IMG/VR virus record: IMGVR_UViG_3300006752_004376
Reading direction: 5' to 3' (one strand)
DNA length: 64,000 bases
Origin: an uncultured virus (IMG/VR IMGVR_UViG_3300006752_004376)
Lineage: Duplodnaviria; Heunggongvirae; Uroviricota; Caudoviricetes
The notes beneath the pieces were generated by a model. It was not told the DNA's origin and did not search any database. It worked only from the letters and a program-made list of their open reading frames with translations. A program made the translations under genes and the position numbers. Shown piece by piece: positions 1 to 64,000 of this stretch (the stretch's first letter is position 1; each line of letters opens with the position of its first letter).

Positions 1-270
1 CACAACCTGAGCCTATGCCTCAGCCACAGCCAGAACCTATGCCACAGCCAAATACTGAGTCAGCACCACAACCTGAGCCACAACCTGAGCCACAACCTGA
101 GCCACAAACAGAACCACAACCTGAGCCTATGCCAGAGCCGCAAACGGAACCACAACCACAACCACAACCAAGTCCAGCTCCTGCACCAGCTCCTGCGCCA
201 GCACCGGCTCCTGCACCAGCTCCTAAGACACAACCTAAGCCACAGCCTAAACCACAACCTAAACCAAATC
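1..270 (+). repeat. Coding tandem repeat (PQPE/PA/PQPK)n
   Basis: Repeats of CCACAACCTGAG, GCTCCTGCACCA and CAACCTAAA/G. Confidence 0.95.
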
Positions 271-1229
271 CTAGGCTAAGGGTAAATCCAAGACTAAGAC
301 CAGGCCGTGTTAGACCAAGACGTGATTGGGATTGGGGAGGTAGCAGTGACTTATATAAAACAAATTTATACAAATGGACACAAAAATATGGTACATTTGA
401 AAATGAGAATTTAATTAAGAAGTACTTTACATTAAATGAAGGCGGAGCAATGCCTGGTGTAGGTGCTATACATATAGATGAAATAAATCCAACACTAGAA
501 CAATTAGAAAAATCACTAGACTTAGATTTAAAAAACTTTACATTAGGTAGTGTAGGTAAAAGACAATTTAGTGGCGATATAGATGTTGCATTAAACTTAC
601 CTCCAGAAGAGATTCCAGCATTTATAGAGAAACTTAAAAAGAATCCACTTATTAAAGATATAGCAAAATCAAGTGTTATAATGACAAAAGTACAAATTCA
701 AAACTTTGATAAAACAAAAGAAGATGGAAGACCACGTACAGGTTTTGTACAAGTAGATTTTATGCCAGGTGATCCAGGCTGGATGAAAACTTATTATCAT
801 AGTCCAGGAGAAGATGAATCTAAATATAAAGGTGTATATCGTAACATTATGATTGCATCAATGGCGGCACACTTAGATAGACAAGTTAGTGATGCTAAAT
901 TAGAAGATGGTCGTCCAATGGAAGAATTAAGATATATGTGGAGTCCAACTGAAGGATTAATTAGAGTTAAACGTACACCAGTTAGAAATAAAGCAGATAC
1001 TGGTTATACAAAAAAGAATAATAATGAAACTATTGATGGTCCATATAAACAGGCAGACGAGATTGCTAAAATATTAAAATTAGATAGTGCAAAAGATTTG
1101 AATAGTTTTGAATCATTGCTTACAGCAATGCAAAAAAACTGGACAAAAGAAGGTCAACAAAATGTTATTCAAGCATTTAAAGACAACAGCGTTGTACAAG
1201 ATATTGGAGTTCCGGAGGAGTTACAATAA
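1..1229 (+). CDS. Pro-rich repeat protein fused to a Pol-beta-superfamily nucleotidyltransferase (5' end outside window)
   Basis: Frame is open to the window edge; GSVGKRQFSGDIDV (GS..DxD) and VQVDF third Asp. Confidence 0.75.
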   Translation, partial: QPEPMPQPQPEPMPQPNTESAPQPEPQPEPQPEPQTEPQPEPMPEPQTEPQPQPQPSPAPAPAPAPAPAPAPAPKTQPKPQPKPQPKPNPRLRVNPRLRPGRVRPRRDWDWGGSSDLYKTNLYKWTQKYGTFENENLIKKYFTLNEGGAMPGVGAIHIDEINPTLEQLEKSLDLDLKNFTLGSVGKRQFSGDIDVALNLPPEEIPAFIEKLKKNPLIKDIAKSSVIMTKVQIQNFDKTKEDGRPRTGFVQVDFMPGDPGWMKTYYHSPGEDESKYKGVYRNIMIASMAAHLDRQVSDAKLEDGRPMEELRYMWSPTEGLIRVKRTPVRNKADTGYTKKNNNETIDGPYKQADEIAKILKLDSAKDLNSFESLLTAMQKNWTKEGQQNVIQAFKDNSVVQDIGVPEELQ

Positions 1230-1492
1230 TGCTAATTAATGAAATAACTGAAGCATCACCTTGGACTAATATGATGAGAAGAATAAAGCCTGTTGTTAGT
1301 AGAGATAAGTATAGGCGTGTTGCAGAAAAATTACACAAGATATTATTACGTAAAGAAAAAGAAAATGGTGGTGTTTTTAGACATGCACTAGGTTGGTATA
1401 CATATAATATTGGTAATTCACATAAAGATATAGATCATCATGTACTAAAACAATTCTACTTAGATAATTTCGACCCTGTTATATCAGACTAA
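1229..1492 (+). CDS. Hypothetical protein, N-terminal MLINEITE tag
   Basis: ORF coupled to upstream stop (TAATG). Confidence 0.7.
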   Translation: MLINEITEASPWTNMMRRIKPVVSRDKYRRVAEKLHKILLRKEKENGGVFRHALGWYTYNIGNSHKDIDHHVLKQFYLDNFDPVISD

Positions 1493-1498
1493 ATACAT

Positions 1499-1527
1499 TT
1501 GACATATGCAAGTAAACCTTGTATAAT
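1499..1527 (+). promoter_or_regulatory. sigma70-type promoter
   Basis: TTGACA-17-TATAAT, perfect consensus. Confidence 0.85.
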
Positions 1528-1547
1528 AGTTCAAATAAAGAGAATTC

Positions 1548-2726
1548 ATGACAGACAAATATTGTATATATACAAATAACTTTACATTCGTTGACAATGA
1601 CGGGTATGTAGCGTTATGTTGTAAAAACTTAAAAAACAAACTAGATCAATATCATATTAAAGATTATAAATTAAGTGATATTTGGAACAGTCCAGAAATG
1701 CATAGTGTTAGAGCAGAAATTGCCGACGGCGGTGAACCTATGGGTTGCTTTAAATGCTACGATCCAGAACGTGAAGGAGTACGTAGTTTTAGACAAAAAG
1801 CATTAGGAATGATTAATAAAGGTGTTCCATTTCAAGATGAAAAAATACATGCACTTGATTTAAGACTAGGTAATGTATGTAACTTAGCATGTGTAATGTG
1901 CTTTGCAGGTAACAGTAATAAAATATTACAAAATCATAAAACTATGGCAACACATTTTAATTGGAAAGAAGGCCGTTTAGAAAAAGAAGCAAAAAAATAT
2001 CACAAAAGCAATTACGATTGGAGTGATGATCCAAGAGCGTGGGACAACATTATTAGTAGTGTTGACAAAGATTTAAAACATGTATACCTAGCAGGAGGTG
2101 AACCTTTTTATCTTAAAAACTTTCCAACAACAGTACAACGTTTAGGATCACTTGCACCCAATGCTCGTTTTGTTATTAATACAAATGGTACAAGACTACT
2201 AAGAGAAAAAGATTTAGAAAAGTTTAAAACTGTTGAAAATGTAAATTTAAGATTTAGTATTGACGGTTGGGGCAAAGCAAATGATTGGACTAGACAAGAA
2301 GATGTATGGGAAGAAAAAATTGCAGTTATGGACCAATACTATAAAGAATTTAAATTGCGTATATGGGATATTACAGCCAACAGTTTAAGTGTAAGACATA
2401 TTCCACAACTAATAAAATACTTATGGGAACATTACCCAAATGCTAAAGTACAAATAAGACCGGTTATTAACAAAACTGAAGTTCTTATGGAAAACATTCC
2501 AGATAGATTTAAAGCAGAATCATTAAAATTCTTCGAAGACAATAAACAAAAACTAGAAGGTGTTGATCATGTTATAAATGAAATGCGAAGACCTTTTAAC
2601 AATGATCCAAAACGTAAAGCAACAGTTAAACAATTTGTTGAATATTACGATACCTACGGAGCAGTTACAATGGAAAGTTTTGATCCAGAGCTAGCTGATT
2701 GGATCTATGGCGATGCAGAAGAATAG
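1548..2726 (+). CDS. Radical SAM protein with N-terminal SPASM/twitch domain
   Basis: CNLACVMC, GGEP; N-terminal C..LCC..CFKC. Confidence 0.9.
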   Translation: MTDKYCIYTNNFTFVDNDGYVALCCKNLKNKLDQYHIKDYKLSDIWNSPEMHSVRAEIADGGEPMGCFKCYDPEREGVRSFRQKALGMINKGVPFQDEKIHALDLRLGNVCNLACVMCFAGNSNKILQNHKTMATHFNWKEGRLEKEAKKYHKSNYDWSDDPRAWDNIISSVDKDLKHVYLAGGEPFYLKNFPTTVQRLGSLAPNARFVINTNGTRLLREKDLEKFKTVENVNLRFSIDGWGKANDWTRQEDVWEEKIAVMDQYYKEFKLRIWDITANSLSVRHIPQLIKYLWEHYPNAKVQIRPVINKTEVLMENIPDRFKAESLKFFEDNKQKLEGVDHVINEMRRPFNNDPKRKATVKQFVEYYDTYGAVTMESFDPELADWIYGDAEE

Positions 2727-3921
2727 TTTTTGTTCAATTCCTTGGATACACTCAGCAACTAAAACAAATGGTGCAAGCAGAGTATGTTGTTTAATGAGCA
2801 ACTACGACACCGGTAATGGTGGACAAACTGGTCATAATTTTAAAACTCACACAATAGAAGAAATACATAATAGTGAATTTACTCGTAAAATTCGTAAACA
2901 ATTCTTAGCAGGAGAAAAACCTGTTGAATGTGCTACATGTTGGACAAAGGAAGCCAATGGCGGTAAAAGTAGACGTACATTTACAAATAATATGTATAAA
3001 GATATAATTGATTATGATAAAGCAGTTAAGTTAACTACTCCTGATGGCAGTACAACACAAATGCCTATATATTGGGATTTGCGTTTTGGTAATTTATGTA
3101 ATTTAAAATGTGTAATGTGTGGACCACAAAGTAGTAGTATGTGGTATAAAGATTGGGCAAGTGTATATAACACTGACCATTTTTATGATAGTAATACAAA
3201 AATAGAAATTAACAATAAAGATGATTCTAATTATGATTGGTGGAAAAGTGAACACTTCTGGCAACAATTAGAAAATAATATAGATCAATTACAACATGTA
3301 TATCTAGTAGGTGGAGAACCTATGCTTATTGAAAATCATTATGTGTTTTTACAAAAGCTAATAGATAAAGGTGTAAGCAATAATGTTACATTAGAATATG
3401 ATACAAATATTACAAATGTACATCAACGTGCTATTGAGCAATGGAAACATTTTAAAAAACTAATGCTTAGAGTAAGTATAGATGATTTTGGAGAACAAAA
3501 CGATTATATACGTTTTCCTAGTAAATGGTATAAGCTAGATGAAAATATAAAACGTATTGAGGCGTTATTACCAAACACACAAATAGAAATAAGTATTACA
3601 TGGCAAGTACTTAATGCTTTTACATTTTTAAAATTGTTAGATCATTTTAAAAAGTATCACATTAATATAAGAATATTATCAGCACCACGTATGTTTGATT
3701 GTAAACAATTATCTAAGCAATCAAAGCTAGATTTAATAAATATGTATGAGAATTCAGTACATAGACGTAAAATACAACACTTAATAAACTATCTTAGAAT
3801 GACTATGGACTATGAAGGCAATATATACGAATGTGCTGATTTTTTGGAAAGATTAGATGTTTTGAGAAAAACAAGTTGGCAAAATACATTCAAAGACTTG
3901 TTTAAATCGATAAATACTTAA
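2707..3921 (+). CDS. Radical SAM protein with N-terminal SPASM/twitch domain
   Basis: CNLKCVMC, GGEP; FCSIPW..VCC..CATC. Confidence 0.9.
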   Translation: MAMQKNSFCSIPWIHSATKTNGASRVCCLMSNYDTGNGGQTGHNFKTHTIEEIHNSEFTRKIRKQFLAGEKPVECATCWTKEANGGKSRRTFTNNMYKDIIDYDKAVKLTTPDGSTTQMPIYWDLRFGNLCNLKCVMCGPQSSSMWYKDWASVYNTDHFYDSNTKIEINNKDDSNYDWWKSEHFWQQLENNIDQLQHVYLVGGEPMLIENHYVFLQKLIDKGVSNNVTLEYDTNITNVHQRAIEQWKHFKKLMLRVSIDDFGEQNDYIRFPSKWYKLDENIKRIEALLPNTQIEISITWQVLNAFTFLKLLDHFKKYHINIRILSAPRMFDCKQLSKQSKLDLINMYENSVHRRKIQHLINYLRMTMDYEGNIYECADFLERLDVLRKTSWQNTFKDLFKSINT

Positions 3922-3934
3922 AAGGATTACTATT

Positions 3935-4459
3935 ATGAAAATAAACGAAATAGATTGTTGGGATGGTTATAAGAAAAAAGGAACTAAACCCGGCACTGGT
4001 AAAAACAAAGGAAAACGTGTAAATAATTGCGTTAAAGAAGATGGTGTAATAGTTCCTGGTGTTAACACTACAGTAGACGTTAAACCTGGGCAAACTGAAA
4101 AAGAAGCAGCTAAATTCTTTGGCAAAGGTAAGCCTGCAGAACTACATGCAAAAGCACGTAAAAACAGTACACCGCATAACTTATATAACTTAGGGTTAAC
4201 TGAATCACAAGTTAAGTTAATGGAAGCGGTAATTAAACAATCACCAGTTATGGATGTGTTATATAACTTATCATCGAGAAAAGACAATAATCCTTTTCCA
4301 GTTAAGTTTTATAATGACTTAGTAATTAATGTAAAACCTTTAGAAGCAAAGAAAATAGTAATGCTATATTTAGATTCAGATGAAGAAAAGCAAAAAGAGA
4401 TTGAACAATACATTCATACAGTAAATGGATTTAAAGAATTATTACAAAGGATTAGATAA
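3935..4459 (+). CDS. Modular hypothetical protein, MKINEI tag
   Basis: AGGA RBS; TAAATA at 3911-3916. Confidence 0.7.
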   Translation: MKINEIDCWDGYKKKGTKPGTGKNKGKRVNNCVKEDGVIVPGVNTTVDVKPGQTEKEAAKFFGKGKPAELHAKARKNSTPHNLYNLGLTESQVKLMEAVIKQSPVMDVLYNLSSRKDNNPFPVKFYNDLVINVKPLEAKKIVMLYLDSDEEKQKEIEQYIHTVNGFKELLQRIR

Positions 4460-4638
4460 TGCTAATGACCCCAGAACAATTTGCTCATTATGTTGAAAAA
4501 ATAAAAGAGCATGAAAAGAAACGTTTAAGTACAAATGAACGTCTGAAGTACTGGGCAAGATATTTTGGCACTTCTAAAGAAGCACTAGACACTGATGCTG
4601 GTTATGATATGAATTGGTTTGCAGATGATCATAAATGA
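4459..4638 (+). CDS. 59-aa hypothetical protein (absent from ORF track)
   Basis: MLMTPEQFAHYVEK...FADDHK; TAATG coupling; fills the gap. Confidence 0.6.
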   Translation: MLMTPEQFAHYVEKIKEHEKKRLSTNERLKYWARYFGTSKEALDTDAGYDMNWFADDHK

Positions 4639-5194
4639 AATAGTTTCAACTCACCCAGGCCTAAGAGAAGCACTTAATGAAATAGGCAGTACTAGTCAAG
4701 TATATGTTGACATGGACGGTGTTCTTGCAGACTTTTTTGGCGAGTGGCAAAAGTTAATAGGTAGCAACTGGCGTAATGTTAAAAAGATAGAACCTGCATT
4801 ACAGAAGATCAGAGACAAAGATGACTTCTGGCTTACGTTACCTTTACTTCCTCAAGCAAAAAATCTATTAAATATTATTAAAAATGTTAAAGGTAGCTAC
4901 AGTATTCTTAGTAGTCCATTACCAAACGATCCTAACTCAGAGCCACATAAGCGTGAATGGATTGAAAAGAATTTAAGTTTCTTTCCACCTGAGAATGTAA
5001 TTATTACTCACGATAAAGCAAAATATGCTACACAACAAGATGGTACTCCAAATATATTAATTGACGATTTTGGACAAAACATTTCAAAATGGGAAGCAGC
5101 TGGCGGTGAAGGATTTAAACACAAAGATCATAAATTTGAACGTACGGCAAAAGCAATCAAACAATACATGACTACGCCTGCAAAGGAGCAATAA
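4625..5194 (+). CDS. HAD-family 5'(3')-deoxyribonucleotidase (NT5C-like)
   Basis: VDMDGVLADF and LIDD motifs; ATG at 4625 gives MIINEI. Confidence 0.8.
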   Translation: MIINEIVSTHPGLREALNEIGSTSQVYVDMDGVLADFFGEWQKLIGSNWRNVKKIEPALQKIRDKDDFWLTLPLLPQAKNLLNIIKNVKGSYSILSSPLPNDPNSEPHKREWIEKNLSFFPPENVIITHDKAKYATQQDGTPNILIDDFGQNISKWEAAGGEGFKHKDHKFERTAKAIKQYMTTPAKEQ

Positions 5195-5195
5195 A

Positions 5196-6503
5196 ATGCT
5201 GATTAATGAAGTCCTTGTATATGAAGAACGATTAAATGCAACGCCTATTATTAGTCCTGCTATAAAAACCCTTGATAAAGTATTCAAAGACAATAGACAC
5301 GAAATGCGTATAGTTGGAGGAGCAGTACGAGATATTGCTTTAGGAAAATCACCAAAAGATATTGATTTTGCTACAGATGCTACTCCAGATGAAATGATGG
5401 CTATACTTGATAAAGCAGGCATAAGACATAAACCTACAGGATTAGAACACGGTACTATTACTGCTATCCTAGATAACGAACCATTTGAAATTACAACACT
5501 AAGAGCAGACAAAGAAACAGACGGCAGACATGCTGAAGTTGAGTTTGTTAAGAGTTGGGAAGAAGATGCTAAACGTAGAGATTTAACATACAATGCCATG
5601 AGTATGGATATTGATGGAAATGTTTATGACTATTTTGGTGGAATGGATGATTTACAAGATAAAGTCAGTAAGTTTGTAGGTGATGCAGAAAAAAGAATTA
5701 CTGAAGATTATTTAAGAATATTACGTTACTTTCGTTTTCAAGGTAGACTATCAAAGCCTACTTGGGACAAAGATACACTAGAAGCAATTACAAAACATGC
5801 TAAAGGACTATCCGGTATTAGTGCCGAGAGAATATGGCAAGAGATGAGTAAAGTACTTTCAGGACAAAATGTTGCAAGTGTAATATCTATGATAGAAAAA
5901 ACGGGTGTAAGTAAAGTTATTGGATTATCTACTAACAATGCAAATAGTGTAAAAGATAAGAGCAACCCCGTCTTAGCGTTAGCACAATTGGATAATAGCG
6001 TAGATCTTGCTAAACGTTGGAAGTTAAGTAACAACGAAACAGAATTATTAAACTTTTTAGTTAAACACAAAAATGATCCACTTGATCAAAAGAAAGTAGA
6101 AGATATGATTGCTGATGGAGTAAACAAAGACTTAATATCAGCACTAGCAACAATGCAAGGTAAAAGTGTAAACACTGATGCTAAAATACCAAACTTTCCA
6201 TTAACAGGTGCAGACTTAATTGCTAAAGGTATGAAGCCTGGTCCAGAAATGGGTGCAACATTAAACAAATTAAAACAACAATGGAAAGCAAGTAACTTTA
6301 AAGCAACTAAACAAGATTTATTAGGAGAAAACTTTGCAGATGGTAAAGTAAAAGGTAAAAGTAGACCAGGGCGTGTAAAACGTTCAGGTGCTAGTTGTAA
6401 TGGCAGTGTAACAGAACTCAGAGCAAAAGCAAAAAAAGCCAGCGGTGAAAAAGCAAAAATGTACCATTGGTGTGCTAATATGAAATCAGGCAAGAAGAAA
6501 TGA
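5196..6503 (+). CDS. cca: Class II tRNA nucleotidyltransferase (CCA-adding) with extra basic C-terminal module
   Basis: VGGAVRD, DIDFAT, RRDLTYNAM, EDYLRILRYFRF. Confidence 0.9.
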   Translation: MLINEVLVYEERLNATPIISPAIKTLDKVFKDNRHEMRIVGGAVRDIALGKSPKDIDFATDATPDEMMAILDKAGIRHKPTGLEHGTITAILDNEPFEITTLRADKETDGRHAEVEFVKSWEEDAKRRDLTYNAMSMDIDGNVYDYFGGMDDLQDKVSKFVGDAEKRITEDYLRILRYFRFQGRLSKPTWDKDTLEAITKHAKGLSGISAERIWQEMSKVLSGQNVASVISMIEKTGVSKVIGLSTNNANSVKDKSNPVLALAQLDNSVDLAKRWKLSNNETELLNFLVKHKNDPLDQKKVEDMIADGVNKDLISALATMQGKSVNTDAKIPNFPLTGADLIAKGMKPGPEMGATLNKLKQQWKASNFKATKQDLLGENFADGKVKGKSRPGRVKRSGASCNGSVTELRAKAKKASGEKAKMYHWCANMKSGKKK

Positions 6504-6507
6504 TTAT

Positions 6508-6801
6508 ATGGAAAAAATTTATCCAAAATGCGAAAATGCAGAACGTTTGTATGTTACATCAAATAGCCAGATAAGACCTTGTTGTTGGTTAGGTGAAGCA
6601 GGTTCAATAAACAAAAGTCCTAAATGGAATTTAAATACTAATACAATTGAAAATATTCTTGACATTGAATTAAAAAAATATGTAGAGAATTTAAAAAAAG
6701 ATCCTAAAACATGGGCACAAAAAGCATGTTGGAAACAATGTAGTAAACCATTTACTTCAGTAAACAGACCAACAGAAAATTGGGTATATGTAAATGAATA
6801 A
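6508..6801 (+). CDS. Stand-alone SPASM/twitch Fe-S domain
   Basis: PKC..LYVTSNSQIRPCCW..ACWKQC; no CxxxCxxC. Confidence 0.75.
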   Translation: MEKIYPKCENAERLYVTSNSQIRPCCWLGEAGSINKSPKWNLNTNTIENILDIELKKYVENLKKDPKTWAQKACWKQCSKPFTSVNRPTENWVYVNE

Positions 6802-7423
6802 CGGTATGTTACTTCATCTGGAAATGAGCAAGCGTTGTATACTTGAATGTCCAAAATGTCCTAGAACTATATACAAAGGTAGGTATGAAATAGATGATCT
6901 TAATATTGATCATGCAAAAGAATTAGTAATCAAAACTAAACCACGTGTAGTAAATATGTGTGGTAATTTAGGTGATCCAATATATCATCCTAGATTAATA
7001 GAATTTATAACATGGTTAGAAAAAGAAAATTATCATTGGGATCTACATACAAATGGATCAGGTAAAAAAGAAAGTTGGTGGCAAGAATTATATGATTGTT
7101 ATGAAACTAAATACAATAAGATATGGTTCGGAGTTGATGGCTTAGCTGATACTGCTCACAATTATAGAGTTGGTATAAACTGGCAACAATCATTTGATGC
7201 TATGTGCTTAGGAGTAAAACAAGGAAAAGATATTTATTGGCAATGGATACCTTTTAGCTTTAATGAACATCAAATTGATGAGGCTAAAAAGTTAGCTACT
7301 GATAATGGAATTAATCTTGTCCTTAGACTAAGTGCTAGATGGGATGAAAACGATCCGTTAAAACCATCGCCAAAATGGCTTCCAACAGAAGGACATGATG
7401 GCAATATAAAGGAAATATTATGA
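6794..7423 (+). CDS. Radical SAM core without SPASM domain
   Basis: CILECPKC, GNLGDP, TNG. Confidence 0.85.
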   Translation: MNNGMLLHLEMSKRCILECPKCPRTIYKGRYEIDDLNIDHAKELVIKTKPRVVNMCGNLGDPIYHPRLIEFITWLEKENYHWDLHTNGSGKKESWWQELYDCYETKYNKIWFGVDGLADTAHNYRVGINWQQSFDAMCLGVKQGKDIYWQWIPFSFNEHQIDEAKKLATDNGINLVLRLSARWDENDPLKPSPKWLPTEGHDGNIKEIL

Positions 7424-7611
7424 AGGTAAGTGATATATTAAAACTACCCGACATTAAAATAGGTGACGAATTGTTAGTAGGAAAATTTAAAAACCGTAAA
7501 GCAGTTGTAACTGGTTTTGGAGTAGATGACAATAATCAACCTGTATTAAAAACTAATAAAGGTGACCAAAAATTATTCAAACCTAGAATAGTTAAATTAA
7601 TGGACAAGTAA
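7420..7611 (+). CDS. Small hypothetical protein, MKVSDIL tag
   Basis: ATGA overlap, AAGGA RBS. Confidence 0.7.
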   Translation: MKVSDILKLPDIKIGDELLVGKFKNRKAVVTGFGVDDNNQPVLKTNKGDQKLFKPRIVKLMDK

Positions 7612-7612
7612 A

Positions 7613-7993
7613 ATGAAAGTGAGTCTAATAAGACTTAAACCTAGAGATGCGATGCAATTGCGTGGTATTATAGATGAAGATACTGCAATAAAGTGTTATT
7701 TGCAATGGCCCTTTACAAAAAAGGTTGCATTTTCTTTCATTTCACATTATAATACATGGGGTATATGGATTAATAATGGTATACTTGCAGGTGCAGTAGA
7801 AGTTAAAGAAGATTTTGAAACTGCATATTTTGTTGCTAAAAAGTATAGAAATCTAGGTATTGCTACTGAAGCAGTAATACAATGTAAAGATCGTTTTGCA
7901 AATAAACAATTACATTGTATTATCAATCCAGATAATAAAGCAAGTTTAAGGGTAGCTAACAAAGCAAATTTAAGAGTAAATTTCTTTAGCTAA
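7613..7993 (+). CDS. GNAT (RimJ/RimL-like) acetyltransferase
   Basis: YRNLGIATEA and NKASLRV motifs. Confidence 0.8.
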   Translation: MKVSLIRLKPRDAMQLRGIIDEDTAIKCYLQWPFTKKVAFSFISHYNTWGIWINNGILAGAVEVKEDFETAYFVAKKYRNLGIATEAVIQCKDRFANKQLHCIINPDNKASLRVANKANLRVNFFS

Positions 7994-8002
7994 TAAAGTG
8001 TT

Positions 8003-8236
8003 ATGTCAAACAAAAAAATTAAAAAAGACGATATTAAAGAAACACATGGACCAATGAATAGTGTAGCAAAAGAAGATGCATTAGTTTGGGCAGGTGCTCC
8101 AGATGTAAAACACTTGAGCAAATTAGAACCACACAAACGCAGAGAAGTTATTGCTAAAAAGAATAAAGCTAAACTTAGTAGTAAAAAACACGATAGAAAT
8201 ATAAGTAAAAGTATACTTAGAAATATAGAGGAGTAA
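8003..8236 (+). CDS. Basic hypothetical protein
   Basis: ORF in operon. Confidence 0.6.
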   Translation: MSNKKIKKDDIKETHGPMNSVAKEDALVWAGAPDVKHLSKLEPHKRREVIAKKNKAKLSSKKHDRNISKSILRNIEE

Positions 8237-8237
8237 T

Positions 8238-8996
8238 ATGGATTATTCAAAAGTAGATAAAGATGGCAAAGAACTTAATACAGTTCCAAAAGCCAATCAA
8301 GCTAAACAAGCTGGTTATCACGAGAAGTGGTTAAATAACCCAGAAGAATGGGAACCAACAGCAGAAGATATTAAATGTGAACTTCAACTACAAGCATTAA
8401 GTGCAGTTGAGCCTTTAAAGTGGGAAATTGATTTAGGTTGGTTTAAAAAACAAATTAAAGAATATGAAGATAAATGGGTACCTTATCTTAGACGTGAAGG
8501 CGTAGTAAACAACAGAGAAGGGTTATGCTTAGTAGGATTACCAGGCGATGAACCTTGGGATAGTTTAAGCATGCCAGAAGCACGTAGACGTACAGGTCGT
8601 AAACTTAGCGAATTAGACTTTAATCAACCTACACAGTTATATAAAGATTTATCTAGTTTACATCCATTATTAGATTATTGGAAACCTTTAGGACGTACAA
8701 TGATAGTTAATAGTGGAGCAGGAGGATGGTTCCCACCACACAAAGATCAGCCTATGTTAACAAGAGATACATTTAGAGTATGTGCATTTATATCAAATAA
8801 TGTAACACATGATGCTTATGAGTGGGAAATGGATGGACACAGATGGCCCATTAAAGCTGGTGGTGTATACTACATAGACACACGTAAAACGCACAGAACA
8901 CACAGTTGGAAGGATAATAGTATGCATTTAGTAATGAATATTCCTAAAACATGGGAAAATGTTGTTAAGTTAATAAGTGCAACCCTTAATTATTAA
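8238..8996 (+). CDS. 2OG-Fe(II) oxygenase, Asp/Asn beta-hydroxylase-like
   Basis: PPHKD (HxD), distal H in KTHRTH, cupin pattern; GAGGAG RBS. Confidence 0.75.
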   Translation: MDYSKVDKDGKELNTVPKANQAKQAGYHEKWLNNPEEWEPTAEDIKCELQLQALSAVEPLKWEIDLGWFKKQIKEYEDKWVPYLRREGVVNNREGLCLVGLPGDEPWDSLSMPEARRRTGRKLSELDFNQPTQLYKDLSSLHPLLDYWKPLGRTMIVNSGAGGWFPPHKDQPMLTRDTFRVCAFISNNVTHDAYEWEMDGHRWPIKAGGVYYIDTRKTHRTHSWKDNSMHLVMNIPKTWENVVKLISATLNY

Positions 8997-9027
8997 ACCT
9001 TTTGGTATTAATTAGATAAATACTTGT

Positions 9028-9234
9028 ATGAAAATATGTGATATCATAACTGAAGATGCTGATGTAGGAAGTACAATGGCAGGCAATATTGCCAGCGTTT
9101 CGTTTCCTATGACGCCTGGAACTAAGAAAAAGGATGCTCGTAAAGCAGTTGATCCTAAAGGATACCTAGGTGACGGTAAACGTAAAAAGCAGAGTGTAGG
9201 TTATACAGAAGAAGTAAAGGTTATTAGAAGATGA
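9028..9234 (+). CDS. Hypothetical protein, MKICDIITE tag
   Basis: TAAATA 5 nt before ATG. Confidence 0.7.
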   Translation: MKICDIITEDADVGSTMAGNIASVSFPMTPGTKKKDARKAVDPKGYLGDGKRKKQSVGYTEEVKVIRR

Positions 9235-9545
9235 GATTTTCGCAGTTAGATAATGCTAGTATAGAAGAAGAAATATACGACCGTAATCAAGAAGATCCAA
9301 TGAATCCTGAAGTATTAATTCAAGGATACGGAAGACTTAATCTAAAAACTTTAGAAACTAAAGTAGAACGTATGTTTGCTGAATTAGCAGATATGGCAAA
9401 AGATGGTAACTGGAGTAATGTTGAATATAATCTTAATAAAGGTTTAGTACAATCATTTATTAAAGCTATCAATACCACATATGAACAACTAGAAGAAATC
9501 AGAAAACGCGGCGGTAAGAACAGTCGTGGCATTGAAAAAAGGTAA
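9231..9545 (+). CDS. Hypothetical protein
   Basis: ATGA overlap. Confidence 0.7.
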   Translation: MRFSQLDNASIEEEIYDRNQEDPMNPEVLIQGYGRLNLKTLETKVERMFAELADMAKDGNWSNVEYNLNKGLVQSFIKAINTTYEQLEEIRKRGGKNSRGIEKR

Positions 9546-9550
9546 CGACT

Positions 9551-10489
9551 ATGAACGAACAAAAAATTGATAACACATTTAATAGAGTCATGGAAGAAAT
9601 TAACAGACTCCAAAAGGCTTTCCAGCCCGGAAAAAATTTAGAAAAAGCTATTGCAGAAGTAGGTGGCGATATTGCATGGCTTAAAGATATTAACGAATCA
9701 TTTGATAAACTATATGAAGCTCTTGAAGAAGGACACTATGGTGCAATTGCACATTTAGATATGAAAGAAGAGCTAAGTAAGAAGAAAAAAATTACACCAA
9801 GCACTCCAACAAATATGGTAGCAGAAGGCGTGTTAGACGCTGATGACGATGACGGGTTTATGGCTCGTTCACAATTATATTTCTTAGCACGTGATGCAAT
9901 TACATTACACAGCCAAATCAACGATCAAGATGATTTAGAGCCGTGGGTACAAAGTAAAATAGCTCAGTCAAGCAAAGACATTGATGCAGTTCGTCGTTAC
10001 ACTGAATACAATGCCATGAAAGCACAAGTTGAGCCAAGTGCAGAATTACCGCAAGAAGTACCAGGCGCTGGAGAAGAAATGCAAGTTCCAATGGAAGCAA
10101 TTCCTTCAATAGACGAAAGTGGAGTAAAAAGACAATTAGAAGATGACGCTGAAAATTTAAGCAGAGATGAATTTATTGAAAAGCATGGAGATGCAGACTT
10201 TTACGATAGTTACAATGGAGTAGAAGAAGCAATTGGTGCTACAACAGATAAAGAAAGATCAGAGCGTGATCACGATGCATTAGTAGTTACTGATGCTGAC
10301 AAGGATATGAACACACCAGCTTGGCAAAGATATAAAGCAGGTGATAACAGATATATCTACAAAACAAGAAAAGATTCTGAAATTACTGAAGGCATGAATT
10401 TTGATGAAAAGAGAAGCGACGAACTAAAAGTAGTTGCTAATGATTTATTTAAAAATGCGTTAAGTAAAGCAAAAGCAAAGGCGAAATAA
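9551..10489 (+). CDS. Acidic modular protein, probable head internal protein
   Basis: Short segments bounded by [VI]xE sites (VAE, IDE, VEE, ITE). Confidence 0.6.
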   Translation: MNEQKIDNTFNRVMEEINRLQKAFQPGKNLEKAIAEVGGDIAWLKDINESFDKLYEALEEGHYGAIAHLDMKEELSKKKKITPSTPTNMVAEGVLDADDDDGFMARSQLYFLARDAITLHSQINDQDDLEPWVQSKIAQSSKDIDAVRRYTEYNAMKAQVEPSAELPQEVPGAGEEMQVPMEAIPSIDESGVKRQLEDDAENLSRDEFIEKHGDADFYDSYNGVEEAIGATTDKERSERDHDALVVTDADKDMNTPAWQRYKAGDNRYIYKTRKDSEITEGMNFDEKRSDELKVVANDLFKNALSKAKAKAK

Positions 10490-10491
10490 TT

Positions 10492-11520
10492 ATGTTTACA
10501 AAAGCTCAATTTCTAGATAATGAAGATAACAATTATCACACTGAAAATGGTATTGCGTTAGCAAACGAATTTGGTACTGAAGAAGAAAAAGAATTAATGG
10601 CACAAATTCAAAAAGATCATTATGATCGTGGACATATTAATCCAGATGAAATTGAAGCACGTAACGCTATTGTTAAAAAATACTATCCAATGTTAGAAGA
10701 CAATTCAGTAATTGAAGGTACTGAAATGGGATCAATTGGTGATGTTGATGTAAAGCAATTTGCAAGTAAAGATGGAACAGCAATACAACTTACTGGCTCT
10801 AATGGTTATGTTCAGCTTTCTAGAGAAGAAGCAGCACAATTAGCAGCACGTCTAGCAAAATGGGCAGGATCTAAAGACATGGCGTATCCAGGTGAGTATG
10901 ACGAATCTGATACAAATGAACATGATGCAACTGGTCTTAGAAAAATTTTATCTAAAACTCCATATATTGGTCATAAAATACATGGGCATGATCATATGCC
11001 AGCACCAGCAAAGAAAAAGCCAACTAAACAAAATAGGCCTACAGGACCACAAAAAGAAAGTACAATTAACGAATTAGATTTGCTTGCTCCTAACACAGAT
11101 TATGTTAGAGCACCAAATGGTGAATACTTTAAAGTAAACTACAGAAACACAGGCACTGTAACAGGTGGTGGACATAAAAGAGGCGATAAAGCAGCTTTTA
11201 CAAATGTAGAAAAAGCAACACCAAGAGAAGTTGAATTATTAGATTTAGATAGTAGATTAGATTACGACTACAGAGATGATAGCGGATATAAATCTAAAAA
11301 ATCTAATACAATTCATACTGGACATGATCATCAAGGCGGAACTCCATTTAGCGATAAAGACATAAGCGTTTATGCTATGGATACTGAAGAATATGAAACT
11401 GGTATACCAACTGGAGTTAAAACAGCATTGTTGAAACACATGACCCAAGAACAAGACAAAGTCACAAACGAAAATAGAAAAAGAGCTATTGCAGAGTGGC
11501 GTAAAAAATATAAAAAATAA
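10492..11520 (+). CDS. Acidic modular protein, probable head internal protein
   Basis: Segments bounded by Glu-ending sites (MLE, VIE, INE). Confidence 0.6.
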   Translation: MFTKAQFLDNEDNNYHTENGIALANEFGTEEEKELMAQIQKDHYDRGHINPDEIEARNAIVKKYYPMLEDNSVIEGTEMGSIGDVDVKQFASKDGTAIQLTGSNGYVQLSREEAAQLAARLAKWAGSKDMAYPGEYDESDTNEHDATGLRKILSKTPYIGHKIHGHDHMPAPAKKKPTKQNRPTGPQKESTINELDLLAPNTDYVRAPNGEYFKVNYRNTGTVTGGGHKRGDKAAFTNVEKATPREVELLDLDSRLDYDYRDDSGYKSKKSNTIHTGHDHQGGTPFSDKDISVYAMDTEEYETGIPTGVKTALLKHMTQEQDKVTNENRKRAIAEWRKKYKK

Positions 11521-11531
11521 AAGGAAATACT

Positions 11532-11783
11532 ATGTTAAAATGGATTAAAAGCATTTTTGCTAAAGACGAACCATTAGTACTAACTAATGAAGTTAAAGAA
11601 GATGTAAAGAAAACAAAAACAAAACCACTAGTAGTAAAACCGTCATTTAAATCAAAAAAAGAATTATCATCAATGACAAAAGCTAAACTTGAAGAAGTTG
11701 GTAGAGTATATGGCATTGAGTTAGATAAGAGACTTACCAAAGATAAATTAGTTACACAACTTTGGAAATCGATTAAAAAGTAG
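11532..11783 (+). CDS. Small protein with C-terminal Rho-N/HeH-like helical motif
   Basis: LSSMTKAKLEEVGRVYGIELDKRLTKDKLV; AAGGA RBS. Confidence 0.6.
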   Translation: MLKWIKSIFAKDEPLVLTNEVKEDVKKTKTKPLVVKPSFKSKKELSSMTKAKLEEVGRVYGIELDKRLTKDKLVTQLWKSIKK

Positions 11784-11880
11784 ACGAAAGTAAACTAGTA
11801 AATGGGAACTAAAGAACTTTTAAGAATATTTCTAGTCGCAAACACACAACATCAGTTGAAGCTGGCGAAACTATAACCCT

Positions 11881-12087
11881 ATGCAATTCACAAGGAAAAC
11901 TGCAGAACACAATAACGGCTCTTGCCAGAACTGTGGTCGACCAAGTCATTGTGGAAGTGGACGTTGGGAAGAAGTACAAGACTATGTTGTAGACGGAGGA
12001 GAATTACGTATGATAAAAGTATGTGATTCTTGCAGATGTCACAATTGCACTGGAAAAAACCATGAACGAACCAAAAAACGCAGATAG
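11881..12087 (+). CDS. Cys-rich small protein (probably Zn-binding)
   Basis: CQNC..HC..CDSCRCHNC. Confidence 0.6.
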   Translation: MQFTRKTAEHNNGSCQNCGRPSHCGSGRWEEVQDYVVDGGELRMIKVCDSCRCHNCTGKNHERTKKRR

Positions 12088-12706
12088 TTGGCAGGCTTAT
12101 CCTGCTCTAAGATGGGTTTACAATAAACTAGATCTAAGTACAAAACTAGGATATAATTGTGGACCAGACACTGTTCCTGTACCAAGTACAGGAAAGTATG
12201 TTGAAAGACCTATTATGAATTTAAGTAATATGGGAGTTTCGGCAAAGATAGTACAACTTAATGAAGGCGATACTATTAATACACCAGGACATTTTTGGTG
12301 TGAATATTTTGAAGGTGATTTAGTTAGTGTGGATTATACCTTTCGTAAAGGAGAAATATATCCACAACAAGCAATGAAAGGCACACATCATTCAAGAAGT
12401 CTTTCAACGTTTAATAAATGGGAAAAAGTAGAACCTTTTCCAGATTATGAGCTACCAGGCTTTGTTGATAAATTAAGTTCAGCTAAACATATCAACATTG
12501 ATTTTAAGGGCGGTAAAATAATAGAAGTTCATTTAAGGCATAATATAGGTTATCCTAAATGGGCTAAAGAAGTAATACCTATATGGGCACACGAAGATCC
12601 ACAAATGTTCGTTGAATATGAACAAATGGGCTATATATTTAAAAGTTCAGAAGATGATGCTAATGGAAATTTAGATAGCGGTCAAATTGGGTTTTATTAT
12701 AAATAG
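12062..12706 (+). CDS. ATP-grasp-like protein
   Basis: YVERPIMNL, FWCEYFEG..SVDY, KIIEVHLR; start revised to ATG 12062. Confidence 0.55.
   Translation: MNEPKNADSWQAYPALRWVYNKLDLSTKLGYNCGPDTVPVPSTGKYVERPIMNLSNMGVSAKIVQLNEGDTINTPGHFWCEYFEGDLVSVDYTFRKGEIYPQQAMKGTHHSRSLSTFNKWEKVEPFPDYELPGFVDKLSSAKHINIDFKGGKIIEVHLRHNIGYPKWAKEVIPIWAHEDPQMFVEYEQMGYIFKSSEDDANGNLDSGQIGFYYK
12698..12705 (+). promoter_or_regulatory. T4-type late promoter box
   Basis: TATAAATA 23 nt before ATG 12729. Confidence 0.6.
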
Positions 12707-12728
12707 TAGTATATAAAAGGAAAACAAT

Positions 12729-13799
12729 ATGAGATTAAGACATTTATTTGAATATGACGATTTAGACAAAGAAAAAGAAATCATTGTATCTAAAATTGCT
12801 GGCTTACGTGCAGATAATGAAGAAGACGCTGCTCTACTAGACAGAATTTATAAACTACTTAATAGTGGTCAAATTGGTGACAATATTTCAAAGGGCTTTG
12901 CGGCACCATTAGCAGATGAACCACTAAGTGATAAAGAAAAAACTTTAGTTATGCAAGACTTAACTAAAATTATTGCATCAGCTGACAGTGATTATAAATC
13001 AATGAATGAAATGATTTCTCAGTTAGAAAAAGGTGGAGTAGTTGACGTAGCAAAACTTAACTCACCATTAGTTTCTTTTTCAGCAATATTTACACACCCG
13101 GCTGCTGTTAAGGTTTTTCATGAACTTAAAAATTATGGAACAGGTAAAAAACAAAAAGGACCAGGTGAATATGCACTCGCATGTTTAAGTAATAAAGTTA
13201 GACTAGCAACAGGCGAAGGCGACTTGGAAGTAGAAGGCATTGGTAAAGTAGAATTAAAATCAGCAGTATCAAGCACAGGTGGACGTATTGGATACGGTGG
13301 CGGGTCGCAAAAAGCCAAACGTGCAGTACTAGACAAGTATGCAGATAGAATTCCAACAGTTATGGCATCTATTGGCGGCAAGGGCGGCAGTTTGGGATTA
13401 GGTAAATTCATTCCAGCTCTAGCACAAGATTTACCTTTGAACCAACCAGACAGTGTAAAAATTAGAACAGCAATTATGACAGAATTATTAAAAATGGATC
13501 TAGAAAGTTTTGCACAGCCAATTATACAAGCATTTGCTAAAACAGATAATCCAATTGAAATTGAAGATGCATACTTAAAAGCAAACTTCTTATGGTACAA
13601 AAATAGAGATGACTTTGATGCATTATTACTATGTAGTTTCCCTAATGAAAAATTTGCAATGATTAAAAATGAAAATGACTTAATTGCATTTAGAAGAGGT
13701 GGACATGCTCAATCGACTAGTATTAGTATTATTCCAACACAAGCTGGTGCAGGTAGAGAACAATGGGCACAGTTAACACTTAACAAGGCAAACGCTTAA
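12729..13799 (+). CDS. PD-(D/E)xK nuclease-like protein, MRLRHLFE tag
   Basis: GPGE..GDL..VELK pattern. Confidence 0.6.
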   Translation: MRLRHLFEYDDLDKEKEIIVSKIAGLRADNEEDAALLDRIYKLLNSGQIGDNISKGFAAPLADEPLSDKEKTLVMQDLTKIIASADSDYKSMNEMISQLEKGGVVDVAKLNSPLVSFSAIFTHPAAVKVFHELKNYGTGKKQKGPGEYALACLSNKVRLATGEGDLEVEGIGKVELKSAVSSTGGRIGYGGGSQKAKRAVLDKYADRIPTVMASIGGKGGSLGLGKFIPALAQDLPLNQPDSVKIRTAIMTELLKMDLESFAQPIIQAFAKTDNPIEIEDAYLKANFLWYKNRDDFDALLLCSFPNEKFAMIKNENDLIAFRRGGHAQSTSISIIPTQAGAGREQWAQLTLNKANA

Positions 13800-13800
13800 T

Positions 13801-14082
13801 ATGTGGGACATAATTGTACAAATGGTTACAGATAGATTGTGGATTTATACTGCAATAGTAGGTAGTATATTTGGTGCATTATTTGTTTATTGGATTAAAG
13901 ATACATACATTGCATTTTGGGCAATAAACAAATGGGAATCATTATTAGACTTCCTAGTTAATCGTTGGGGTTGGACATGGTTCAAACATAACCCAGATGC
14001 ATGGAAAGCAGCCAATCCAAAACTTACAAAAAAAATTGAAGAATTAGAAAAACGTATTAAGTTCCTTGAAGGCAAACGTTAA
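13801..14082 (+). CDS. Membrane protein with C-terminal coiled coil
   Basis: Hydrophobic N-terminal half; KIEELEKRIKFLE. Confidence 0.7.
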   Translation: MWDIIVQMVTDRLWIYTAIVGSIFGALFVYWIKDTYIAFWAINKWESLLDFLVNRWGWTWFKHNPDAWKAANPKLTKKIEELEKRIKFLEGKR

Positions 14083-14097
14083 AAGAAGATAACCAAT

Positions 14098-14949
14098 ATG
14101 ATATACTTAGTATGCACCCGTAGTGCAATTTGTGCTAGTGCCTTAACTTATATAATTAATCAAAGTCCAAAGTGTTACAATTTAGTACACAATAATCTAT
14201 ATTTTACAGAAAAAGGAAAGGCATTTAATGATGCCGTTACAATTAATGATTGGTGGAATATACCTGATACTTACTCGTCCGTTTATAATATTGATATAAG
14301 AAATAATGAAAGAATGGATCCTGAATCATTAAAAAAATTACTTGCTGGTTGGGCAAAATTAGACACAGGAAAAAGTATAGCCTTGTTTACTCATGCTACT
14401 AATACTGCAGAACTTATTGAATATAAAAACACACATAAACTTCCTATAACAATTATTACAACAATAATGGGTGCTAATAGCTATCTTTATTTAGATTTAT
14501 TTTTAAAACGTGAATACAGTGATGAAATGAATCCATTTACTACTATTGACGATACATGGAAATATTTATATAATCAATATATAAATCAAGATACTAAATG
14601 GGCAGAACATGCAGACATAGTATTAGAAATGGACGAATGGCTAGGAGACCCTACTAATACATATAATAAATTAAAAATATTTCATAACAACAATATCAAG
14701 CCTTGGGTACAAGAATACCTACAACGTAACTCATATAACGAATGGGATATTGGCGTAAACGACACAACAAATAAGTTAAAAGCAGTCAGCTACTTATTCC
14801 AACATAACCAACATAAACTTCCAACCATACAAAGTAAAAAGCTACTAGCATTAGCATCATTAGAGTCAGTAAGACATCATGCTTCTACAGTAGATGAGGT
14901 TATTGAAAGAGCCTCAAATATACTCAGATATCAATTGACAACTTCATAA
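14098..14949 (+). CDS. Hypothetical protein, possibly degenerate sulfotransferase fold
   Basis: N-terminal strand-loop-helix IYLVCTRSAICASAL. Confidence 0.5.
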   Translation: MIYLVCTRSAICASALTYIINQSPKCYNLVHNNLYFTEKGKAFNDAVTINDWWNIPDTYSSVYNIDIRNNERMDPESLKKLLAGWAKLDTGKSIALFTHATNTAELIEYKNTHKLPITIITTIMGANSYLYLDLFLKREYSDEMNPFTTIDDTWKYLYNQYINQDTKWAEHADIVLEMDEWLGDPTNTYNKLKIFHNNNIKPWVQEYLQRNSYNEWDIGVNDTTNKLKAVSYLFQHNQHKLPTIQSKKLLALASLESVRHHASTVDEVIERASNILRYQLTTS

Positions 14950-14963
14950 TTTGAGTGTATTAT
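14935..14963 (+). promoter_or_regulatory. sigma70-type promoter
   Basis: TTGACA-17-TATTAT; AGGAG RBS downstream. Confidence 0.75.
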
Positions 14964-14991
14964 ATACGTTAAACAACACAGGAGAATATCT

Positions 14992-15249
14992 ATGAGCATT
15001 ACATTTGGAACAGAAGACGTTGCCAAACTAAAAAACCTTATGCAAGAAGGCGTACAAGTTATGACTGAAGTTGAGACATTAAATGAAGGTCTTAAAGATA
15101 CAGTAAAGCATATTGCAGAAGAAATGGGCATCAAACCAGCAGTACTAAACAAAGCAATTAAAATTGCACATAAAGCAGAGTTTCATAAACATAGAGATGA
15201 TTTTGATACTCTTGAAACAATACTTGAGAGTGTCGGCAGAGCTGATTAG
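14992..15249 (+). CDS. T4 DsbA/GapR-like dsDNA-binding protein
   Basis: LNEGLKDTVKHIAEEMGIKPAVLNKAIK; near the polymerase gene. Confidence 0.65.
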   Translation: MSITFGTEDVAKLKNLMQEGVQVMTEVETLNEGLKDTVKHIAEEMGIKPAVLNKAIKIAHKAEFHKHRDDFDTLETILESVGRAD

Positions 15250-16361
15250 TGTTAGAAACAATTTATCAATTCTGGGGTATTAAACAAGAGCATATCTTTG
15301 ACGATGTGTTTACAGGTTATGAAGACCTGTACCCAGAATTTGATAAGCATACGAAAGAGACATATGAAGCAAATCCTGAAAGAACTATTGATACTGTTTT
15401 TAATCTCTATCGTAATCGTGGGATTGTCCCTATTGTATATTACACCGAAAAAGGACTCAGAAATGAAATCAAAGGGTTTCGTTCCAAGTCATATAACGGT
15501 GTGCAAGCTGGAACCATTGGACTCGGAAACAACGCCGGCCAAACTATTAATAGATTCCTCTTTACCAACATGCAAACAGCTGAACCAAAAGGTAGAGGAT
15601 CAAATTCATTAAAGGATAGATTTTACGATGATGCTAAATTACGCAGGGCTATCAGAATATGCTTTGAGTTTCGCGATGGGAATCGCCTTGTATATCCTAC
15701 TGCATTGCGCCGTTCATTGGAACTTGTCACAGGAGAAAACGTACAAAACTTTAAACCTCAACACGCAAGAGCTTTGGCAGAACGCTTATGTCCGGTATTG
15801 TGGGGTCGCATTTATGATTACTCTTGTGGTTATGGCGGGCGTCTCTTGGGTATTAGTAGTAGCAACCTAAACTATAAATACATAGGCACGGATCCAAACA
15901 CAGAAACAATTAAATATTTAAACTATTTAAATGAACTATTAGGAGCTGATGCTGAATTAATATGTTCTGGTTCTGAAGATTATCAGTGTGAAGATATTGA
16001 TCTAGCATTTAGCAGTCCACCATATTTTAATTTGGAGAAATACAGTGACGAAGAAACACAATGCATGGTTAAGTATACAACACTTGATGAATGGTTTGAA
16101 GGCTATGTCGGACCTACTATCGAGAATATCCATAGAGGATTACGAAGCGATGGAACGTTTGCAACGAACATCGCAGACTACAAAAGCTACGGCAACAAGG
16201 AATACTACGTTGTGGACAGGTGGATTGAAACTGCTGAAAAAATTGGGTTCAAACACAAAGAAACTATTAAGATGATGCTTAACACTAGACCCGGAGTAGG
16301 CAACGATAAAAAAGAAGGCAGAGAAAAATTCGAAGGAGTATACGTTTTTGAAAAACGATAA
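15249..16361 (+). CDS. DNA amino-methyltransferase (N4-C/N6-A type)
   Basis: DYSCGYGG SAM motif and SPPY catalytic motif. Confidence 0.8.
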   Translation: MLETIYQFWGIKQEHIFDDVFTGYEDLYPEFDKHTKETYEANPERTIDTVFNLYRNRGIVPIVYYTEKGLRNEIKGFRSKSYNGVQAGTIGLGNNAGQTINRFLFTNMQTAEPKGRGSNSLKDRFYDDAKLRRAIRICFEFRDGNRLVYPTALRRSLELVTGENVQNFKPQHARALAERLCPVLWGRIYDYSCGYGGRLLGISSSNLNYKYIGTDPNTETIKYLNYLNELLGADAELICSGSEDYQCEDIDLAFSSPPYFNLEKYSDEETQCMVKYTTLDEWFEGYVGPTIENIHRGLRSDGTFATNIADYKSYGNKEYYVVDRWIETAEKIGFKHKETIKMMLNTRPGVGNDKKEGREKFEGVYVFEKR

Positions 16362-17643
16362 AAGAACTATAATGCAAAGTTACAAAGATGTTCCTGAGGA
16401 TTCTCTGGTTCATTGGAAAGCTGATCTTAATAACACTTATTGTGTTGCTCCACATAACGAAGTTCATGTAGATCATTTTGGTGATTATGGTTTTTGTTGT
16501 CAATACAGAAAAGGCTTATTTGGAAATATTAAAACAAAACATGCAAAAGATTTCTTTTGGAATCCTGATTCTGCAGAAGTAAGAGCTAATACAAAAGAAA
16601 ATGTATGGCCAGATGGTTGTGGACGTTGTCAAAAATCAGAGAACAAATCAGGATGGAGTCATCGTTTTGGTTCACAACATGAATGGAATGACCCTGCAAA
16701 TCCAAGACACGAATCAAACATTAATAAATTTTCAATAGATTTTAGCAATGCATGTAATCTTAGATGTACTATGTGTAGTCCAAAACGTAGTACTGGTTGG
16801 TATAAAGATGTTAACTATTTGTTAGAAAACATGGATAGTATCCAAGAAGTTGATAGAGCAGTAGCAGGAACAAGAATGAAACAACAACAGTATATTATTC
16901 CTGCTCGTGTTGTTGATGAAAATTTAGAAGTATTTTTAGGATGTAAATTAATCGAGTGTAGCGGTGGTGAACCTTTTTATCAACCTCAGTTTTGGCATAT
17001 GGTAGATAAGTTAATTGAACATAACTATACTGGAGATCTAAAGATTGTAACAAACTTGACTTTACTAGACAAAGAAAGAACTGAAAAACTAAAAAAACTT
17101 AATACTAGACTTGTAGTAAGTTTAGATGCAATTGAAGAATTATATGAATACGTAAGACCAGCAGTTGGTACGATTGGAAAATACAAAGGCGAAATGATTC
17201 AACAAAGAATTCTTGATTGTAGTAAGTTATTTCATGTAGGTTTATCTTATACTCCACAGTTACTTAACATGTATAATATTAAGCCTTATATTGAATGGCT
17301 TTGGAAACATGAGTTTTATGGAAAGAGTAAGTTAAATGATCTTACTGGTTTTAATGCGGCTCTTGTTGCTCCACAGTATCTTTGTTTACAAGTACACCCA
17401 GACATTGAATATAGAAAATACTTAGCAGATTGGATTGAAAATGAATGTTTTACTCGTTGGGATAATCCAAAAGAACATGTGTTAAGAGGTGTAGTAAATT
17501 TACTTAGAAAACCATACGAAGAAGAAGATGAAGATAATTGGAAATTCTTCTGTAAAACAACAGAACTACTTGACAAACACAGAAAAACAAGTATACTTAA
17601 ATATATTCCGCAACTAGAAAAATATTGGATAAGCCCTGAATAA
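16348..17643 (+). CDS. Radical SAM protein with N-terminal SPASM/twitch domain
   Basis: CNLRCTMC, GGEP; YC..FCC..CGRC. Confidence 0.9.
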   Translation: MKNDKRTIMQSYKDVPEDSLVHWKADLNNTYCVAPHNEVHVDHFGDYGFCCQYRKGLFGNIKTKHAKDFFWNPDSAEVRANTKENVWPDGCGRCQKSENKSGWSHRFGSQHEWNDPANPRHESNINKFSIDFSNACNLRCTMCSPKRSTGWYKDVNYLLENMDSIQEVDRAVAGTRMKQQQYIIPARVVDENLEVFLGCKLIECSGGEPFYQPQFWHMVDKLIEHNYTGDLKIVTNLTLLDKERTEKLKKLNTRLVVSLDAIEELYEYVRPAVGTIGKYKGEMIQQRILDCSKLFHVGLSYTPQLLNMYNIKPYIEWLWKHEFYGKSKLNDLTGFNAALVAPQYLCLQVHPDIEYRKYLADWIENECFTRWDNPKEHVLRGVVNLLRKPYEEEDEDNWKFFCKTTELLDKHRKTSILKYIPQLEKYWISPE

Positions 17644-20336
17644 TGAGTTATGTAGATGCATTTCACGACAGAGAAAGAGATGTTGTACACGTAGTAGAAC
17701 GTGTCAACGGTAAAAGAGAATTCAAAGAAATTCCTGCCAAGTACACATTCTATTATAAAGACCCACGTGGCAAGTACACAAGTATCTTTGGTGAAAAATT
17801 AGAACGTGTTGTATGCAACACAAGTAAAAAATTTAATACTGAAAAGAAAATACACGGTCATAAAGGATTGTATGAAAGTGATGTAAATGTTATTTTTAAA
17901 TCATTTGCAGAAAATTATGACCCTAGCGAAACACCAGATCTAAATATTTGCTTTTTTGATATTGAGACAGACTTTAATAAAGAACAAGGATTTGCTGATC
18001 CTAGTGATCCATTTAACGCAGTAACCGCAATCAGTATGCACAACAATTGGATGAATGCTACTATTTGCCTTGCAATTGGTCCTAAATCTATGACATTTGA
18101 TCAAGCAGAAGCAGTTACTAATAAGTTTGAAAACACTATGTTGTTTAAAACAGAACGTGAAATGCTTGAAGCTTTTTTAGACTTGATTGATGATGCAGAT
18201 ATTTTGTCAGGATGGAATAGTGAAGGATTTGATATTCCTTATCTAGTTAATCGAGTTTCACGTGTATTAAGTAAAAGCCATACACGAAAGTTTTGTTTAT
18301 GGGAAAAACTTCCTAAACAACGTGAGTTTGAGCGTTTTGGTGCAACACAAGAAACGTTTGATACAATTGGTAGAGTACATATGGATTACATGCAATTGTA
18401 CAGAAAGTATACATATCATGAGATGCATTCGTACAGTCTAGATGCTATTGGTGAATATGAACTAGGTGAACGTAAAGTAGACTACGAAGGAACACTAGAT
18501 CAATTATACAATAATGACTTTGAAAAGTTTATTGCATATTCTAGACAAGACGTAGACTTGCTTGTAAAATTAGATAAGAAACTACAGTTTATTGATTTAG
18601 CAAACGTACTAGCACATTCTAACACAGTGTTGCTACAAACAACAATGGGTGCGGTTGCACAAACAGATCAAGCTATTATCAATGAAGCACACTCGCAAGG
18701 ACTTATTGTTCCTGACAAACGTTATGATAAAGATACTACACAAGCCGCAGGTGCTTATGTTGCTACGCCTAAAAAAGGTTTGCATAAGTGGGTTGGAAGT
18801 ATTGACTTAAACAGTCTATATCCTAGTATTATTCGTAGTTGTAATATGAGTACTGAAACTATTATTGGTCAAGTACGTCATACTTACACAAAAGAAATGA
18901 TTGAGAATGCAAAAACAGTAGCTGAAGCATGGGAAGGTCGTTTCGCAACACACGAATATGAACTTGTTATGAAAAAAGATATTGAAGAAATATTACATTT
19001 AGATTTTGAGGATGGAACTAGTTTTGAAGCCACTGGCGCAGAGATATATGAAATTGTGTTTAACAGTGGACAACCTTGGATTATTAGTGCTAATGGCACA
19101 ATATTTACGTATGAGAAAAAAGGTATTATTCCTGGATTGCTAGAACGTTGGTATGCAGAACGTAAAGAGCTACAAGCTAAAGCACGTGAAGCACGTGAAG
19201 AAGGTGGCGATAAATTTGCATATTGGGATAAGCGACAGTTGGTTAAAAAGATTAACTTGAACAGTTTGTATGGTGCGTTACTTAATCCTGGAAGTAGATT
19301 CTTTGATAGTAGACTAGGACAAAGTACAACACTAACAGGTCGTTGTATTGCAAAACATATGGCCGCAGAGCTTAATAAGATTATTGCAGGTGAATATGAT
19401 CATCAAGGTAAAGCAATTGTTTATGGTGATACAGATTCCACATACTTTAGTTCATATCCTATGTTAAAAGACCAAATTAAGAACAATGAAATTAATTGGG
19501 ACCGAGATAATATTATTCAATACTATGATGCAATATGTGAAGAAGTAAACAAAACTTTTCCTGGCTTTATGAGCAGAACATTTCATACTACATTAGAACT
19601 AGGCCAAATTATTGCAGCTGGTAGAGAAATGGTAGGAAGTAGTGGATTGTTTATTACAAAGAAACGTTATGCAATGTTGGTGTTTGATAACGAAGGCAAA
19701 CGTGAAGATGTAGATGGTAAAGCTGGTTATATTAAAGCTATGGGTTTAGACTTGAAACGTAGTGATACTCCACCATGGATGCAAGACTTTTTAAAAGACG
19801 TATTGCTTGAAGTATTAACCGATGCCGAAGAACAAGACATACTTGAGAAGATTATTGAATTTCGTAAAGAATATAGAGAAAAGCCAAGTTGGCAAAAGGG
19901 TAGTCCTAAACGTGTTAATAACTTAACCGCTTATAGAGGTAAGATGGCTAAGTATGATAAAGATCGTAAAAATGCACACGCCAATGGTAAGAGTGTAAAA
20001 GATATTAAAAAACCAGCAATGCCTGGACATGTTACAGCCGCATTGAATTGGAATAAGCTAAGACAAATTAACAGTGACAATTATGCAGTAGAAATTACAG
20101 ACGGCATGAAAACTATTGTTTGTAGATTAAAAGATAACCCTATGGGATTCACAAGTGTAGGATATCCTACAGATGAAACAAGGCTTCCTGAATGGTTTAA
20201 AGATCTTCCTTTTGATGATGATCATATGGAAGAAGTAGTAGTTACTAAAAAGTTAGAAAACTTACTTGGTGTATTGGATTGGGGTTTAGACAAAGCCGCG
20301 GCTAAAAACACGTTTAATAGCTTGTTTGAGTGGTAA
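17643..20336 (+). CDS. Family B DNA polymerase with 3'-5' exonuclease
   Basis: DIETD, DLNSLYPS, KINLNSLYG, YGDTDS, KKRY. Confidence 0.97.
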   Translation: MSYVDAFHDRERDVVHVVERVNGKREFKEIPAKYTFYYKDPRGKYTSIFGEKLERVVCNTSKKFNTEKKIHGHKGLYESDVNVIFKSFAENYDPSETPDLNICFFDIETDFNKEQGFADPSDPFNAVTAISMHNNWMNATICLAIGPKSMTFDQAEAVTNKFENTMLFKTEREMLEAFLDLIDDADILSGWNSEGFDIPYLVNRVSRVLSKSHTRKFCLWEKLPKQREFERFGATQETFDTIGRVHMDYMQLYRKYTYHEMHSYSLDAIGEYELGERKVDYEGTLDQLYNNDFEKFIAYSRQDVDLLVKLDKKLQFIDLANVLAHSNTVLLQTTMGAVAQTDQAIINEAHSQGLIVPDKRYDKDTTQAAGAYVATPKKGLHKWVGSIDLNSLYPSIIRSCNMSTETIIGQVRHTYTKEMIENAKTVAEAWEGRFATHEYELVMKKDIEEILHLDFEDGTSFEATGAEIYEIVFNSGQPWIISANGTIFTYEKKGIIPGLLERWYAERKELQAKAREAREEGGDKFAYWDKRQLVKKINLNSLYGALLNPGSRFFDSRLGQSTTLTGRCIAKHMAAELNKIIAGEYDHQGKAIVYGDTDSTYFSSYPMLKDQIKNNEINWDRDNIIQYYDAICEEVNKTFPGFMSRTFHTTLELGQIIAAGREMVGSSGLFITKKRYAMLVFDNEGKREDVDGKAGYIKAMGLDLKRSDTPPWMQDFLKDVLLEVLTDAEEQDILEKIIEFRKEYREKPSWQKGSPKRVNNLTAYRGKMAKYDKDRKNAHANGKSVKDIKKPAMPGHVTAALNWNKLRQINSDNYAVEITDGMKTIVCRLKDNPMGFTSVGYPTDETRLPEWFKDLPFDDDHMEEVVVTKKLENLLGVLDWGLDKAAAKNTFNSLFEW

Positions 20337-20360
20337 AAACCTAGCATTTACTGGGTTTAT
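20337..20360 (+). terminator. Possible intrinsic terminator after polymerase
   Basis: AAACCTAG-CATTTA-CTGGGTTT hairpin; short U tract. Confidence 0.45.
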
Positions 20361-20366
20361 ACACTG

Positions 20367-20395
20367 TAGACATTTTAGCTATTTTATAGTATAAT
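20367..20395 (+). promoter_or_regulatory. sigma70-type promoter
   Basis: TAGACA-17-TATAAT. Confidence 0.7.
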
Positions 20396-20403
20396 ATAAC
20401 TAT

Positions 20404-20973
20404 ATGTTTACAAAAGTTAAATACTTAGTGATTAAAGTATTATTAGCAATAGCATTGTTGTTTACACAAACAGCCAATGCGGCAGAAATAACTAATAAAG
20501 ACTTTGCATATAAGATCAAACATTGTGTTGAATCAATATATGCCAATAAATCAACATATCCAAAATCAAAACAAATTCCATTAGAGCTAATAATAGCACA
20601 AGCCGCACATGAAAGTGCTTGGGGTAAAAGTAGATTTGCCGTAGAAGGTAATGCATTGTTTGGTGTTAGAACTTGGAATCCAAACGAACCTCAACTAAAA
20701 GCAAAAGGTGCACCAGATGCACCATGGGGTGTTAGAAGTTATAATAACTGGTGTGAAAGTATAGAACATTATTTCTTTATATTAGAAACACATCCTGCTT
20801 ATGAACAATTTAGAAATGAATTGGAATTTCAAAACACAATCTCTAAACAACCAGATCCAATTAATCTTATACTATATCTTTCACCATGGAGTGAACAAGG
20901 ACCTAAGTATGTTAGGTTGTTACAAGACATTTTAGCATGTCTTTATAAAAAATCATTTTTTAAAAATCTATAA
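20404..20973 (+). CDS. Secreted GH73 glucosaminidase (Bax/FlgJ-like)
   Basis: Signal peptide; AQAAHESAWGKSRFAVEGNALFG. Confidence 0.85.
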   Translation: MFTKVKYLVIKVLLAIALLFTQTANAAEITNKDFAYKIKHCVESIYANKSTYPKSKQIPLELIIAQAAHESAWGKSRFAVEGNALFGVRTWNPNEPQLKAKGAPDAPWGVRSYNNWCESIEHYFFILETHPAYEQFRNELEFQNTISKQPDPINLILYLSPWSEQGPKYVRLLQDILACLYKKSFFKNL

Positions 20974-20981
20974 TTAAAAGG

Positions 20982-21011
20982 TTGACAAGTAAGACTTCTT
21001 AGTGTTAAACT
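20982..21011 (+). promoter_or_regulatory. Promoter with AAGA-NN-TCTT palindrome in spacer
   Basis: TTGACA..TAAGACTTCTTA..TG-N-TAAACT. Confidence 0.75.
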
Positions 21012-21046
21012 ATAGTTGTTGGCTAAATAATTATAGGAGATATTAA

Positions 21047-21631
21047 ATGGCTACTACAGATAATGCAATTCAATACGACATTCTGTTTGTAAAAGAATTG
21101 CTTCCATATATGAATTTAAAAAAATCACAAGAGAAACATCTAATTGAATTTACAAAAATGGGCATCATGCAACGTGAAACTATTGCAGAAATGGCTATGG
21201 CAACAGTAGGTAATTTTGAAGGTGATAGTACACAAGGGCGTGATTTTTGCGATGGCTCAGATGCTAAGACTGTAACAAGTAACTCTCGCAATAATAATAA
21301 AGCAAAAGGCTCTTGGATGAACAGTTTTGAAGTTCGAAATGTTAATACAAAAACTGGAGATCTTCGTGTAATTGCATATAATAAATTACTTAAAAAGTTT
21401 CATTATTTTTATATTCCAAATTATGCATTTGCACATTTGCGTTCAGCACTTACAATTGTTATTGAGCAAGCAACATGTCATATTGGTGAGCCTAACTTTA
21501 CAGGTGTTCCAGATAGAAATCGTAAGTTTTGGGAATACGAATGTAGTAGTTTTGAAGAAATGTGCAATATGCAACCAGTTAACTTAGACAAATGGGAGAT
21601 AAAGAAGTATGGTAACGCAACTAGGAATTGA
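21047..21631 (+). CDS. Hypothetical protein, possible PD-(D/E)xK nuclease
   Basis: E..D(FC)DGSDAK; AGGAG RBS. Confidence 0.5.
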   Translation: MATTDNAIQYDILFVKELLPYMNLKKSQEKHLIEFTKMGIMQRETIAEMAMATVGNFEGDSTQGRDFCDGSDAKTVTSNSRNNNKAKGSWMNSFEVRNVNTKTGDLRVIAYNKLLKKFHYFYIPNYAFAHLRSALTIVIEQATCHIGEPNFTGVPDRNRKFWEYECSSFEEMCNMQPVNLDKWEIKKYGNATRN

Positions 21632-21866
21632 CATTAATAAAGCAATATCAGAAGTAGATATGCTTAGTAGACGACACGGTGGTCCATTTGATAGAGGTGG
21701 TGCAGATAGTTATTATAGGAGAGGTTATAATCCTCACTATTATACAGCCGACTCTATACAAAGTGATCGTGTAGAACAAGAAGATATGACAGATATTGAA
21801 ATTGAAGAATATCGTAAAGGATATCAGGAAAACGAAGACGACGGCAATTTTAAAGATTGGGGTTAA
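21609..21866 (+). CDS. Hypothetical phage protein
   Basis: RHGGPFDRGGADSYY motif. Confidence 0.7.
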   Translation: MVTQLGIDINKAISEVDMLSRRHGGPFDRGGADSYYRRGYNPHYYTADSIQSDRVEQEDMTDIEIEEYRKGYQENEDDGNFKDWG

Positions 21867-21871
21867 TAATT

Positions 21872-22831
21872 ATGGACGCACTCACACTATGGATGGCAAT
21901 AGGATTTCTATTTGCCGGCTATTCAGTAATAGCAAATGATTCAGTTCAAACACTTGGAACATGGATCGCATCAAACAACGAAAAAGTTAATTGGAAAATT
22001 ATGTGGGTAGCGGCTTCAGCAGTTCTCCTTTATACTTTGTGGTATGGGTGGACAGTAAACGGTGGTGACATCAGTTACGGACGACTTAACAGAATTCCAT
22101 TTCAAGAGATACAATGGTACCATGCTATGGCACCAGGACTACTACTAATACTTACAAGAATAGGTGTGCCAGTTAGTACAAGTTTCTTAGTACTAAGTGC
22201 ATTTGCAAGCACATTTGTATTAGAAAAAATGCTTATGAAAAGCATGATGGGTTATGCAGTTGCGGCAGTTGCGGCATACATTATTTGGATAGGAGTTACT
22301 AAACTACTAGACGAAGCAAAGCCTGTTAAAGAAGAACACAAATTATATTGGCGTGTAGCACAATGGATAACCACAGGATTCCTATGGTTTACTTGGTTAA
22401 GTCATGACATGGCCAATATTGCAGTATTCTTACCAAGAGAGATTCCATGGGATCTAATGGTATTGATTAGTATTGTATTTGTTGTAGGACTTGGATATAT
22501 GTTCCGTGAAGGCGGCGGTAAAATCCAAAAAATTGTTATTGAGAAACACAATACTCGTTATGTAAGATCTGCTACAATTATTGATGCAGTATATTGGTTA
22601 ATCTTGTTCTTCTTTAAAGAACTAAATGATATTCCAATGTCAACAACATGGGTATTTGTTGGATTACTTTGTGGACGTGAACTAGCTATGGCAACTATGA
22701 CTGGCAAAGAAAAGTTTAGAACAGTGTTTCCACTAGTTACTAAAGACTTCTTAAAAATGATGATTGGATTAGGTGCATCGGTAGGTGTAGTTCTAGCAAT
22801 TCATTACATTATTGTTCCAAACGGACTATAA
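21872..22831 (+). CDS. PiT/PHO4-like membrane transporter
   Basis: Multi-pass; IANDSVQ and SHDMAN repeats, PVSTS/PMSTT motifs; start revised to ATG 21872. Confidence 0.65.
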   Translation: MDALTLWMAIGFLFAGYSVIANDSVQTLGTWIASNNEKVNWKIMWVAASAVLLYTLWYGWTVNGGDISYGRLNRIPFQEIQWYHAMAPGLLLILTRIGVPVSTSFLVLSAFASTFVLEKMLMKSMMGYAVAAVAAYIIWIGVTKLLDEAKPVKEEHKLYWRVAQWITTGFLWFTWLSHDMANIAVFLPREIPWDLMVLISIVFVVGLGYMFREGGGKIQKIVIEKHNTRYVRSATIIDAVYWLILFFFKELNDIPMSTTWVFVGLLCGRELAMATMTGKEKFRTVFPLVTKDFLKMMIGLGASVGVVLAIHYIIVPNGL

Positions 22832-22847
22832 AAAATCAAATTAATTT

Positions 22848-22876
22848 AAAAACCCTTGTTTTATAAGGGTTTTTTT
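22848..22876 (+). terminator. Intrinsic terminator
   Basis: AAAAACCCTT-GTTTTAT-AAGGGTTTTTTT. Confidence 0.85.
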
Positions 22877-22899
22877 ATGACTTTTTTTGGCTTATCTGG

Positions 22900-22928
22900 T
22901 TGACAAGTAAGATATCTTACTGTATACT
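22900..22928 (+). promoter_or_regulatory. Promoter with perfect 16-bp palindromic spacer
   Basis: TTGACA-AGTAAGATATCTTACTG-TATACT. Confidence 0.9.
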
Positions 22929-22961
22929 GTATATATAAAGTTAGAAATTAGGAGATATAAT

Positions 22962-23309
22962 ATGTGGGTATGTAAACATTTAGAACCAGCAGTAGATGCT
23001 TTAAATGCTTTGATTCCAGCGGATGGTCCTTGTGTCAATCCTGTTAAGAATCGTAAACTAGATCAGTTCCGTAAAGCACAGAACGTTGTACATGATATCT
23101 TTAATAATGGATTAGGTAATCGTGGTAAAAGTTTAAAATGTATGGGATTACAGAAACATGATCTAATGTTGCCGTTTAGTCAAGGTGATTATCATCACCC
23201 AGGTGACTTTGATCAAATTGAACGTGTAATTACTCCTATTATGGAACAGAAAATTTATGATGCATGTGCAGAACAAAACATTACTTTAAAGGTAAAGGAG
23301 ACTGTATAA
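22962..23309 (+). CDS. Hypothetical early protein
   Basis: AGGAG RBS after promoter. Confidence 0.75.
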   Translation: MWVCKHLEPAVDALNALIPADGPCVNPVKNRKLDQFRKAQNVVHDIFNNGLGNRGKSLKCMGLQKHDLMLPFSQGDYHHPGDFDQIERVITPIMEQKIYDACAEQNITLKVKETV

Positions 23310-23599
23310 TGAAACAGAATTCATTAGAAATGTTACTTGATATGGGTTGGACATTTTTTAAATCTTTTATTAAATGGACATTAATTATTTGGTTTTTTAT
23401 ATTTGCATTGGGTGCTTACTTAGCTGAAGCAAGTGAAACAGATCCAGCCGTTAAGATGAGCAAAAGTGAAATTTGTCATGCTACAGATAGTTCTTATTAC
23501 AAACGTACAAAGAACTTTACTGCTTACGAAACATTAGAAGATTGTTTAGAAGCAGGTGGACGTCTTCCAAAAAACTATACAGTAAAGAAGGAATCTTAA
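23309..23599 (+). CDS. Membrane-anchored small protein
   Basis: TM segment then KMSKSEICH..YY..C..GGRLPK; start revised to 23309. Confidence 0.65.
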   Translation: MKQNSLEMLLDMGWTFFKSFIKWTLIIWFFIFALGAYLAEASETDPAVKMSKSEICHATDSSYYKRTKNFTAYETLEDCLEAGGRLPKNYTVKKES

Positions 23600-23600
23600 T

Positions 23601-24077
23601 ATGAAATATGTTATTGAAACTCAAGTTAGAGAAAACTATGCCGCACACGATGAAGATTATAAGCATGGTGTAGATCAACCTTATTGGAAGAACAAAAGTG
23701 GTTCAACATATATTGTAGAAGCACCAGGTGAACATATTGATGTTGCATATGAGGTTGCAGATCTTGTTACTTCATCAAATGAAATGTTTGAAGAAACAAT
23801 ATTTGATGTTACCGCAGTTGAAGATGATTATGAATCAGAGTATGTTAAGGATCAAAAAAGATATGATCCTGAAGGATACGATACATTGTATTTGGATAAT
23901 ATTATTCGTCAAGGTAAAAGTGGCGACTGGTATATGAAACGTGGATACATAGTAGGTGGATTTCAAAAAGGTACTGAGTACGATCACCTTGTTGGTAAGT
24001 TCATTGGTAACATAGATAATCTTACTAAAGGTAAATGTGTAATGAAAGTTACAGACAACAAAAAGGAATACATCTAA
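23601..24077 (+). CDS. Hypothetical phage protein
   Basis: ORF with AAGGA RBS. Confidence 0.75.
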   Translation: MKYVIETQVRENYAAHDEDYKHGVDQPYWKNKSGSTYIVEAPGEHIDVAYEVADLVTSSNEMFEETIFDVTAVEDDYESEYVKDQKRYDPEGYDTLYLDNIIRQGKSGDWYMKRGYIVGGFQKGTEYDHLVGKFIGNIDNLTKGKCVMKVTDNKKEYI

Positions 24078-24253
24078 TGTGGTTTTTAGTATTGGTCATG
24101 TTAACTGCAAGTGATGGATACAAAGTAGTAGAGGTTGGAGAGTTTGTTGATGAAACATCTTGTAATAATGCAATGATGATAGTTTCGTCAGAACAAACAA
24201 ACACTTCAAATGTTTTTATATGTTTAGAGGAACCAAAAAATGAAGAACAATAA
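24077..24253 (+). CDS. Small exported hypothetical protein
   Basis: MWFLVLVML start, two Cys; TAATG coupling. Confidence 0.6.
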   Translation: MWFLVLVMLTASDGYKVVEVGEFVDETSCNNAMMIVSSEQTNTSNVFICLEEPKNEEQ

Positions 24254-24377
24254 GCAAGCATTAGTAGAAAAATGGACTACTAAAATTAAACAAATGTCAC
24301 CAACGTTAAGTGACGATCAAGTTAAATTGCTAGCAGAATGTGCGGCAGAAGCAGAAATAGCAAATAATAAAGGTTGA
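24240..24377 (+). CDS. 45-aa hypothetical protein (absent from ORF track)
   Basis: MKNNKQALVEKW..NNKG; GAGGA RBS. Confidence 0.5.
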   Translation: MKNNKQALVEKWTTKIKQMSPTLSDDQVKLLAECAAEAEIANNKG

Positions 24378-24402
24378 CAACACCAAGATATCTTGCTATA
24401 AT
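24374..24402 (+). promoter_or_regulatory. Promoter with CAAGATATCTTG palindrome
   Basis: TTGACA-17-TATAAT. Confidence 0.9.
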
Positions 24403-24436
24403 ATGTGTATAATTTAAAAAGAAAGAGGCAGAAACT

Positions 24437-25099
24437 ATGAGAGTACTAGCTAACATTATTGGAACTGTTATGAACCTAACTGTTATTGTAACAATAGGAT
24501 TACTTACAACAGGTATATGGCCAGTTAAAGCTGACACAACAGGTGTGATGCCTGAATACGAAGTACTTAATACAAATGCATATTTGATGGACACAGTTAT
24601 TGAAGGTCCATATGACAAATATGATTTGCAATGTCTAGTAGAAAATATGTATTTTGAAGCACGTAACGATGGTTATGCAGGCATGTATGCTACAACAATG
24701 GTTGTTATGAATCGTGTATCGGATCCACGTTATCCTGATACAGTTTGTGGAGTAGTACATCAAGGTCCTGTTAAAGAAAGTTGGAAAACAAAACAGACGC
24801 CAGACAAGAATGATGCAGTATACTTTCCTATTAAAAATAAATGTCAGTTTAGTTGGTACTGTGATGGTAAAGCTGATATAATGTATAACGAAGAAGCAGT
24901 TTATCTTGCTACAGATATTGCAAAATTGGTACTTGATATTAGTACAGGTGTTTATGGTGACCAGACATTTACTGTAGATATTACAGAAGGTGCTACACAT
25001 TACCATGCAACATACGTAAGTCCAAATTGGATACATGATCGTGGCATGGCTCGAGTTACACAAGTAGGAACTCATATCTTTTATCGTTGGGGTCAGTAA
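24437..25099 (+). CDS. SleB-like cell wall hydrolase (Hydrolase_2)
   Basis: CLVENMYFEAR, NRV..YPDTVCGVV, CQFSWYCDG, GATHYHA, HIFY. Confidence 0.92.
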   Translation: MRVLANIIGTVMNLTVIVTIGLLTTGIWPVKADTTGVMPEYEVLNTNAYLMDTVIEGPYDKYDLQCLVENMYFEARNDGYAGMYATTMVVMNRVSDPRYPDTVCGVVHQGPVKESWKTKQTPDKNDAVYFPIKNKCQFSWYCDGKADIMYNEEAVYLATDIAKLVLDISTGVYGDQTFTVDITEGATHYHATYVSPNWIHDRGMARVTQVGTHIFYRWGQ

Positions 25100-25804
25100 T
25101 TGAAAAGAACACCTCAACAATTTAAAGAACCTCGATATCTTACAGACAAATGGTTTAGTGTTTTTACTCTAGGACACGACGAACCAGGCATACGAAATTG
25201 GTTAGATGATGGAGAAAAAAATCAAGGCCTTGCTCCAGGATACACAGAACATAGTGTAGAGTATTATATAAACGAGTGGCGTTATAGAGGCAAGTTAGTT
25301 CCTGATACAGGTGCAGATGCGGCATTTGGTTGTAGCTATACATTTGGATATGGAGTAAGTACATGTTGGGCTGAATTAATTGGTGCAGTAAATTGTGGTA
25401 TTAATGGTGCAAGTAATGATCAAATAACAAGAACTGCAATATCATATTGTAAGACTTTTAATCCAAAAAACATTTATGTATTATGGTCTTTCAAAGAAAG
25501 ACGAGAACATGTTCAAGAGTCTGGACTTTATAAATTTAGAAATCTATCTAATGAAGCTATTAAACAAGAATTAAAAAATCCTACTTGGATAAGTTCGTAT
25601 GCTTCGTTAATGAATGATCAAGCAGACGAATACAACTATCAAAAAAATAAAATATTGCTAGAAAGTTTTTGTACAACAAATAATATAAATTTACATCAAT
25701 CTACAATATCTACATTACCAAAAGAAACTTATCCATTAGCCAGAGATAGTGATCATCCAGGTGAGGAATGGCATATTAACATGGCTGGTATTATATGTCA
25801 ATAG
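25100..25804 (+). CDS. SGNH/GDSL-like hydrolase
   Basis: FGCSYTFG, GASND, DSDHPG. Confidence 0.7.
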   Translation: MKRTPQQFKEPRYLTDKWFSVFTLGHDEPGIRNWLDDGEKNQGLAPGYTEHSVEYYINEWRYRGKLVPDTGADAAFGCSYTFGYGVSTCWAELIGAVNCGINGASNDQITRTAISYCKTFNPKNIYVLWSFKERREHVQESGLYKFRNLSNEAIKQELKNPTWISSYASLMNDQADEYNYQKNKILLESFCTTNNINLHQSTISTLPKETYPLARDSDHPGEEWHINMAGIICQ

Positions 25805-26637
25805 ACCCACGTAATGGTGCATATTTAAAGAGATTTGCTGAGGATTATATGTTTGAGCATTGGTTAAACGATCTAGAAAATAAAGGCGGTTACCTTGCGT
25901 CTAGTTATGTCAATTGGAACATACTACATAGTCCATTACATGATGTTGTAAAACAATTAGAACACTTTAGAAGTCTACCATTTGAACAGATACTTGAATT
26001 CCATGAATCCGAAGTAACAAATAATGAAATGCAAGATAGAAATGTTATGGAAGATGTAAGCAAAATATTTTATCTTACCGAGTGTGTACAATACGAAGAA
26101 CTAAGATTTCATCCACAAATTATACACGAGCCTTGGGCTAATAGATACAGAGTACATCCTGGTAGCGGCAGGCTTATTGCGTTATGGTTAAATGGTTATG
26201 AAAGTATCAAAACTATATACACACATTTCAATGAACCAGCATTTATTCCACCTGGAGAATGTTTTAAAATAACAAATAAACGACAAGCATATAAAGAATT
26301 TCAGTTTTCAAGGCAAAGCGATCTTCTTAGCATAGAAACGTATTCAGCATTTCCAAAAACTAAAAATGATTGTGTGAGAACCCATCACTACGATCATGAA
26401 TGGGAATGGAAACATATAACCACTGATATTGATTGGAAGTTTATGAGGTTTAGTGAAGGGCCAGAATTTTTAGAACATAAGTCTACTTGGAGAAGTTATA
26501 TTATCGATGCTTGGGAAGATCTAAGAAATGATCATATACAAATTGGATCATGTCAATTTAACTTTGAAAAAGGTAGGGTTGTTGATGTTATTAGAAATTT
26601 AGGTAGCCGATCAGTACGTCATGTTTTAACTGCATAA
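25795..26637 (+). CDS. Hypothetical protein
   Basis: 280-aa ORF; HPGSGR weakly ParB-like. Confidence 0.65.
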   Translation: MSIDPRNGAYLKRFAEDYMFEHWLNDLENKGGYLASSYVNWNILHSPLHDVVKQLEHFRSLPFEQILEFHESEVTNNEMQDRNVMEDVSKIFYLTECVQYEELRFHPQIIHEPWANRYRVHPGSGRLIALWLNGYESIKTIYTHFNEPAFIPPGECFKITNKRQAYKEFQFSRQSDLLSIETYSAFPKTKNDCVRTHHYDHEWEWKHITTDIDWKFMRFSEGPEFLEHKSTWRSYIIDAWEDLRNDHIQIGSCQFNFEKGRVVDVIRNLGSRSVRHVLTA

Positions 26638-27298
26638 GCGGTTCTTTAGCACCCCAATTATATCCCTCTAAATGTTTTATATATCTATCTAGTCCAGTTT
26701 CCGGCTCTGGATCTAATGAGAATTGTTTAGAAAAATGACCTGGACTTGCAACGTGTACATCCATATGATGATCATGGAATGCTTTATGTGCTAGTTTTGA
26801 TTCTATTGTAATTTGTTTTATTGCATTTTCTTGTGTTTTATAAAATTCTTTATAATGTGGATATGGAGTTTCAATGCCTCCTACACTAGTCCAACCAAGT
26901 ACACACATTTCAGGAGGTCTTGTTACAGTAACAAACTTTGCTTCTGGAAAGTTTTCAATCATCCAATCCCAATTATAAATGAATTGATGACAACGTACAA
27001 TATAATGTTTTTTAGTATCCCATTCTGCCCACGCAGAAGTTATCTCATTAAATATATGTTCTTTTGAAAGTGTATTAATTTTGTCAAAGTCTTTGCCAAG
27101 TTCATTGCCTGGTCCAAAATAAACACCTGTGTGTCTTACGCCGCCATATATAGCATCGTGTACCATTAATCGTTCTTCAGTACGATCTGACGTACTTACA
27201 TTAAGTTTAGGTGCCTCACTTAACACCCAACTAACCGCACTCCATTTACTACCAGGAGCACCAGTTATAAAAATTACATTACTGAAGTCTACCATCAA
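26591..27298 (-). CDS. Sulfotransferase-like P-loop protein
   Basis: IFITGAPGSKWS; VRCH..FPEAKFVTVTR. Confidence 0.6.
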   Translation of the reverse strand: MMVDFSNVIFITGAPGSKWSAVSWVLSEAPKLNVSTSDRTEERLMVHDAIYGGVRHTGVYFGPGNELGKDFDKINTLSKEHIFNEITSAWAEWDTKKHYIVRCHQFIYNWDWMIENFPEAKFVTVTRPPEMCVLGWTSVGGIETPYPHYKEFYKTQENAIKQITIESKLAHKAFHDHHMDVHVASPGHFSKQFSLDPEPETGLDRYIKHLEGYNWGAKEPLMQLKHDVLIGYLNF

Positions 27299-28034
27299 GC
27301 CACCTTTTTATTTCTTTGTAATTAAATTTTGTTGTAGTATTAAACACTCTTGGGTGATCAATTGCTTTTCTAAAAATACTATTAGAAAACATCTTAGCAT
27401 ATATTTCTTTTTTAAGTTTATCTTCTAATGCTTCTGTGTAAAACTTTTTCTTACGTTCAAAAGCCCATATGTCTGCTACAGTTAAATCTTCTTTTCTACT
27501 ATGTAATATTTTTAAAAATGCTAGGTATTCATTATCTTCTGGAACTACACCATAATGCTTTACATAACCTGGAAACTTTGCAGTTGTTTGCATGTAACGA
27601 TCAGTTACAGTTTTTGGATCATGTATAATATTAAAAATAATACTATTAGGAAAATACTCTAATAGTTTACTAGGCATACTATGTGTACAATATAATACAC
27701 GTTTACCATCATTGATAATATCTTCACCACCATTTTCTTTAAACAATTCATCAAACTTTTTGTAGTATTGTTTCTCATTGGGTAGATATTTTTCTACATA
27801 ATCATGTGTAGGTGGAAGTTTACCCTTTGGAGTTATTCTATCAAAATGATATCTACTTGTTTTACGTTGTCCACTATAATCATTTACCTTGCCTACATTC
27901 CAAGGATTGATTCCGTTTTCTTCGCAACTGTACCAATGCATACATGGCATAGTAGCTAATACTCTTGCTAGTCTATGTCCACTTGCTCCTGGTTCAAAAC
28001 TAACAAATACATGTTTGTTTTCTAGTTTACGCAT
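27279..28034 (-). CDS. Sulfotransferase-like P-loop protein
   Basis: FVSFEPGASGHRL; CTH..YFPNS. Confidence 0.5.
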   Translation of the reverse strand: MRKLENKHVFVSFEPGASGHRLARVLATMPCMHWYSCEENGINPWNVGKVNDYSGQRKTSRYHFDRITPKGKLPPTHDYVEKYLPNEKQYYKKFDELFKENGGEDIINDGKRVLYCTHSMPSKLLEYFPNSIIFNIIHDPKTVTDRYMQTTAKFPGYVKHYGVVPEDNEYLAFLKILHSRKEDLTVADIWAFERKKKFYTEALEDKLKKEIYAKMFSNSIFRKAIDHPRVFNTTTKFNYKEIKRWLDGRLQ

Positions 28035-28704
28035 TTTTTCTCCCTATGTACCAGTAGATATTATCTTTATATTCTACTAAGTCACCTGTTGCAAACCAAT
28101 CATCATATACACAAATATCACCTTTGACATATAACTCACCGTCTACAACTTTAGTTTCACAGTAAGTGGTATCGCCCATAATACTTTCTGTATGATTTAC
28201 AATATCACCTTTATTAAATGTTTTATTAATAGCAACTGGTCCTACTTCGCTCATGCCCCAATTAGCAATAAACGTAGCACCTTGTTCTATAAATGCTTTA
28301 ATAGTACTACTATGTACTCTATCACTTCCACACATAATTGTTATACCATTTAAATCAAGTGTCTTAAATGTTTTTGTAGCTATAACAGCTCTTGCCATAT
28401 TAGGTGTAAGATGTGAATGTGTATAGTTTGTAATATTCTTAACCCATCTAAATGCATTAAATGATTCAACATGTACATCTGCATCAACTGCTATAGCTGG
28501 TAGTGTTTGTGCAAGTAATCCACCTGCATGTTCTAATGTACAAACAGTATACACTTTACTAAATTTATTTAATTTCTGACACTCTACTGCGGCCTTGTTT
28601 GCAAAGTATAATTTTTCAGCACTTTGTTTTATTGGTTTACTTGGACCAGTTGTTCCACTAGTGTAAATTGTACAGCCTTCATTTATTATCTTTAGTAAGT
28701 TCAT
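28027..28704 (-). CDS. Minimal ANL-family adenylate-forming (AMP-binding) protein
   Basis: YTSGTTGPSK, WGMSE, ATGDL, IGRK; only 225 aa. Confidence 0.85.
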   Translation of the reverse strand: MNLLKIINEGCTIYTSGTTGPSKPIKQSAEKLYFANKAAVECQKLNKFSKVYTVCTLEHAGGLLAQTLPAIAVDADVHVESFNAFRWVKNITNYTHSHLTPNMARAVIATKTFKTLDLNGITIMCGSDRVHSSTIKAFIEQGATFIANWGMSEVGPVAINKTFNKGDIVNHTESIMGDTTYCETKVVDGELYVKGDICVYDDWFATGDLVEYKDNIYWYIGRKNA

Positions 28705-28969
28705 CTTTTAACTTTTTCCAATCTGGATGTTGCGGCAAATATTTGTGTAGTCCTATTGCTTGGTTTATAACCATTTCTAATAACTTAAAATTAAATAGAG
28801 GTGGAAATATACCATGTATAATACTAGCAAATGCCATAAACAATTGTTTACCTGCTTCTCTAAATGCAATGTACATATGTATAAAATAATGTACTATTGG
28901 ATTCTTTTTCTGCCTATTGTTTAAGGAATCTGCTATTCCTAAATGTTTCCAATCAAACCAATGTTTCAT
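28679..28969 (-). CDS. DUF6356-like small protein
   Basis: YFIHM..A..IHGIFPPLF. Confidence 0.55.
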   Translation of the reverse strand: MKHWFDWKHLGIADSLNNRQKKNPIVHYFIHMYIAFREAGKQLFMAFASIIHGIFPPLFNFKLLEMVINQAIGLHKYLPQHPDWKKLKDELTKDNK

Positions 28970-29465
28970 AATATTTTTCTAAATTTAATTTCCATACTGA
29001 TTGTTTTGTTCCGTATATTTCTTCTTCAGTAAAGAAACTAACTATTCCTTGTTTAGCTAACAGATGAAATAATCTATCTGTTCTATTCATTTTTCCACTT
29101 GCATCATTTTCTACATTTGTTGTAATGTATGCAGGTTGTGTATCTGAGCTTTGTGCCCATTTAATTTGTTCTGGTAATATCCATTTCCATGGTATGCTTG
29201 TCATATGATTTTTACTTAATCCAGTTTGTGCAGGCATTGTTTGTACGCCTCTAAACAGCATACGATGCCCGTCATGAAACTTATGACAACCCGCCATTGA
29301 TACAATTACATCATTGTGATAAGCCGCCCACCATTCGCCTTTGTGCTTCTTACACCAATCATATTTCATTGCATCTAAATTAGCATTGTTCATATAACCC
29401 ATATCTTCGCATATATAACCGAAGAATTCTATATCTCTTTTACCTGGATCTTGTTTTACTAGCAT
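28953..29465 (-). CDS. GNAT-fold acyltransferase-like protein
   Basis: IVSMAGCH..RMLFRG; similar layout to 31535..32098. Confidence 0.45.
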   Translation of the reverse strand: MLVKQDPGKRDIEFFGYICEDMGYMNNANLDAMKYDWCKKHKGEWWAAYHNDVIVSMAGCHKFHDGHRMLFRGVQTMPAQTGLSKNHMTSIPWKWILPEQIKWAQSSDTQPAYITTNVENDASGKMNRTDRLFHLLAKQGIVSFFTEEEIYGTKQSVWKLNLEKYYETLV

Positions 29466-29471
29466 TACTTT

Positions 29472-29538
29472 ATTATATACATACTTATTTATCTGTCAAT
29501 CAGTTATTGACAAAATGTCATAAATAATGTAATATAAT
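29472..29538. promoter_or_regulatory. Back-to-back divergent promoters
   Basis: TGTCAAT-CAGTT-ATTGACA supplies both -35 boxes; minus TATAAT 29477-29472, plus TAATAT 29530-29535. Confidence 0.8.
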
Positions 29539-29571
29539 GGAAATACTTCAGAAGAGGTAAGGAGAAATAGA

Positions 29572-29844
29572 ATGGCTTTTATTAGAACTGCAGATTTAGT
29601 TACAAACAATAGTAACACTTATGCAACAATTGAAGAATGGATTGCAGAACATGGCAGATGTGGGTTATACAATGATCAGTATATTCAAAACGGTACAATG
29701 TCAGTAAACGAAGCTGGCAACGGCGTTAGAATTGTGTTAGAATATATTGATGAAGCAGCAATGACAGCACACCGTGAAGCATTCGCTGATGAAATTGCGG
29801 CAGCACAATTTACATCAACTATTGTTTCAGACGTAACTGAATAA
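29572..29844 (+). CDS. 90-aa acidic protein, possible dimeric alpha-beta barrel
   Basis: TAAGGAG RBS; VLEYIDEAAMTAH. Confidence 0.7.
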   Translation: MAFIRTADLVTNNSNTYATIEEWIAEHGRCGLYNDQYIQNGTMSVNEAGNGVRIVLEYIDEAAMTAHREAFADEIAAAQFTSTIVSDVTE

Positions 29845-29865
29845 TAACAACCAGAAGGAAACCAA

Positions 29866-30591
29866 GTGTTTCGTAAAATAACAACAACACATAAACTTCT
29901 TTCAATACATACGTTTTGTCACTTAATGCTTATTCCTGCTTTTATGTATGGTGAGCTTTGGATGTTCATAATAAGTTTTTTATGGTGGCAATGGATTGCC
30001 GCTTCAGCGATTAGTGCAGGTTATCACAGATACTTTAGTCACGGATCGTTTGAAGCGCCTAATTGGTACAGATACTATGTACAAGTATTAGGAATGTTTG
30101 CTAACCCAGGACCAGTGTTAACTTGGGCAAGTACACATAGAATGCATCATGCATATACAGATACTGCTAAAGATCCTCATAGTCCAACACTAAAAGGATT
30201 CTTTAAAGTGTATACTAGTCAATGGGGAAATGATGTTACAATTGAAAGAAAAATGATCAAGGGATTAGTCACTACTGATACAAAATTCTTCCACAATAAT
30301 TATTTTATATTAATAGGATTGCTAATGGTATTATTATATATCATAAGCCCTATGATATTTTTATTTGGATTTTGTGTTCCTGTAGTATTAGCCTTCCATG
30401 GTTATGGATTAGTAAATTTAATTCCACATACTGAAAACGGCAAACCTAAAAATAGTTGGTTTGCAAATATATTAACAGCTGGTGAAGGATGGCATAAAAA
30501 CCATCATGACGATTCAAGAAACTGGCGTATAGGCAAGACACCGTGGCAGTGGGATCCAGGTGCTTGGTTCATTAAATTAATAAAGAGGTAA
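29866..30591 (+). CDS. Membrane fatty acid desaturase (delta-9-like)
   Basis: His boxes HRYFSH, HRMHH, HKNHH; GEGWH. Confidence 0.92.
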   Translation: MFRKITTTHKLLSIHTFCHLMLIPAFMYGELWMFIISFLWWQWIAASAISAGYHRYFSHGSFEAPNWYRYYVQVLGMFANPGPVLTWASTHRMHHAYTDTAKDPHSPTLKGFFKVYTSQWGNDVTIERKMIKGLVTTDTKFFHNNYFILIGLLMVLLYIISPMIFLFGFCVPVVLAFHGYGLVNLIPHTENGKPKNSWFANILTAGEGWHKNHHDDSRNWRIGKTPWQWDPGAWFIKLIKR

Positions 30592-30593
30592 AA

Positions 30594-31535
30594 ATGTTTA
30601 AACCAGTAGAATATAATTTGGATATGAGAGATCCAGATAATTGGCATGAAGTATGCAGAAACCAACCAAAAGATGTTATCGCATATATTCCAGGTGCTAA
30701 CTTGCACGAACAAGAACTATTAGATGGAGCAACAAGTATAGGTAAACTATACAGTCCACGTAATGCAGGATTTGATGTTTACTTTGAACATAAAGACTAT
30801 CCAGGTATTAGTAGAGTAACAAATGAAAAAGACAAAGACGGAAAGTTTGTTGGATTATTTCCTGAAAGCGAATTAGGCTGGCACAACAACGGCAACTGGC
30901 GTCATTGGAAACATGTTATTGAAAGTTGTATTGCTTTTTATTGTGTTCGTCCAGGTGAGCAAGTTGTAACAAGTTATTTAAATAGTCATCAAGCATATGT
31001 AGACTTGCCACAAGATTTAAAAGATACTGCTGACAAATATGAATATTGGGCACAGTTTGATAAAGATAATAGCATTTATCAATTTGATGATGATAGTCTT
31101 AATAAAGGTATGGATGAATTACTTGCTATATTTGAAGGTAACTTAAAGAGTACAGGACGTAAAGGTAAAAACGATCTTAATCCTGTAAGAGGAAGTTGGA
31201 AACCTTTAATTGTACAACATCCTTTTAGAACAATTCCTGGTTGGTGGGATCAAGAAAATAGCCCAAGAGCAATTTACACAGGACACTTTGGTGTAATGCG
31301 TAAATTACGTAATAAAGAAACTGGTGAAGAAATTACATTGCAAGAAGCAAAACCATTATTAGATGCATTGCATAAACATTTGTTTCAACCACAGTATATG
31401 TACCACCATCATTGGAAAGAAGGTGACTTAATTATTAACGATCAGTTTATGAGTTACCATGCACGTAATGCAGTTAAAGGAGATAGACTACTTTATCGTA
31501 TTGCGTTTAATTATAAATTTCTTAAAGAAAAATAA
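30594..31535 (+). CDS. TauD/TfdA-family dioxygenase with atypical HxN motif
   Basis: LGWHNNG, HHWKEGDLIINDQ..HAR, RLLYR. Confidence 0.85.
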   Translation: MFKPVEYNLDMRDPDNWHEVCRNQPKDVIAYIPGANLHEQELLDGATSIGKLYSPRNAGFDVYFEHKDYPGISRVTNEKDKDGKFVGLFPESELGWHNNGNWRHWKHVIESCIAFYCVRPGEQVVTSYLNSHQAYVDLPQDLKDTADKYEYWAQFDKDNSIYQFDDDSLNKGMDELLAIFEGNLKSTGRKGKNDLNPVRGSWKPLIVQHPFRTIPGWWDQENSPRAIYTGHFGVMRKLRNKETGEEITLQEAKPLLDALHKHLFQPQYMYHHHWKEGDLIINDQFMSYHARNAVKGDRLLYRIAFNYKFLKEK

Positions 31536-32098
31536 TGCATACGGAAACTACAGACTGGATACCACTAGAACTTATTACACTATTTGAAGAATCACTTAAA
31601 GATAGTTTAAATAGAATGCCTCATAATTATGAAATAGAAAGTTTAAGTAGTGATGAGAACTTATGCTATAGTGTAACGTGGGACGATGAAGGTGATCCAA
31701 TCGCAGGTAGTGTAGCAAGAACAAGAGATTTTTATAATGGCGGTGTAAGAGTATTAAGTAGATACTATACAAGTAAAAAACTTAATGTTGCACAAAAAGG
31801 ATTAAGAATACATAAATATCATGTAAAGGGTTTGAGTACATTTACTGCTGAACATGCAGATCAACAAGTAGATTTTGCAATTGCAAATGGAATACATAAA
31901 CACTTTATTAGTAGAGAGCATGGAAATTTTAAAGTAATGCGTAATCTACACAGAGGTTTAAATTATAATTGCAAATACAAAGATTGGGTATTAGAAGATT
32001 ATGAATGGCAAACTGCACCATGCGATGGTGATGAATGCTGGCAACATATAATTTGGAGGGGTGAGAATCCATTAACAAATGACTATAGAAAAATATAA
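31535..32098 (+). CDS. GNAT-fold-like protein
   Basis: PIAGSV..VRVLSRYY..FISRE. Confidence 0.45.
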   Translation: MHTETTDWIPLELITLFEESLKDSLNRMPHNYEIESLSSDENLCYSVTWDDEGDPIAGSVARTRDFYNGGVRVLSRYYTSKKLNVAQKGLRIHKYHVKGLSTFTAEHADQQVDFAIANGIHKHFISREHGNFKVMRNLHRGLNYNCKYKDWVLEDYEWQTAPCDGDECWQHIIWRGENPLTNDYRKI

Positions 32099-32828
32099 AT
32101 TTTTACACAATATAAAAGTAGATGATATTAGTTCTACTTTAGTTAAAGACTTTCAAAACGGCGCATATGGTATCATATGCGTAGAAGATGCCAACGAAGA
32201 TACTATTAATCAATTTGGTAAATTACTTGATCAAGATATGTATGGTCGTAAAAAAGTTACAATTGGTATAGAAGATGACAAGGGCGAAAAATTAAATCAT
32301 GCAACAGATATGCTTTGGCATCAAGACCGAGCATACAGTAAAGACATTCATCCGTTTGTAGGATTATATTGTATTAGAGCAGATAAAGGATCTAGCAAAA
32401 CACATTATTTAGATATGCAAGGTGTATATAAAGATAGCAGTAATGATTTAAAAGAAAAAGCAAAAGACATTAAATGTGTTAATAGTATTACAAAGTACAT
32501 GAGTCAAGAAGAATATCCCTATAATTTTAAAAGCAAGTTACAAGAACGTGCTTGGAGAAGGTTTAATAGGGCGACACATGATTTAGTATGGAAAGATGAT
32601 TATGGCCCATACTACTTTTACAGTGAAGCATATACTGAAACTGAATTAGAACCACAATTAAAAGAGGAGATATATAAAGAACAACACATGTATTCTCATC
32701 AGTGGAAACCTAAACAACTTTTGGTATATAATAATCATAAGGTATTGCATAAACGAGATGCAACACCAGAAACAGTGGTAAGACAACATATTAGATATGC
32801 TCTTGACAGAAACACTGAATTAGTGTAA
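32079..32828 (+). CDS. TauD/TfdA-family dioxygenase
   Basis: WHQD, HQWKPKQLLVYNN..LHKR. Confidence 0.85.
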   Translation: MTIEKYKFLHNIKVDDISSTLVKDFQNGAYGIICVEDANEDTINQFGKLLDQDMYGRKKVTIGIEDDKGEKLNHATDMLWHQDRAYSKDIHPFVGLYCIRADKGSSKTHYLDMQGVYKDSSNDLKEKAKDIKCVNSITKYMSQEEYPYNFKSKLQERAWRRFNRATHDLVWKDDYGPYYFYSEAYTETELEPQLKEEIYKEQHMYSHQWKPKQLLVYNNHKVLHKRDATPETVVRQHIRYALDRNTELV

Positions 32829-32831
32829 TAT
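32803..32831 (+). promoter_or_regulatory. sigma70-type promoter
   Basis: TTGACA-17-TAATAT. Confidence 0.7.
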
Positions 32832-32859
32832 ATACATAACATTTAACAATAAGGAAAAT

Positions 32860-33066
32860 ATGACTATAACAGGTAAAATAAAATGGTTCAATGCTACTAA
32901 AGGCTACGGATTCATTACTAGACACGACGGCGAAAAAGACGTATTCGTGCATTCATCAGCAGTAACATCATCAGGACTTAACGGTCTTAATGAAGGTGAT
33001 GAAATTGTGTTTGAAGTTGCTGAAACTCCAAAAGGTTTATCAGCAATTAACTTAAAAAACGCATAA
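32860..33066 (+). CDS. cspA: Cold-shock protein
   Basis: GKIKWFNATKGYGFI, DVFVH. Confidence 0.96.
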   Translation: MTITGKIKWFNATKGYGFITRHDGEKDVFVHSSAVTSSGLNGLNEGDEIVFEVAETPKGLSAINLKNA

Positions 33067-33072
33067 CATAAA

Positions 33073-33115
33073 TGAGGTCTTGGGCGTCATCCCTCAATAA
33101 AGATTCTGCCGCCAA
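33073..33115 (+). ncRNA. Candidate preQ1-I-like pseudoknot cis-regulatory RNA
   Basis: TGAGG/CCTCA stem; loop GGCG pairs with downstream CGCC; A-rich linker; 5' of queD. Confidence 0.55.
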
Positions 33116-33135
33116 TATTATATAGGAGAAAACTA

Positions 33136-33666
33136 ATGGCTTATTTTAGCACAAAAACATACGGACATAATATTGGACTTAGTGCAGTATTCCGTCAACC
33201 AAATGCAGATCATTCCCATTGTCATTTATTGCATGGGTATAGTTTAGCATTTAAATTCACATTTGGATGTGGAGAACTGGACAATAAAAATTGGGCAGTT
33301 GACTTTGGCGGATTAAAACCTCTGAAGGCTTGGCTTGAAGATTCGTTTGATCATAAAACGTGTATGGATAAAAATGATCCACATTTAGATAAAATGAAAG
33401 AACTAGACGCTATTGGCGTTTGTGAAATTAGATTATTTGATGGAGTGGGTTGTGAGAAGTTTGCATATCATGCATGGAACTTTGCAGACAAACTTATACG
33501 TGAAGCAACAAACAATCGTTGTTGGGTAGAATCTGTAGAGTGTTCAGAACACGGTGCAAACAGTGCAATTTATACACCTAATGCAGTAGTGACAAAACCA
33601 AGAGAACCGCAGACACGATTAGAACAAATGGAATACATTAGTTCGGACGCAGTGGCTCCTCAATAA
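33136..33666 (+). CDS. queD: 6-carboxytetrahydropterin synthase (QueD/PTPS)
   Basis: HCHLLHGY, VDFG, FDHK, ECSE. Confidence 0.9.
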   Translation: MAYFSTKTYGHNIGLSAVFRQPNADHSHCHLLHGYSLAFKFTFGCGELDNKNWAVDFGGLKPLKAWLEDSFDHKTCMDKNDPHLDKMKELDAIGVCEIRLFDGVGCEKFAYHAWNFADKLIREATNNRCWVESVECSEHGANSAIYTPNAVVTKPREPQTRLEQMEYISSDAVAPQ

Positions 33667-34653
33667 ATGGTAAGGGGAAAAATCTTGCCTCATCCAAATA
33701 AACCTTTGGTAGTACCTAATAAGCCTTTTATGGTAGCATTAGGTACTAGCCATACACATGGTGTATGTATGGATAATGAATTAGATAGAGTAAATGGTAA
33801 AACAGCTCATGAAATGATAGCAAATGAATTTGATTTTGATATTATAAGAATTGGGTTACCGGGTGCTAGTAATCAAGAACTATTACAGACAGCAAATGAA
33901 TTGTCTACAAAAAAAGTTTTTAGTGATAGCAATTGTAAATTGGTTATGCTAGAAGCTAGAATGTGCCAAGGACAATTAGATGTACCTTTTACTACAATAG
34001 GTAATCGACCTTATAGATTTACAGATCCAAATACTGGTTCAATGAACGATAAAGGCGATATTAACGAAATGGCACTAATAGAAGATCATCCAGCATGGGG
34101 CAAAGGTCATGCAGAAAATTGGGGTGACTCTTATGTAAGACAAATTTATGATACTGCAGGTGCTATGGGATTAAAAGAAAATCAACATTTAAAAATGCAT
34201 ACGGGTCTAAAGTATCCATTAAAAAAATACGAAGAAATTAATATGGAAATGAGGACTAAACCTCATGTTGATACGTATACATTACTTACTAGAACTCCAT
34301 ATCAGAATATGCAAGATATGACTTTTATTGATGCTATTAAAAATATAGTAGTAGGTAATGGAGTAAAATTTCTATGGGAATCATTTGATGCTAATATAAG
34401 ATGGTATAAAAATGCAAAATTAATTTTTGGTGATACCAGTAACATTTTTGATTATTGTGTTAATGAACACCAAACTATAAGAGAAAGAATTGTTTGTTTA
34501 GATGGAGTTAACCCTGACGGTTCTCCTTTTACATACGATGGTAAAAATGCCGAAGAAATGTTATGTTCATGTCATCATGCAAATGATACAGGACATAGAT
34601 TTTGGTTTAACTTTATGCTTCCAAAAGTTAAGGAAGTGCTAGGAAATATATGA
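33667..34653 (+). CDS. SGNH-like hypothetical protein
   Basis: LGTSHTHG, GASN, CHHAN. Confidence 0.55.
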   Translation: MVRGKILPHPNKPLVVPNKPFMVALGTSHTHGVCMDNELDRVNGKTAHEMIANEFDFDIIRIGLPGASNQELLQTANELSTKKVFSDSNCKLVMLEARMCQGQLDVPFTTIGNRPYRFTDPNTGSMNDKGDINEMALIEDHPAWGKGHAENWGDSYVRQIYDTAGAMGLKENQHLKMHTGLKYPLKKYEEINMEMRTKPHVDTYTLLTRTPYQNMQDMTFIDAIKNIVVGNGVKFLWESFDANIRWYKNAKLIFGDTSNIFDYCVNEHQTIRERIVCLDGVNPDGSPFTYDGKNAEEMLCSCHHANDTGHRFWFNFMLPKVKEVLGNI

Positions 34654-34946
34654 TTGATAAAGAAAAGATTGTAGAAAACTTACGAGTTGTATATGATCCA
34701 GAAATCAGTATAAACGTATATGATTTAGGCCTTATATATGAAATAAATATTGATAAAGCACATGTTAATATAGTAATGACATTGACGAGTGCATTTTGTC
34801 CAGCCGCAGACGAGATCATAGCGGAAGTTCACGAAGCAGTAACAAATGTTGAGAACGTTGAAACATGTGATGTTAAAATAACGTTTGACCCACCTTTTGG
34901 GCCAGATAAAATGAGTGAAGATACAAGATTAATTTTAGGAGTGTAA
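34650..34946 (+). CDS. SufT/DUF59 Fe-S assembly protein
   Basis: VYDPEISINVYDLGLIY, MTLTSAFCP. Confidence 0.92.
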   Translation: MIDKEKIVENLRVVYDPEISINVYDLGLIYEINIDKAHVNIVMTLTSAFCPAADEIIAEVHEAVTNVENVETCDVKITFDPPFGPDKMSEDTRLILGV

Positions 34947-34952
34947 TATAAA

Positions 34953-35300
34953 GTGACATACTTAGTAACAGAAAATTGTATTAAATGTAAACATACAGAT
35001 TGCGTTGAAGTTTGTCCTGTAGATTGTTTCTATGAAGGTGAAAACTTTCTAGTAATTAATCCAGACGAATGTATTGATTGTGGTGTATGTGAACCAGAAT
35101 GTCCAGTAGATGCGATTGTTGCTGACGGAGTATTAGAAGGTTCGGAATTAGCTTATTGGATGAAAGTTAATACGGATATGTCTGAGAAATGGCCAAACAT
35201 AACTCAGATGAAAGACCCACCACCAGATCATAAAGAATGGGATGGAAAACCAAACAAACGTGAATTACTTTCTGAAGAACCAGGAGAAGGAGACTTATAA
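34953..35300 (+). CDS. fdxA: 7Fe ferredoxin
   Basis: [30 protein letters not shown]. Confidence 0.95.
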
Positions 35301-35869
35301 TGTTAGGAGCACCGTTCTTAGTAGTAGGTAGAGAAGCATTAGAAATAATGTTTATAACATTAATGATTACAACATTTATTAAATTAAATTGGAGTATGTA
35401 TGCATCTGCAATGTTAGGTACTGTCGCAGGAATTTTTGCAGGTTGGCAAATAGGAAACGTATTAGAATCCCATGAATCAACTATGTACTTATTTTTATCA
35501 GTATTAATGCTTTACTTATTTTTTACAGCAGATAAAACAGGGCAACAAATTGCCGCAAGTATTGAAAAAATAGGATCATCTAGTACTGCTAATTGGGCTG
35601 GATTAATTACAATGTTTATTATTTGGGCTAGAGAAAGTTCTGAGATATTTATTTTCATGTTGATGCCAGCTAATAATACTATGTCAGGTTGGTTGTCAGC
35701 ATCAGTTGCAGTTGGATTAGTTATTGGAATGTTCCCAATAATTCAAAACAAAGTATCAGCTAATGTGTTGTTTAAAGTTACACGTTATGCATTTTTAGTA
35801 TTTGCATTATGGTTTGGTTATGAAGCATTAATGCATTGGCACACAATTGAACATGAACATGTTCTATAA
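35300..35869 (+). CDS. FTR1-like iron permease
   Basis: Multi-pass with two RExxE motifs (REALE, RESSE). Confidence 0.7.
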   Translation: MLGAPFLVVGREALEIMFITLMITTFIKLNWSMYASAMLGTVAGIFAGWQIGNVLESHESTMYLFLSVLMLYLFFTADKTGQQIAASIEKIGSSSTANWAGLITMFIIWARESSEIFIFMLMPANNTMSGWLSASVAVGLVIGMFPIIQNKVSANVLFKVTRYAFLVFALWFGYEALMHWHTIEHEHVL

Positions 35870-35879
35870 AGGAAAAAAT

Positions 35880-36047
35880 ATGTACGATATAATTTATACA
35901 CCTAGAATACACGACGAAGTTTCTGTCGCACGTTTCAACACTGAAACAGAAGCACAGAAATATTTAGAAAAGATTAAAGAGGTACGCCCGAAGGCATATC
36001 CTCACCACAGAATAGAACTAGTGGTAAACAAAGGAGAAGAAGTATGA
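35880..36047 (+). CDS. Small hypothetical protein
   Basis: AAGGA RBS; start revised to 35880. Confidence 0.6.
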   Translation: MYDIIYTPRIHDEVSVARFNTETEAQKYLEKIKEVRPKAYPHHRIELVVNKGEEV

Positions 36048-36196
36048 CATTTTTAGTATGGCATTTACTAGCCATTGGTACAGTAATGGCACTATCTTTT
36101 TTTGCTGGTTATAAGTTTGCTAGACGTAAAGAAGATAAAATTGAACGTAGTATTCATATGATGGATATTAGGAAAACGAGGTACAAATATGAGTAA
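36044..36196 (+). CDS. 50-aa membrane protein (absent from ORF track)
   Basis: AAGGAG RBS, ATGA overlap; MTFLVWHLLAIGTVMALSFF. Confidence 0.65.
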   Translation: MTFLVWHLLAIGTVMALSFFAGYKFARRKEDKIERSIHMMDIRKTRYKYE

Positions 36197-36533
36197 GTCT
36201 AAAGAAGAGTTGCTTAAAGAAATTGATAAAGTTATGGAAGAATATATTAACCCTAACGTTGCTCAGCACGGTGGACAAATTAATATACTTAAATTTGATG
36301 AAGAAACAGGAATTCTTCATACCCAAATGAGTGGTAGTTGTAGTGGATGTGCTAGCAGTACTGAAACACTTAAAATGGGTGTCGAATCAACACTAATGCA
36401 TTTCATTCCAGAAATCAAAGGAGTTACTAGTGAAGACGATCCTATGTATAACGATCCATACTACACTTCAGACCCTAGTGGGTACTATGATTTTCCTGGA
36501 GAAGAAGACTTCCCACCAACAGAAACGGAGTAA
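36189..36533 (+). CDS. NifU/NfuA C-terminal-domain Fe-S carrier
   Basis: INPNVAQHGG, GSCSGC, TLKMGVE. Confidence 0.92.
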   Translation: MSKSKEELLKEIDKVMEEYINPNVAQHGGQINILKFDEETGILHTQMSGSCSGCASSTETLKMGVESTLMHFIPEIKGVTSEDDPMYNDPYYTSDPSGYYDFPGEEDFPPTETE

Positions 36534-36535
36534 CA

Positions 36536-36721
36536 ATGTCAGATTTAACAAGTTACAAGAAAAAAGTTCGTGATAGAGAACGTAAGATTCGTGATAGAGA
36601 ACGTAAAATTGAAGATTGCGAAATTCGTATTAGCGACCTTAATGAAGAAATACAAGAATTAAAAGAAGAAATTGTTGAGTACAGTGCAATTATGGATAAA
36701 ATTAAGAAAGTATCTGTATAA
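36536..36721 (+). CDS. Coiled-coil protein with heptad duplication
   Basis: RDRERK twice; 21-nt period at 36567-36606. Confidence 0.7.
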   Translation: MSDLTSYKKKVRDRERKIRDRERKIEDCEIRISDLNEEIQELKEEIVEYSAIMDKIKKVSV

Positions 36722-37002
36722 TGGCTGTTAAAGTATTTTTCATTGCAAAAATAAAAGAATTTAATGATGAATACAAAGACTATGTAACCAGGGTAAGAGA
36801 CTTAGGTGAAAAGCATCCTGGTTTTATTAGCTTAGAAAGCGAAGAAATTGGCGACATTGAAATTACTATTACTACTTGGAAAAGTAGAGAAGATGTTGCA
36901 GACTGGGCAAAAGATCCAACTCATATGAGTGCAAAACGCAAATGGCGTGAATGGTATCATTGGGTAAAAGGAATACACGTAGACACAGTTGACGAAGAGT
37001 GA
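36721..37002 (+). CDS. Antibiotic biosynthesis monooxygenase (ABM)-like protein
   Basis: PGFIS..ITITTW..W..DPTH..A. Confidence 0.8.
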   Translation: MAVKVFFIAKIKEFNDEYKDYVTRVRDLGEKHPGFISLESEEIGDIEITITTWKSREDVADWAKDPTHMSAKRKWREWYHWVKGIHVDTVDEE

Positions 37003-37187
37003 AACATAAAATGGAATACAAAAACATAGAAATTAATACAGACGAAGCTGACAAGTTTGGTATATCAGATAGAGAACTTATTAAGACATTATATAAAAAA
37101 GTAATTATCTTAGAAGATCGTATTAATAGTTTAGAAGTTGATAATGAAGCTCACGAAGAGTGGATCAAACAACGAGAAAATAGATGA
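36999..37187 (+). CDS. Hypothetical protein
   Basis: Overlapping operon ORF. Confidence 0.6.
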   Translation: MKHKMEYKNIEINTDEADKFGISDRELIKTLYKKVIILEDRINSLEVDNEAHEEWIKQRENR

Positions 37188-37711
37188 AATCAATTAAAAA
37201 ATTTATAAGAACAGTTCCCGACTATCCTGTAAAAGGTGTTAATTTTTATGACTTAAACAGTCTTTTTAGTAGCAATGTATGGGGCGATTGTGTACGACTA
37301 TTAGCAACACAATGTGAAGAAAAATTTGATGATGCATACATTACTCATATTGTAGGCATTGAAAGTAGAGGTTTTGTACTTGGTTCTGCGTTAGCACAAG
37401 AAATGTTACTACCTTTTACAATGGTTCGTAAAAAAGGTGCTAAATACCCAGGAGTACTATTAGAAGAAACTTACGAACTTGAATATGGAAGTGATACACT
37501 AACATTACAAGAAGGTATTTTAGGTCAAACTAGCAGAGTATTAATTGCAGATGACCTTATAGCAACCGGAGGTAGCATGTTAGCTACTAAGAGATTGGTC
37601 GAGAAAACAGGTGCCCAAGTCGTTGGCGCAGTAACAATTGTTAACTTAGAATATCTCAACGAGGGCCTCCAAGATTTAGGAATGGTCCAATTGTACGGAG
37701 CAAAAGAATGA
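37184..37711 (+). CDS. apt: Adenine phosphoribosyltransferase
   Basis: PDYP, GIESRGF, YELEYG, LIADDLIATGGS. Confidence 0.95.
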   Translation: MKSIKKFIRTVPDYPVKGVNFYDLNSLFSSNVWGDCVRLLATQCEEKFDDAYITHIVGIESRGFVLGSALAQEMLLPFTMVRKKGAKYPGVLLEETYELEYGSDTLTLQEGILGQTSRVLIADDLIATGGSMLATKRLVEKTGAQVVGAVTIVNLEYLNEGLQDLGMVQLYGAKE

Positions 37712-38091
37712 TTAAAATTACTAAAGAAGCATCTGAACATCTTAAAGGAATTGCTGAAGCAAATGATGGGAAAATTCCTGTACTTGGTATGCGTGGTGGT
37801 GGATGTGCAGGTTTTAGTTACGACTGGAAATTAAAAGAAGAATCAGAACTTGACACTAAATTAGATCATGTTATACTTATGGATAACGGGCAAAAGATGG
37901 CCGTTGATGCGTCAAGTATTATGTTTTTAGTAGGTACAACACTAGAACTAAAAAAAGACTTATTTGGAACTACATTAGAAATTGTTAATCCATCAGCTTC
38001 AAGTAGTTGTGGTTGTGGAGAGAGTATTAATTTTGACATGGATAAAGTAGAAGAAAACGCAAAAACATTTAAATTACCTGAAGTGGAATAA
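37708..38091 (+). CDS. A-type Fe-S carrier (IscA/SufA/HesB)
   Basis: GGGCAGFSY, CGCGES. Confidence 0.95.
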   Translation: MIKITKEASEHLKGIAEANDGKIPVLGMRGGGCAGFSYDWKLKEESELDTKLDHVILMDNGQKMAVDASSIMFLVGTTLELKKDLFGTTLEIVNPSASSSCGCGESINFDMDKVEENAKTFKLPEVE

Positions 38092-38094
38092 AAC

Positions 38095-38508
38095 ATGACT
38101 AATATAATTAACTTAAATGCGTACAAAGACTTTGTACAAGAAGTAACTAGTGACGCATCAAACGATGTTGACGTAATGCATAAGCAAATGAAAGACATCG
38201 AAGAAGAGACAGGCGTAAAAATGGCAACACTGTTAACTGGTGCAGTAGGCATTAGTGCAGAAGGTGGTGAGTTTATGGAAATTGTAAAGAAATGCATTTT
38301 TCAAGGAAAGCCAATGTCAGAAGAAACGCAATTTCATGCTAAACGAGAACTAGGAGATATCATGTGGTATTGGATTAATAGTTGTCGTGCATTAGGAATT
38401 GACCCAAACGAAGTTATTGCAGAAAATGTGCGTAAATTAGAAGCACGTTATCCTGGCGGATCATTTGATCCATATTATAGTGAGAACAGACAAAAAGGTG
38501 ATTTATGA
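38095..38508 (+). CDS. MazG-like NTP pyrophosphohydrolase
   Basis: EGGEFMEIVKK, ELGDIMWY, KLEARY. Confidence 0.9.
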   Translation: MTNIINLNAYKDFVQEVTSDASNDVDVMHKQMKDIEEETGVKMATLLTGAVGISAEGGEFMEIVKKCIFQGKPMSEETQFHAKRELGDIMWYWINSCRALGIDPNEVIAENVRKLEARYPGGSFDPYYSENRQKGDL

Positions 38509-38951
38509 TTGACCTAGTAATTGGTTCAGATCATAGAGGTTATGAATACAAAAATTATATCTCAGAATGGCTTACACCAATCGATGATACAAGATTTGAT
38601 ATTACAACATTTTTAGATTGCGGTCCATACGATAGCAAAAAAGTTGACTACCCTGCAATTGCACTTAATTTAGCCAGAGAAATATCAAGTAAAGTTTTTA
38701 ATAAAGGAATCCTAATTTGTGGATCAGGATTTGGTGTACAAATTTCAGCAAATAGAGTACCAGGTGTAAGAGCTGTAGTATGTAGAAATGTTCGTGATGC
38801 AGAGATGTCCAGAAGGCACAATGATGCAAACGTTTTATGTTTAGGTGCTGACTTTACTACCAAAGCTGATGCAAAAAAAATTATTGATAAATTTATGACA
38901 ACAGAATTTGAAGGTGGAAGACATCAAAAAAGAGTGGACATGATAAGATGA
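38505..38951 (+). CDS. rpiB: Ribose-5-phosphate isomerase B
   Basis: GSDHRG, ICGSG, RRHNDANVL, FEGGRH. Confidence 0.95.
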   Translation: MIDLVIGSDHRGYEYKNYISEWLTPIDDTRFDITTFLDCGPYDSKKVDYPAIALNLAREISSKVFNKGILICGSGFGVQISANRVPGVRAVVCRNVRDAEMSRRHNDANVLCLGADFTTKADAKKIIDKFMTTEFEGGRHQKRVDMIR

Positions 38952-39247
38952 TTGATTTCCAGGGTAAACCATTAGAACAATTAACACTAGAAGAAACTAT
39001 TGAGTTTGAAAAACAAATGCTTAAAAAGGTTTTAGCGGCTAGTAAAGCACAAATGAGTGGACCTATACTTGATCAAATTAATTTATTCATTGATTTAATC
39101 AGGGATCATAAGATGCAATTATCACAACAAGCATTAATTAAAAAAGATGAGAAAGACGATGGAGCAGTATTAGATTTAGGTGAATTAGATCTACCTCCAC
39201 CTGCAGAAACAATAGAAGAAATACTTGACTTTTATAAGAAAAAGTAA
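38948..39247 (+). CDS. Hypothetical protein
   Basis: ATGA overlap. Confidence 0.7.
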   Translation: MIDFQGKPLEQLTLEETIEFEKQMLKKVLAASKAQMSGPILDQINLFIDLIRDHKMQLSQQALIKKDEKDDGAVLDLGELDLPPPAETIEEILDFYKKK

Positions 39248-39253
39248 TATAAT
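39225..39253 (+). promoter_or_regulatory. sigma70-type promoter
   Basis: TTGACT-17-TATAAT. Confidence 0.7.
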
Positions 39254-39259
39254 AGTGGG

Positions 39260-39766
39260 ATGCATATGAATAAAAATAAGCAATATGTTATGACTGAACA
39301 GGATTTAGTACACGGTGTACTGACTGGTAAACGTATAGACTATGTAACAATGGATGATATAGAACCCATTAATACATACAATGAATGGTGTCAAACATTT
39401 GATTTAGATAGGTTAATTGAGGCTAGTTATTCAAATAACAGTGATACATATGTAGAAGATTGTTTACAAAAATGGAATATGCCGTCAGAATATTATGACA
39501 TAAATATCCATGAGTGGTTAATGAATCGTTGTACATCAGCACAACAACGTGATCGCGTATACAAAGAGCTTCTTGAATACGAGAAGCGAGGTATGATAAT
39601 AGTGCTGAAATTCCTGTTATACTTAGTTAATGTTTGCGAAGAAAATAACATTGTACTAGGTGTAGGGAGAGGCAGTAGCGTGGCCAGCTATTGTTTATAT
39701 TTGCTAGGTATACATCGTATAGATAGCATAAAATACGAACTTGATATCAAGGAGTTTTTAAAATGA
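39260..39766 (+). CDS. Stand-alone fragment of DNA polymerase III alpha (DnaE-like)
   Basis: GVGRGSSVASYCLYLLGIHRID..EFL. Confidence 0.85.
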   Translation: MHMNKNKQYVMTEQDLVHGVLTGKRIDYVTMDDIEPINTYNEWCQTFDLDRLIEASYSNNSDTYVEDCLQKWNMPSEYYDINIHEWLMNRCTSAQQRDRVYKELLEYEKRGMIIVLKFLLYLVNVCEENNIVLGVGRGSSVASYCLYLLGIHRIDSIKYELDIKEFLK

Positions 39767-40152
39767 AACGAATAAAAACAGCCAAAGGTCAAATCTTAGA
39801 TATGGCGGCTTTGGCAGCAAAACACGAAAAAACAAGAGCAGTAAGTAATCTGAACTTGAATGCACGTGGTGATATTATTGATAATAGAAATGAAGTTAAA
39901 GTTCCTAGAGAACAAATTTCAAAAGAGTATTATAAGAATAATGTTCCAGGTGCAGATACCAAAACAGTAAGTATCAAAGAAGATGAGAAAGTTGATACTG
40001 TTGTAAAAAACCCTGTAAATGAGAAAAAACAGGCAACTAAAAAAGAATCCAAAGTAACTGAAGTCAGTCGTAAAGCTCGTACAAGAGAAGATGGTACTCA
40101 ATATTATGAAGTTGAGTATAGTGACGGAAGTATGGAAGATATAGAAGCATAA
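39763..40152 (+). CDS. Hypothetical protein
   Basis: AAGGAG RBS. Confidence 0.75.
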   Translation: MKRIKTAKGQILDMAALAAKHEKTRAVSNLNLNARGDIIDNRNEVKVPREQISKEYYKNNVPGADTKTVSIKEDEKVDTVVKNPVNEKKQATKKESKVTEVSRKARTREDGTQYYEVEYSDGSMEDIEA

Positions 40153-40170
40153 CATTACTAAGGAAAGCAA

Positions 40171-40527
40171 ATGACTAGAACTATTAAAGCAATGAAAAAT
40201 AAAATCTTAGCAGAAATGATTGATAAACCTGGTAGAGAAACTACCACACAAGGTGGAATTATTATGACTGAAAAAGATGCTACAGAAGGTGCAGTTAGAC
40301 CACGTTGGTTTAAAGTCTACAGTGTAGGCGATGGTATTGACTGGTTAAATGTTGGAACTTATGTCCTTGTTGATCATGGACGATGGAGTAATGGTATGGA
40401 TGTAGGTAATGAAGAAAAACTTTATCTATTAGATAACAAAGATTGTTTAGCAACATCAGATGATAATCCAATGAATGATTCATCAATTGAAGTATATGCT
40501 CAATCAATTCCAAAACGTAGACCATAA
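40171..40527 (+). CDS. GroES-like co-chaperonin
   Basis: TTQGGIIM, VYSVGDG, VGTYVL. Confidence 0.8.
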   Translation: MTRTIKAMKNKILAEMIDKPGRETTTQGGIIMTEKDATEGAVRPRWFKVYSVGDGIDWLNVGTYVLVDHGRWSNGMDVGNEEKLYLLDNKDCLATSDDNPMNDSSIEVYAQSIPKRRP

Positions 40528-40550
40528 CATAAAAAAGGAAAATAAAATAA

Positions 40551-41192
40551 ATGAACATTGAAAAATTACACAAGGCAATTGGGGCAATGGGTGAAGCATT
40601 AGACGAACAAGGTGCTGCGGCACCAAAAGGTCCTCCAGGTCCACCAAAACAACCTGGACAAATGATGTGGGATGCAGGAGTCTATTATTTTGCAGATGCA
40701 TTTACGTACGAAACTACTAAACCAGTTGTACAATGGATCATTGAAAAGAACCTACTACCGGATAGCGAGAGACCAACCGAACTTACATTAATTATTAATA
40801 GCCCAGGTGGAAGTGTACATGCCGCATTTGGTATGATTGACACAATGAAAGGATCAGCTATTCCTATTAAGGCCGTAGGATTAGGAATGATTGCATCATG
40901 TGGTATTCTTGCGTTTATGGCAGGTGAAAAAGGCAAACGTATTTTAACAAGAAATACAAGTATTCTTTCTCATCAATATAGTTGGGGATCAGGTGGTAAA
41001 GAACATGAGCTATTTGCACGTGTTAAGGAGTTTGAATTATCAACTGAACGTATGATAGAACATTATAAAAAATGTACAGGATTAACGGAAAAGAAAATCA
41101 GAGAAATCTTATTGCCAGCACAAGATGTTTGGTTAAGTGCAGAAGAAGCCGTAAAGCACGGTATTGCAGATAAAATTGTAGATACATATTAA
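40551..41192 (+). CDS. clpP: ClpP-like protease
   Basis: INSPGGSV, IASCG (Ser), HQ, DVWLSAEEA..GIAD. Confidence 0.9.
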   Translation: MNIEKLHKAIGAMGEALDEQGAAAPKGPPGPPKQPGQMMWDAGVYYFADAFTYETTKPVVQWIIEKNLLPDSERPTELTLIINSPGGSVHAAFGMIDTMKGSAIPIKAVGLGMIASCGILAFMAGEKGKRILTRNTSILSHQYSWGSGGKEHELFARVKEFELSTERMIEHYKKCTGLTEKKIREILLPAQDVWLSAEEAVKHGIADKIVDTY

Positions 41193-41193
41193 C

Positions 41194-41577
41194 ATGAAAG
41201 AGTTTGTACAAAATATGCCTGTACAACTCTTGACACAATGGCGAACACCCACACCTAGTCCAAATGATGATTTTGCATTGATGGAAGATATTTCTAAAAA
41301 TGGAATGCAAGATCCAATTGTACTAGGTGTTGGCATATGGAGTCGTAAAGTCAGATTAGATACTGGCAATCATAGAATATATTTACTTCCTAGAATGGGC
41401 ATGACACACTTACCAGTAGTTGCAAGAGTATGGAATTATTGTTCATTTACAAATGGCAATGGCGATCATAGTTTTGATTGTCCTGAAATAACAGTAAAGA
41501 AGGAATGGTTAGAAAAAGAATACTATGCAAAACCAAGTGACGTTATAGATATTATGGCGTTATTACTTAAAATATAA
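41194..41577 (+). CDS. ParB/Srx-like domain protein
   Basis: ISKNGMQDPI..LDTGNHR. Confidence 0.7.
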   Translation: MKEFVQNMPVQLLTQWRTPTPSPNDDFALMEDISKNGMQDPIVLGVGIWSRKVRLDTGNHRIYLLPRMGMTHLPVVARVWNYCSFTNGNGDHSFDCPEITVKKEWLEKEYYAKPSDVIDIMALLLKI

Positions 41578-41606
41578 TTGACAAAACGTCTTTTCTGTTA
41601 TATTAT
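41578..41606 (+). promoter_or_regulatory. sigma70-type promoter with degenerate palindrome (AAAACGTCTT)
   Basis: TTGACA-17-TATTAT. Confidence 0.7.
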
Positions 41607-41645
41607 ATAGACAATGTAGACTAACTAACCAAGTTTGGGAATTTA

Positions 41646-42593
41646 ATGAAAATGAAAATTATAGCAGGTAATAGTAACATTGAAATGGCTCAGTTAATAG
41701 CTGAACATTGCTTTGCTACGTTGGTGCCAGCAGAAATTAAATCGTTTGCTGACGGCGAATCAAGTGTAGAATTTTTAGAAAACATACGTGGTGAAGATGT
41801 TTTTATAGTACAAAGTACAAGCACACCAGTTAATGACAACCTAATGGAATTAATGGTAATGATTGATGCCGCTAAACGTAGCAGTGCTAAACGTATTACC
41901 GCAGTTATTCCTTATTTTGGTTATGCAAGACAGGATCGTAAGAGTGCAAGCCGTACTCCTATTACTGCAAAACTTGTTGCAAACTTAATCACACAAGCAG
42001 GTGCAGATAGAATCTTAACAATGGATTTACATGCAGGACAAATACAAGGCTTCTTTGATATTCCTGTAGACGATTTAACAAGTAGAATTGCATTTGCTAA
42101 AGATATTAAACGTAATGTAGACGTTAATGCAGGTACTGTATTTGTTTCACCAGATGCTGGTGGTACAGTAAGAGCAAGAAAGTTCGCTGATATGTTTGGA
42201 GGTGATATCGCTATCGTAGATAAACGTAGACCTCGAGCAGGCGAAAGTGAAGTAATGGGTTTAATTGGTGAAGTTAAAGGTTGTCATGCTATTCTAGTAG
42301 ATGATATTATTGATAGCGGTGGAACATTATGTAATGCCGCACAAGCTATTATGGATGCAGGTGCTTTAAGTGTTAGGGCATATATTACACACGGTGTACT
42401 AACAGGTAAAGCATGCCATAAAGTAGAAGAAAGTGTCTTAGAAGAACTTGTAATCACTGACAGTATTAAATTTAAATGTCCTAATGATTGCAAAAAGACA
42501 AGAGCTGTAAGTGTTGCTAGTATGTTTGGTGAAGCTATTAGACGTGTAAGCAACGAAGAAAGTGTGAGTAGTTTGTTTGGGCAAAAAATATAA
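41646..42593 (+). CDS. prs: Ribose-phosphate pyrophosphokinase
   Basis: FADGE, YARQDRK, DLHAGQIQGFFD, VDDIIDSGGT. Confidence 0.97.
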   Translation: MKMKIIAGNSNIEMAQLIAEHCFATLVPAEIKSFADGESSVEFLENIRGEDVFIVQSTSTPVNDNLMELMVMIDAAKRSSAKRITAVIPYFGYARQDRKSASRTPITAKLVANLITQAGADRILTMDLHAGQIQGFFDIPVDDLTSRIAFAKDIKRNVDVNAGTVFVSPDAGGTVRARKFADMFGGDIAIVDKRRPRAGESEVMGLIGEVKGCHAILVDDIIDSGGTLCNAAQAIMDAGALSVRAYITHGVLTGKACHKVEESVLEELVITDSIKFKCPNDCKKTRAVSVASMFGEAIRRVSNEESVSSLFGQKI

Positions 42594-42803
42594 ATGAGTG
42601 GACAAAGAAGGTTTTTAAAAGTATGGGCTAGAACAGTTGGAATGCCAATAGGTCTTAATGACGAAGATAAACCTGAATTCCTACCTATTACTCAAACAGA
42701 TGTTAAGAAAGCATTAGCTTTTAGAACGTTCTGGATAATACTGCATGTATTAACTTGTTTGTTGATTATAGCAGGTAACGGAAGAACATTAGGATGGTGG
42801 TAA
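42594..42803 (+). CDS. Small membrane protein
   Basis: C-terminal TM segment. Confidence 0.7.
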   Translation: MSGQRRFLKVWARTVGMPIGLNDEDKPEFLPITQTDVKKALAFRTFWIILHVLTCLLIIAGNGRTLGWW

Positions 42804-42809
42804 ACATAT

Positions 42810-43091
42810 ATGAATTATATGCTTTTTATTGATATAGCTATTTCCATTGTAGTAATGCTATCGTGGTTTTTAGCAGTCATGGCTATTGCAAAAAGAACTA
42901 TAGGAAAAAAAGCCAAAGATTGGCAAATTTTTTCTATATTATTTATTGCAGGCCCGTTAGGTTGGGGAGTATTATTGTTAATAGCAGTTTTAGATCTAAC
43001 GGATAAAATATTCCCAAACGCGGTTAATCTTTTAAACCCAAAAGTCAAAGGAGAAGAAAATGGCAACAGGACGAAAAGGAAAAAGAGCTAG
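42810..43091 (+). CDS. Membrane protein
   Basis: Two hydrophobic segments. Confidence 0.65.
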   Translation: MNYMLFIDIAISIVVMLSWFLAVMAIAKRTIGKKAKDWQIFSILFIAGPLGWGVLLLIAVLDLTDKIFPNAVNLLNPKVKGEENGNRTKRKKS

Positions 43092-43281
43092 TAAATTAAT
43101 GGCTTTACATAAACACACAACACAAGAAGTTGACAGACGAGCTGAAATTGTTGAGGAAACTCATTATGTTGTTAAAATGTATAAAGGTAATGAACTAGTT
43201 GAAGAAAGACCAATTGTTGGTCATAGTAGACGTTATGCTGAAGACTGTGCTGAAAATTGGGAAAATGGTATTATTAAATAA
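43060..43281 (+). CDS. Hypothetical phage protein
   Basis: AAGGAG RBS; HSRRYAEDCAENW. Confidence 0.7.
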   Translation: MATGRKGKRASKLMALHKHTTQEVDRRAEIVEETHYVVKMYKGNELVEERPIVGHSRRYAEDCAENWENGIIK

Positions 43282-43282
43282 T

Positions 43283-43311
43283 TTGACTTATATATGGAAA
43301 TAGGGTATAAT
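43283..43311 (+). promoter_or_regulatory. sigma70-type promoter
   Basis: TTGACT-17-TATAAT. Confidence 0.75.
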
Positions 43312-43335
43312 ATAACATGAAATCGGAGATGATGA

Positions 43336-44268
43336 ATGGCTAAAGAATTATGGGTAGAGAAATACAGACCTGATAGTGTAGGTACTTATGTATTTCGTGA
43401 CGAAGCACAACGTAAACAAGTGCAAAACTGGATTGATGATGGTGGTATTCCACATTTGTTATTCAGTGGTAGTCCGGGTACAGGTAAAACTACATTAGCA
43501 AAAGTATTAATAAAAGAACTTAAAGTTGAAAATGCTGATGTGCTTTATATTAATGCCAGTAGGGATAATGGTGTTGAAATGATTCGTAAACGTATTAGTG
43601 CATTTAGTGAAACTATGCCTTGGGGAGATTTTAAAGTAATTTTACTTGACGAAGCAGATCATATTAGTCCAGAAGGACAAGCGGCATTACGTGGTGTTAT
43701 GGAACAATATCATGCTAGTGTACGTTTTATTTTAACATGTAATTATCCTAACATGATTATTCCTGCATTGCATAGTAGATGTCAAGGATTTCATATTGAA
43801 CAATTAGACCAAACAGAATTTACTGTAAGAGTAGGCGAAATATTAGCAGACAATGAAGTTAAGTTTGACCTTGATACATTAGATGCAATGGTTAGAGCTA
43901 ACTATCCAGATTTGCGTAAAACTATTAATACAGTGCAAATGAGTATTGTTGATAATAGTCTTATTTTACCAGAAGATGGTGGTAGTACTGCTGAATGGCG
44001 TATTAAAATGGTAGAGCTTTTTAAAGCTGGTAAAATACAAGATGCACGTAAACTTATTATTGGCAGTGCAAGAGCTGATGAGTACAATGAAATCTTTACA
44101 TGGCTTTACAAAAACTTAGATTTGTATACTAAAGATGATTTTACATATGATAGTTGTGTCCTAGCAATTAGAGAAGGTATGATTAAACATACCCAAGTAG
44201 CAGATCCAGAGATCAATCTAAGTGCTACTATGATAGAAATTGCAAGAACACTAAATGGCAATACCTAA
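43336..44268 (+). CDS. Clamp loader AAA+ subunit (T4 gp44/RFC-like)
   Basis: LWVEKYRP, GSPGTGKT, DEAD, SRC. Confidence 0.95.
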   Translation: MAKELWVEKYRPDSVGTYVFRDEAQRKQVQNWIDDGGIPHLLFSGSPGTGKTTLAKVLIKELKVENADVLYINASRDNGVEMIRKRISAFSETMPWGDFKVILLDEADHISPEGQAALRGVMEQYHASVRFILTCNYPNMIIPALHSRCQGFHIEQLDQTEFTVRVGEILADNEVKFDLDTLDAMVRANYPDLRKTINTVQMSIVDNSLILPEDGGSTAEWRIKMVELFKAGKIQDARKLIIGSARADEYNEIFTWLYKNLDLYTKDDFTYDSCVLAIREGMIKHTQVADPEINLSATMIEIARTLNGNT

Positions 44269-45181
44269 TTTACTACTCAATATAGACTATTTTGGTAATG
44301 TAGGTCAATCGAGTATATTTCAACATTTACTAACTTACTCTACAGACACAGGTATATTTCCAAAGCCAGCAACAGATCTAATAAACAATAACGGTTATAT
44401 TAAAAATAGAGAAACCAAAATAACACTTGGTGGAATACCCGATTTAGATCCAGATTTTAGAATATTTCATAGACAAGAAAACTACGCAGATCTTATTAAA
44501 ACTACATTAGAGAAGTTTGATGATATTGAGAATGAACCAATATTAGATTCAGACTTTAAGTTTTGTTTACCAGCAAGTGCTAAAATAGGTAATCTACTTG
44601 ATACTGATCAAACTATGTACTTCGTAAAGCAACCAAGAAGTTATTATATATTTGACAGTAATCTTAGAACAAGAAATTGGGAAATGTCTATGATAGATCC
44701 CCAATATTTTTTTAAATTTAAAAAAATATTTAACCTTCCTGATGCAAATTCACTAGAACATTTAATTAATATTTTAGGTGAAGAAATATCGCCTAAAAAT
44801 CCATCACTAGGTGTTGACTGGTTGCAAGATAAACCAGTAGCATTGATATCAAAAGCCAGAAACAAAGGTTTAGAATATGCTATAGAACAAGGAGAAGATG
44901 AGTTTAAGAAAGTGTTCTTAGACATTCCTGAATATGATGAGAAAGATTTATCATCTATTAAGCATATTACATTTGATATAGAAAATCTATTTTCTACTAC
45001 TAAAACTACCAGTACAGATTACTATAAATACATATGTGATACATTAAAAATTGCAAGTAATGACGTACTATTCAATGAATTATATGATAACTTGTTAATT
45101 AAAAATGATTACGAGAGACTGAAAACTCTTACTAAAAGCAATTACTTAACTAAGATATTATGTAATGAAAACGAAAATTAA
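44255..45181 (+). CDS. Hypothetical protein
   Basis: 308-aa ORF in operon. Confidence 0.7.
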   Translation: MAIPNLLLNIDYFGNVGQSSIFQHLLTYSTDTGIFPKPATDLINNNGYIKNRETKITLGGIPDLDPDFRIFHRQENYADLIKTTLEKFDDIENEPILDSDFKFCLPASAKIGNLLDTDQTMYFVKQPRSYYIFDSNLRTRNWEMSMIDPQYFFKFKKIFNLPDANSLEHLINILGEEISPKNPSLGVDWLQDKPVALISKARNKGLEYAIEQGEDEFKKVFLDIPEYDEKDLSSIKHITFDIENLFSTTKTTSTDYYKYICDTLKIASNDVLFNELYDNLLIKNDYERLKTLTKSNYLTKILCNENEN

Positions 45182-45410
45182 ACATGGACCAGAATATATA
45201 GGTCAATTAATATCTTACAAAGTGTCGGGACCTCTTGACAACGTAAAGCAAGTAGTAAAAGAATATCAACCAGTAAACATTATTTTTGTTGAGAACAGCA
45301 AAAATTTAAATCTAGAGGAATGTAGTGATACATTCGTTGAGGTATACTTATTGTTTAATGAGGAACAAGCTATGCTTTTACGTTTATCTTCAGTAATAGA
45401 TAAATATTAA
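45165..45410 (+). CDS. Hypothetical protein
   Basis: Overlapping ORF. Confidence 0.55.
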   Translation: MKTKIKHGPEYIGQLISYKVSGPLDNVKQVVKEYQPVNIIFVENSKNLNLEECSDTFVEVYLLFNEEQAMLLRLSSVIDKY

Positions 45411-45430
45411 TAAAGAGGGAATTTATTCCA

Positions 45431-45871
45431 ATGAATAGAAAATTTTTAATATGGTGGATGATTGCCGTAATGCAATCAATTGCACTAGGTATTGCTTTTT
45501 ATTTTGGAGCAGTACAATTTTTAATTGACAACGATGTTACAAGACTAAGTTTTGTAATTATTTTAATGTGGTTAGTAACTACTATTATTATAGGATATAG
45601 AAGTTTTAAAAACATTTCAGACTTTGACATGCCATGGTTTGTAGCAGAATCATGTATGACTGTAGGTATGGTAGGAACTGTTGTAGGTTTTATGCTGATG
45701 TTAGGCAGTAGCTTTGCAGAAATTGATCCAAGCAATATTGAAAGTATGAGACAAGTTATTATTGACATGGCATCAGGAATGAGTACTGCATTGCTAACAA
45801 CACTTTCTGGCTTAGTTGCAAGTTTATTTGTTAAAGTACAAGTAGTAATGCAAGAGCAAAAAAATGCCTAG
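45431..45871 (+). CDS. MotA/TolQ/ExbB proton channel family protein
   Basis: GMVGTVVGF and GMSTALLTTLSGL. Confidence 0.85.
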   Translation: MNRKFLIWWMIAVMQSIALGIAFYFGAVQFLIDNDVTRLSFVIILMWLVTTIIIGYRSFKNISDFDMPWFVAESCMTVGMVGTVVGFMLMLGSSFAEIDPSNIESMRQVIIDMASGMSTALLTTLSGLVASLFVKVQVVMQEQKNA

Positions 45872-46460
45872 GCGTCCCTCAAATAATTTATCATTTAATG
45901 ATCTGCTATTCAATATTCTTATTGGATTTGTATTACTATTTGTAATAGCTTTTTTATTAATTAATCCTATTACAAAAAAGTCTGATATTCCAGTTAAAGC
46001 AGAGTTTATTATTACTGTTGAATGGGATCCAGAAGCAGTAGATGATGTTGATTTATGGGTACAACTAGATAAAAATAAACCAGTAGGATTTAGCAATAGA
46101 GAAGATACTCCGTTACACCTAGACAGAGACGATTTAGGTACTACAAATGACTTAGTAGTAATTGACGGTGTTACTAAAACTTTAAAAACTAATAGAGAAT
46201 CAACAACTTTAAGAGGAATAGTTCCAGGCGATTATTTTGTGGCTGTACATGCATATTCAAAGAAAGCCGCACTAATACCTTATACGGTTACAGTACTAAA
46301 AGTTAATCCGTATAGACAAGTTTATAGTATATCAGGTACATTATATTCAAATAGAGAAATACAAAGATTACCAGCATTTACAGTTGATTCAAGAGGTAAT
46401 GTCACGTCAATATTTGAACACTTTAAAAGCATAGTACCATCAAAAGGAGCAGTACAATGA
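45864..46460 (+). CDS. ExbD/MotB-like single-pass partner with beta-rich periplasmic domain
   Basis: SFNDLLF TM Asp; EWD..DVDLWV. Confidence 0.65.
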   Translation: MPRRPSNNLSFNDLLFNILIGFVLLFVIAFLLINPITKKSDIPVKAEFIITVEWDPEAVDDVDLWVQLDKNKPVGFSNREDTPLHLDRDDLGTTNDLVVIDGVTKTLKTNRESTTLRGIVPGDYFVAVHAYSKKAALIPYTVTVLKVNPYRQVYSISGTLYSNREIQRLPAFTVDSRGNVTSIFEHFKSIVPSKGAVQ

Positions 46461-46987
46461 TTTACTTAGCTACTACTTTATTATTTACATTAGCAGTTGT
46501 TACAGTTTATGCAATTATACAAACAGGTAAACATAGATTAATTACATTCTTTTTAATTCCACTTGTGTTAATAAGCAGTCTATATACAGGTTATACAATT
46601 TATGCATTACAAGGAACTCCTATTAATGGAATACCCGAAGGTGAAGTTGAAGTAATTTGGTCTGAGGTACAAAAACCTCATATATTTTATATGGTAAGAA
46701 AAGAAGGTGAAACAAAACCTTTGTATTTTGCTTTACCTTATACAAAAGAAAATGCTAAGAAATTTGCAGAATTAGAAGAACAACGTGAAGGTGGACAAGT
46801 ACCAGTTGGAGAATTTAGAGATACAAACTTAGAAAATAAAGGAAGTTTGTCTAGAAATATGGAAATAGAATTTGACGATATTACACGAACTCCACTTCCT
46901 CCTAAGAAAAAAGAGCTTAAAATGCAGGGTGTTGACCAGCGTATAATCAACGAAATACACAACAATACTGACGAAGCTCCAATTTAA
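46457..46987 (+). CDS. Two-TM membrane protein
   Basis: AAGGAG RBS, ATGA overlap. Confidence 0.75.
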   Translation: MIYLATTLLFTLAVVTVYAIIQTGKHRLITFFLIPLVLISSLYTGYTIYALQGTPINGIPEGEVEVIWSEVQKPHIFYMVRKEGETKPLYFALPYTKENAKKFAELEEQREGGQVPVGEFRDTNLENKGSLSRNMEIEFDDITRTPLPPKKKELKMQGVDQRIINEIHNNTDEAPI

Positions 46988-47024
46988 TACACAAATCAGC
47001 TAAATAATTATATAATTAATTTAT

Positions 47025-47050
47025 AAACCCTTGTTTTACAAGGGTTTTTT
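47025..47050 (+). terminator. Intrinsic terminator
   Basis: AAACCCTTG-TTTTA-CAAGGGTTTTTT. Confidence 0.85.
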
Positions 47051-47064
47051 CTTTACTTATCTGG

Positions 47065-47093
47065 TTGACAATAGTAAGAAGTCTTGCTATAAT
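47065..47093 (+). promoter_or_regulatory. Promoter with AAGA-AG-TCTT element
   Basis: TTGACA-17-TATAAT. Confidence 0.9.
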
Positions 47094-47127
47094 AGTAGTA
47101 TAAGTTAACAAGAAAGGTGTTTACACT

Positions 47128-47415
47128 ATGATTAATTCAGTATTAGAAGCAACAATGAGATCAGCTATTGAGCTGGAAGAAAATATTAACGAAGATGGTA
47201 GCATTAACTGGAGTTTTGTTGATGCTGATGCGTACATGGATTGTTCAAATCTGTTTCGTAGTAACGTTGATTTTTACCAAGCATTTAATGATATTGCTGA
47301 TAAAATTGAAGCTGAGCAACCGGTTGATACTAATGTACAACTAGAGTTGCTGGAGAAGTATCCAAATGCAGAAGAGCAAATTGATATTTTGAAGTCTGAT
47401 TATTTGGGTCAATAA
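47128..47415 (+). CDS. Acidic hypothetical early protein
   Basis: INWSFVDADAY; follows promoter. Confidence 0.75.
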   Translation: MINSVLEATMRSAIELEENINEDGSINWSFVDADAYMDCSNLFRSNVDFYQAFNDIADKIEAEQPVDTNVQLELLEKYPNAEEQIDILKSDYLGQ

Positions 47416-47426
47416 GGAGTACCAAA

Positions 47427-47879
47427 ATGAACGACATTGAGATTGTAGGTGGCACTAAAGCCAAAAGAGACTATGCTCGTTCTATGGTTGAGTTTTGCAT
47501 TAAAAAATTAATGCCACGTATGCAAACTCTTGATATCGTAGTTAAACTTAAAAAATTAGGATCAGATGCAGACGGATATTGTCTGCGTGAAACAGCTCGA
47601 GAATATGAACTAGAAATAGATCATACAACTGGTCTACGTAGGATGTTAGAAACTGTTGCACACGAAATGGTTCATGTTAAGCAATATGCTCGTAACGAAA
47701 TGAGCGATACAGTAACTCAGAAAAAGTTTTATAAGTGGAAAGACACACTGGTGCCAGAGTCAACTGACTATTGGGATCTGCCTTGGGAAATAGAAGCTAA
47801 TGGACGCGAAGTAGGATTGTTTATTAGATGGGCTCAAGCAAATGGACATGCTAAAAAAGCATGGGCTAATATCAAATAA
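47427..47879 (+). CDS. HExxH zinc metallopeptidase-like protein
   Basis: AHEMVHVKQY, PWEIEA. Confidence 0.8.
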   Translation: MNDIEIVGGTKAKRDYARSMVEFCIKKLMPRMQTLDIVVKLKKLGSDADGYCLRETAREYELEIDHTTGLRRMLETVAHEMVHVKQYARNEMSDTVTQKKFYKWKDTLVPESTDYWDLPWEIEANGREVGLFIRWAQANGHAKKAWANIK

Positions 47880-49055
47880 TTAATTGTCAAAGAATGTATC
47901 ATCACCGGGCCAAAGGGGCATAGCAGTTCCTGGTGCTCGTTTTGGTATTTTACTATCAGCACTTGATACACAAGATTTTGTAGTACACACTTTCGGACCA
48001 TCAAATAATTTAAATCCAGTTTCAATGTTACCTAAAGGTTGATCATGACATGAATAAGACCTTTTAACTGATCCATCAGGTTCACGTATAATTATACTAC
48101 GATATCCACTACTACATTCCCAACCTTCAAATTGATTAAAATTAAATGCATTGAATCTTTCAGCTTGATCCATATACCACGGATCACCTTTATCATCTCT
48201 AAATTCTACTTGCATGTTCCAAGGAACTGATGCTGTCTGTTTACGGAAATGATCATCAGGATCAATTTTAAATGTAGGCTTAGGTCTTGTTACTAATTTC
48301 TTTTGTTGTGCTTTAGCTTCAGTGTAACTACGTTGTGGCATACCGTTGTGTAATTTCTTTTTCATATCTTCTGTGTAACCATCAACAATTCTACTTGCAG
48401 TTGGATCACTCTGAGGTTTCAGTGTAACATTAATTCCTTGATTATGGAAGAATAATGCATTATCATAATATTCATCAAACAGTGCTGGCACCATTACCAT
48501 ATTAATTGTTACCTGTACATCATGTTCTTGGCATAGTATTAATTTGTCTGCTAAGTCTTGCATCTTCTCAGGTGTGTTTACGTGTTCAACATGTAAACTT
48601 GCTGTTATACTTGCCCTATGAAACTTACTAGCATAATCACAATATGTTTTAAACCATTTCATATTACGACTACAATTTGAAGTCATGTGTACACTTGTAT
48701 AATTTGTATTATGTACATCATCTGCTAAATGTTTTAACATATCTAAATAACCAGGATGAAATGTAGGCTCACCTCCACTTAAACTAAAATGAAAACTATT
48801 AAATCCACGTTCACGTGCTTGACGTTTAATCTCATCAATTGTTTTTAAATTAAGTTCTGTAGGTCTGTGATCTTTACGACTACTTCTAGCATAAGGCCAA
48901 CAATAGCTACAGTTATAATTGCAAAATCTTCCAATTAACCAACTAACAGTAAACATATCTCTATATAACATATTACGTTGACCAACACGTACTAACTTGT
49001 CATACGGTGTTTTAGTAAAATCGTATTCACTCCATTTTAAATCTTTATCTTCCAT
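47880..49055 (-). CDS. Radical SAM protein with C-terminal twitch/SPASM domain
   Basis: CNYNCSYC, GGEP; WECSSG..YSC..CTTKSC. Confidence 0.9.
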   Translation of the reverse strand: MEDKDLKWSEYDFTKTPYDKLVRVGQRNMLYRDMFTVSWLIGRFCNYNCSYCWPYARSSRKDHRPTELNLKTIDEIKRQARERGFNSFHFSLSGGEPTFHPGYLDMLKHLADDVHNTNYTSVHMTSNCSRNMKWFKTYCDYASKFHRASITASLHVEHVNTPEKMQDLADKLILCQEHDVQVTINMVMVPALFDEYYDNALFFHNQGINVTLKPQSDPTASRIVDGYTEDMKKKLHNGMPQRSYTEAKAQQKKLVTRPKPTFKIDPDDHFRKQTASVPWNMQVEFRDDKGDPWYMDQAERFNAFNFNQFEGWECSSGYRSIIIREPDGSVKRSYSCHDQPLGNIETGFKLFDGPKVCTTKSCVSSADSKIPKRAPGTAMPLWPGDDTFFDN

Positions 49056-49058
49056 TTA

Positions 49059-50066
49059 TTATACCTTCATTAGTCCTTCAAATGGTAACACTGAAAAATC
49101 AGGTCCCCAATGTATTTTACAATACTTTGCCCAATCGAGCAAGTCTTTATGTTCCGATGAATTATATCTTTTTTCATCTATTCTAGAATTTTCTATCTCT
49201 TTAACAACTGTTTCTAAATCAAAATCAAACCAAGTATCCTTGCTTTTTAACCATGGTTTCATTAGTTTATTCAATATATGATGAGTCTCTGTTGTTAAGT
49301 GACCTATTCTTGCATCTGACTTTACAAGAAAATTGGGTCTTATTTGCTCCTTGTTTCCTGCCATTATCATATTTTCTGCTTCATACAATTCTTGTAATTT
49401 GCCTTTTGGAATATTTATATTATGATCATTGAAACCAAATTTAAATGCATTAATCATTTTAATATTAGGTCTAATACTAATCATTTGTTGACATAAACTA
49501 GCCCAAATTAACTTATCTCTATATGGATAGTTACTGTATACATGTGTATGATAGTCAATGTATGTCTTTAACAAATTATGTACTTGAAAGTTCTGCGGTT
49601 GTTCTTTTTTATAACGTGCAAGCCAATGCTCGCATTGTTCCGCTGATGTACAGTTAATTGGAACGCCTTGCATAAAATTAGTACGTTGAAACGTTGAATC
49701 ATAAAAACTTGCAGGACCGTGCCAATTGTCTGCTATGTCGTGTCTATCTTTTATATGTGTATGTCGCATGTCATGTGTTGCAACAAAAATAACAGTATCA
49801 TACTCTTGGTGATATTTTAAAAATTGCAAGTAGCTCCATACTATATCAGTGCCGCCTCTGCCAAAAGTATGTACAGTATCGTACTCTAAATCTTGTCCTA
49901 GTAATCTATACCAAGTAGGCATTTCTCTGAGATATGAATCTCTAAATTCTTTACGATTGTCTATTGCTGACCTATATTTTCCAGGTCCTAATATTTGCAT
50001 TAAATCAGAGCCAGGCGCAGAAAATAATTCAGCAAAACTATCTCCAAAAATTGCTAACTTTTTCAT
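49059..50066 (-). CDS. SGNH/GDSL-like protein, paralog 1
   Basis: FGDSF, GGTD, DARIGHL. Confidence 0.7.
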   Translation of the reverse strand: MKKLAIFGDSFAELFSAPGSDLMQILGPGKYRSAIDNRKEFRDSYLREMPTWYRLLGQDLEYDTVHTFGRGGTDIVWSYLQFLKYHQEYDTVIFVATHDMRHTHIKDRHDIADNWHGPASFYDSTFQRTNFMQGVPINCTSAEQCEHWLARYKKEQPQNFQVHNLLKTYIDYHTHVYSNYPYRDKLIWASLCQQMISIRPNIKMINAFKFGFNDHNINIPKGKLQELYEAENMIMAGNKEQIRPNFLVKSDARIGHLTTETHHILNKLMKPWLKSKDTWFDFDLETVVKEIENSRIDEKRYNSSEHKDLLDWAKYCKIHWGPDFSVLPFEGLMKV

Positions 50067-51070
50067 TCTATATCCCTTAATATATTATTATATCTTGCCC
50101 ACGATAAAACGTTTTTATGTTCTCTTACAAAATATCTTTTCTTGTCTAGATTATATGTATTTAGTTGTTTTATAATTGCCTCTAAATCAAAATCAAACCA
50201 TGTGTTATTATCAGTAAGCCACGGTTTCATTAATTTGTATAATATTCTATGTGTTTCAGTTGTTAGATGTCCTATCCTTGCATCACTGTGTAATGCTAAA
50301 TGTGGCATAGTCTCAGATGCATCTGCAAAACTTAATGTTTGATCAAATATTGCTTCACCATTATCAAATATATCATTTTCTGCTTTATATAATAATTGTA
50401 TTTTTCCACTTGGAATATTAAATTCATTTTCTATATAACTGTCTGGTGTTGCATTAATCATTTTAACATCAGGTCTTATTCTTATAATATTGTCTAATAT
50501 TGAAGCCCAAATTAATTTATCTCTATCAGGAAATACTGGTGTTACATGCTCATGATAATCTAGATACGTTTGAAAAGCATGAATTACTGGCATATCAATA
50601 TTCATTAATTTTTGACTTTCTTTTGCTATTTTATGGTTGTTTCTATTAAGCCATTTATTTGCATCGTCTACTGTGCAATTAACTGGTCTTTCATCTAATT
50701 GATATCCTTTAACTATATGATTTGGATCGTACATAGATGCTTCACCTGTTATATCTTTTGTATCATGTCCATGTTGTATATGTGTATGATTAATACTTCG
50801 TGTTGCAACAAAAATAACAGTATCATAATCTTGGTGATATCTTAAAAACTGTAAGTAACTCCATACTACATCAGTACCACCTTTACCAAATGTATGCATT
50901 TGATTATCATATAATTCTTCTCCTAGTAATCTATACCAAGTAGGCATCTCTTTATGATAAGCATCTCTAAATGTCTTGCGATCTTCTTGTCTAACTTTCA
51001 TCCACGCTTTTTCACCTGGGTTAGAAAAAAGCTCTGTAAAACTATTACCAAATATTGCTAGTTTTTTCAT
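50063..51070 (-). CDS. SGNH/GDSL-like protein, paralog 2
   Basis: FGNSF, GGTD, DARIGHL. Confidence 0.7.
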   Translation of the reverse strand: MKKLAIFGNSFTELFSNPGEKAWMKVRQEDRKTFRDAYHKEMPTWYRLLGEELYDNQMHTFGKGGTDVVWSYLQFLRYHQDYDTVIFVATRSINHTHIQHGHDTKDITGEASMYDPNHIVKGYQLDERPVNCTVDDANKWLNRNNHKIAKESQKLMNIDMPVIHAFQTYLDYHEHVTPVFPDRDKLIWASILDNIIRIRPDVKMINATPDSYIENEFNIPSGKIQLLYKAENDIFDNGEAIFDQTLSFADASETMPHLALHSDARIGHLTTETHRILYKLMKPWLTDNNTWFDFDLEAIIKQLNTYNLDKKRYFVREHKNVLSWARYNNILRDIE

Positions 51071-51978
51071 TCTGGAACCTTTATATTATTATACCTTGCC
51101 CATTCAAATAAATTAGTATGTTTGTCATAGCAATATCTTTTTGTATCTAATGTAAACGTATCTAAGTATTTTCTAAAATAATTTATATTAAAATTAAACC
51201 ATGTTTCGTCATTTGTTAACCAGTTATTAATTAGCTCTGCTAGCTTTATATGTGTTTCAGTTGTTAGATGTCCTATCCTTGCATCTCTTGTAACATTTAT
51301 GTATTCATTTTCAATCTTACATATATCATGCAAAGAAACTACTCTAGGAACTTTTATACTTTCTGGCATAGATATTTTGTCTTGTATATAATAGTGATCA
51401 GAAAAAGCATTAATCATTTTAACATCAGGTCTTATTCTTTTTATGTTATCTATTGTGTGTGCCCATACTAACAAATCTCTATCTGGAAAATTAGTAACAA
51501 CATGAGTATGATATTTTATATATGTTTCAAACAATTTGTGTAAAGCAATTTCATTAGGACTGTTTTTAATATGCTTATCTAAGAATATTTTACACAATTT
51601 TAATGAAGTAACATTTGCTATACCTTCTGTACCCATGAAGTTATCTTTTTGCCAAGTGGCATTATAATGAGGTTCTTTGATATTATGTCTTATATGCGTA
51701 TGTCTTGTATATTGAGATGGTACAAAAATAATAGTATCGTAATCTTTATGATGCCTTAAGAACTGCAAATAACTCCACATTATATCAGTGCCGCCTTTGC
51801 CAAACGAATGTACTACATCATATCCTTTAAGAAGCTTCCACCATATTGGCCATTTGGTTTGATATGACTGACTAAATTCACGTTGTTGTTCTTTGGTTGC
51901 TATTGCTGAATGTAGTGTAACGGCATGTTGTTCAAATAATTCAGTAAAGCTATCGCCAAAGATAGCTATTTTCTTCAT
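51067..51978 (-). CDS. SGNH/GDSL-like protein, paralog 3
   Basis: FGDSF, GGTD, DARIGHL. Confidence 0.7.
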   Translation of the reverse strand: MKKIAIFGDSFTELFEQHAVTLHSAIATKEQQREFSQSYQTKWPIWWKLLKGYDVVHSFGKGGTDIMWSYLQFLRHHKDYDTIIFVPSQYTRHTHIRHNIKEPHYNATWQKDNFMGTEGIANVTSLKLCKIFLDKHIKNSPNEIALHKLFETYIKYHTHVVTNFPDRDLLVWAHTIDNIKRIRPDVKMINAFSDHYYIQDKISMPESIKVPRVVSLHDICKIENEYINVTRDARIGHLTTETHIKLAELINNWLTNDETWFNFNINYFRKYLDTFTLDTKRYCYDKHTNLFEWARYNNIKVPE

Positions 51979-53279
51979 TTATCTATATCCGTAATAGTGT
52001 GGTTAAATTTACAAAATGCTTCATATTTTTCTTCGTGCTTGTTATGGTCAATAGCTGATTGCAACCAACTAATAGCACCATTTAAATGTGTTTCAAACAT
52101 AAAGCGTCTACCTACCATACGTCTTTCTGGTGTGTTTAAGCTGTCAAATACACGTTTTAAGCCGTCTATTCCACGTTGAAGCTCCTCTGGGCGTAATACG
52201 TTAGCATGTAGGAAATCCGGCCATTGTACACGGCTTGTATGCCAATGTATACCTAATTCAAATACAATAGCTTCTGCTGTCTCACCTAATTCTTTTGCAT
52301 TCATTCCACTAATACAAGTGGTTCCTTTTATAACATCAATGTTGTTTAAATTCTCTTTTACTAATTTAATATTGCTCTTAAGCAACTCCCAATCAGAACC
52401 TCTTCTAATTTTAGCATTAAGTTCTTTATGACCGTCTATGCTTATTGTTAGCTTAATACTTTTAAATTTTTTCCATAAGTCAATCACATGGTGTTTACCC
52501 AACTTCATGATACTTAAATTTGTGCTATATTTTAATGTAACGTTTTCTGGATGTGGTATAGTTTCCAACACACGATAATGAATTGGATCCATAAGAGGTT
52601 CACCACCTGCGAATTCAATTTCTTCTACAGTACCCATTAGCTCTAGCAAGTGATTGACAAAGTGTTCGTCTTTTTCATACAAGTTCATTACTCTAGATTT
52701 ATGTAGGTCATTGCTATCAATAATTTCATCTACATATTCTCTATCATTTTTATTATAAAATTGTTTTACTTTATCCCAATCGGACATCCACTTAGAACTA
52801 TCTTTAGGCCAACACATACGGCATTTAAAATTACATACATTTGAAAGTTTTAATTCAATTAATGGTATTTTAAAATCTACTTCTCTTTCTGTTAAGTATT
52901 TTGTTACTGCATCTTTAGTAGATTTAGTTTCCATTAAGTCTGTTAATCTATTCATACGTAAACTAACAATATCATTATCTTCCATCTTCCAACAATTCTT
53001 ACATTGTTCATGTTTATGTCCAGTAATTAATGAATCACGAATCTCATTCATATATTCACTGTGCCAGTAATCTTTGAGATTAAAATCTTCGTCTTTAACG
53101 TTTGGATTTTTACCACCCTTTGGAGGCTGTGCTCTACAACACAATTTTACTTCACCATGTGGCATAGTACTTACATGAACAAATGGTAATGGACAAAATG
53201 ATGATTTGTCTACTGGTAGGTTACCAATTTTTCCTATTGCATTTTCATAAAATTTTTCGTAGTTACTTTTTTTGCTCAT
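51975..53279 (-). CDS. Radical SAM protein with N-terminal SPASM/twitch domain
   Basis: CNFKCRMC, GGEP; FCPLPF..LCC..CKNC. Confidence 0.9.
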   Translation of the reverse strand: MSKKSNYEKFYENAIGKIGNLPVDKSSFCPLPFVHVSTMPHGEVKLCCRAQPPKGGKNPNVKDEDFNLKDYWHSEYMNEIRDSLITGHKHEQCKNCWKMEDNDIVSLRMNRLTDLMETKSTKDAVTKYLTEREVDFKIPLIELKLSNVCNFKCRMCWPKDSSKWMSDWDKVKQFYNKNDREYVDEIIDSNDLHKSRVMNLYEKDEHFVNHLLELMGTVEEIEFAGGEPLMDPIHYRVLETIPHPENVTLKYSTNLSIMKLGKHHVIDLWKKFKSIKLTISIDGHKELNAKIRRGSDWELLKSNIKLVKENLNNIDVIKGTTCISGMNAKELGETAEAIVFELGIHWHTSRVQWPDFLHANVLRPEELQRGIDGLKRVFDSLNTPERRMVGRRFMFETHLNGAISWLQSAIDHNKHEEKYEAFCKFNHTITDIDK

Positions 53280-53668
53280 TTTTTATCTGTTATCCCTGAA
53301 TTATAAACTTCGTCCATCCAGTCATCTTTTCCTATTCTTAATCTGTGTACATGTTCTGGTAATGCTTTTGATAACTGTACATCAGCGGCACATATACATC
53401 TTGGCTTGTTGCATATAATAGTTTCTTGTGGCATTTCAAATCCATCATATATATTTCCTAGTTTGCCACCAACCTTGCATATAGCTCTATATACATCACC
53501 TGTGTTACTTATTGTAATATTTTGTACGCCTGCCCAACATTCCCAACCACGGAAATCGTTCTCATCACGTGCCATAACATTGTTTACATTATCTTCTTCG
53601 CTTGTACCGTCTTCGTAGTGTACAATTATATTTTTAAAATTATTCAATTGTGTACCTCTCGAAATCAT
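53276..53668 (-). CDS. Stand-alone SPASM/twitch domain
   Basis: GWECWAG..AIC..LGNI..CNKPRCICAAD. Confidence 0.8.
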   Translation of the reverse strand: MISRGTQLNNFKNIIVHYEDGTSEEDNVNNVMARDENDFRGWECWAGVQNITISNTGDVYRAICKVGGKLGNIYDGFEMPQETIICNKPRCICAADVQLSKALPEHVHRLRIGKDDWMDEVYNSGITDKK

Positions 53669-54920
53669 CTTTTAAAAGATTATAAAACTCAGGAAATACA
53701 TCTTTAAAACTTTCATTTCTTATTTTGTCTAGCCTTTTAGTTATTTTTATAAACAATTTCCATTGTTCCGGATCTTGGTTTTTTGTCCACATGTAATCTA
53801 ATACTGCAGGTGTCCACTTACTGTCACTATCTTTGTATTTTTCATTTATTACATGTTTAATATTAGTTGGTAAATTTCTTATATCATGTATTCCACTAAA
53901 AACAAAATGATCTGCATGACTACCTAATGGATAGCCTAGTTCTTTGAATTGCTTTTCAATAGTATCTAAATAGAATATATTAAGAGTATTTACCGTTGGA
54001 TCTACAAGTGCTCCTAATTGAAGCTTTCCTTTAAGTGAGTTTGATAGTAATTTTACTGCTTTAAACTTTTTTAAGTTTTCTTTTACTTGATCCCATTTTG
54101 CTTCTTTACGTTGATATTCAAATCTTTGTGCAACATCATCAATGCTTATTTGAAATTTTACATGTTTAAAATTTGTATATAATTTCCACTGCTCATCTGT
54201 TGGATAATAAGTACCATTTGTGTTATATCTAATAGTAATGTCACTACAATCTCTACTAGCTACTAATTTTTCAAGTAACTGAAAATGTTCTAGTACCATA
54301 AAAGGTTCACCACCCATAAAATGTAAATCTCGTATTTCGTCTAACTGAGTTACATCATTCCAAAAATTAGGATCATCGACCCAGTTACATTGTTGTGTAT
54401 AATTAAACGCAAATGAATCTTTAAATTTTATGTTTTTATTTTCTTTTAGAATATAGTGATCTTTTGTCCACGTACTGCTATTGTGTATTCCACATATTCT
54501 ACATTTTAAATTACATCTATTTCCCGGTTTAATTTCTAACCATTGTAATGATGCTTCTGGAGTATTGCCCATCATTACTGATTCAGTAAATGCTATAGAC
54601 ATGTCATTTGATGAATATCTACTACGTATACTGTATGGTGCATTCCAGCACACATTACATTTTGGATGTTGTTTGTTGTCTTTAAATGCTTGTACAAATT
54701 CTTGTCTTTCAGGATGATTGTATACTTTTTCTATTGTATTGCCTGTAACATTAATATTATCAAAAGGGTCTCCCATACAACAAGGTCTTACTTGCCCATT
54801 TGCCTCAATTGCCATATGAATAAACGGTAATGCACAGAAATTGTTTCCAGGTTGAGCCATCCATTCTTTAACTTTCCGTTTTCTATCTTCTGTATTTTTA
54901 TAATAATTAGAATCAGGCAT
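53640..54920 (-). CDS. Radical SAM protein with N-terminal SPASM/twitch domain
   Basis: CNLKCRIC, GGEP; FCALPF..PCC..CNVC. Confidence 0.9.
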   Translation of the reverse strand: MPDSNYYKNTEDRKRKVKEWMAQPGNNFCALPFIHMAIEANGQVRPCCMGDPFDNINVTGNTIEKVYNHPERQEFVQAFKDNKQHPKCNVCWNAPYSIRSRYSSNDMSIAFTESVMMGNTPEASLQWLEIKPGNRCNLKCRICGIHNSSTWTKDHYILKENKNIKFKDSFAFNYTQQCNWVDDPNFWNDVTQLDEIRDLHFMGGEPFMVLEHFQLLEKLVASRDCSDITIRYNTNGTYYPTDEQWKLYTNFKHVKFQISIDDVAQRFEYQRKEAKWDQVKENLKKFKAVKLLSNSLKGKLQLGALVDPTVNTLNIFYLDTIEKQFKELGYPLGSHADHFVFSGIHDIRNLPTNIKHVINEKYKDSDSKWTPAVLDYMWTKNQDPEQWKLFIKITKRLDKIRNESFKDVFPEFYNLLKDDFERYTIE

Positions 54921-55635
54921 TTATTTTCAACCACTCCTCTTCTTCAGCACTGTAATATTGACCAGCAAACTTTTCTGTTTCTTCATGTTTAGGATGTTGT
55001 CCTAACATACCGTCAGCATATGGTTTATTCCAACCTGTACGATCCATATTAACACGTGGTCGAATTTTTCTTATAGTGTATTCAACACCACATTCTTTTA
55101 GTTCGTCTATAATTTCTTTCCATTGTGGTAAGTGCCCAGGCAATGCCATAATATGAACATGCATACCTTTATAGTCATCTTTAGCTCTATATTCTTGTAT
55201 ATCTTTCCACATGCCAGTTATATTATTAATAACTTTCTCATGGTAAGCAAATTCAAAATGATAACTGATTACAACATAGTGTAAATATGGTAATGCTTTT
55301 TTATATATTTTAGGTGGAGGACTTCCGTTAGTAGTAACACTACAACGATATACACCATTCTCTTTAGCATATTTTAGCATATCAATAAATTTAGGATGTA
55401 CAAACGGCTCGCCGCCGGTGAAACTAATTTTAATCTTTTTGCCATTAGCAGCTTCTACTATTTTATCTATAGTAGCAGTATATACTTCCCAAGGCATATG
55501 TTCACTTGTTTTGTTATGTAATTCATTTCCACAATAGCTACAATTGTAATTGCAACGTTTTCCTAGATTCCATTCTACTCGTAATAACTCATCTTTAGGT
55601 GCATGATTATCTTCAATACCTACAAGTTTTCTCAT
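54913..55635 (-). CDS. Radical SAM core without SPASM domain
   Basis: CNYNCSYC, GGEP, TTNG. Confidence 0.88.
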   Translation of the reverse strand: MRKLVGIEDNHAPKDELLRVEWNLGKRCNYNCSYCGNELHNKTSEHMPWEVYTATIDKIVEAANGKKIKISFTGGEPFVHPKFIDMLKYAKENGVYRCSVTTNGSPPPKIYKKALPYLHYVVISYHFEFAYHEKVINNITGMWKDIQEYRAKDDYKGMHVHIMALPGHLPQWKEIIDELKECGVEYTIRKIRPRVNMDRTGWNKPYADGMLGQHPKHEETEKFAGQYYSAEEEEWLKINA

Positions 55636-56807
55636 TCAAAATGTTCCTTTAGTTCTGGTACTGCTTTTACTACACTGTCGCCTCGCATTTTATCTAAGTC
55701 ATTTGTAAAATTAATAAAAGTTTCCCATAGTTCTGGGTTAAATGTTCTTTTCTTCATACTCTCAACTAGCTTATCAAAATCTTCAAATAGAGATAAATTT
55801 TTAATTGCTTTATCTCGTAAATCATCTGGTAAGTTTAAAGGGCTTAAATATGCAGGCTTGTTACAAATTGTAGTAAAGCTACTATTAGCACTTACTCTCT
55901 CGTATTTATCTTCCATTTCATGAAGGAAAAAATGCAAGTCAGGTAAATTAAAAACATTATAATTTTGTAATGTAACATTAAACATAATTTGTACATTTGG
56001 TAGTTTGTCATATTCTGACAACGTATATTCAAAATCTTCTAATTCGTATTTTCCACCTCTAATGTATCTATACAATTCACCAGTACCTTCTATACTGAAA
56101 CATATACTAACACGCTTAAATTGTTTTAGCAATGATAAAATCTTTGGATTTTGTACTGTGCCATTAGTAGTATAAAATAATTCTACATCAGTCATATCTT
56201 CTTCAATTAACCATTGTAAAAATTGATTATGATGTTTAGCCATCATAGGCTCTCCGCCTTTGAAGTCAATACGTTTTACATTTTTTAAATGGGGTAACAT
56301 ATTCCGTAAGTCTTCTAGCTTATATTGTTGTAAAGGAACAGCTCTCTCATTTTTCTCATAACGCTTATCTATTTTTGCTAAGGCTATTTCTTCATCAAAC
56401 CAACTATTACTTGCCCAACTTCCACACATACGACATTTTAAGTTACATACATTTGATAAGTTAATATCTGCTTGATAAAAGTTTGGGCTAGGAACGTTAA
56501 ATGTTGTAGGTTTATTTCCATTTATAAAATCTGCATCAGCTTTCATAAACTTTTTATTAAACCATAAACGTCTGCTTTGTCCTACTAAATCTTCTCTCTC
56601 CCAACAACTGTTGCAAGCACTAGGTTGCTCACCTTTAAGAAACTGTTTTCTTAATTCTTGCATACGCTCACTATTATAGTTTTCCATAATAGTTTCATGT
56701 TGAGTATTAGGTAAACGTCCTTTGTTACTAAATTGACAGCAAGGTTTAATATCGCCATTAGCACTTAGCGTGATAGCGTTCCACGGCATATGACAAAATT
56801 TATCCAT
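55632..56807 (-). CDS. Radical SAM protein with N-terminal SPASM/twitch domain
   Basis: CNLKCRMC, GGEP; FCHMPW..PCC..CNSC. Confidence 0.9.
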   Translation of the reverse strand: MDKFCHMPWNAITLSANGDIKPCCQFSNKGRLPNTQHETIMENYNSERMQELRKQFLKGEQPSACNSCWEREDLVGQSRRLWFNKKFMKADADFINGNKPTTFNVPSPNFYQADINLSNVCNLKCRMCGSWASNSWFDEEIALAKIDKRYEKNERAVPLQQYKLEDLRNMLPHLKNVKRIDFKGGEPMMAKHHNQFLQWLIEEDMTDVELFYTTNGTVQNPKILSLLKQFKRVSICFSIEGTGELYRYIRGGKYELEDFEYTLSEYDKLPNVQIMFNVTLQNYNVFNLPDLHFFLHEMEDKYERVSANSSFTTICNKPAYLSPLNLPDDLRDKAIKNLSLFEDFDKLVESMKKRTFNPELWETFINFTNDLDKMRGDSVVKAVPELKEHFE

Positions 56808-57363
56808 TTGGCCAATCCGTCTGTATAGGGTCTATACTTAATTCGTTAACATTTAAATGGTACGGCATATTAATTACATACTCAATCATATCTACTGCAT
56901 CATTTAATAACATTACTTTTCTACCTGGGTGTTTATGTGCGTTATTTTCTAACGTACCAAACGAAATATAACTTACTTTAGGACCACCTGCCCAAATGCT
57001 TTTTAAACCTAATGCATTGCTTGTACTACGCAATGCTTTCTTTTCTTGCTGATAATGCCAATCGCTACCTTTGGTAGCTCTGTCAGTCGTACTTCCTAAA
57101 CTAACAATATGTAGTCGTTTTAGGTTCTTTAAAGCATTTTTATAGACTGTATCTAGTATCAAAGTTTGATGATACTGCCATAGTGCAGAACAGTTAATAA
57201 AGACGTCATAATTAAGCGTCTTTTCTGCTAATTTACGTTTATAGCTATCTTGACACAAATCGTAGCCCCAATCGGTTCTATTAACAAATGTTGTATCTGG
57301 CCAACGTTCTGCAATTGATGATGCAACGCCAAACTCTGGATTACCAGTTGCTATTATTTTCAT
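56800..57363 (-). CDS. Short SDR-like oxidoreductase
   Basis: IIATG, DVFIN, SLGS, YQQEK (YxxxK). Confidence 0.75.
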   Translation of the reverse strand: MKIIATGNPEFGVASSIAERWPDTTFVNRTDWGYDLCQDSYKRKLAEKTLNYDVFINCSALWQYHQTLILDTVYKNALKNLKRLHIVSLGSTTDRATKGSDWHYQQEKKALRSTSNALGLKSIWAGGPKVSYISFGTLENNAHKHPGRKVMLLNDAVDMIEYVINMPYHLNVNELSIDPIQTDWPNG

Positions 57364-57376
57364 TTATCTCACTTAC

Positions 57377-58042
57377 TTAAAATTTAATTTTATAGATATC
57401 TTCAAAAGCTGGTTTTGGATACGGACTAATTCCATACGGATATGGAATCTCTCTTGGTTGATCGTTTCTAGGATCTATATACTTAGGCCATTTTGTATCT
57501 TGCCCAGTAACAGCATCTATTGTATTACGTCTACCTACGCCAATAAGCAAATCAGTTGAGCCGTTTGTTCCAAGTAATCTTGCTGTTCCGCTACGACTTC
57601 TAACACACTGGCATAAACCCGTGTCCCATCCTCTTGATGTTAAGCCATATAAGAATGACAATGCGGCCATACCAATTTCAATATTATCTGTATTAGCAAT
57701 GCCATCTTCTACTCTTTTTTCTATAGTTTGATACCTAGTTTCAGCTTCTACTACATCACGTTTACTAAAAACTAATAATGTAGGTGCTAATACTTGTGGG
57801 TTCCCTTTATCTTCATCAATGCCAAAGTCTGTATTTCTATGACATCCTATATGAAGGTCTTTACGTTGTTGATAATCAGTGTTTCTGATTACTTCTACAA
57901 TGTAAGGAATCTTTCTATTTTTACTAGGGCAATATTTGTGAACTTCTTCACATACTTCCTGAATTACCTCTTTTGGGATTAATTCATCTGTCCAACTAAA
58001 TGTTGTACTTCTGCTTGATATAATGTCTATCCATTTTTCCAT
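57377..58042 (-). CDS. Nitroreductase-family flavoprotein
   Basis: RSTTFSW, PSKNRKIPY, IGMAA, GWDTGLC. Confidence 0.75.
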   Translation of the reverse strand: MEKWIDIISSRSTTFSWTDELIPKEVIQEVCEEVHKYCPSKNRKIPYIVEVIRNTDYQQRKDLHIGCHRNTDFGIDEDKGNPQVLAPTLLVFSKRDVVEAETRYQTIEKRVEDGIANTDNIEIGMAALSFLYGLTSRGWDTGLCQCVRSRSGTARLLGTNGSTDLLIGVGRRNTIDAVTGQDTKWPKYIDPRNDQPREIPYPYGISPYPKPAFEDIYKIKF

Positions 58043-58074
58043 GACTATCTCCTAAGTTACATCACTATTTATGG

Positions 58075-59298
58075 CTATACATAGCTTTTGAATTCTGGAC
58101 ATACATCTAGTAAATTCCCTTTTTGTAACTCGTCTGCTTTCATATTAAAATCAACAAATTCTTTCCAACGTTTTTCATGCCAATCTTCTGCCCACATATA
58201 CTTAATTGTATCTGCTACTTTTGGTATGTCTAAATATGGCTGTAATCTCTTTTGTGCTAAATGTTTTAATGTTTCTGGAAGTACTCGTATATTCATACTT
58301 TCCGGGTGATTGAGAATATTTAAATATATATCTTTGTTTGGAACTCCTTTATGTTCTGCCCAATCAAATAGTTCACTCATAGCACACATGTTTAATGCTT
58401 GTACTGTACAATGTATCTGTATATCAACATTTGGCATGGCATTTAACTTATCAAAGTTTTCTTCTACTTTTGCCCAGCTACTAGGATAACGAATATACCT
58501 ATCCCTTGCACCAGTTGCATCAATACTTGTATTAAGTTGTACACCTTTAAAATGATGCCAATAGTCTACCATCTTTTGTGGAATGTTTGTAAGATTAGTA
58601 TTGTATTTTAATTTAATATTACTAGCTAATTCATTTTCAATACAATAATCAAATAATGCGTACTGTGAAGTTGCTAATGTTGGTTCACCTCCAGTTAAAT
58701 ATATTTCTTCAATAGTACTTGCTATTTCAACAAAATTTAATCCAGTTTGTTTACGGTCTGGCCATTGTTGCATAATTTCCATATATTCAAAGTTTTCTTT
58801 ACTTAATGGCTCATTGGGTGCAAGCTCTGCTGTATGAACAATTTGATTCCAATCTTTTACCCATTTACTAGAACTCCATGGATTACACATTCTACATTTT
58901 AAGTTACACAAATTACCTAATCGTAAATCAACATAACGTATATCTAATGGTATTTGTTTTTCTACTTTAATATCATTCTTTAACCATTTTTCATTATATC
59001 CAATACGTGGACTACGAATACCTGCATCTTCTTCACGGAAGCATCTTTGACAAGTTTCTGGCCGTTTGCCATCAATAAATTCTTGTCGTATATCTTGCAT
59101 CCATTTACTATTCCACATTTCATTAATGTCGTCTTTAAATATTCTATACGCTTTACCACTTCCGTCATCTTTTAATACTTTGTTGTTGGCAGGGTTACTA
59201 TTACAACAAACACGAAAGCCGCCGCCAGGATTAACTGCGGCATGCATAAATGGTAATACACAAAATGTATCGCTTGGTAATTTTTTACTCATCTTCAA
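58075..59298 (-). CDS. Radical SAM protein with N-terminal SPASM/twitch domain
   Basis: CNLKCRMC, GGEP; FCVLPF..VCC..CQRC. Confidence 0.92.
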   Translation of the reverse strand: MKMSKKLPSDTFCVLPFMHAAVNPGGGFRVCCNSNPANNKVLKDDGSGKAYRIFKDDINEMWNSKWMQDIRQEFIDGKRPETCQRCFREEDAGIRSPRIGYNEKWLKNDIKVEKQIPLDIRYVDLRLGNLCNLKCRMCNPWSSSKWVKDWNQIVHTAELAPNEPLSKENFEYMEIMQQWPDRKQTGLNFVEIASTIEEIYLTGGEPTLATSQYALFDYCIENELASNIKLKYNTNLTNIPQKMVDYWHHFKGVQLNTSIDATGARDRYIRYPSSWAKVEENFDKLNAMPNVDIQIHCTVQALNMCAMSELFDWAEHKGVPNKDIYLNILNHPESMNIRVLPETLKHLAQKRLQPYLDIPKVADTIKYMWAEDWHEKRWKEFVDFNMKADELQKGNLLDVCPEFKSYV

Positions 59299-60337
59299 AA
59301 AACTCCGGACAGGCTTGTTTAAAGTTTGAGCCTGATAGCTTATCCTTTAGAGCCATATGTTTTAATAATTCTTTATATTGTTCTTCATCGTATTTGTGTT
59401 CAGAAGTTATATTATATCTATCTCTTAGTTTAGCATTTAAACTAGCATATGTCAAATATTTTGGCCTATATATTTCCACACTATGACTAAACTCATACTT
59501 GTTTTTCTTTGCCCATTCTTCTGCTTCACTATGCTGAGCAGCATTAACTGCCATTGGAAGGAAATTAATTTTTAATGTAAAGTTATCGTTATGTGTTTCA
59601 ATTTTTTTAAATTGTTGTAAATTTTTCTCTACTTCTTTCCAGTTTGCACCTGCTCTAATATATTCAAATCTATCATACAATCCATCAATACTTACTATGA
59701 ATAAAACTCTTTTAAATGTTAGTAACATTTTAAGCATTTCTGCATCAACTGGAATTGTTCCATTTGTGATAATACTTAAACGCACTGCTGGAGATATTTC
59801 TTCGTCATATAATTTTTTAATAATCTTTCTTACATGTGGAATAAGGAATGGTTCGCCACCTGTAAATTTTAGATACTTTGTATCGTATAATTCTTCCATC
59901 ATTAATGGCAATATATCCTTATGCCATCCAGTTTTCATTTGTGCTTCTTTTTTAACAACTCCTAGCCATTCTTCTTCTGGATTGTTATTGACCATTGTTT
60001 GCCATTTACTACTGCTTACAGGGTTACACATAACACAAGTTAAGTTACAAGTATTGTGCAATTTTAAATCCCAATATTGAATTCCAGTCTTTCCTTCAAA
60101 CCATCTGTTAGCATCCATACGTAAACTATTACCTCCACGTTCTTCTTCTGCTTTACATTCATAACAATTAGGTAACCACTTAGTAAGACTTTCTTCATAC
60201 AATTGGTCAAATTCTTCTCGCCAACCTACGTCATTATAACGTTTGTCTAAATCTTGATTCATGTACATACAACAAGGCCTGACGTTACCGACAGGACCTA
60301 TTGTTACACCATTTTTAAACATCAAACATTTTGGCAT
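59285..60337 (-). CDS. Radical SAM protein with N-terminal SPASM/twitch domain
   Basis: CNLTCVMC, GGEP; KC..PCC..CYEC. Confidence 0.9.
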   Translation of the reverse strand: MPKCLMFKNGVTIGPVGNVRPCCMYMNQDLDKRYNDVGWREEFDQLYEESLTKWLPNCYECKAEEERGGNSLRMDANRWFEGKTGIQYWDLKLHNTCNLTCVMCNPVSSSKWQTMVNNNPEEEWLGVVKKEAQMKTGWHKDILPLMMEELYDTKYLKFTGGEPFLIPHVRKIIKKLYDEEISPAVRLSIITNGTIPVDAEMLKMLLTFKRVLFIVSIDGLYDRFEYIRAGANWKEVEKNLQQFKKIETHNDNFTLKINFLPMAVNAAQHSEAEEWAKKNKYEFSHSVEIYRPKYLTYASLNAKLRDRYNITSEHKYDEEQYKELLKHMALKDKLSGSNFKQACPEFFEDE

Positions 60338-61088
60338 AATTTTTATTAATTTCTTCCCTTTGATAATCGCTTATATCACCATCTAGTATCATATGAAATC
60401 TAGGCATATTTGCCCTATTCCATACTGAATGCTCGTACCCTGTATTAATTTTAAACATTGTACGATCTTTAAATGGCATTACTCCATAATCTTCCATAAC
60501 TAATTTACAAGGCTCTGGATTATTAAGAGAAACATTTGTTGCTCCTAGTCCTATTTTGCTATCTACATCTTTATGTGGTGCTATCCAGCCTCCTGGTAAT
60601 AATACTACAAAACGCACACGAGTATAACAGTCGTATAGTCCATTATTTTCCAACCAATTTTTAGTAATAGGACAGAACTTGGAAATGTCAGTCCAGTCAC
60701 TTAATTGTCTTTCAGAGAAGTCTGGCAATGAATAATCATGTGGTACACCAGTGTGTACACTACTCATTCCATATAAACATAAACTCATCCAGCCTCCCGA
60801 GTCTCCTCCTCTGTGTGCTTTAAAGCATCCTGTTCTTAATAATTGTTGTGCTTCTGCTTTCATACTTGGTGCAGGAAATTCTCCTTTGCATCCAATTTGT
60901 ACCCAGGGTACTTTAGTATTATCTCTTATGTAATCAATATCGTCATCTGAAGTTAATTGTACTTCATCGGCAAGAGATGGATTTTTATTAATTTCTTCAT
61001 ATACTGAAAAATGTTCTTCAGTACGTTCATCTACTTTTTTATACATATGTATATTTCTGTATGTTTCTACAGCCTGCATCATATCCAT
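60315..61088 (-). CDS. 2OG-Fe(II) oxygenase, Asp/Asn beta-hydroxylase-like
   Basis: IAPHKD, HSVWN, RFHMILD. Confidence 0.8.
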   Translation of the reverse strand: MDMMQAVETYRNIHMYKKVDERTEEHFSVYEEINKNPSLADEVQLTSDDDIDYIRDNTKVPWVQIGCKGEFPAPSMKAEAQQLLRTGCFKAHRGGDSGGWMSLCLYGMSSVHTGVPHDYSLPDFSERQLSDWTDISKFCPITKNWLENNGLYDCYTRVRFVVLLPGGWIAPHKDVDSKIGLGATNVSLNNPEPCKLVMEDYGVMPFKDRTMFKINTGYEHSVWNRANMPRFHMILDGDISDYQREEINKNYAKMFDV

Positions 61089-62473
61089 TTTCTCCTATTC
61101 ATATTTGTCATGTCATAATAATTTCCATTTAGATTACCATGGAAGTAAACTTTATTTGAAATATTTTGTACATCATTTATATACAAAATACTATTAAGCA
61201 CAGTATTTAATTTTTTACTAAAATAATTAGCTTCATATAAAAATATATTACTGCACTGTAGTAACACATTTTTATTATGTGGTAGCATATTTACTATTGT
61301 TTTATAATCCTCTACTATATTTACTACTTTAAATTGATGCTCTAAATTTTGTATCTTACTCCATAATGTTAGCCATTCTTGTTCACTTTCAAAACTATCT
61401 ATAAACTTTTCCCATGTACCATGTCCGTAAATAATTGAACCTGTGTATTCTAACCTATGCTCGTTAGCTTTAAAAAAATCATGAAAGTTTTTTCCATCCC
61501 ATTCGCGAATTAATATTTCTAACCATTTAACTGCATATGGACTAAAGTCTGTCCATAAAATTAATTCCATAGTATCAATGCTAGATTGAATATATTTAAA
61601 TTGATGTAATCCGCTACATGGACATACCATTACTTGTATGTCATCAACAGTAGTGTCCGGAACACTTTCGGTATTTAGAATATATAAATTAGTTTGATCT
61701 TGTACCTTAAATTCAAATAACGGTTTTTTGTCTGGGTAGGTTTGCATCATATCATATATAGGTTGCATATTATTAAATTTTTTATCTATCTCGCCTTCTG
61801 TCCATTGAATATCATCTTCGGGATATATACATGCTTTACAATTTCTTATATTATAATCTAAGTTAAAAACTTTTAGTCCTGCATCTAGCGACGATCGTAA
61901 TATATGATTGAATAAGTTATATGGTTTTTCTCCTTCAGTTTCTTGCCAACTACTATTTGGTATATAATTTTCTGATGCAGGTTGAATCCACTTAGGAGTA
62001 TAATTATCATGTAAGTATTCAGAACTTGCTTCATACTCACGTATTTTACAGTATAAGATTTTTGTAAGTTTTTGCAAATTAATAATAACACACTGATGAT
62101 GAAATATAGGATTCTGTCTTCCTGGTCTATCTAAAATATGCCCGGCACAACCCCATTCTTCTTTATCCCATTCTTCTACTGATTTTAATATTTCTTTGTC
62201 AATATCTGAATCATCAGGCCAACTACCTTCGGCCCAAACAACTGCTACTTTATATCCAAAATGACGTAAATTAGAAAGTGTTTCATCGAGAGTATCTAAA
62301 TCACAATCTACGACATAAGAACCTTCTGTAGAATTTTGAATGCCTATATTTGTCATAGTTTTTAAAATAGAAATATATTCATCAGATGCATTATTATTTA
62401 AATCTTCACAAATAACTTCTTCTAATGTTATATGACATACTTGTCTATCTCTTATGGAAAGTTTTGGTATCAT
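61079..62473 (-). CDS. Hypothetical protein, paralog of 62475..63752
   Basis: Shared GxWP, NTE, WxDF, WDG, SNI blocks. Confidence 0.7.
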   Translation of the reverse strand: MIPKLSIRDRQVCHITLEEVICEDLNNNASDEYISILKTMTNIGIQNSTEGSYVVDCDLDTLDETLSNLRHFGYKVAVVWAEGSWPDDSDIDKEILKSVEEWDKEEWGCAGHILDRPGRQNPIFHHQCVIINLQKLTKILYCKIREYEASSEYLHDNYTPKWIQPASENYIPNSSWQETEGEKPYNLFNHILRSSLDAGLKVFNLDYNIRNCKACIYPEDDIQWTEGEIDKKFNNMQPIYDMMQTYPDKKPLFEFKVQDQTNLYILNTESVPDTTVDDIQVMVCPCSGLHQFKYIQSSIDTMELILWTDFSPYAVKWLEILIREWDGKNFHDFFKANEHRLEYTGSIIYGHGTWEKFIDSFESEQEWLTLWSKIQNLEHQFKVVNIVEDYKTIVNMLPHNKNVLLQCSNIFLYEANYFSKKLNTVLNSILYINDVQNISNKVYFHGNLNGNYYDMTNMNRRKWI

Positions 62474-62474
62474 G

Positions 62475-63752
62475 TTATCCTATACTATCGTTAGTACTAT
62501 ATCCTAGTACACATTTAACATCACATGTTAAATTGTTATCATTTGGATCCGTTCCAAAAAACCAACAGTTATCTATTTGTTGTAATCTTACCATTAATTC
62601 AGCAAAACTACGCTCTAATGTAAATGGCTTGCTTATAGCCTTTAATAGTACATAACTGTATATGTTACTAGTCCAAAAAAATGTACTAGCATTGTTATCT
62701 AAAAGATCAGTTATTTTTTTGTGATTATGAATAATATCAGCTTCAATAAATTCATGTTTACATAGTTTTATTTGCATCCAAAAATCTAGCCAACTATCCA
62801 TTCCGTCGAACTGTTCTACTATATTTAGCCACTGTTTGTGTACGTCTTTTAACAACATAGAGTTAGCATCTGGATTATCTTTGCAATACTGTTCTACAAA
62901 CGCTGGATAGTCAAAACCGTCCCATTTTTCCACCATTAGACGCTTAAATTTAACGCTGTGTGCGTCGAAATCATACCAGACGAACTTTGTACTGTCTATA
63001 TCAAAACCGTAGTTATATGCGTTATATAGCAGTTTAAAACCTGCGGTTGTACCTACATATTGTTTGAAAAATACACCCTTTAGACGCTCATTATAGTCCT
63101 TTTCTAGTGGTTCTGTGTTAACAAAATATACTGGACTATTTGGTATATTTTTACGTTTAATTATAACTCTAGCACCCCATACAATGGTATCATCTGTATA
63201 CTCTTTTCCCATTAATCCATCTAAGAAATTCTGAGGATCAGTTTGTGGAGCTCCAACTACAATATTCTTTTGTATTGTAGGGCTTAATTCTACTGTACAA
63301 TCACCAAGCCAATTCTCTGCCCAAAACTGGTAGTTTCCAAAGTTAGGTGCTTTAGCTGGCCATGCAATAAATTCGTCTATGTTTAACAACATTAAACTAT
63401 CTAATGTTTTTGGATGCACGGCTGTAATCCAGTCTTTCTTTTCTAAACGTTTTATGTAGTTTAATATTTTCTTTTCAATGCCTTCTGATTTAGGCCAACA
63501 TCCATCAAACCAAAATGCAACATACTTATGCCCCATTTTTCTAACATGTTCGATCCAGTCAATACTAACAGTATTATATAGATTAACTATACTTGATGTC
63601 AAGTGATTATCACACTCTACTTGTTGTAATAGTAATAATCTTTGTTTCAATTCTTCATAGCCTCGAAGATGTGTGTTTCTTGGTATAAAAACATTTACGA
63701 CTTCACAATCACTTACATATTGATAATCCCAATTTTTTTGGCCTTTAATCAT
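62475..63752 (-). CDS. Hypothetical protein, paralog of 61079..62473
   Basis: Shared GxWP, NTE, WxDF, WDG, SNI blocks. Confidence 0.7.
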   Translation of the reverse strand: MIKGQKNWDYQYVSDCEVVNVFIPRNTHLRGYEELKQRLLLLQQVECDNHLTSSIVNLYNTVSIDWIEHVRKMGHKYVAFWFDGCWPKSEGIEKKILNYIKRLEKKDWITAVHPKTLDSLMLLNIDEFIAWPAKAPNFGNYQFWAENWLGDCTVELSPTIQKNIVVGAPQTDPQNFLDGLMGKEYTDDTIVWGARVIIKRKNIPNSPVYFVNTEPLEKDYNERLKGVFFKQYVGTTAGFKLLYNAYNYGFDIDSTKFVWYDFDAHSVKFKRLMVEKWDGFDYPAFVEQYCKDNPDANSMLLKDVHKQWLNIVEQFDGMDSWLDFWMQIKLCKHEFIEADIIHNHKKITDLLDNNASTFFWTSNIYSYVLLKAISKPFTLERSFAELMVRLQQIDNCWFFGTDPNDNNLTCDVKCVLGYSTNDSIG

Positions 63753-63945
63753 TCTTTACCTGTAGTTCTAGATCTTCTAATTTACTTCTAAGTTTGTCAA
63801 CAATTTTACTTGACACTTTTTCTTGTTCTGATACAAATATTACTTGTCTCATTCTTTCAATTTCTTTGAGTAGTTTTACGTTATTCATTATACTATCTCC
63901 TAAATCCTTGGAAGAACTTTTGTTCTTGGTCTTGAATTCTATCAT
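63745..63945 (-). CDS. Hypothetical coiled-coil protein
   Basis: ORF overlapping next gene; start uncertain. Confidence 0.55.
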   Translation of the reverse strand: MIEFKTKNKSSSKDLGDSIMNNVKLLKEIERMRQVIFVSEQEKVSSKIVDKLRSKLEDLELQVKND

Positions 63946-64000
63946 TGACTTTATCCATACCTTCTAATTTTAAACCAGTATGTTCTTTAATCATTGACTT

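Follow-up and report, generated by a model that had tools for sequence, protein, structure and literature searches.

Ten genes in a 64,000-nucleotide stretch of DNA from an uncultured virus (IMGVR_UViG_3300006752_004376; this whole stretch is referred to as the window) are best read as two separately inherited tailoring modules behind one promoter, and not as one pathway. The gene order shows that the two modules were joined behind this promoter in one marine jumbo-phage group. The overall explanation that we favor, with slightly better than even confidence, is that two phage modules of independent inheritance meet here, share a bidirectional promoter, and perform carrier-free acyl chemistry. 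A phage origin and a content of tailoring enzymes, both proposed in an earlier note on this DNA, were upheld: the PolB of the source phage is closest to those of the jumbo phages Phosso and Atu_ph07 (47.5–47.7%), and the enzymes were recognized through Pfam and family-level matches. The case for a ten-gene pathway is weaker than that note had proposed.

The ten open reading frames (26591–32828) form two divergent arms. Neighboring genes within either arm overlap by 1–26 nt or are separated by at most 21 nt, while the gap between the arms is 106 nt. Both the ten genes and the back-to-back promoter pair were confirmed as real and conserved, with dN/dS values of 0.02–0.19 across the ten genes in a comparison with two relatives. 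Pfam supported the labels of the AMP-binding, DUF6356, desaturase, and two TauD proteins (E values are given with each gene). Those of the GNAT and sulfotransferase proteins are weak singly (E = 0.029 for GNAT170 and 0.032 for ST2, with no Pfam match for ST1, p90, or GNAT187 as single proteins) and gain support at the family level, as judged from sequence profiles.

The spacer between the arms (29466–29571, both strands) is a predicted bidirectional promoter region with facing TTGACA hexamers, an ATAAATA heptamer, and a −10-like box on each strand. The minus-strand promoter (TTGACA-16-TATAAT, 29499–29472) matches the consensus at 12/12 positions and the plus-strand promoter (29507–29535) at 10/12. 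When the spacer was base-shuffled 5000 times, no comparable pair appeared, and the mirrored layout was retained in all 7 related spacers compared; promoter-like sites over the whole region were not above chance (29 found, 38 expected). The proposal that both arms run from one mirrored promoter pair is supported. The first gene on the plus strand encodes p90 (29572–29844), a small protein of no known family with 64 homologs and an invariant His27, which had no match in Pfam or the PDB. The idea of an ABM/YdhR-type barrel, taken from its sequence pattern, was unsupported by Pfam, the PDB, and pairwise profile comparison. A role for p90 as a carrier protein was ruled out, as its homologs have no invariant Ser and just 3/64 contain DS[LIMV].

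The earlier note had joined all ten genes into one integrated pathway, which would lead to a single acylated, desaturated, oxidized, and sulfated product. The shared promoter pair and the tight gene packing fit such a pathway, as do the retention of the full arrangement in loci L017–L019 and L022 (down to 72% ANL identity), its beginning in four further loci on cut contigs, and the presence of ANL, GNAT, and desaturase genes in single operons of other phages (L168 and L210). Against it stands the finding that the right-arm desaturase lies near the short ANL gene of the left arm in only 8 of 80 loci (the best 80 of 129 phage loci, on which all phage short-ANL co-occurrence counts given here rest), leaving 72 of these 80 left-arm loci without it; such counts are not independent events, because many of the loci nearly duplicate one another or sit on cut contigs. 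Moreover, the complete genomes G011 and G019 carry the left arm and have no right-arm orthologs: a search of 26 records for GNAT187 returned the positive control as its sole match, and the desaturases of the two genomes are only 27–31% identical to that of the right arm. The right arm is also found alone (L004/L005), and two loci (L021 and L038) keep the promoter region and p90, followed by other genes with no desaturase or TauD. We consider the single pathway quite improbable. Conservation in other phages was found for each of the two blocks, while the whole ten-gene set occurs in few loci. The scattering of genes in relatives, which the earlier note had named as a refutation, thus applies by half: the genes are not scattered singly, and it is the two blocks that travel separately. 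The acyl theme of that note was borne out, in that, of 24 distant phage loci with a desaturase, 9 have a GNAT-superfamily gene next to it (the other 15 have no adjacent GNAT), and other phage desaturase clusters include ANL, FabF, and FabH/ketosynthase genes. No combination of radical SAM, sulfotransferase, and acetyltransferase genes in jumbo phages was found in the main text of the open-access literature.

The left module is built around a half-size ANL adenylating enzyme of 225 aa (28027–28704, minus strand; AMP-binding, E = 2e-17), which ends at the hinge Arg and has no C-terminal subdomain. It shares its fold and core ATP motifs with the ANL superfamily (acyl-CoA synthetases, NRPS A domains, and luciferases), but is about half the usual size: family-wide, the C-terminal subdomain is entirely missing, and so is much of the N-terminal part. 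The model (pLDDT 92) matches approximately residues 60–410 of 480–500-aa ANL chains and superposes on the ANL fold with a Z score of 21.7 (rmsd 2.4 Å over 215 aligned residues). A search limited to 123–394 aa returned 920 relatives, the best 120 of which are 223–246 aa long; the core motifs, which we take to be A3, A5, A7, and the hinge, are present in 119–120 of these 120, and 117 have at most 7 residues beyond the hinge. The predicted ATP-binding motifs of the family are thus near-invariant, and residues C55, H59, H96, and H98, which may line the presumed acid pocket, are invariant. A broken gene was ruled out by the family-wide length and a dN/dS of 0.17–0.19. A separate gene for the C-terminal subdomain (PF13193) was absent from four of five records, including the complete genome G019, and in G011 this domain occurs only within a full-length ANL. 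The C-terminal subdomain of ANL enzymes bears a catalytic Lys, so that the short ANL may be slow or inactive without it. An N-terminal-domain-only ANL structure with a bound acyl-adenylate (5oe3) is among the structure matches. A search of open-access papers (main text) for adenylate-forming enzymes without a C-terminal domain, or for the PqsA N-terminal domain, returned nothing relevant, and the short ANL, GNAT170, and TauD249 had no match in an annotated phage collection. The earlier note had remarked on neither this half-size AMP-binding protein nor the His-x-Asn of the first TauD, described below.

Upstream of the short ANL gene lies that of a DUF6356 protein (28679–28969, minus strand; 96 aa; Pfam E = 1e-5) with one hydrophobic stretch and three His residues (H9, H31, and H52) that are invariant over 37 alignment rows. 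This gene co-occurs with the short ANL in 49 of the 80 loci and is immediately upstream of it in 41, as well as in 34/61 genome-collection loci; a table entry was the only mention of DUF6356 in the main text of open-access papers. The arm starts with GNAT170 (28953–29465, minus strand), a phage GNAT-like protein near the short ANL in 75/80 loci. Its family-level assignment comes from weak Acetyltransf_1 matches in 7/45 members and from a profile match to the GNAT 3t9y (E = 0.0015, over the first 72 positions).

ST1 (27279–28034, minus strand; 251 aa) is modeled, with a pLDDT of 93, as a P-loop kinase/sulfotransferase fold with a degenerate loop. VIA Z scores were tied between MiaA (9.3), TPST-1 (8.7), and guanylate kinase (8.5), with prenyltransferase, sulfotransferase, and kinase structures all at about Z 8–9; the top Foldseek rows were mostly sulfotransferases at an E value of about 0.01, none reaching 0.001. 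It aligns with ST2 at 90% in HHalign, is found near the short ANL in 64/80 loci, is fused to GNAT170 in two loci (L060 and L079), and is a core gene of the left module. ST2 (26591–27295, minus strand; 234 aa from its ATG) is a putative sulfotransferase-fold protein and an accessory member, located within 2.5 kb of the short ANL in 35/80 loci (as compared to 10/80 for p90). Sulfotransfer_3 matches 12/28 members of its family (best E = 2.5e-5, the curated cut-off being applied to none), which have an invariant H102 in a K/R-x-H motif. PAPS-dependent sulfotransferases carry a basic residue in the 5′-phosphosulfate loop and a catalytic His; in alignments of the ST1 and ST2 families, an invariant His follows the third strand and neither loop has an invariant Lys.

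The DUF6356 and short ANL genes are also found in SAR11, OM43, and other marine bacteria, and have spread between phages and these bacteria through several exchanges. At 24/25 SAR11 loci, the pair has on one side an SDR gene, in most cases itself following a photolyase-related gene, and on the other a sugar-dehydrogenase gene, without tailoring genes. None of five bacterial genomes that keep DUF6356 and/or the short ANL encodes GNAT170 or ST1; partnership with the GNAT is therefore not obligatory. These bacterial loci would suit a left module that is regulatory instead of biosynthetic, with the lidless ANL and the degenerate P-loop protein sensing nucleotides and the GNAT acetylating proteins of the host or phage. 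The family-wide absence of the C-terminal subdomain, with none separately encoded in the complete genome G019, and the ST1 loop without a conserved Lys point the same way. However, the residues of the presumed acid pocket are also invariant and the phage neighbors are mostly tailoring enzymes, so that we regard a sensory role as decidedly improbable. In the two-module reading, the short ANL would bind ATP and a small acid and form an acyl-adenylate. Because it has no lid, the usual CoA or carrier thioester seems unlikely, and the adenylate probably passes directly to the adjacent GNAT or to an amine. The sulfotransferase-fold proteins would modify or bind the same product, and DUF6356 could be a membrane or metal-binding partner.

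The right module contains a predicted delta-9-like membrane di-iron fatty-acid desaturase (29866–30591, plus strand; PF00487, E = 4e-9) with three intact His boxes, which align with those of human SCD1 (E = 5e-10). Its only matches in the annotated phage collection were from pelagiphage Mosig and an Acinetobacter phage. It is followed by TauD313 (30594–31535, plus strand; PF02668, E = 3e-19), a TauD-type oxygenase in which His97-x-Asn99, invariant in 6/6 aligned sequences, replaces His-x-Asp/Glu, while the distal His289, Arg291, and Arg302 are retained. TauD313 is 30.5% identical to Mosig_00075 (E = 1.5e-31), and His-x-Asn was found in 59/60 TauD genes of 42 related, Mosig-type loci. A desaturase lies within 5 kb of the His-x-Asn TauD in 30 of these 42 loci and a GNAT gene in 25; all 12 loci without a nearby desaturase have less than 2.6 kb of upstream DNA. 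The closest orthologs of TauD313 (68%) are solitary among T4-like head and replication genes (L008–L010), and the His-x-Asn TauD can therefore work without a nearby desaturase. This variant of the facial triad was not found in the main text of the open-access literature.

GNAT187 (31535–32098, plus strand) is a distant paralog of GNAT170 (HHalign to the GNAT170 family, 91%, E = 1.2e-6), with 6 close clusters and 123 representatives at E ≤ 0.001; gene contexts of this wide family come only from loci fetched with other queries. None of 60 relatives scanned matched Pfam, and a neighboring Atlas cluster is 20% Acetyltransf_1. Both GNATs may resemble LuxI/FeeM; the GNAT187 profile found no match in the PDB. 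The arm ends with TauD249 (32079–32828, plus strand; PF02668, E = 6e-19), whose alignment shows the canonical His-x-Asp...His triad; a similar TauD follows desaturase and GNAT187 genes in a distant T4-like locus (L178). Most likely, this module transfers an acyl group from host acyl-CoA or acyl-ACP to an acceptor, and desaturates and oxidizes the acyl part; the Asn-liganded TauD would probably perform a non-standard step or bind iron weakly.

No PP-binding carrier protein was detected among the cluster and flank proteins or 45 other short open reading frames of the window, and neither p90 nor DUF6356 has an invariant Ser, in line with the carrier-free cluster of the earlier note. PP-binding matches numbered zero in four related records (G001, G031, G032, and G019) and three in the more distant G011; a host ACP could supply the carrier function. 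The comparisons that the note drew with JamABC and ScoE are analogies only. JamABC and TtuABC are terminal-alkyne cassettes, in which an adenylating enzyme is likewise near a membrane desaturase with three His boxes, whereas here the carrier is absent, the 225-aa ligase ends at the hinge and is no full-length fatty acyl-AMP ligase, and ligase and desaturase sit in different modules. ScoA–E form an isonitrile lipopeptide pathway that includes a carrier protein, a thioesterase, and an NRPS. The ANL-type gene and the TauD-type oxygenases are common to both, but no carrier, NRPS, or thioesterase was found among the ten genes and their flanks. ScoE was among the PDB matches of the TauD profile, ranked below TfdA/TauD, and with the ScoE model NF049937 TauD249 reached 21.7 bits (cut-off 400) and TauD313 had no match. 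Membership in either system fails because no carrier protein was found.

The genes could instead be ordinary island cargo, the desaturase being a plain delta-9 membrane-fluidity enzyme and the others decorating glycans or proteins of the virion or cell surface. Phage desaturases with delta-9 activity are known from the cyanophage vFADs (Roitman et al. 2017, PMC5776448), also membrane enzymes with three His boxes, and fabF and a stearoyl-CoA desaturase were reported in freshwater pelagimyophages (Zaragoza-Solas et al. 2020, PMC7029224). According to the latter source, cassettes are gradually gained and lost in the hypervariable host-recognition islands of marine T4-like phages. These islands resemble our cluster as sites of swappable tailoring enzymes in large marine phages. 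In cultured Mosig, the desaturase, His-x-Asn TauD, and GNAT trio lies beside tail-fibre genes. However, the desaturase here is operon-linked to TauD and GNAT genes, unlike the vFADs as described in PMC5776448, and its delta-9 activity is a prediction; the association with His-x-Asn TauD and GNAT genes across the Mosig-type loci would be unexpected for a stand-alone fluidity gene. The pelagimyophage cluster is located between VrlC and the neck gene gp14, with tail fibers (PMC7029224), whereas the genes studied here lie outside such a setting, flanked by cell-wall hydrolase (Hydrolase_2), cold-shock, PTPS, and Fe-S genes (Pfam), in an Atu_ph07/Phosso-like jumbo phage by PolB. The spacer also holds strong sigma-70-type sites. 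The parts of PMC7029224 consulted do not describe these two modules, though its supplements may list the genes, and the main text of open-access papers returned nothing on phage desaturase and TauD as auxiliary metabolic genes. We consider island cargo rather unlikely.

In the two-module reading, the products need not be one molecule, and the likeliest target would be a lipid of the envelope or a molecule on the surface, either of the infected cell or of the virion. A bolder version, which we judge unlikely as it stands, is that a working lidless ANL hands its acyl-adenylate to a GNAT-fold partner, giving an amide or ester without CoA or a carrier, and that the His-x-Asn oxygenase represents a new iron-ligand class with non-hydroxylating chemistry on a desaturated acyl chain. 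If true, marine phages would have a carrier-free acyl chemistry that was not found in the literature searched, and its core would have been exchanged several times with SAR11, OM43, and SAR116 bacteria. The lid and iron-site questions are testable, because the proteins are small and a phage that is cultured with its host (Mosig on HTCC1062) carries the desaturase–TauD–GNAT trio. A conserved lidless ANL family of at least 920 members, shared with SAR11, which are among the most abundant ocean bacteria, tests what the minimum adenylating enzyme is and whether the role of the lid can be taken over by a partner. The 2-His-1-carboxylate rule, in turn, would become broader if a His-x-Asn iron site is common in phage oxygenases.

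All ten open reading frames claimed by the earlier note are present and tightly packed, and its labels for the AMP-binding (ANL) gene, DUF6356, the desaturase and the two TauD genes were borne out by Pfam. The minus-strand arm comprises GNAT170 (28953..29465), DUF6356 (28679..28969), a half-size adenylating enzyme (short ANL, 28027..28704), and the sulfotransferase-like ST1 (27279..28034) and ST2 (26591..27295). The plus-strand arm comprises p90 (29572..29844), the desaturase (29866..30591), the His-x-Asn oxygenase TauD313 (30594..31535), GNAT187 (31535..32098), and TauD249 (32079..32828). Against two relatives, dN/dS is 0.02–0.19 for each gene, and selection acts on all ten. The proposed mirrored promoter pair was also found: the 106-nt spacer carries sigma-70-type sites (12/12 on the minus strand, 10/12 on the plus strand), a pair matched by 0 of 5000 shuffles and a layout kept in 7/7 related spacers. 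The cluster consists of two modules behind one promoter region. Between the hexamers, both strands carry ATAAATA, which resembles the T4 late promoter, a likeness that may allow early as well as late use. The -35 hexamers are inverted repeats of each other (29494-29518), and a second short inverted repeat, imperfect in several relatives, overlaps the plus-strand -35 hexamer; the repeats at this place could be an operator.

The gene company of the short ANL was examined in phage loci (the best 80 of 129 matches, many of them near-copies or cut). Within 2.5 kb lie GNAT170 (75/80), ST1 (64/80), DUF6356 (49/80), ST2 (35/80), p90 (10/80), and a window-type desaturase (8/80). The earlier note had read all ten genes as a single pathway; they do share one promoter region, but this rarity of the desaturase beside the short ANL makes such a pathway quite unlikely, as does the occurrence of the right module without the left arm in loci L004 and L005, whose records are 11–25% complete and hold no short ANL. 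In L004/L005, a relative of the window's radical SAM gene (47883-49055) sits directly before the desaturase. In close relatives, p90 is followed by desaturase-TauD313-GNAT187-TauD249. Among 26 records, GNAT187 was found in the control alone (1/26), the other 25 carrying the left arm; desaturase matches in these records are 27–31% identical, the control and genome G008 excepted. Loci L021 and L038 keep the promoter and p90 with different genes downstream, which suggests that promoter and p90 belong to the left arm and that the right module was inserted behind them.

Distant counterparts of the right module were also found. Locus L178, in a T4-like phage, has a desaturase-GNAT187-TauD249-type order. 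In the cultured Pelagibacter phage Mosig, a single operon-like stretch ahead of tail-fibre genes encodes a desaturase (33%) together with a TauD (30.5% to TauD313) and a member of the GNAT187/GNAT170 superfamily (E 8.7e-10). TauD313 and the Mosig TauD have His-x-Asn where TauD249 and SAR11 TauDs have His-x-Asp, and His-x-Asn occurs in 59/60 TauD ORFs from 42 loci with a Mosig-type TauD. Of these 42 loci, 30 have a desaturase within 5 kb and 25 have a GNAT; all 12 desaturase-less loci have less than 2.6 kb of upstream DNA. Counting against the desaturase linkage, TauD313 orthologues (68% identical) stand alone in L008-L010. At 9/24 distant desaturase loci, the desaturase has a neighbour from the GNAT superfamily, and these nine genes, from about three distinct contexts, are the only members among the 394 ORFs of the 24 loci. 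Genome G011 has the run ANL-halogenase-desaturase-GNAT-desaturase-FabF, with three ACPs elsewhere, company that ties the GNAT superfamily to acyl chemistry. This operon (L210:6104-12551) encodes a full-length ANL, a Trp-halogenase-like protein, two desaturases, a GNAT170-type protein and FabF; it is inserted after a MoxR-like gene.

The short ANL (225 aa) has 920 relatives within the 123-394 aa length range, the best 120 being 223-246 aa long. Superposed on full ANL chains (Z 21.7), its predicted structure (pLDDT 92) covers approximately residues 60-410. Among the best 120 relatives, 119–120 keep the P-loop, WGMxE, TGD and hinge Arg, and 117 have at most seven residues beyond the hinge. The C-terminal subdomain, which in ANL enzymes bears the catalytic Lys and closes when the thioester is formed, is lacking; in the complete genome G019, where the short ANL is the sole AMP-binding gene, a search for an encoded C-subdomain found none. 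A 333-aa phage ANL (L168), with a short N-terminus and the C-terminal part present, looks like an intermediate form. N-terminal-only ANL domains turn over slowly. That an N-terminal ANL domain is able to hold an acyl-adenylate can be seen in PDB 5oe3. A sensor role for the left arm is decidedly improbable.

ST1 is homologous to ST2 and is fused to GNAT170 in L060 and L079. Its predicted fold is of the P-loop kinase/sulfotransferase type, MiaA, TPST and guanylate kinase scoring about equally against it (Z 8.5-9.3), and Foldseek leans toward sulfotransferases with 0 matches at E<=0.001; sulfation by ST1/ST2 is therefore a lead rather than a result. In many phages the left module has TctA and a TctC-like gene as near neighbours (L036-L042, L071-L073, L077-L079, L095).

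The short ANL also occurs in 62 genome-collection loci, with DUF6356 directly upstream in 34 of the 61 resolved. In 24/25 SAR11 loci, an SDR gene is followed by DUF6356, the short ANL and a glucose/sorbosone dehydrogenase gene, and in most of them a photolyase-related gene precedes the SDR. Photolyase-related genes adjoin the pair in L124, L144 and other SAR11 loci, a placement that may connect it with light stress. GNAT170 and ST1 were found in 0/5 bacterial genomes searched, whose completeness is not given. A tree of 82 of the 118 distinct short ANL sequences needs nine changes for the genome rows, at least six forced by strong branches, and a single bacterial clade (30 rows) is rejected (p-AU 1.5e-43, with four long rows, L133, L152, L153 and L156, left out). 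The last three are genome-collection contigs on which the short ANL has neighbours of phage type; they may be phage DNA that ended up in MAG bins. Repeated phage-bacterium exchange is supported by these sequences; the tree, being unrooted, gives no direction.

The window is AT-rich (GC 0.29-0.35) and phage-like and encodes a family B polymerase (PolB), nearest to those of the jumbo phages Phosso and Atu_ph07 (47.5-47.7%), and a clamp loader; two complete relatives measure 343 kb and 383 kb. The ten genes are similar to PolB and the clamp loader in GC and GC3. The cluster is like the cassettes described for hypervariable islands of marine phages (PMC7029224). That the ten genes are ordinary island cargo is unlikely. 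Several other regions of the window were noted. A host-like run (32860-38951, plus strand) encodes a cold-shock protein, PTPS/QueD, Fe-S assembly proteins, ferredoxin, NifU, a phosphoribosyltransferase, MazG and RpiB. A MotA/TolQ/ExbB-like gene precedes two membrane-anchored ORFs (45431-46987, plus strand; similar pair in L202), and the ORF at 15-1229 (plus strand) starts with a long Pro/Gln/Glu repeat. A long minus-strand block (47880-63752) includes, by eye, several ORFs with radical-SAM-type Cys motifs and nitroreductase-like and SDR-like genes; the one ORF scanned, 47883-49055, is radical SAM.

The window desaturase is like phage desaturases already described (PMC5776448), and the part of the Mosig announcement (PMC7892664) that was covered does not discuss the desaturase, TauD or GNAT genes. 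Open-access papers, searched for the modules or for their odd enzymes, yielded no description of either. The likening to the JamABC alkyne and ScoE isonitrile pathways did not hold: the ligase is truncated, the ScoE score is 21.7 against a cut-off of 400, and a carrier protein, which the earlier note did not see either, was found neither in the cluster nor among the short window ORFs. We favour, with slightly better than even confidence, a reading with two separate activities. The right module would acylate an acceptor from host acyl donors and would also desaturate and oxidise it, and the left module would adenylate a small acid and hand it on without a thioester step.
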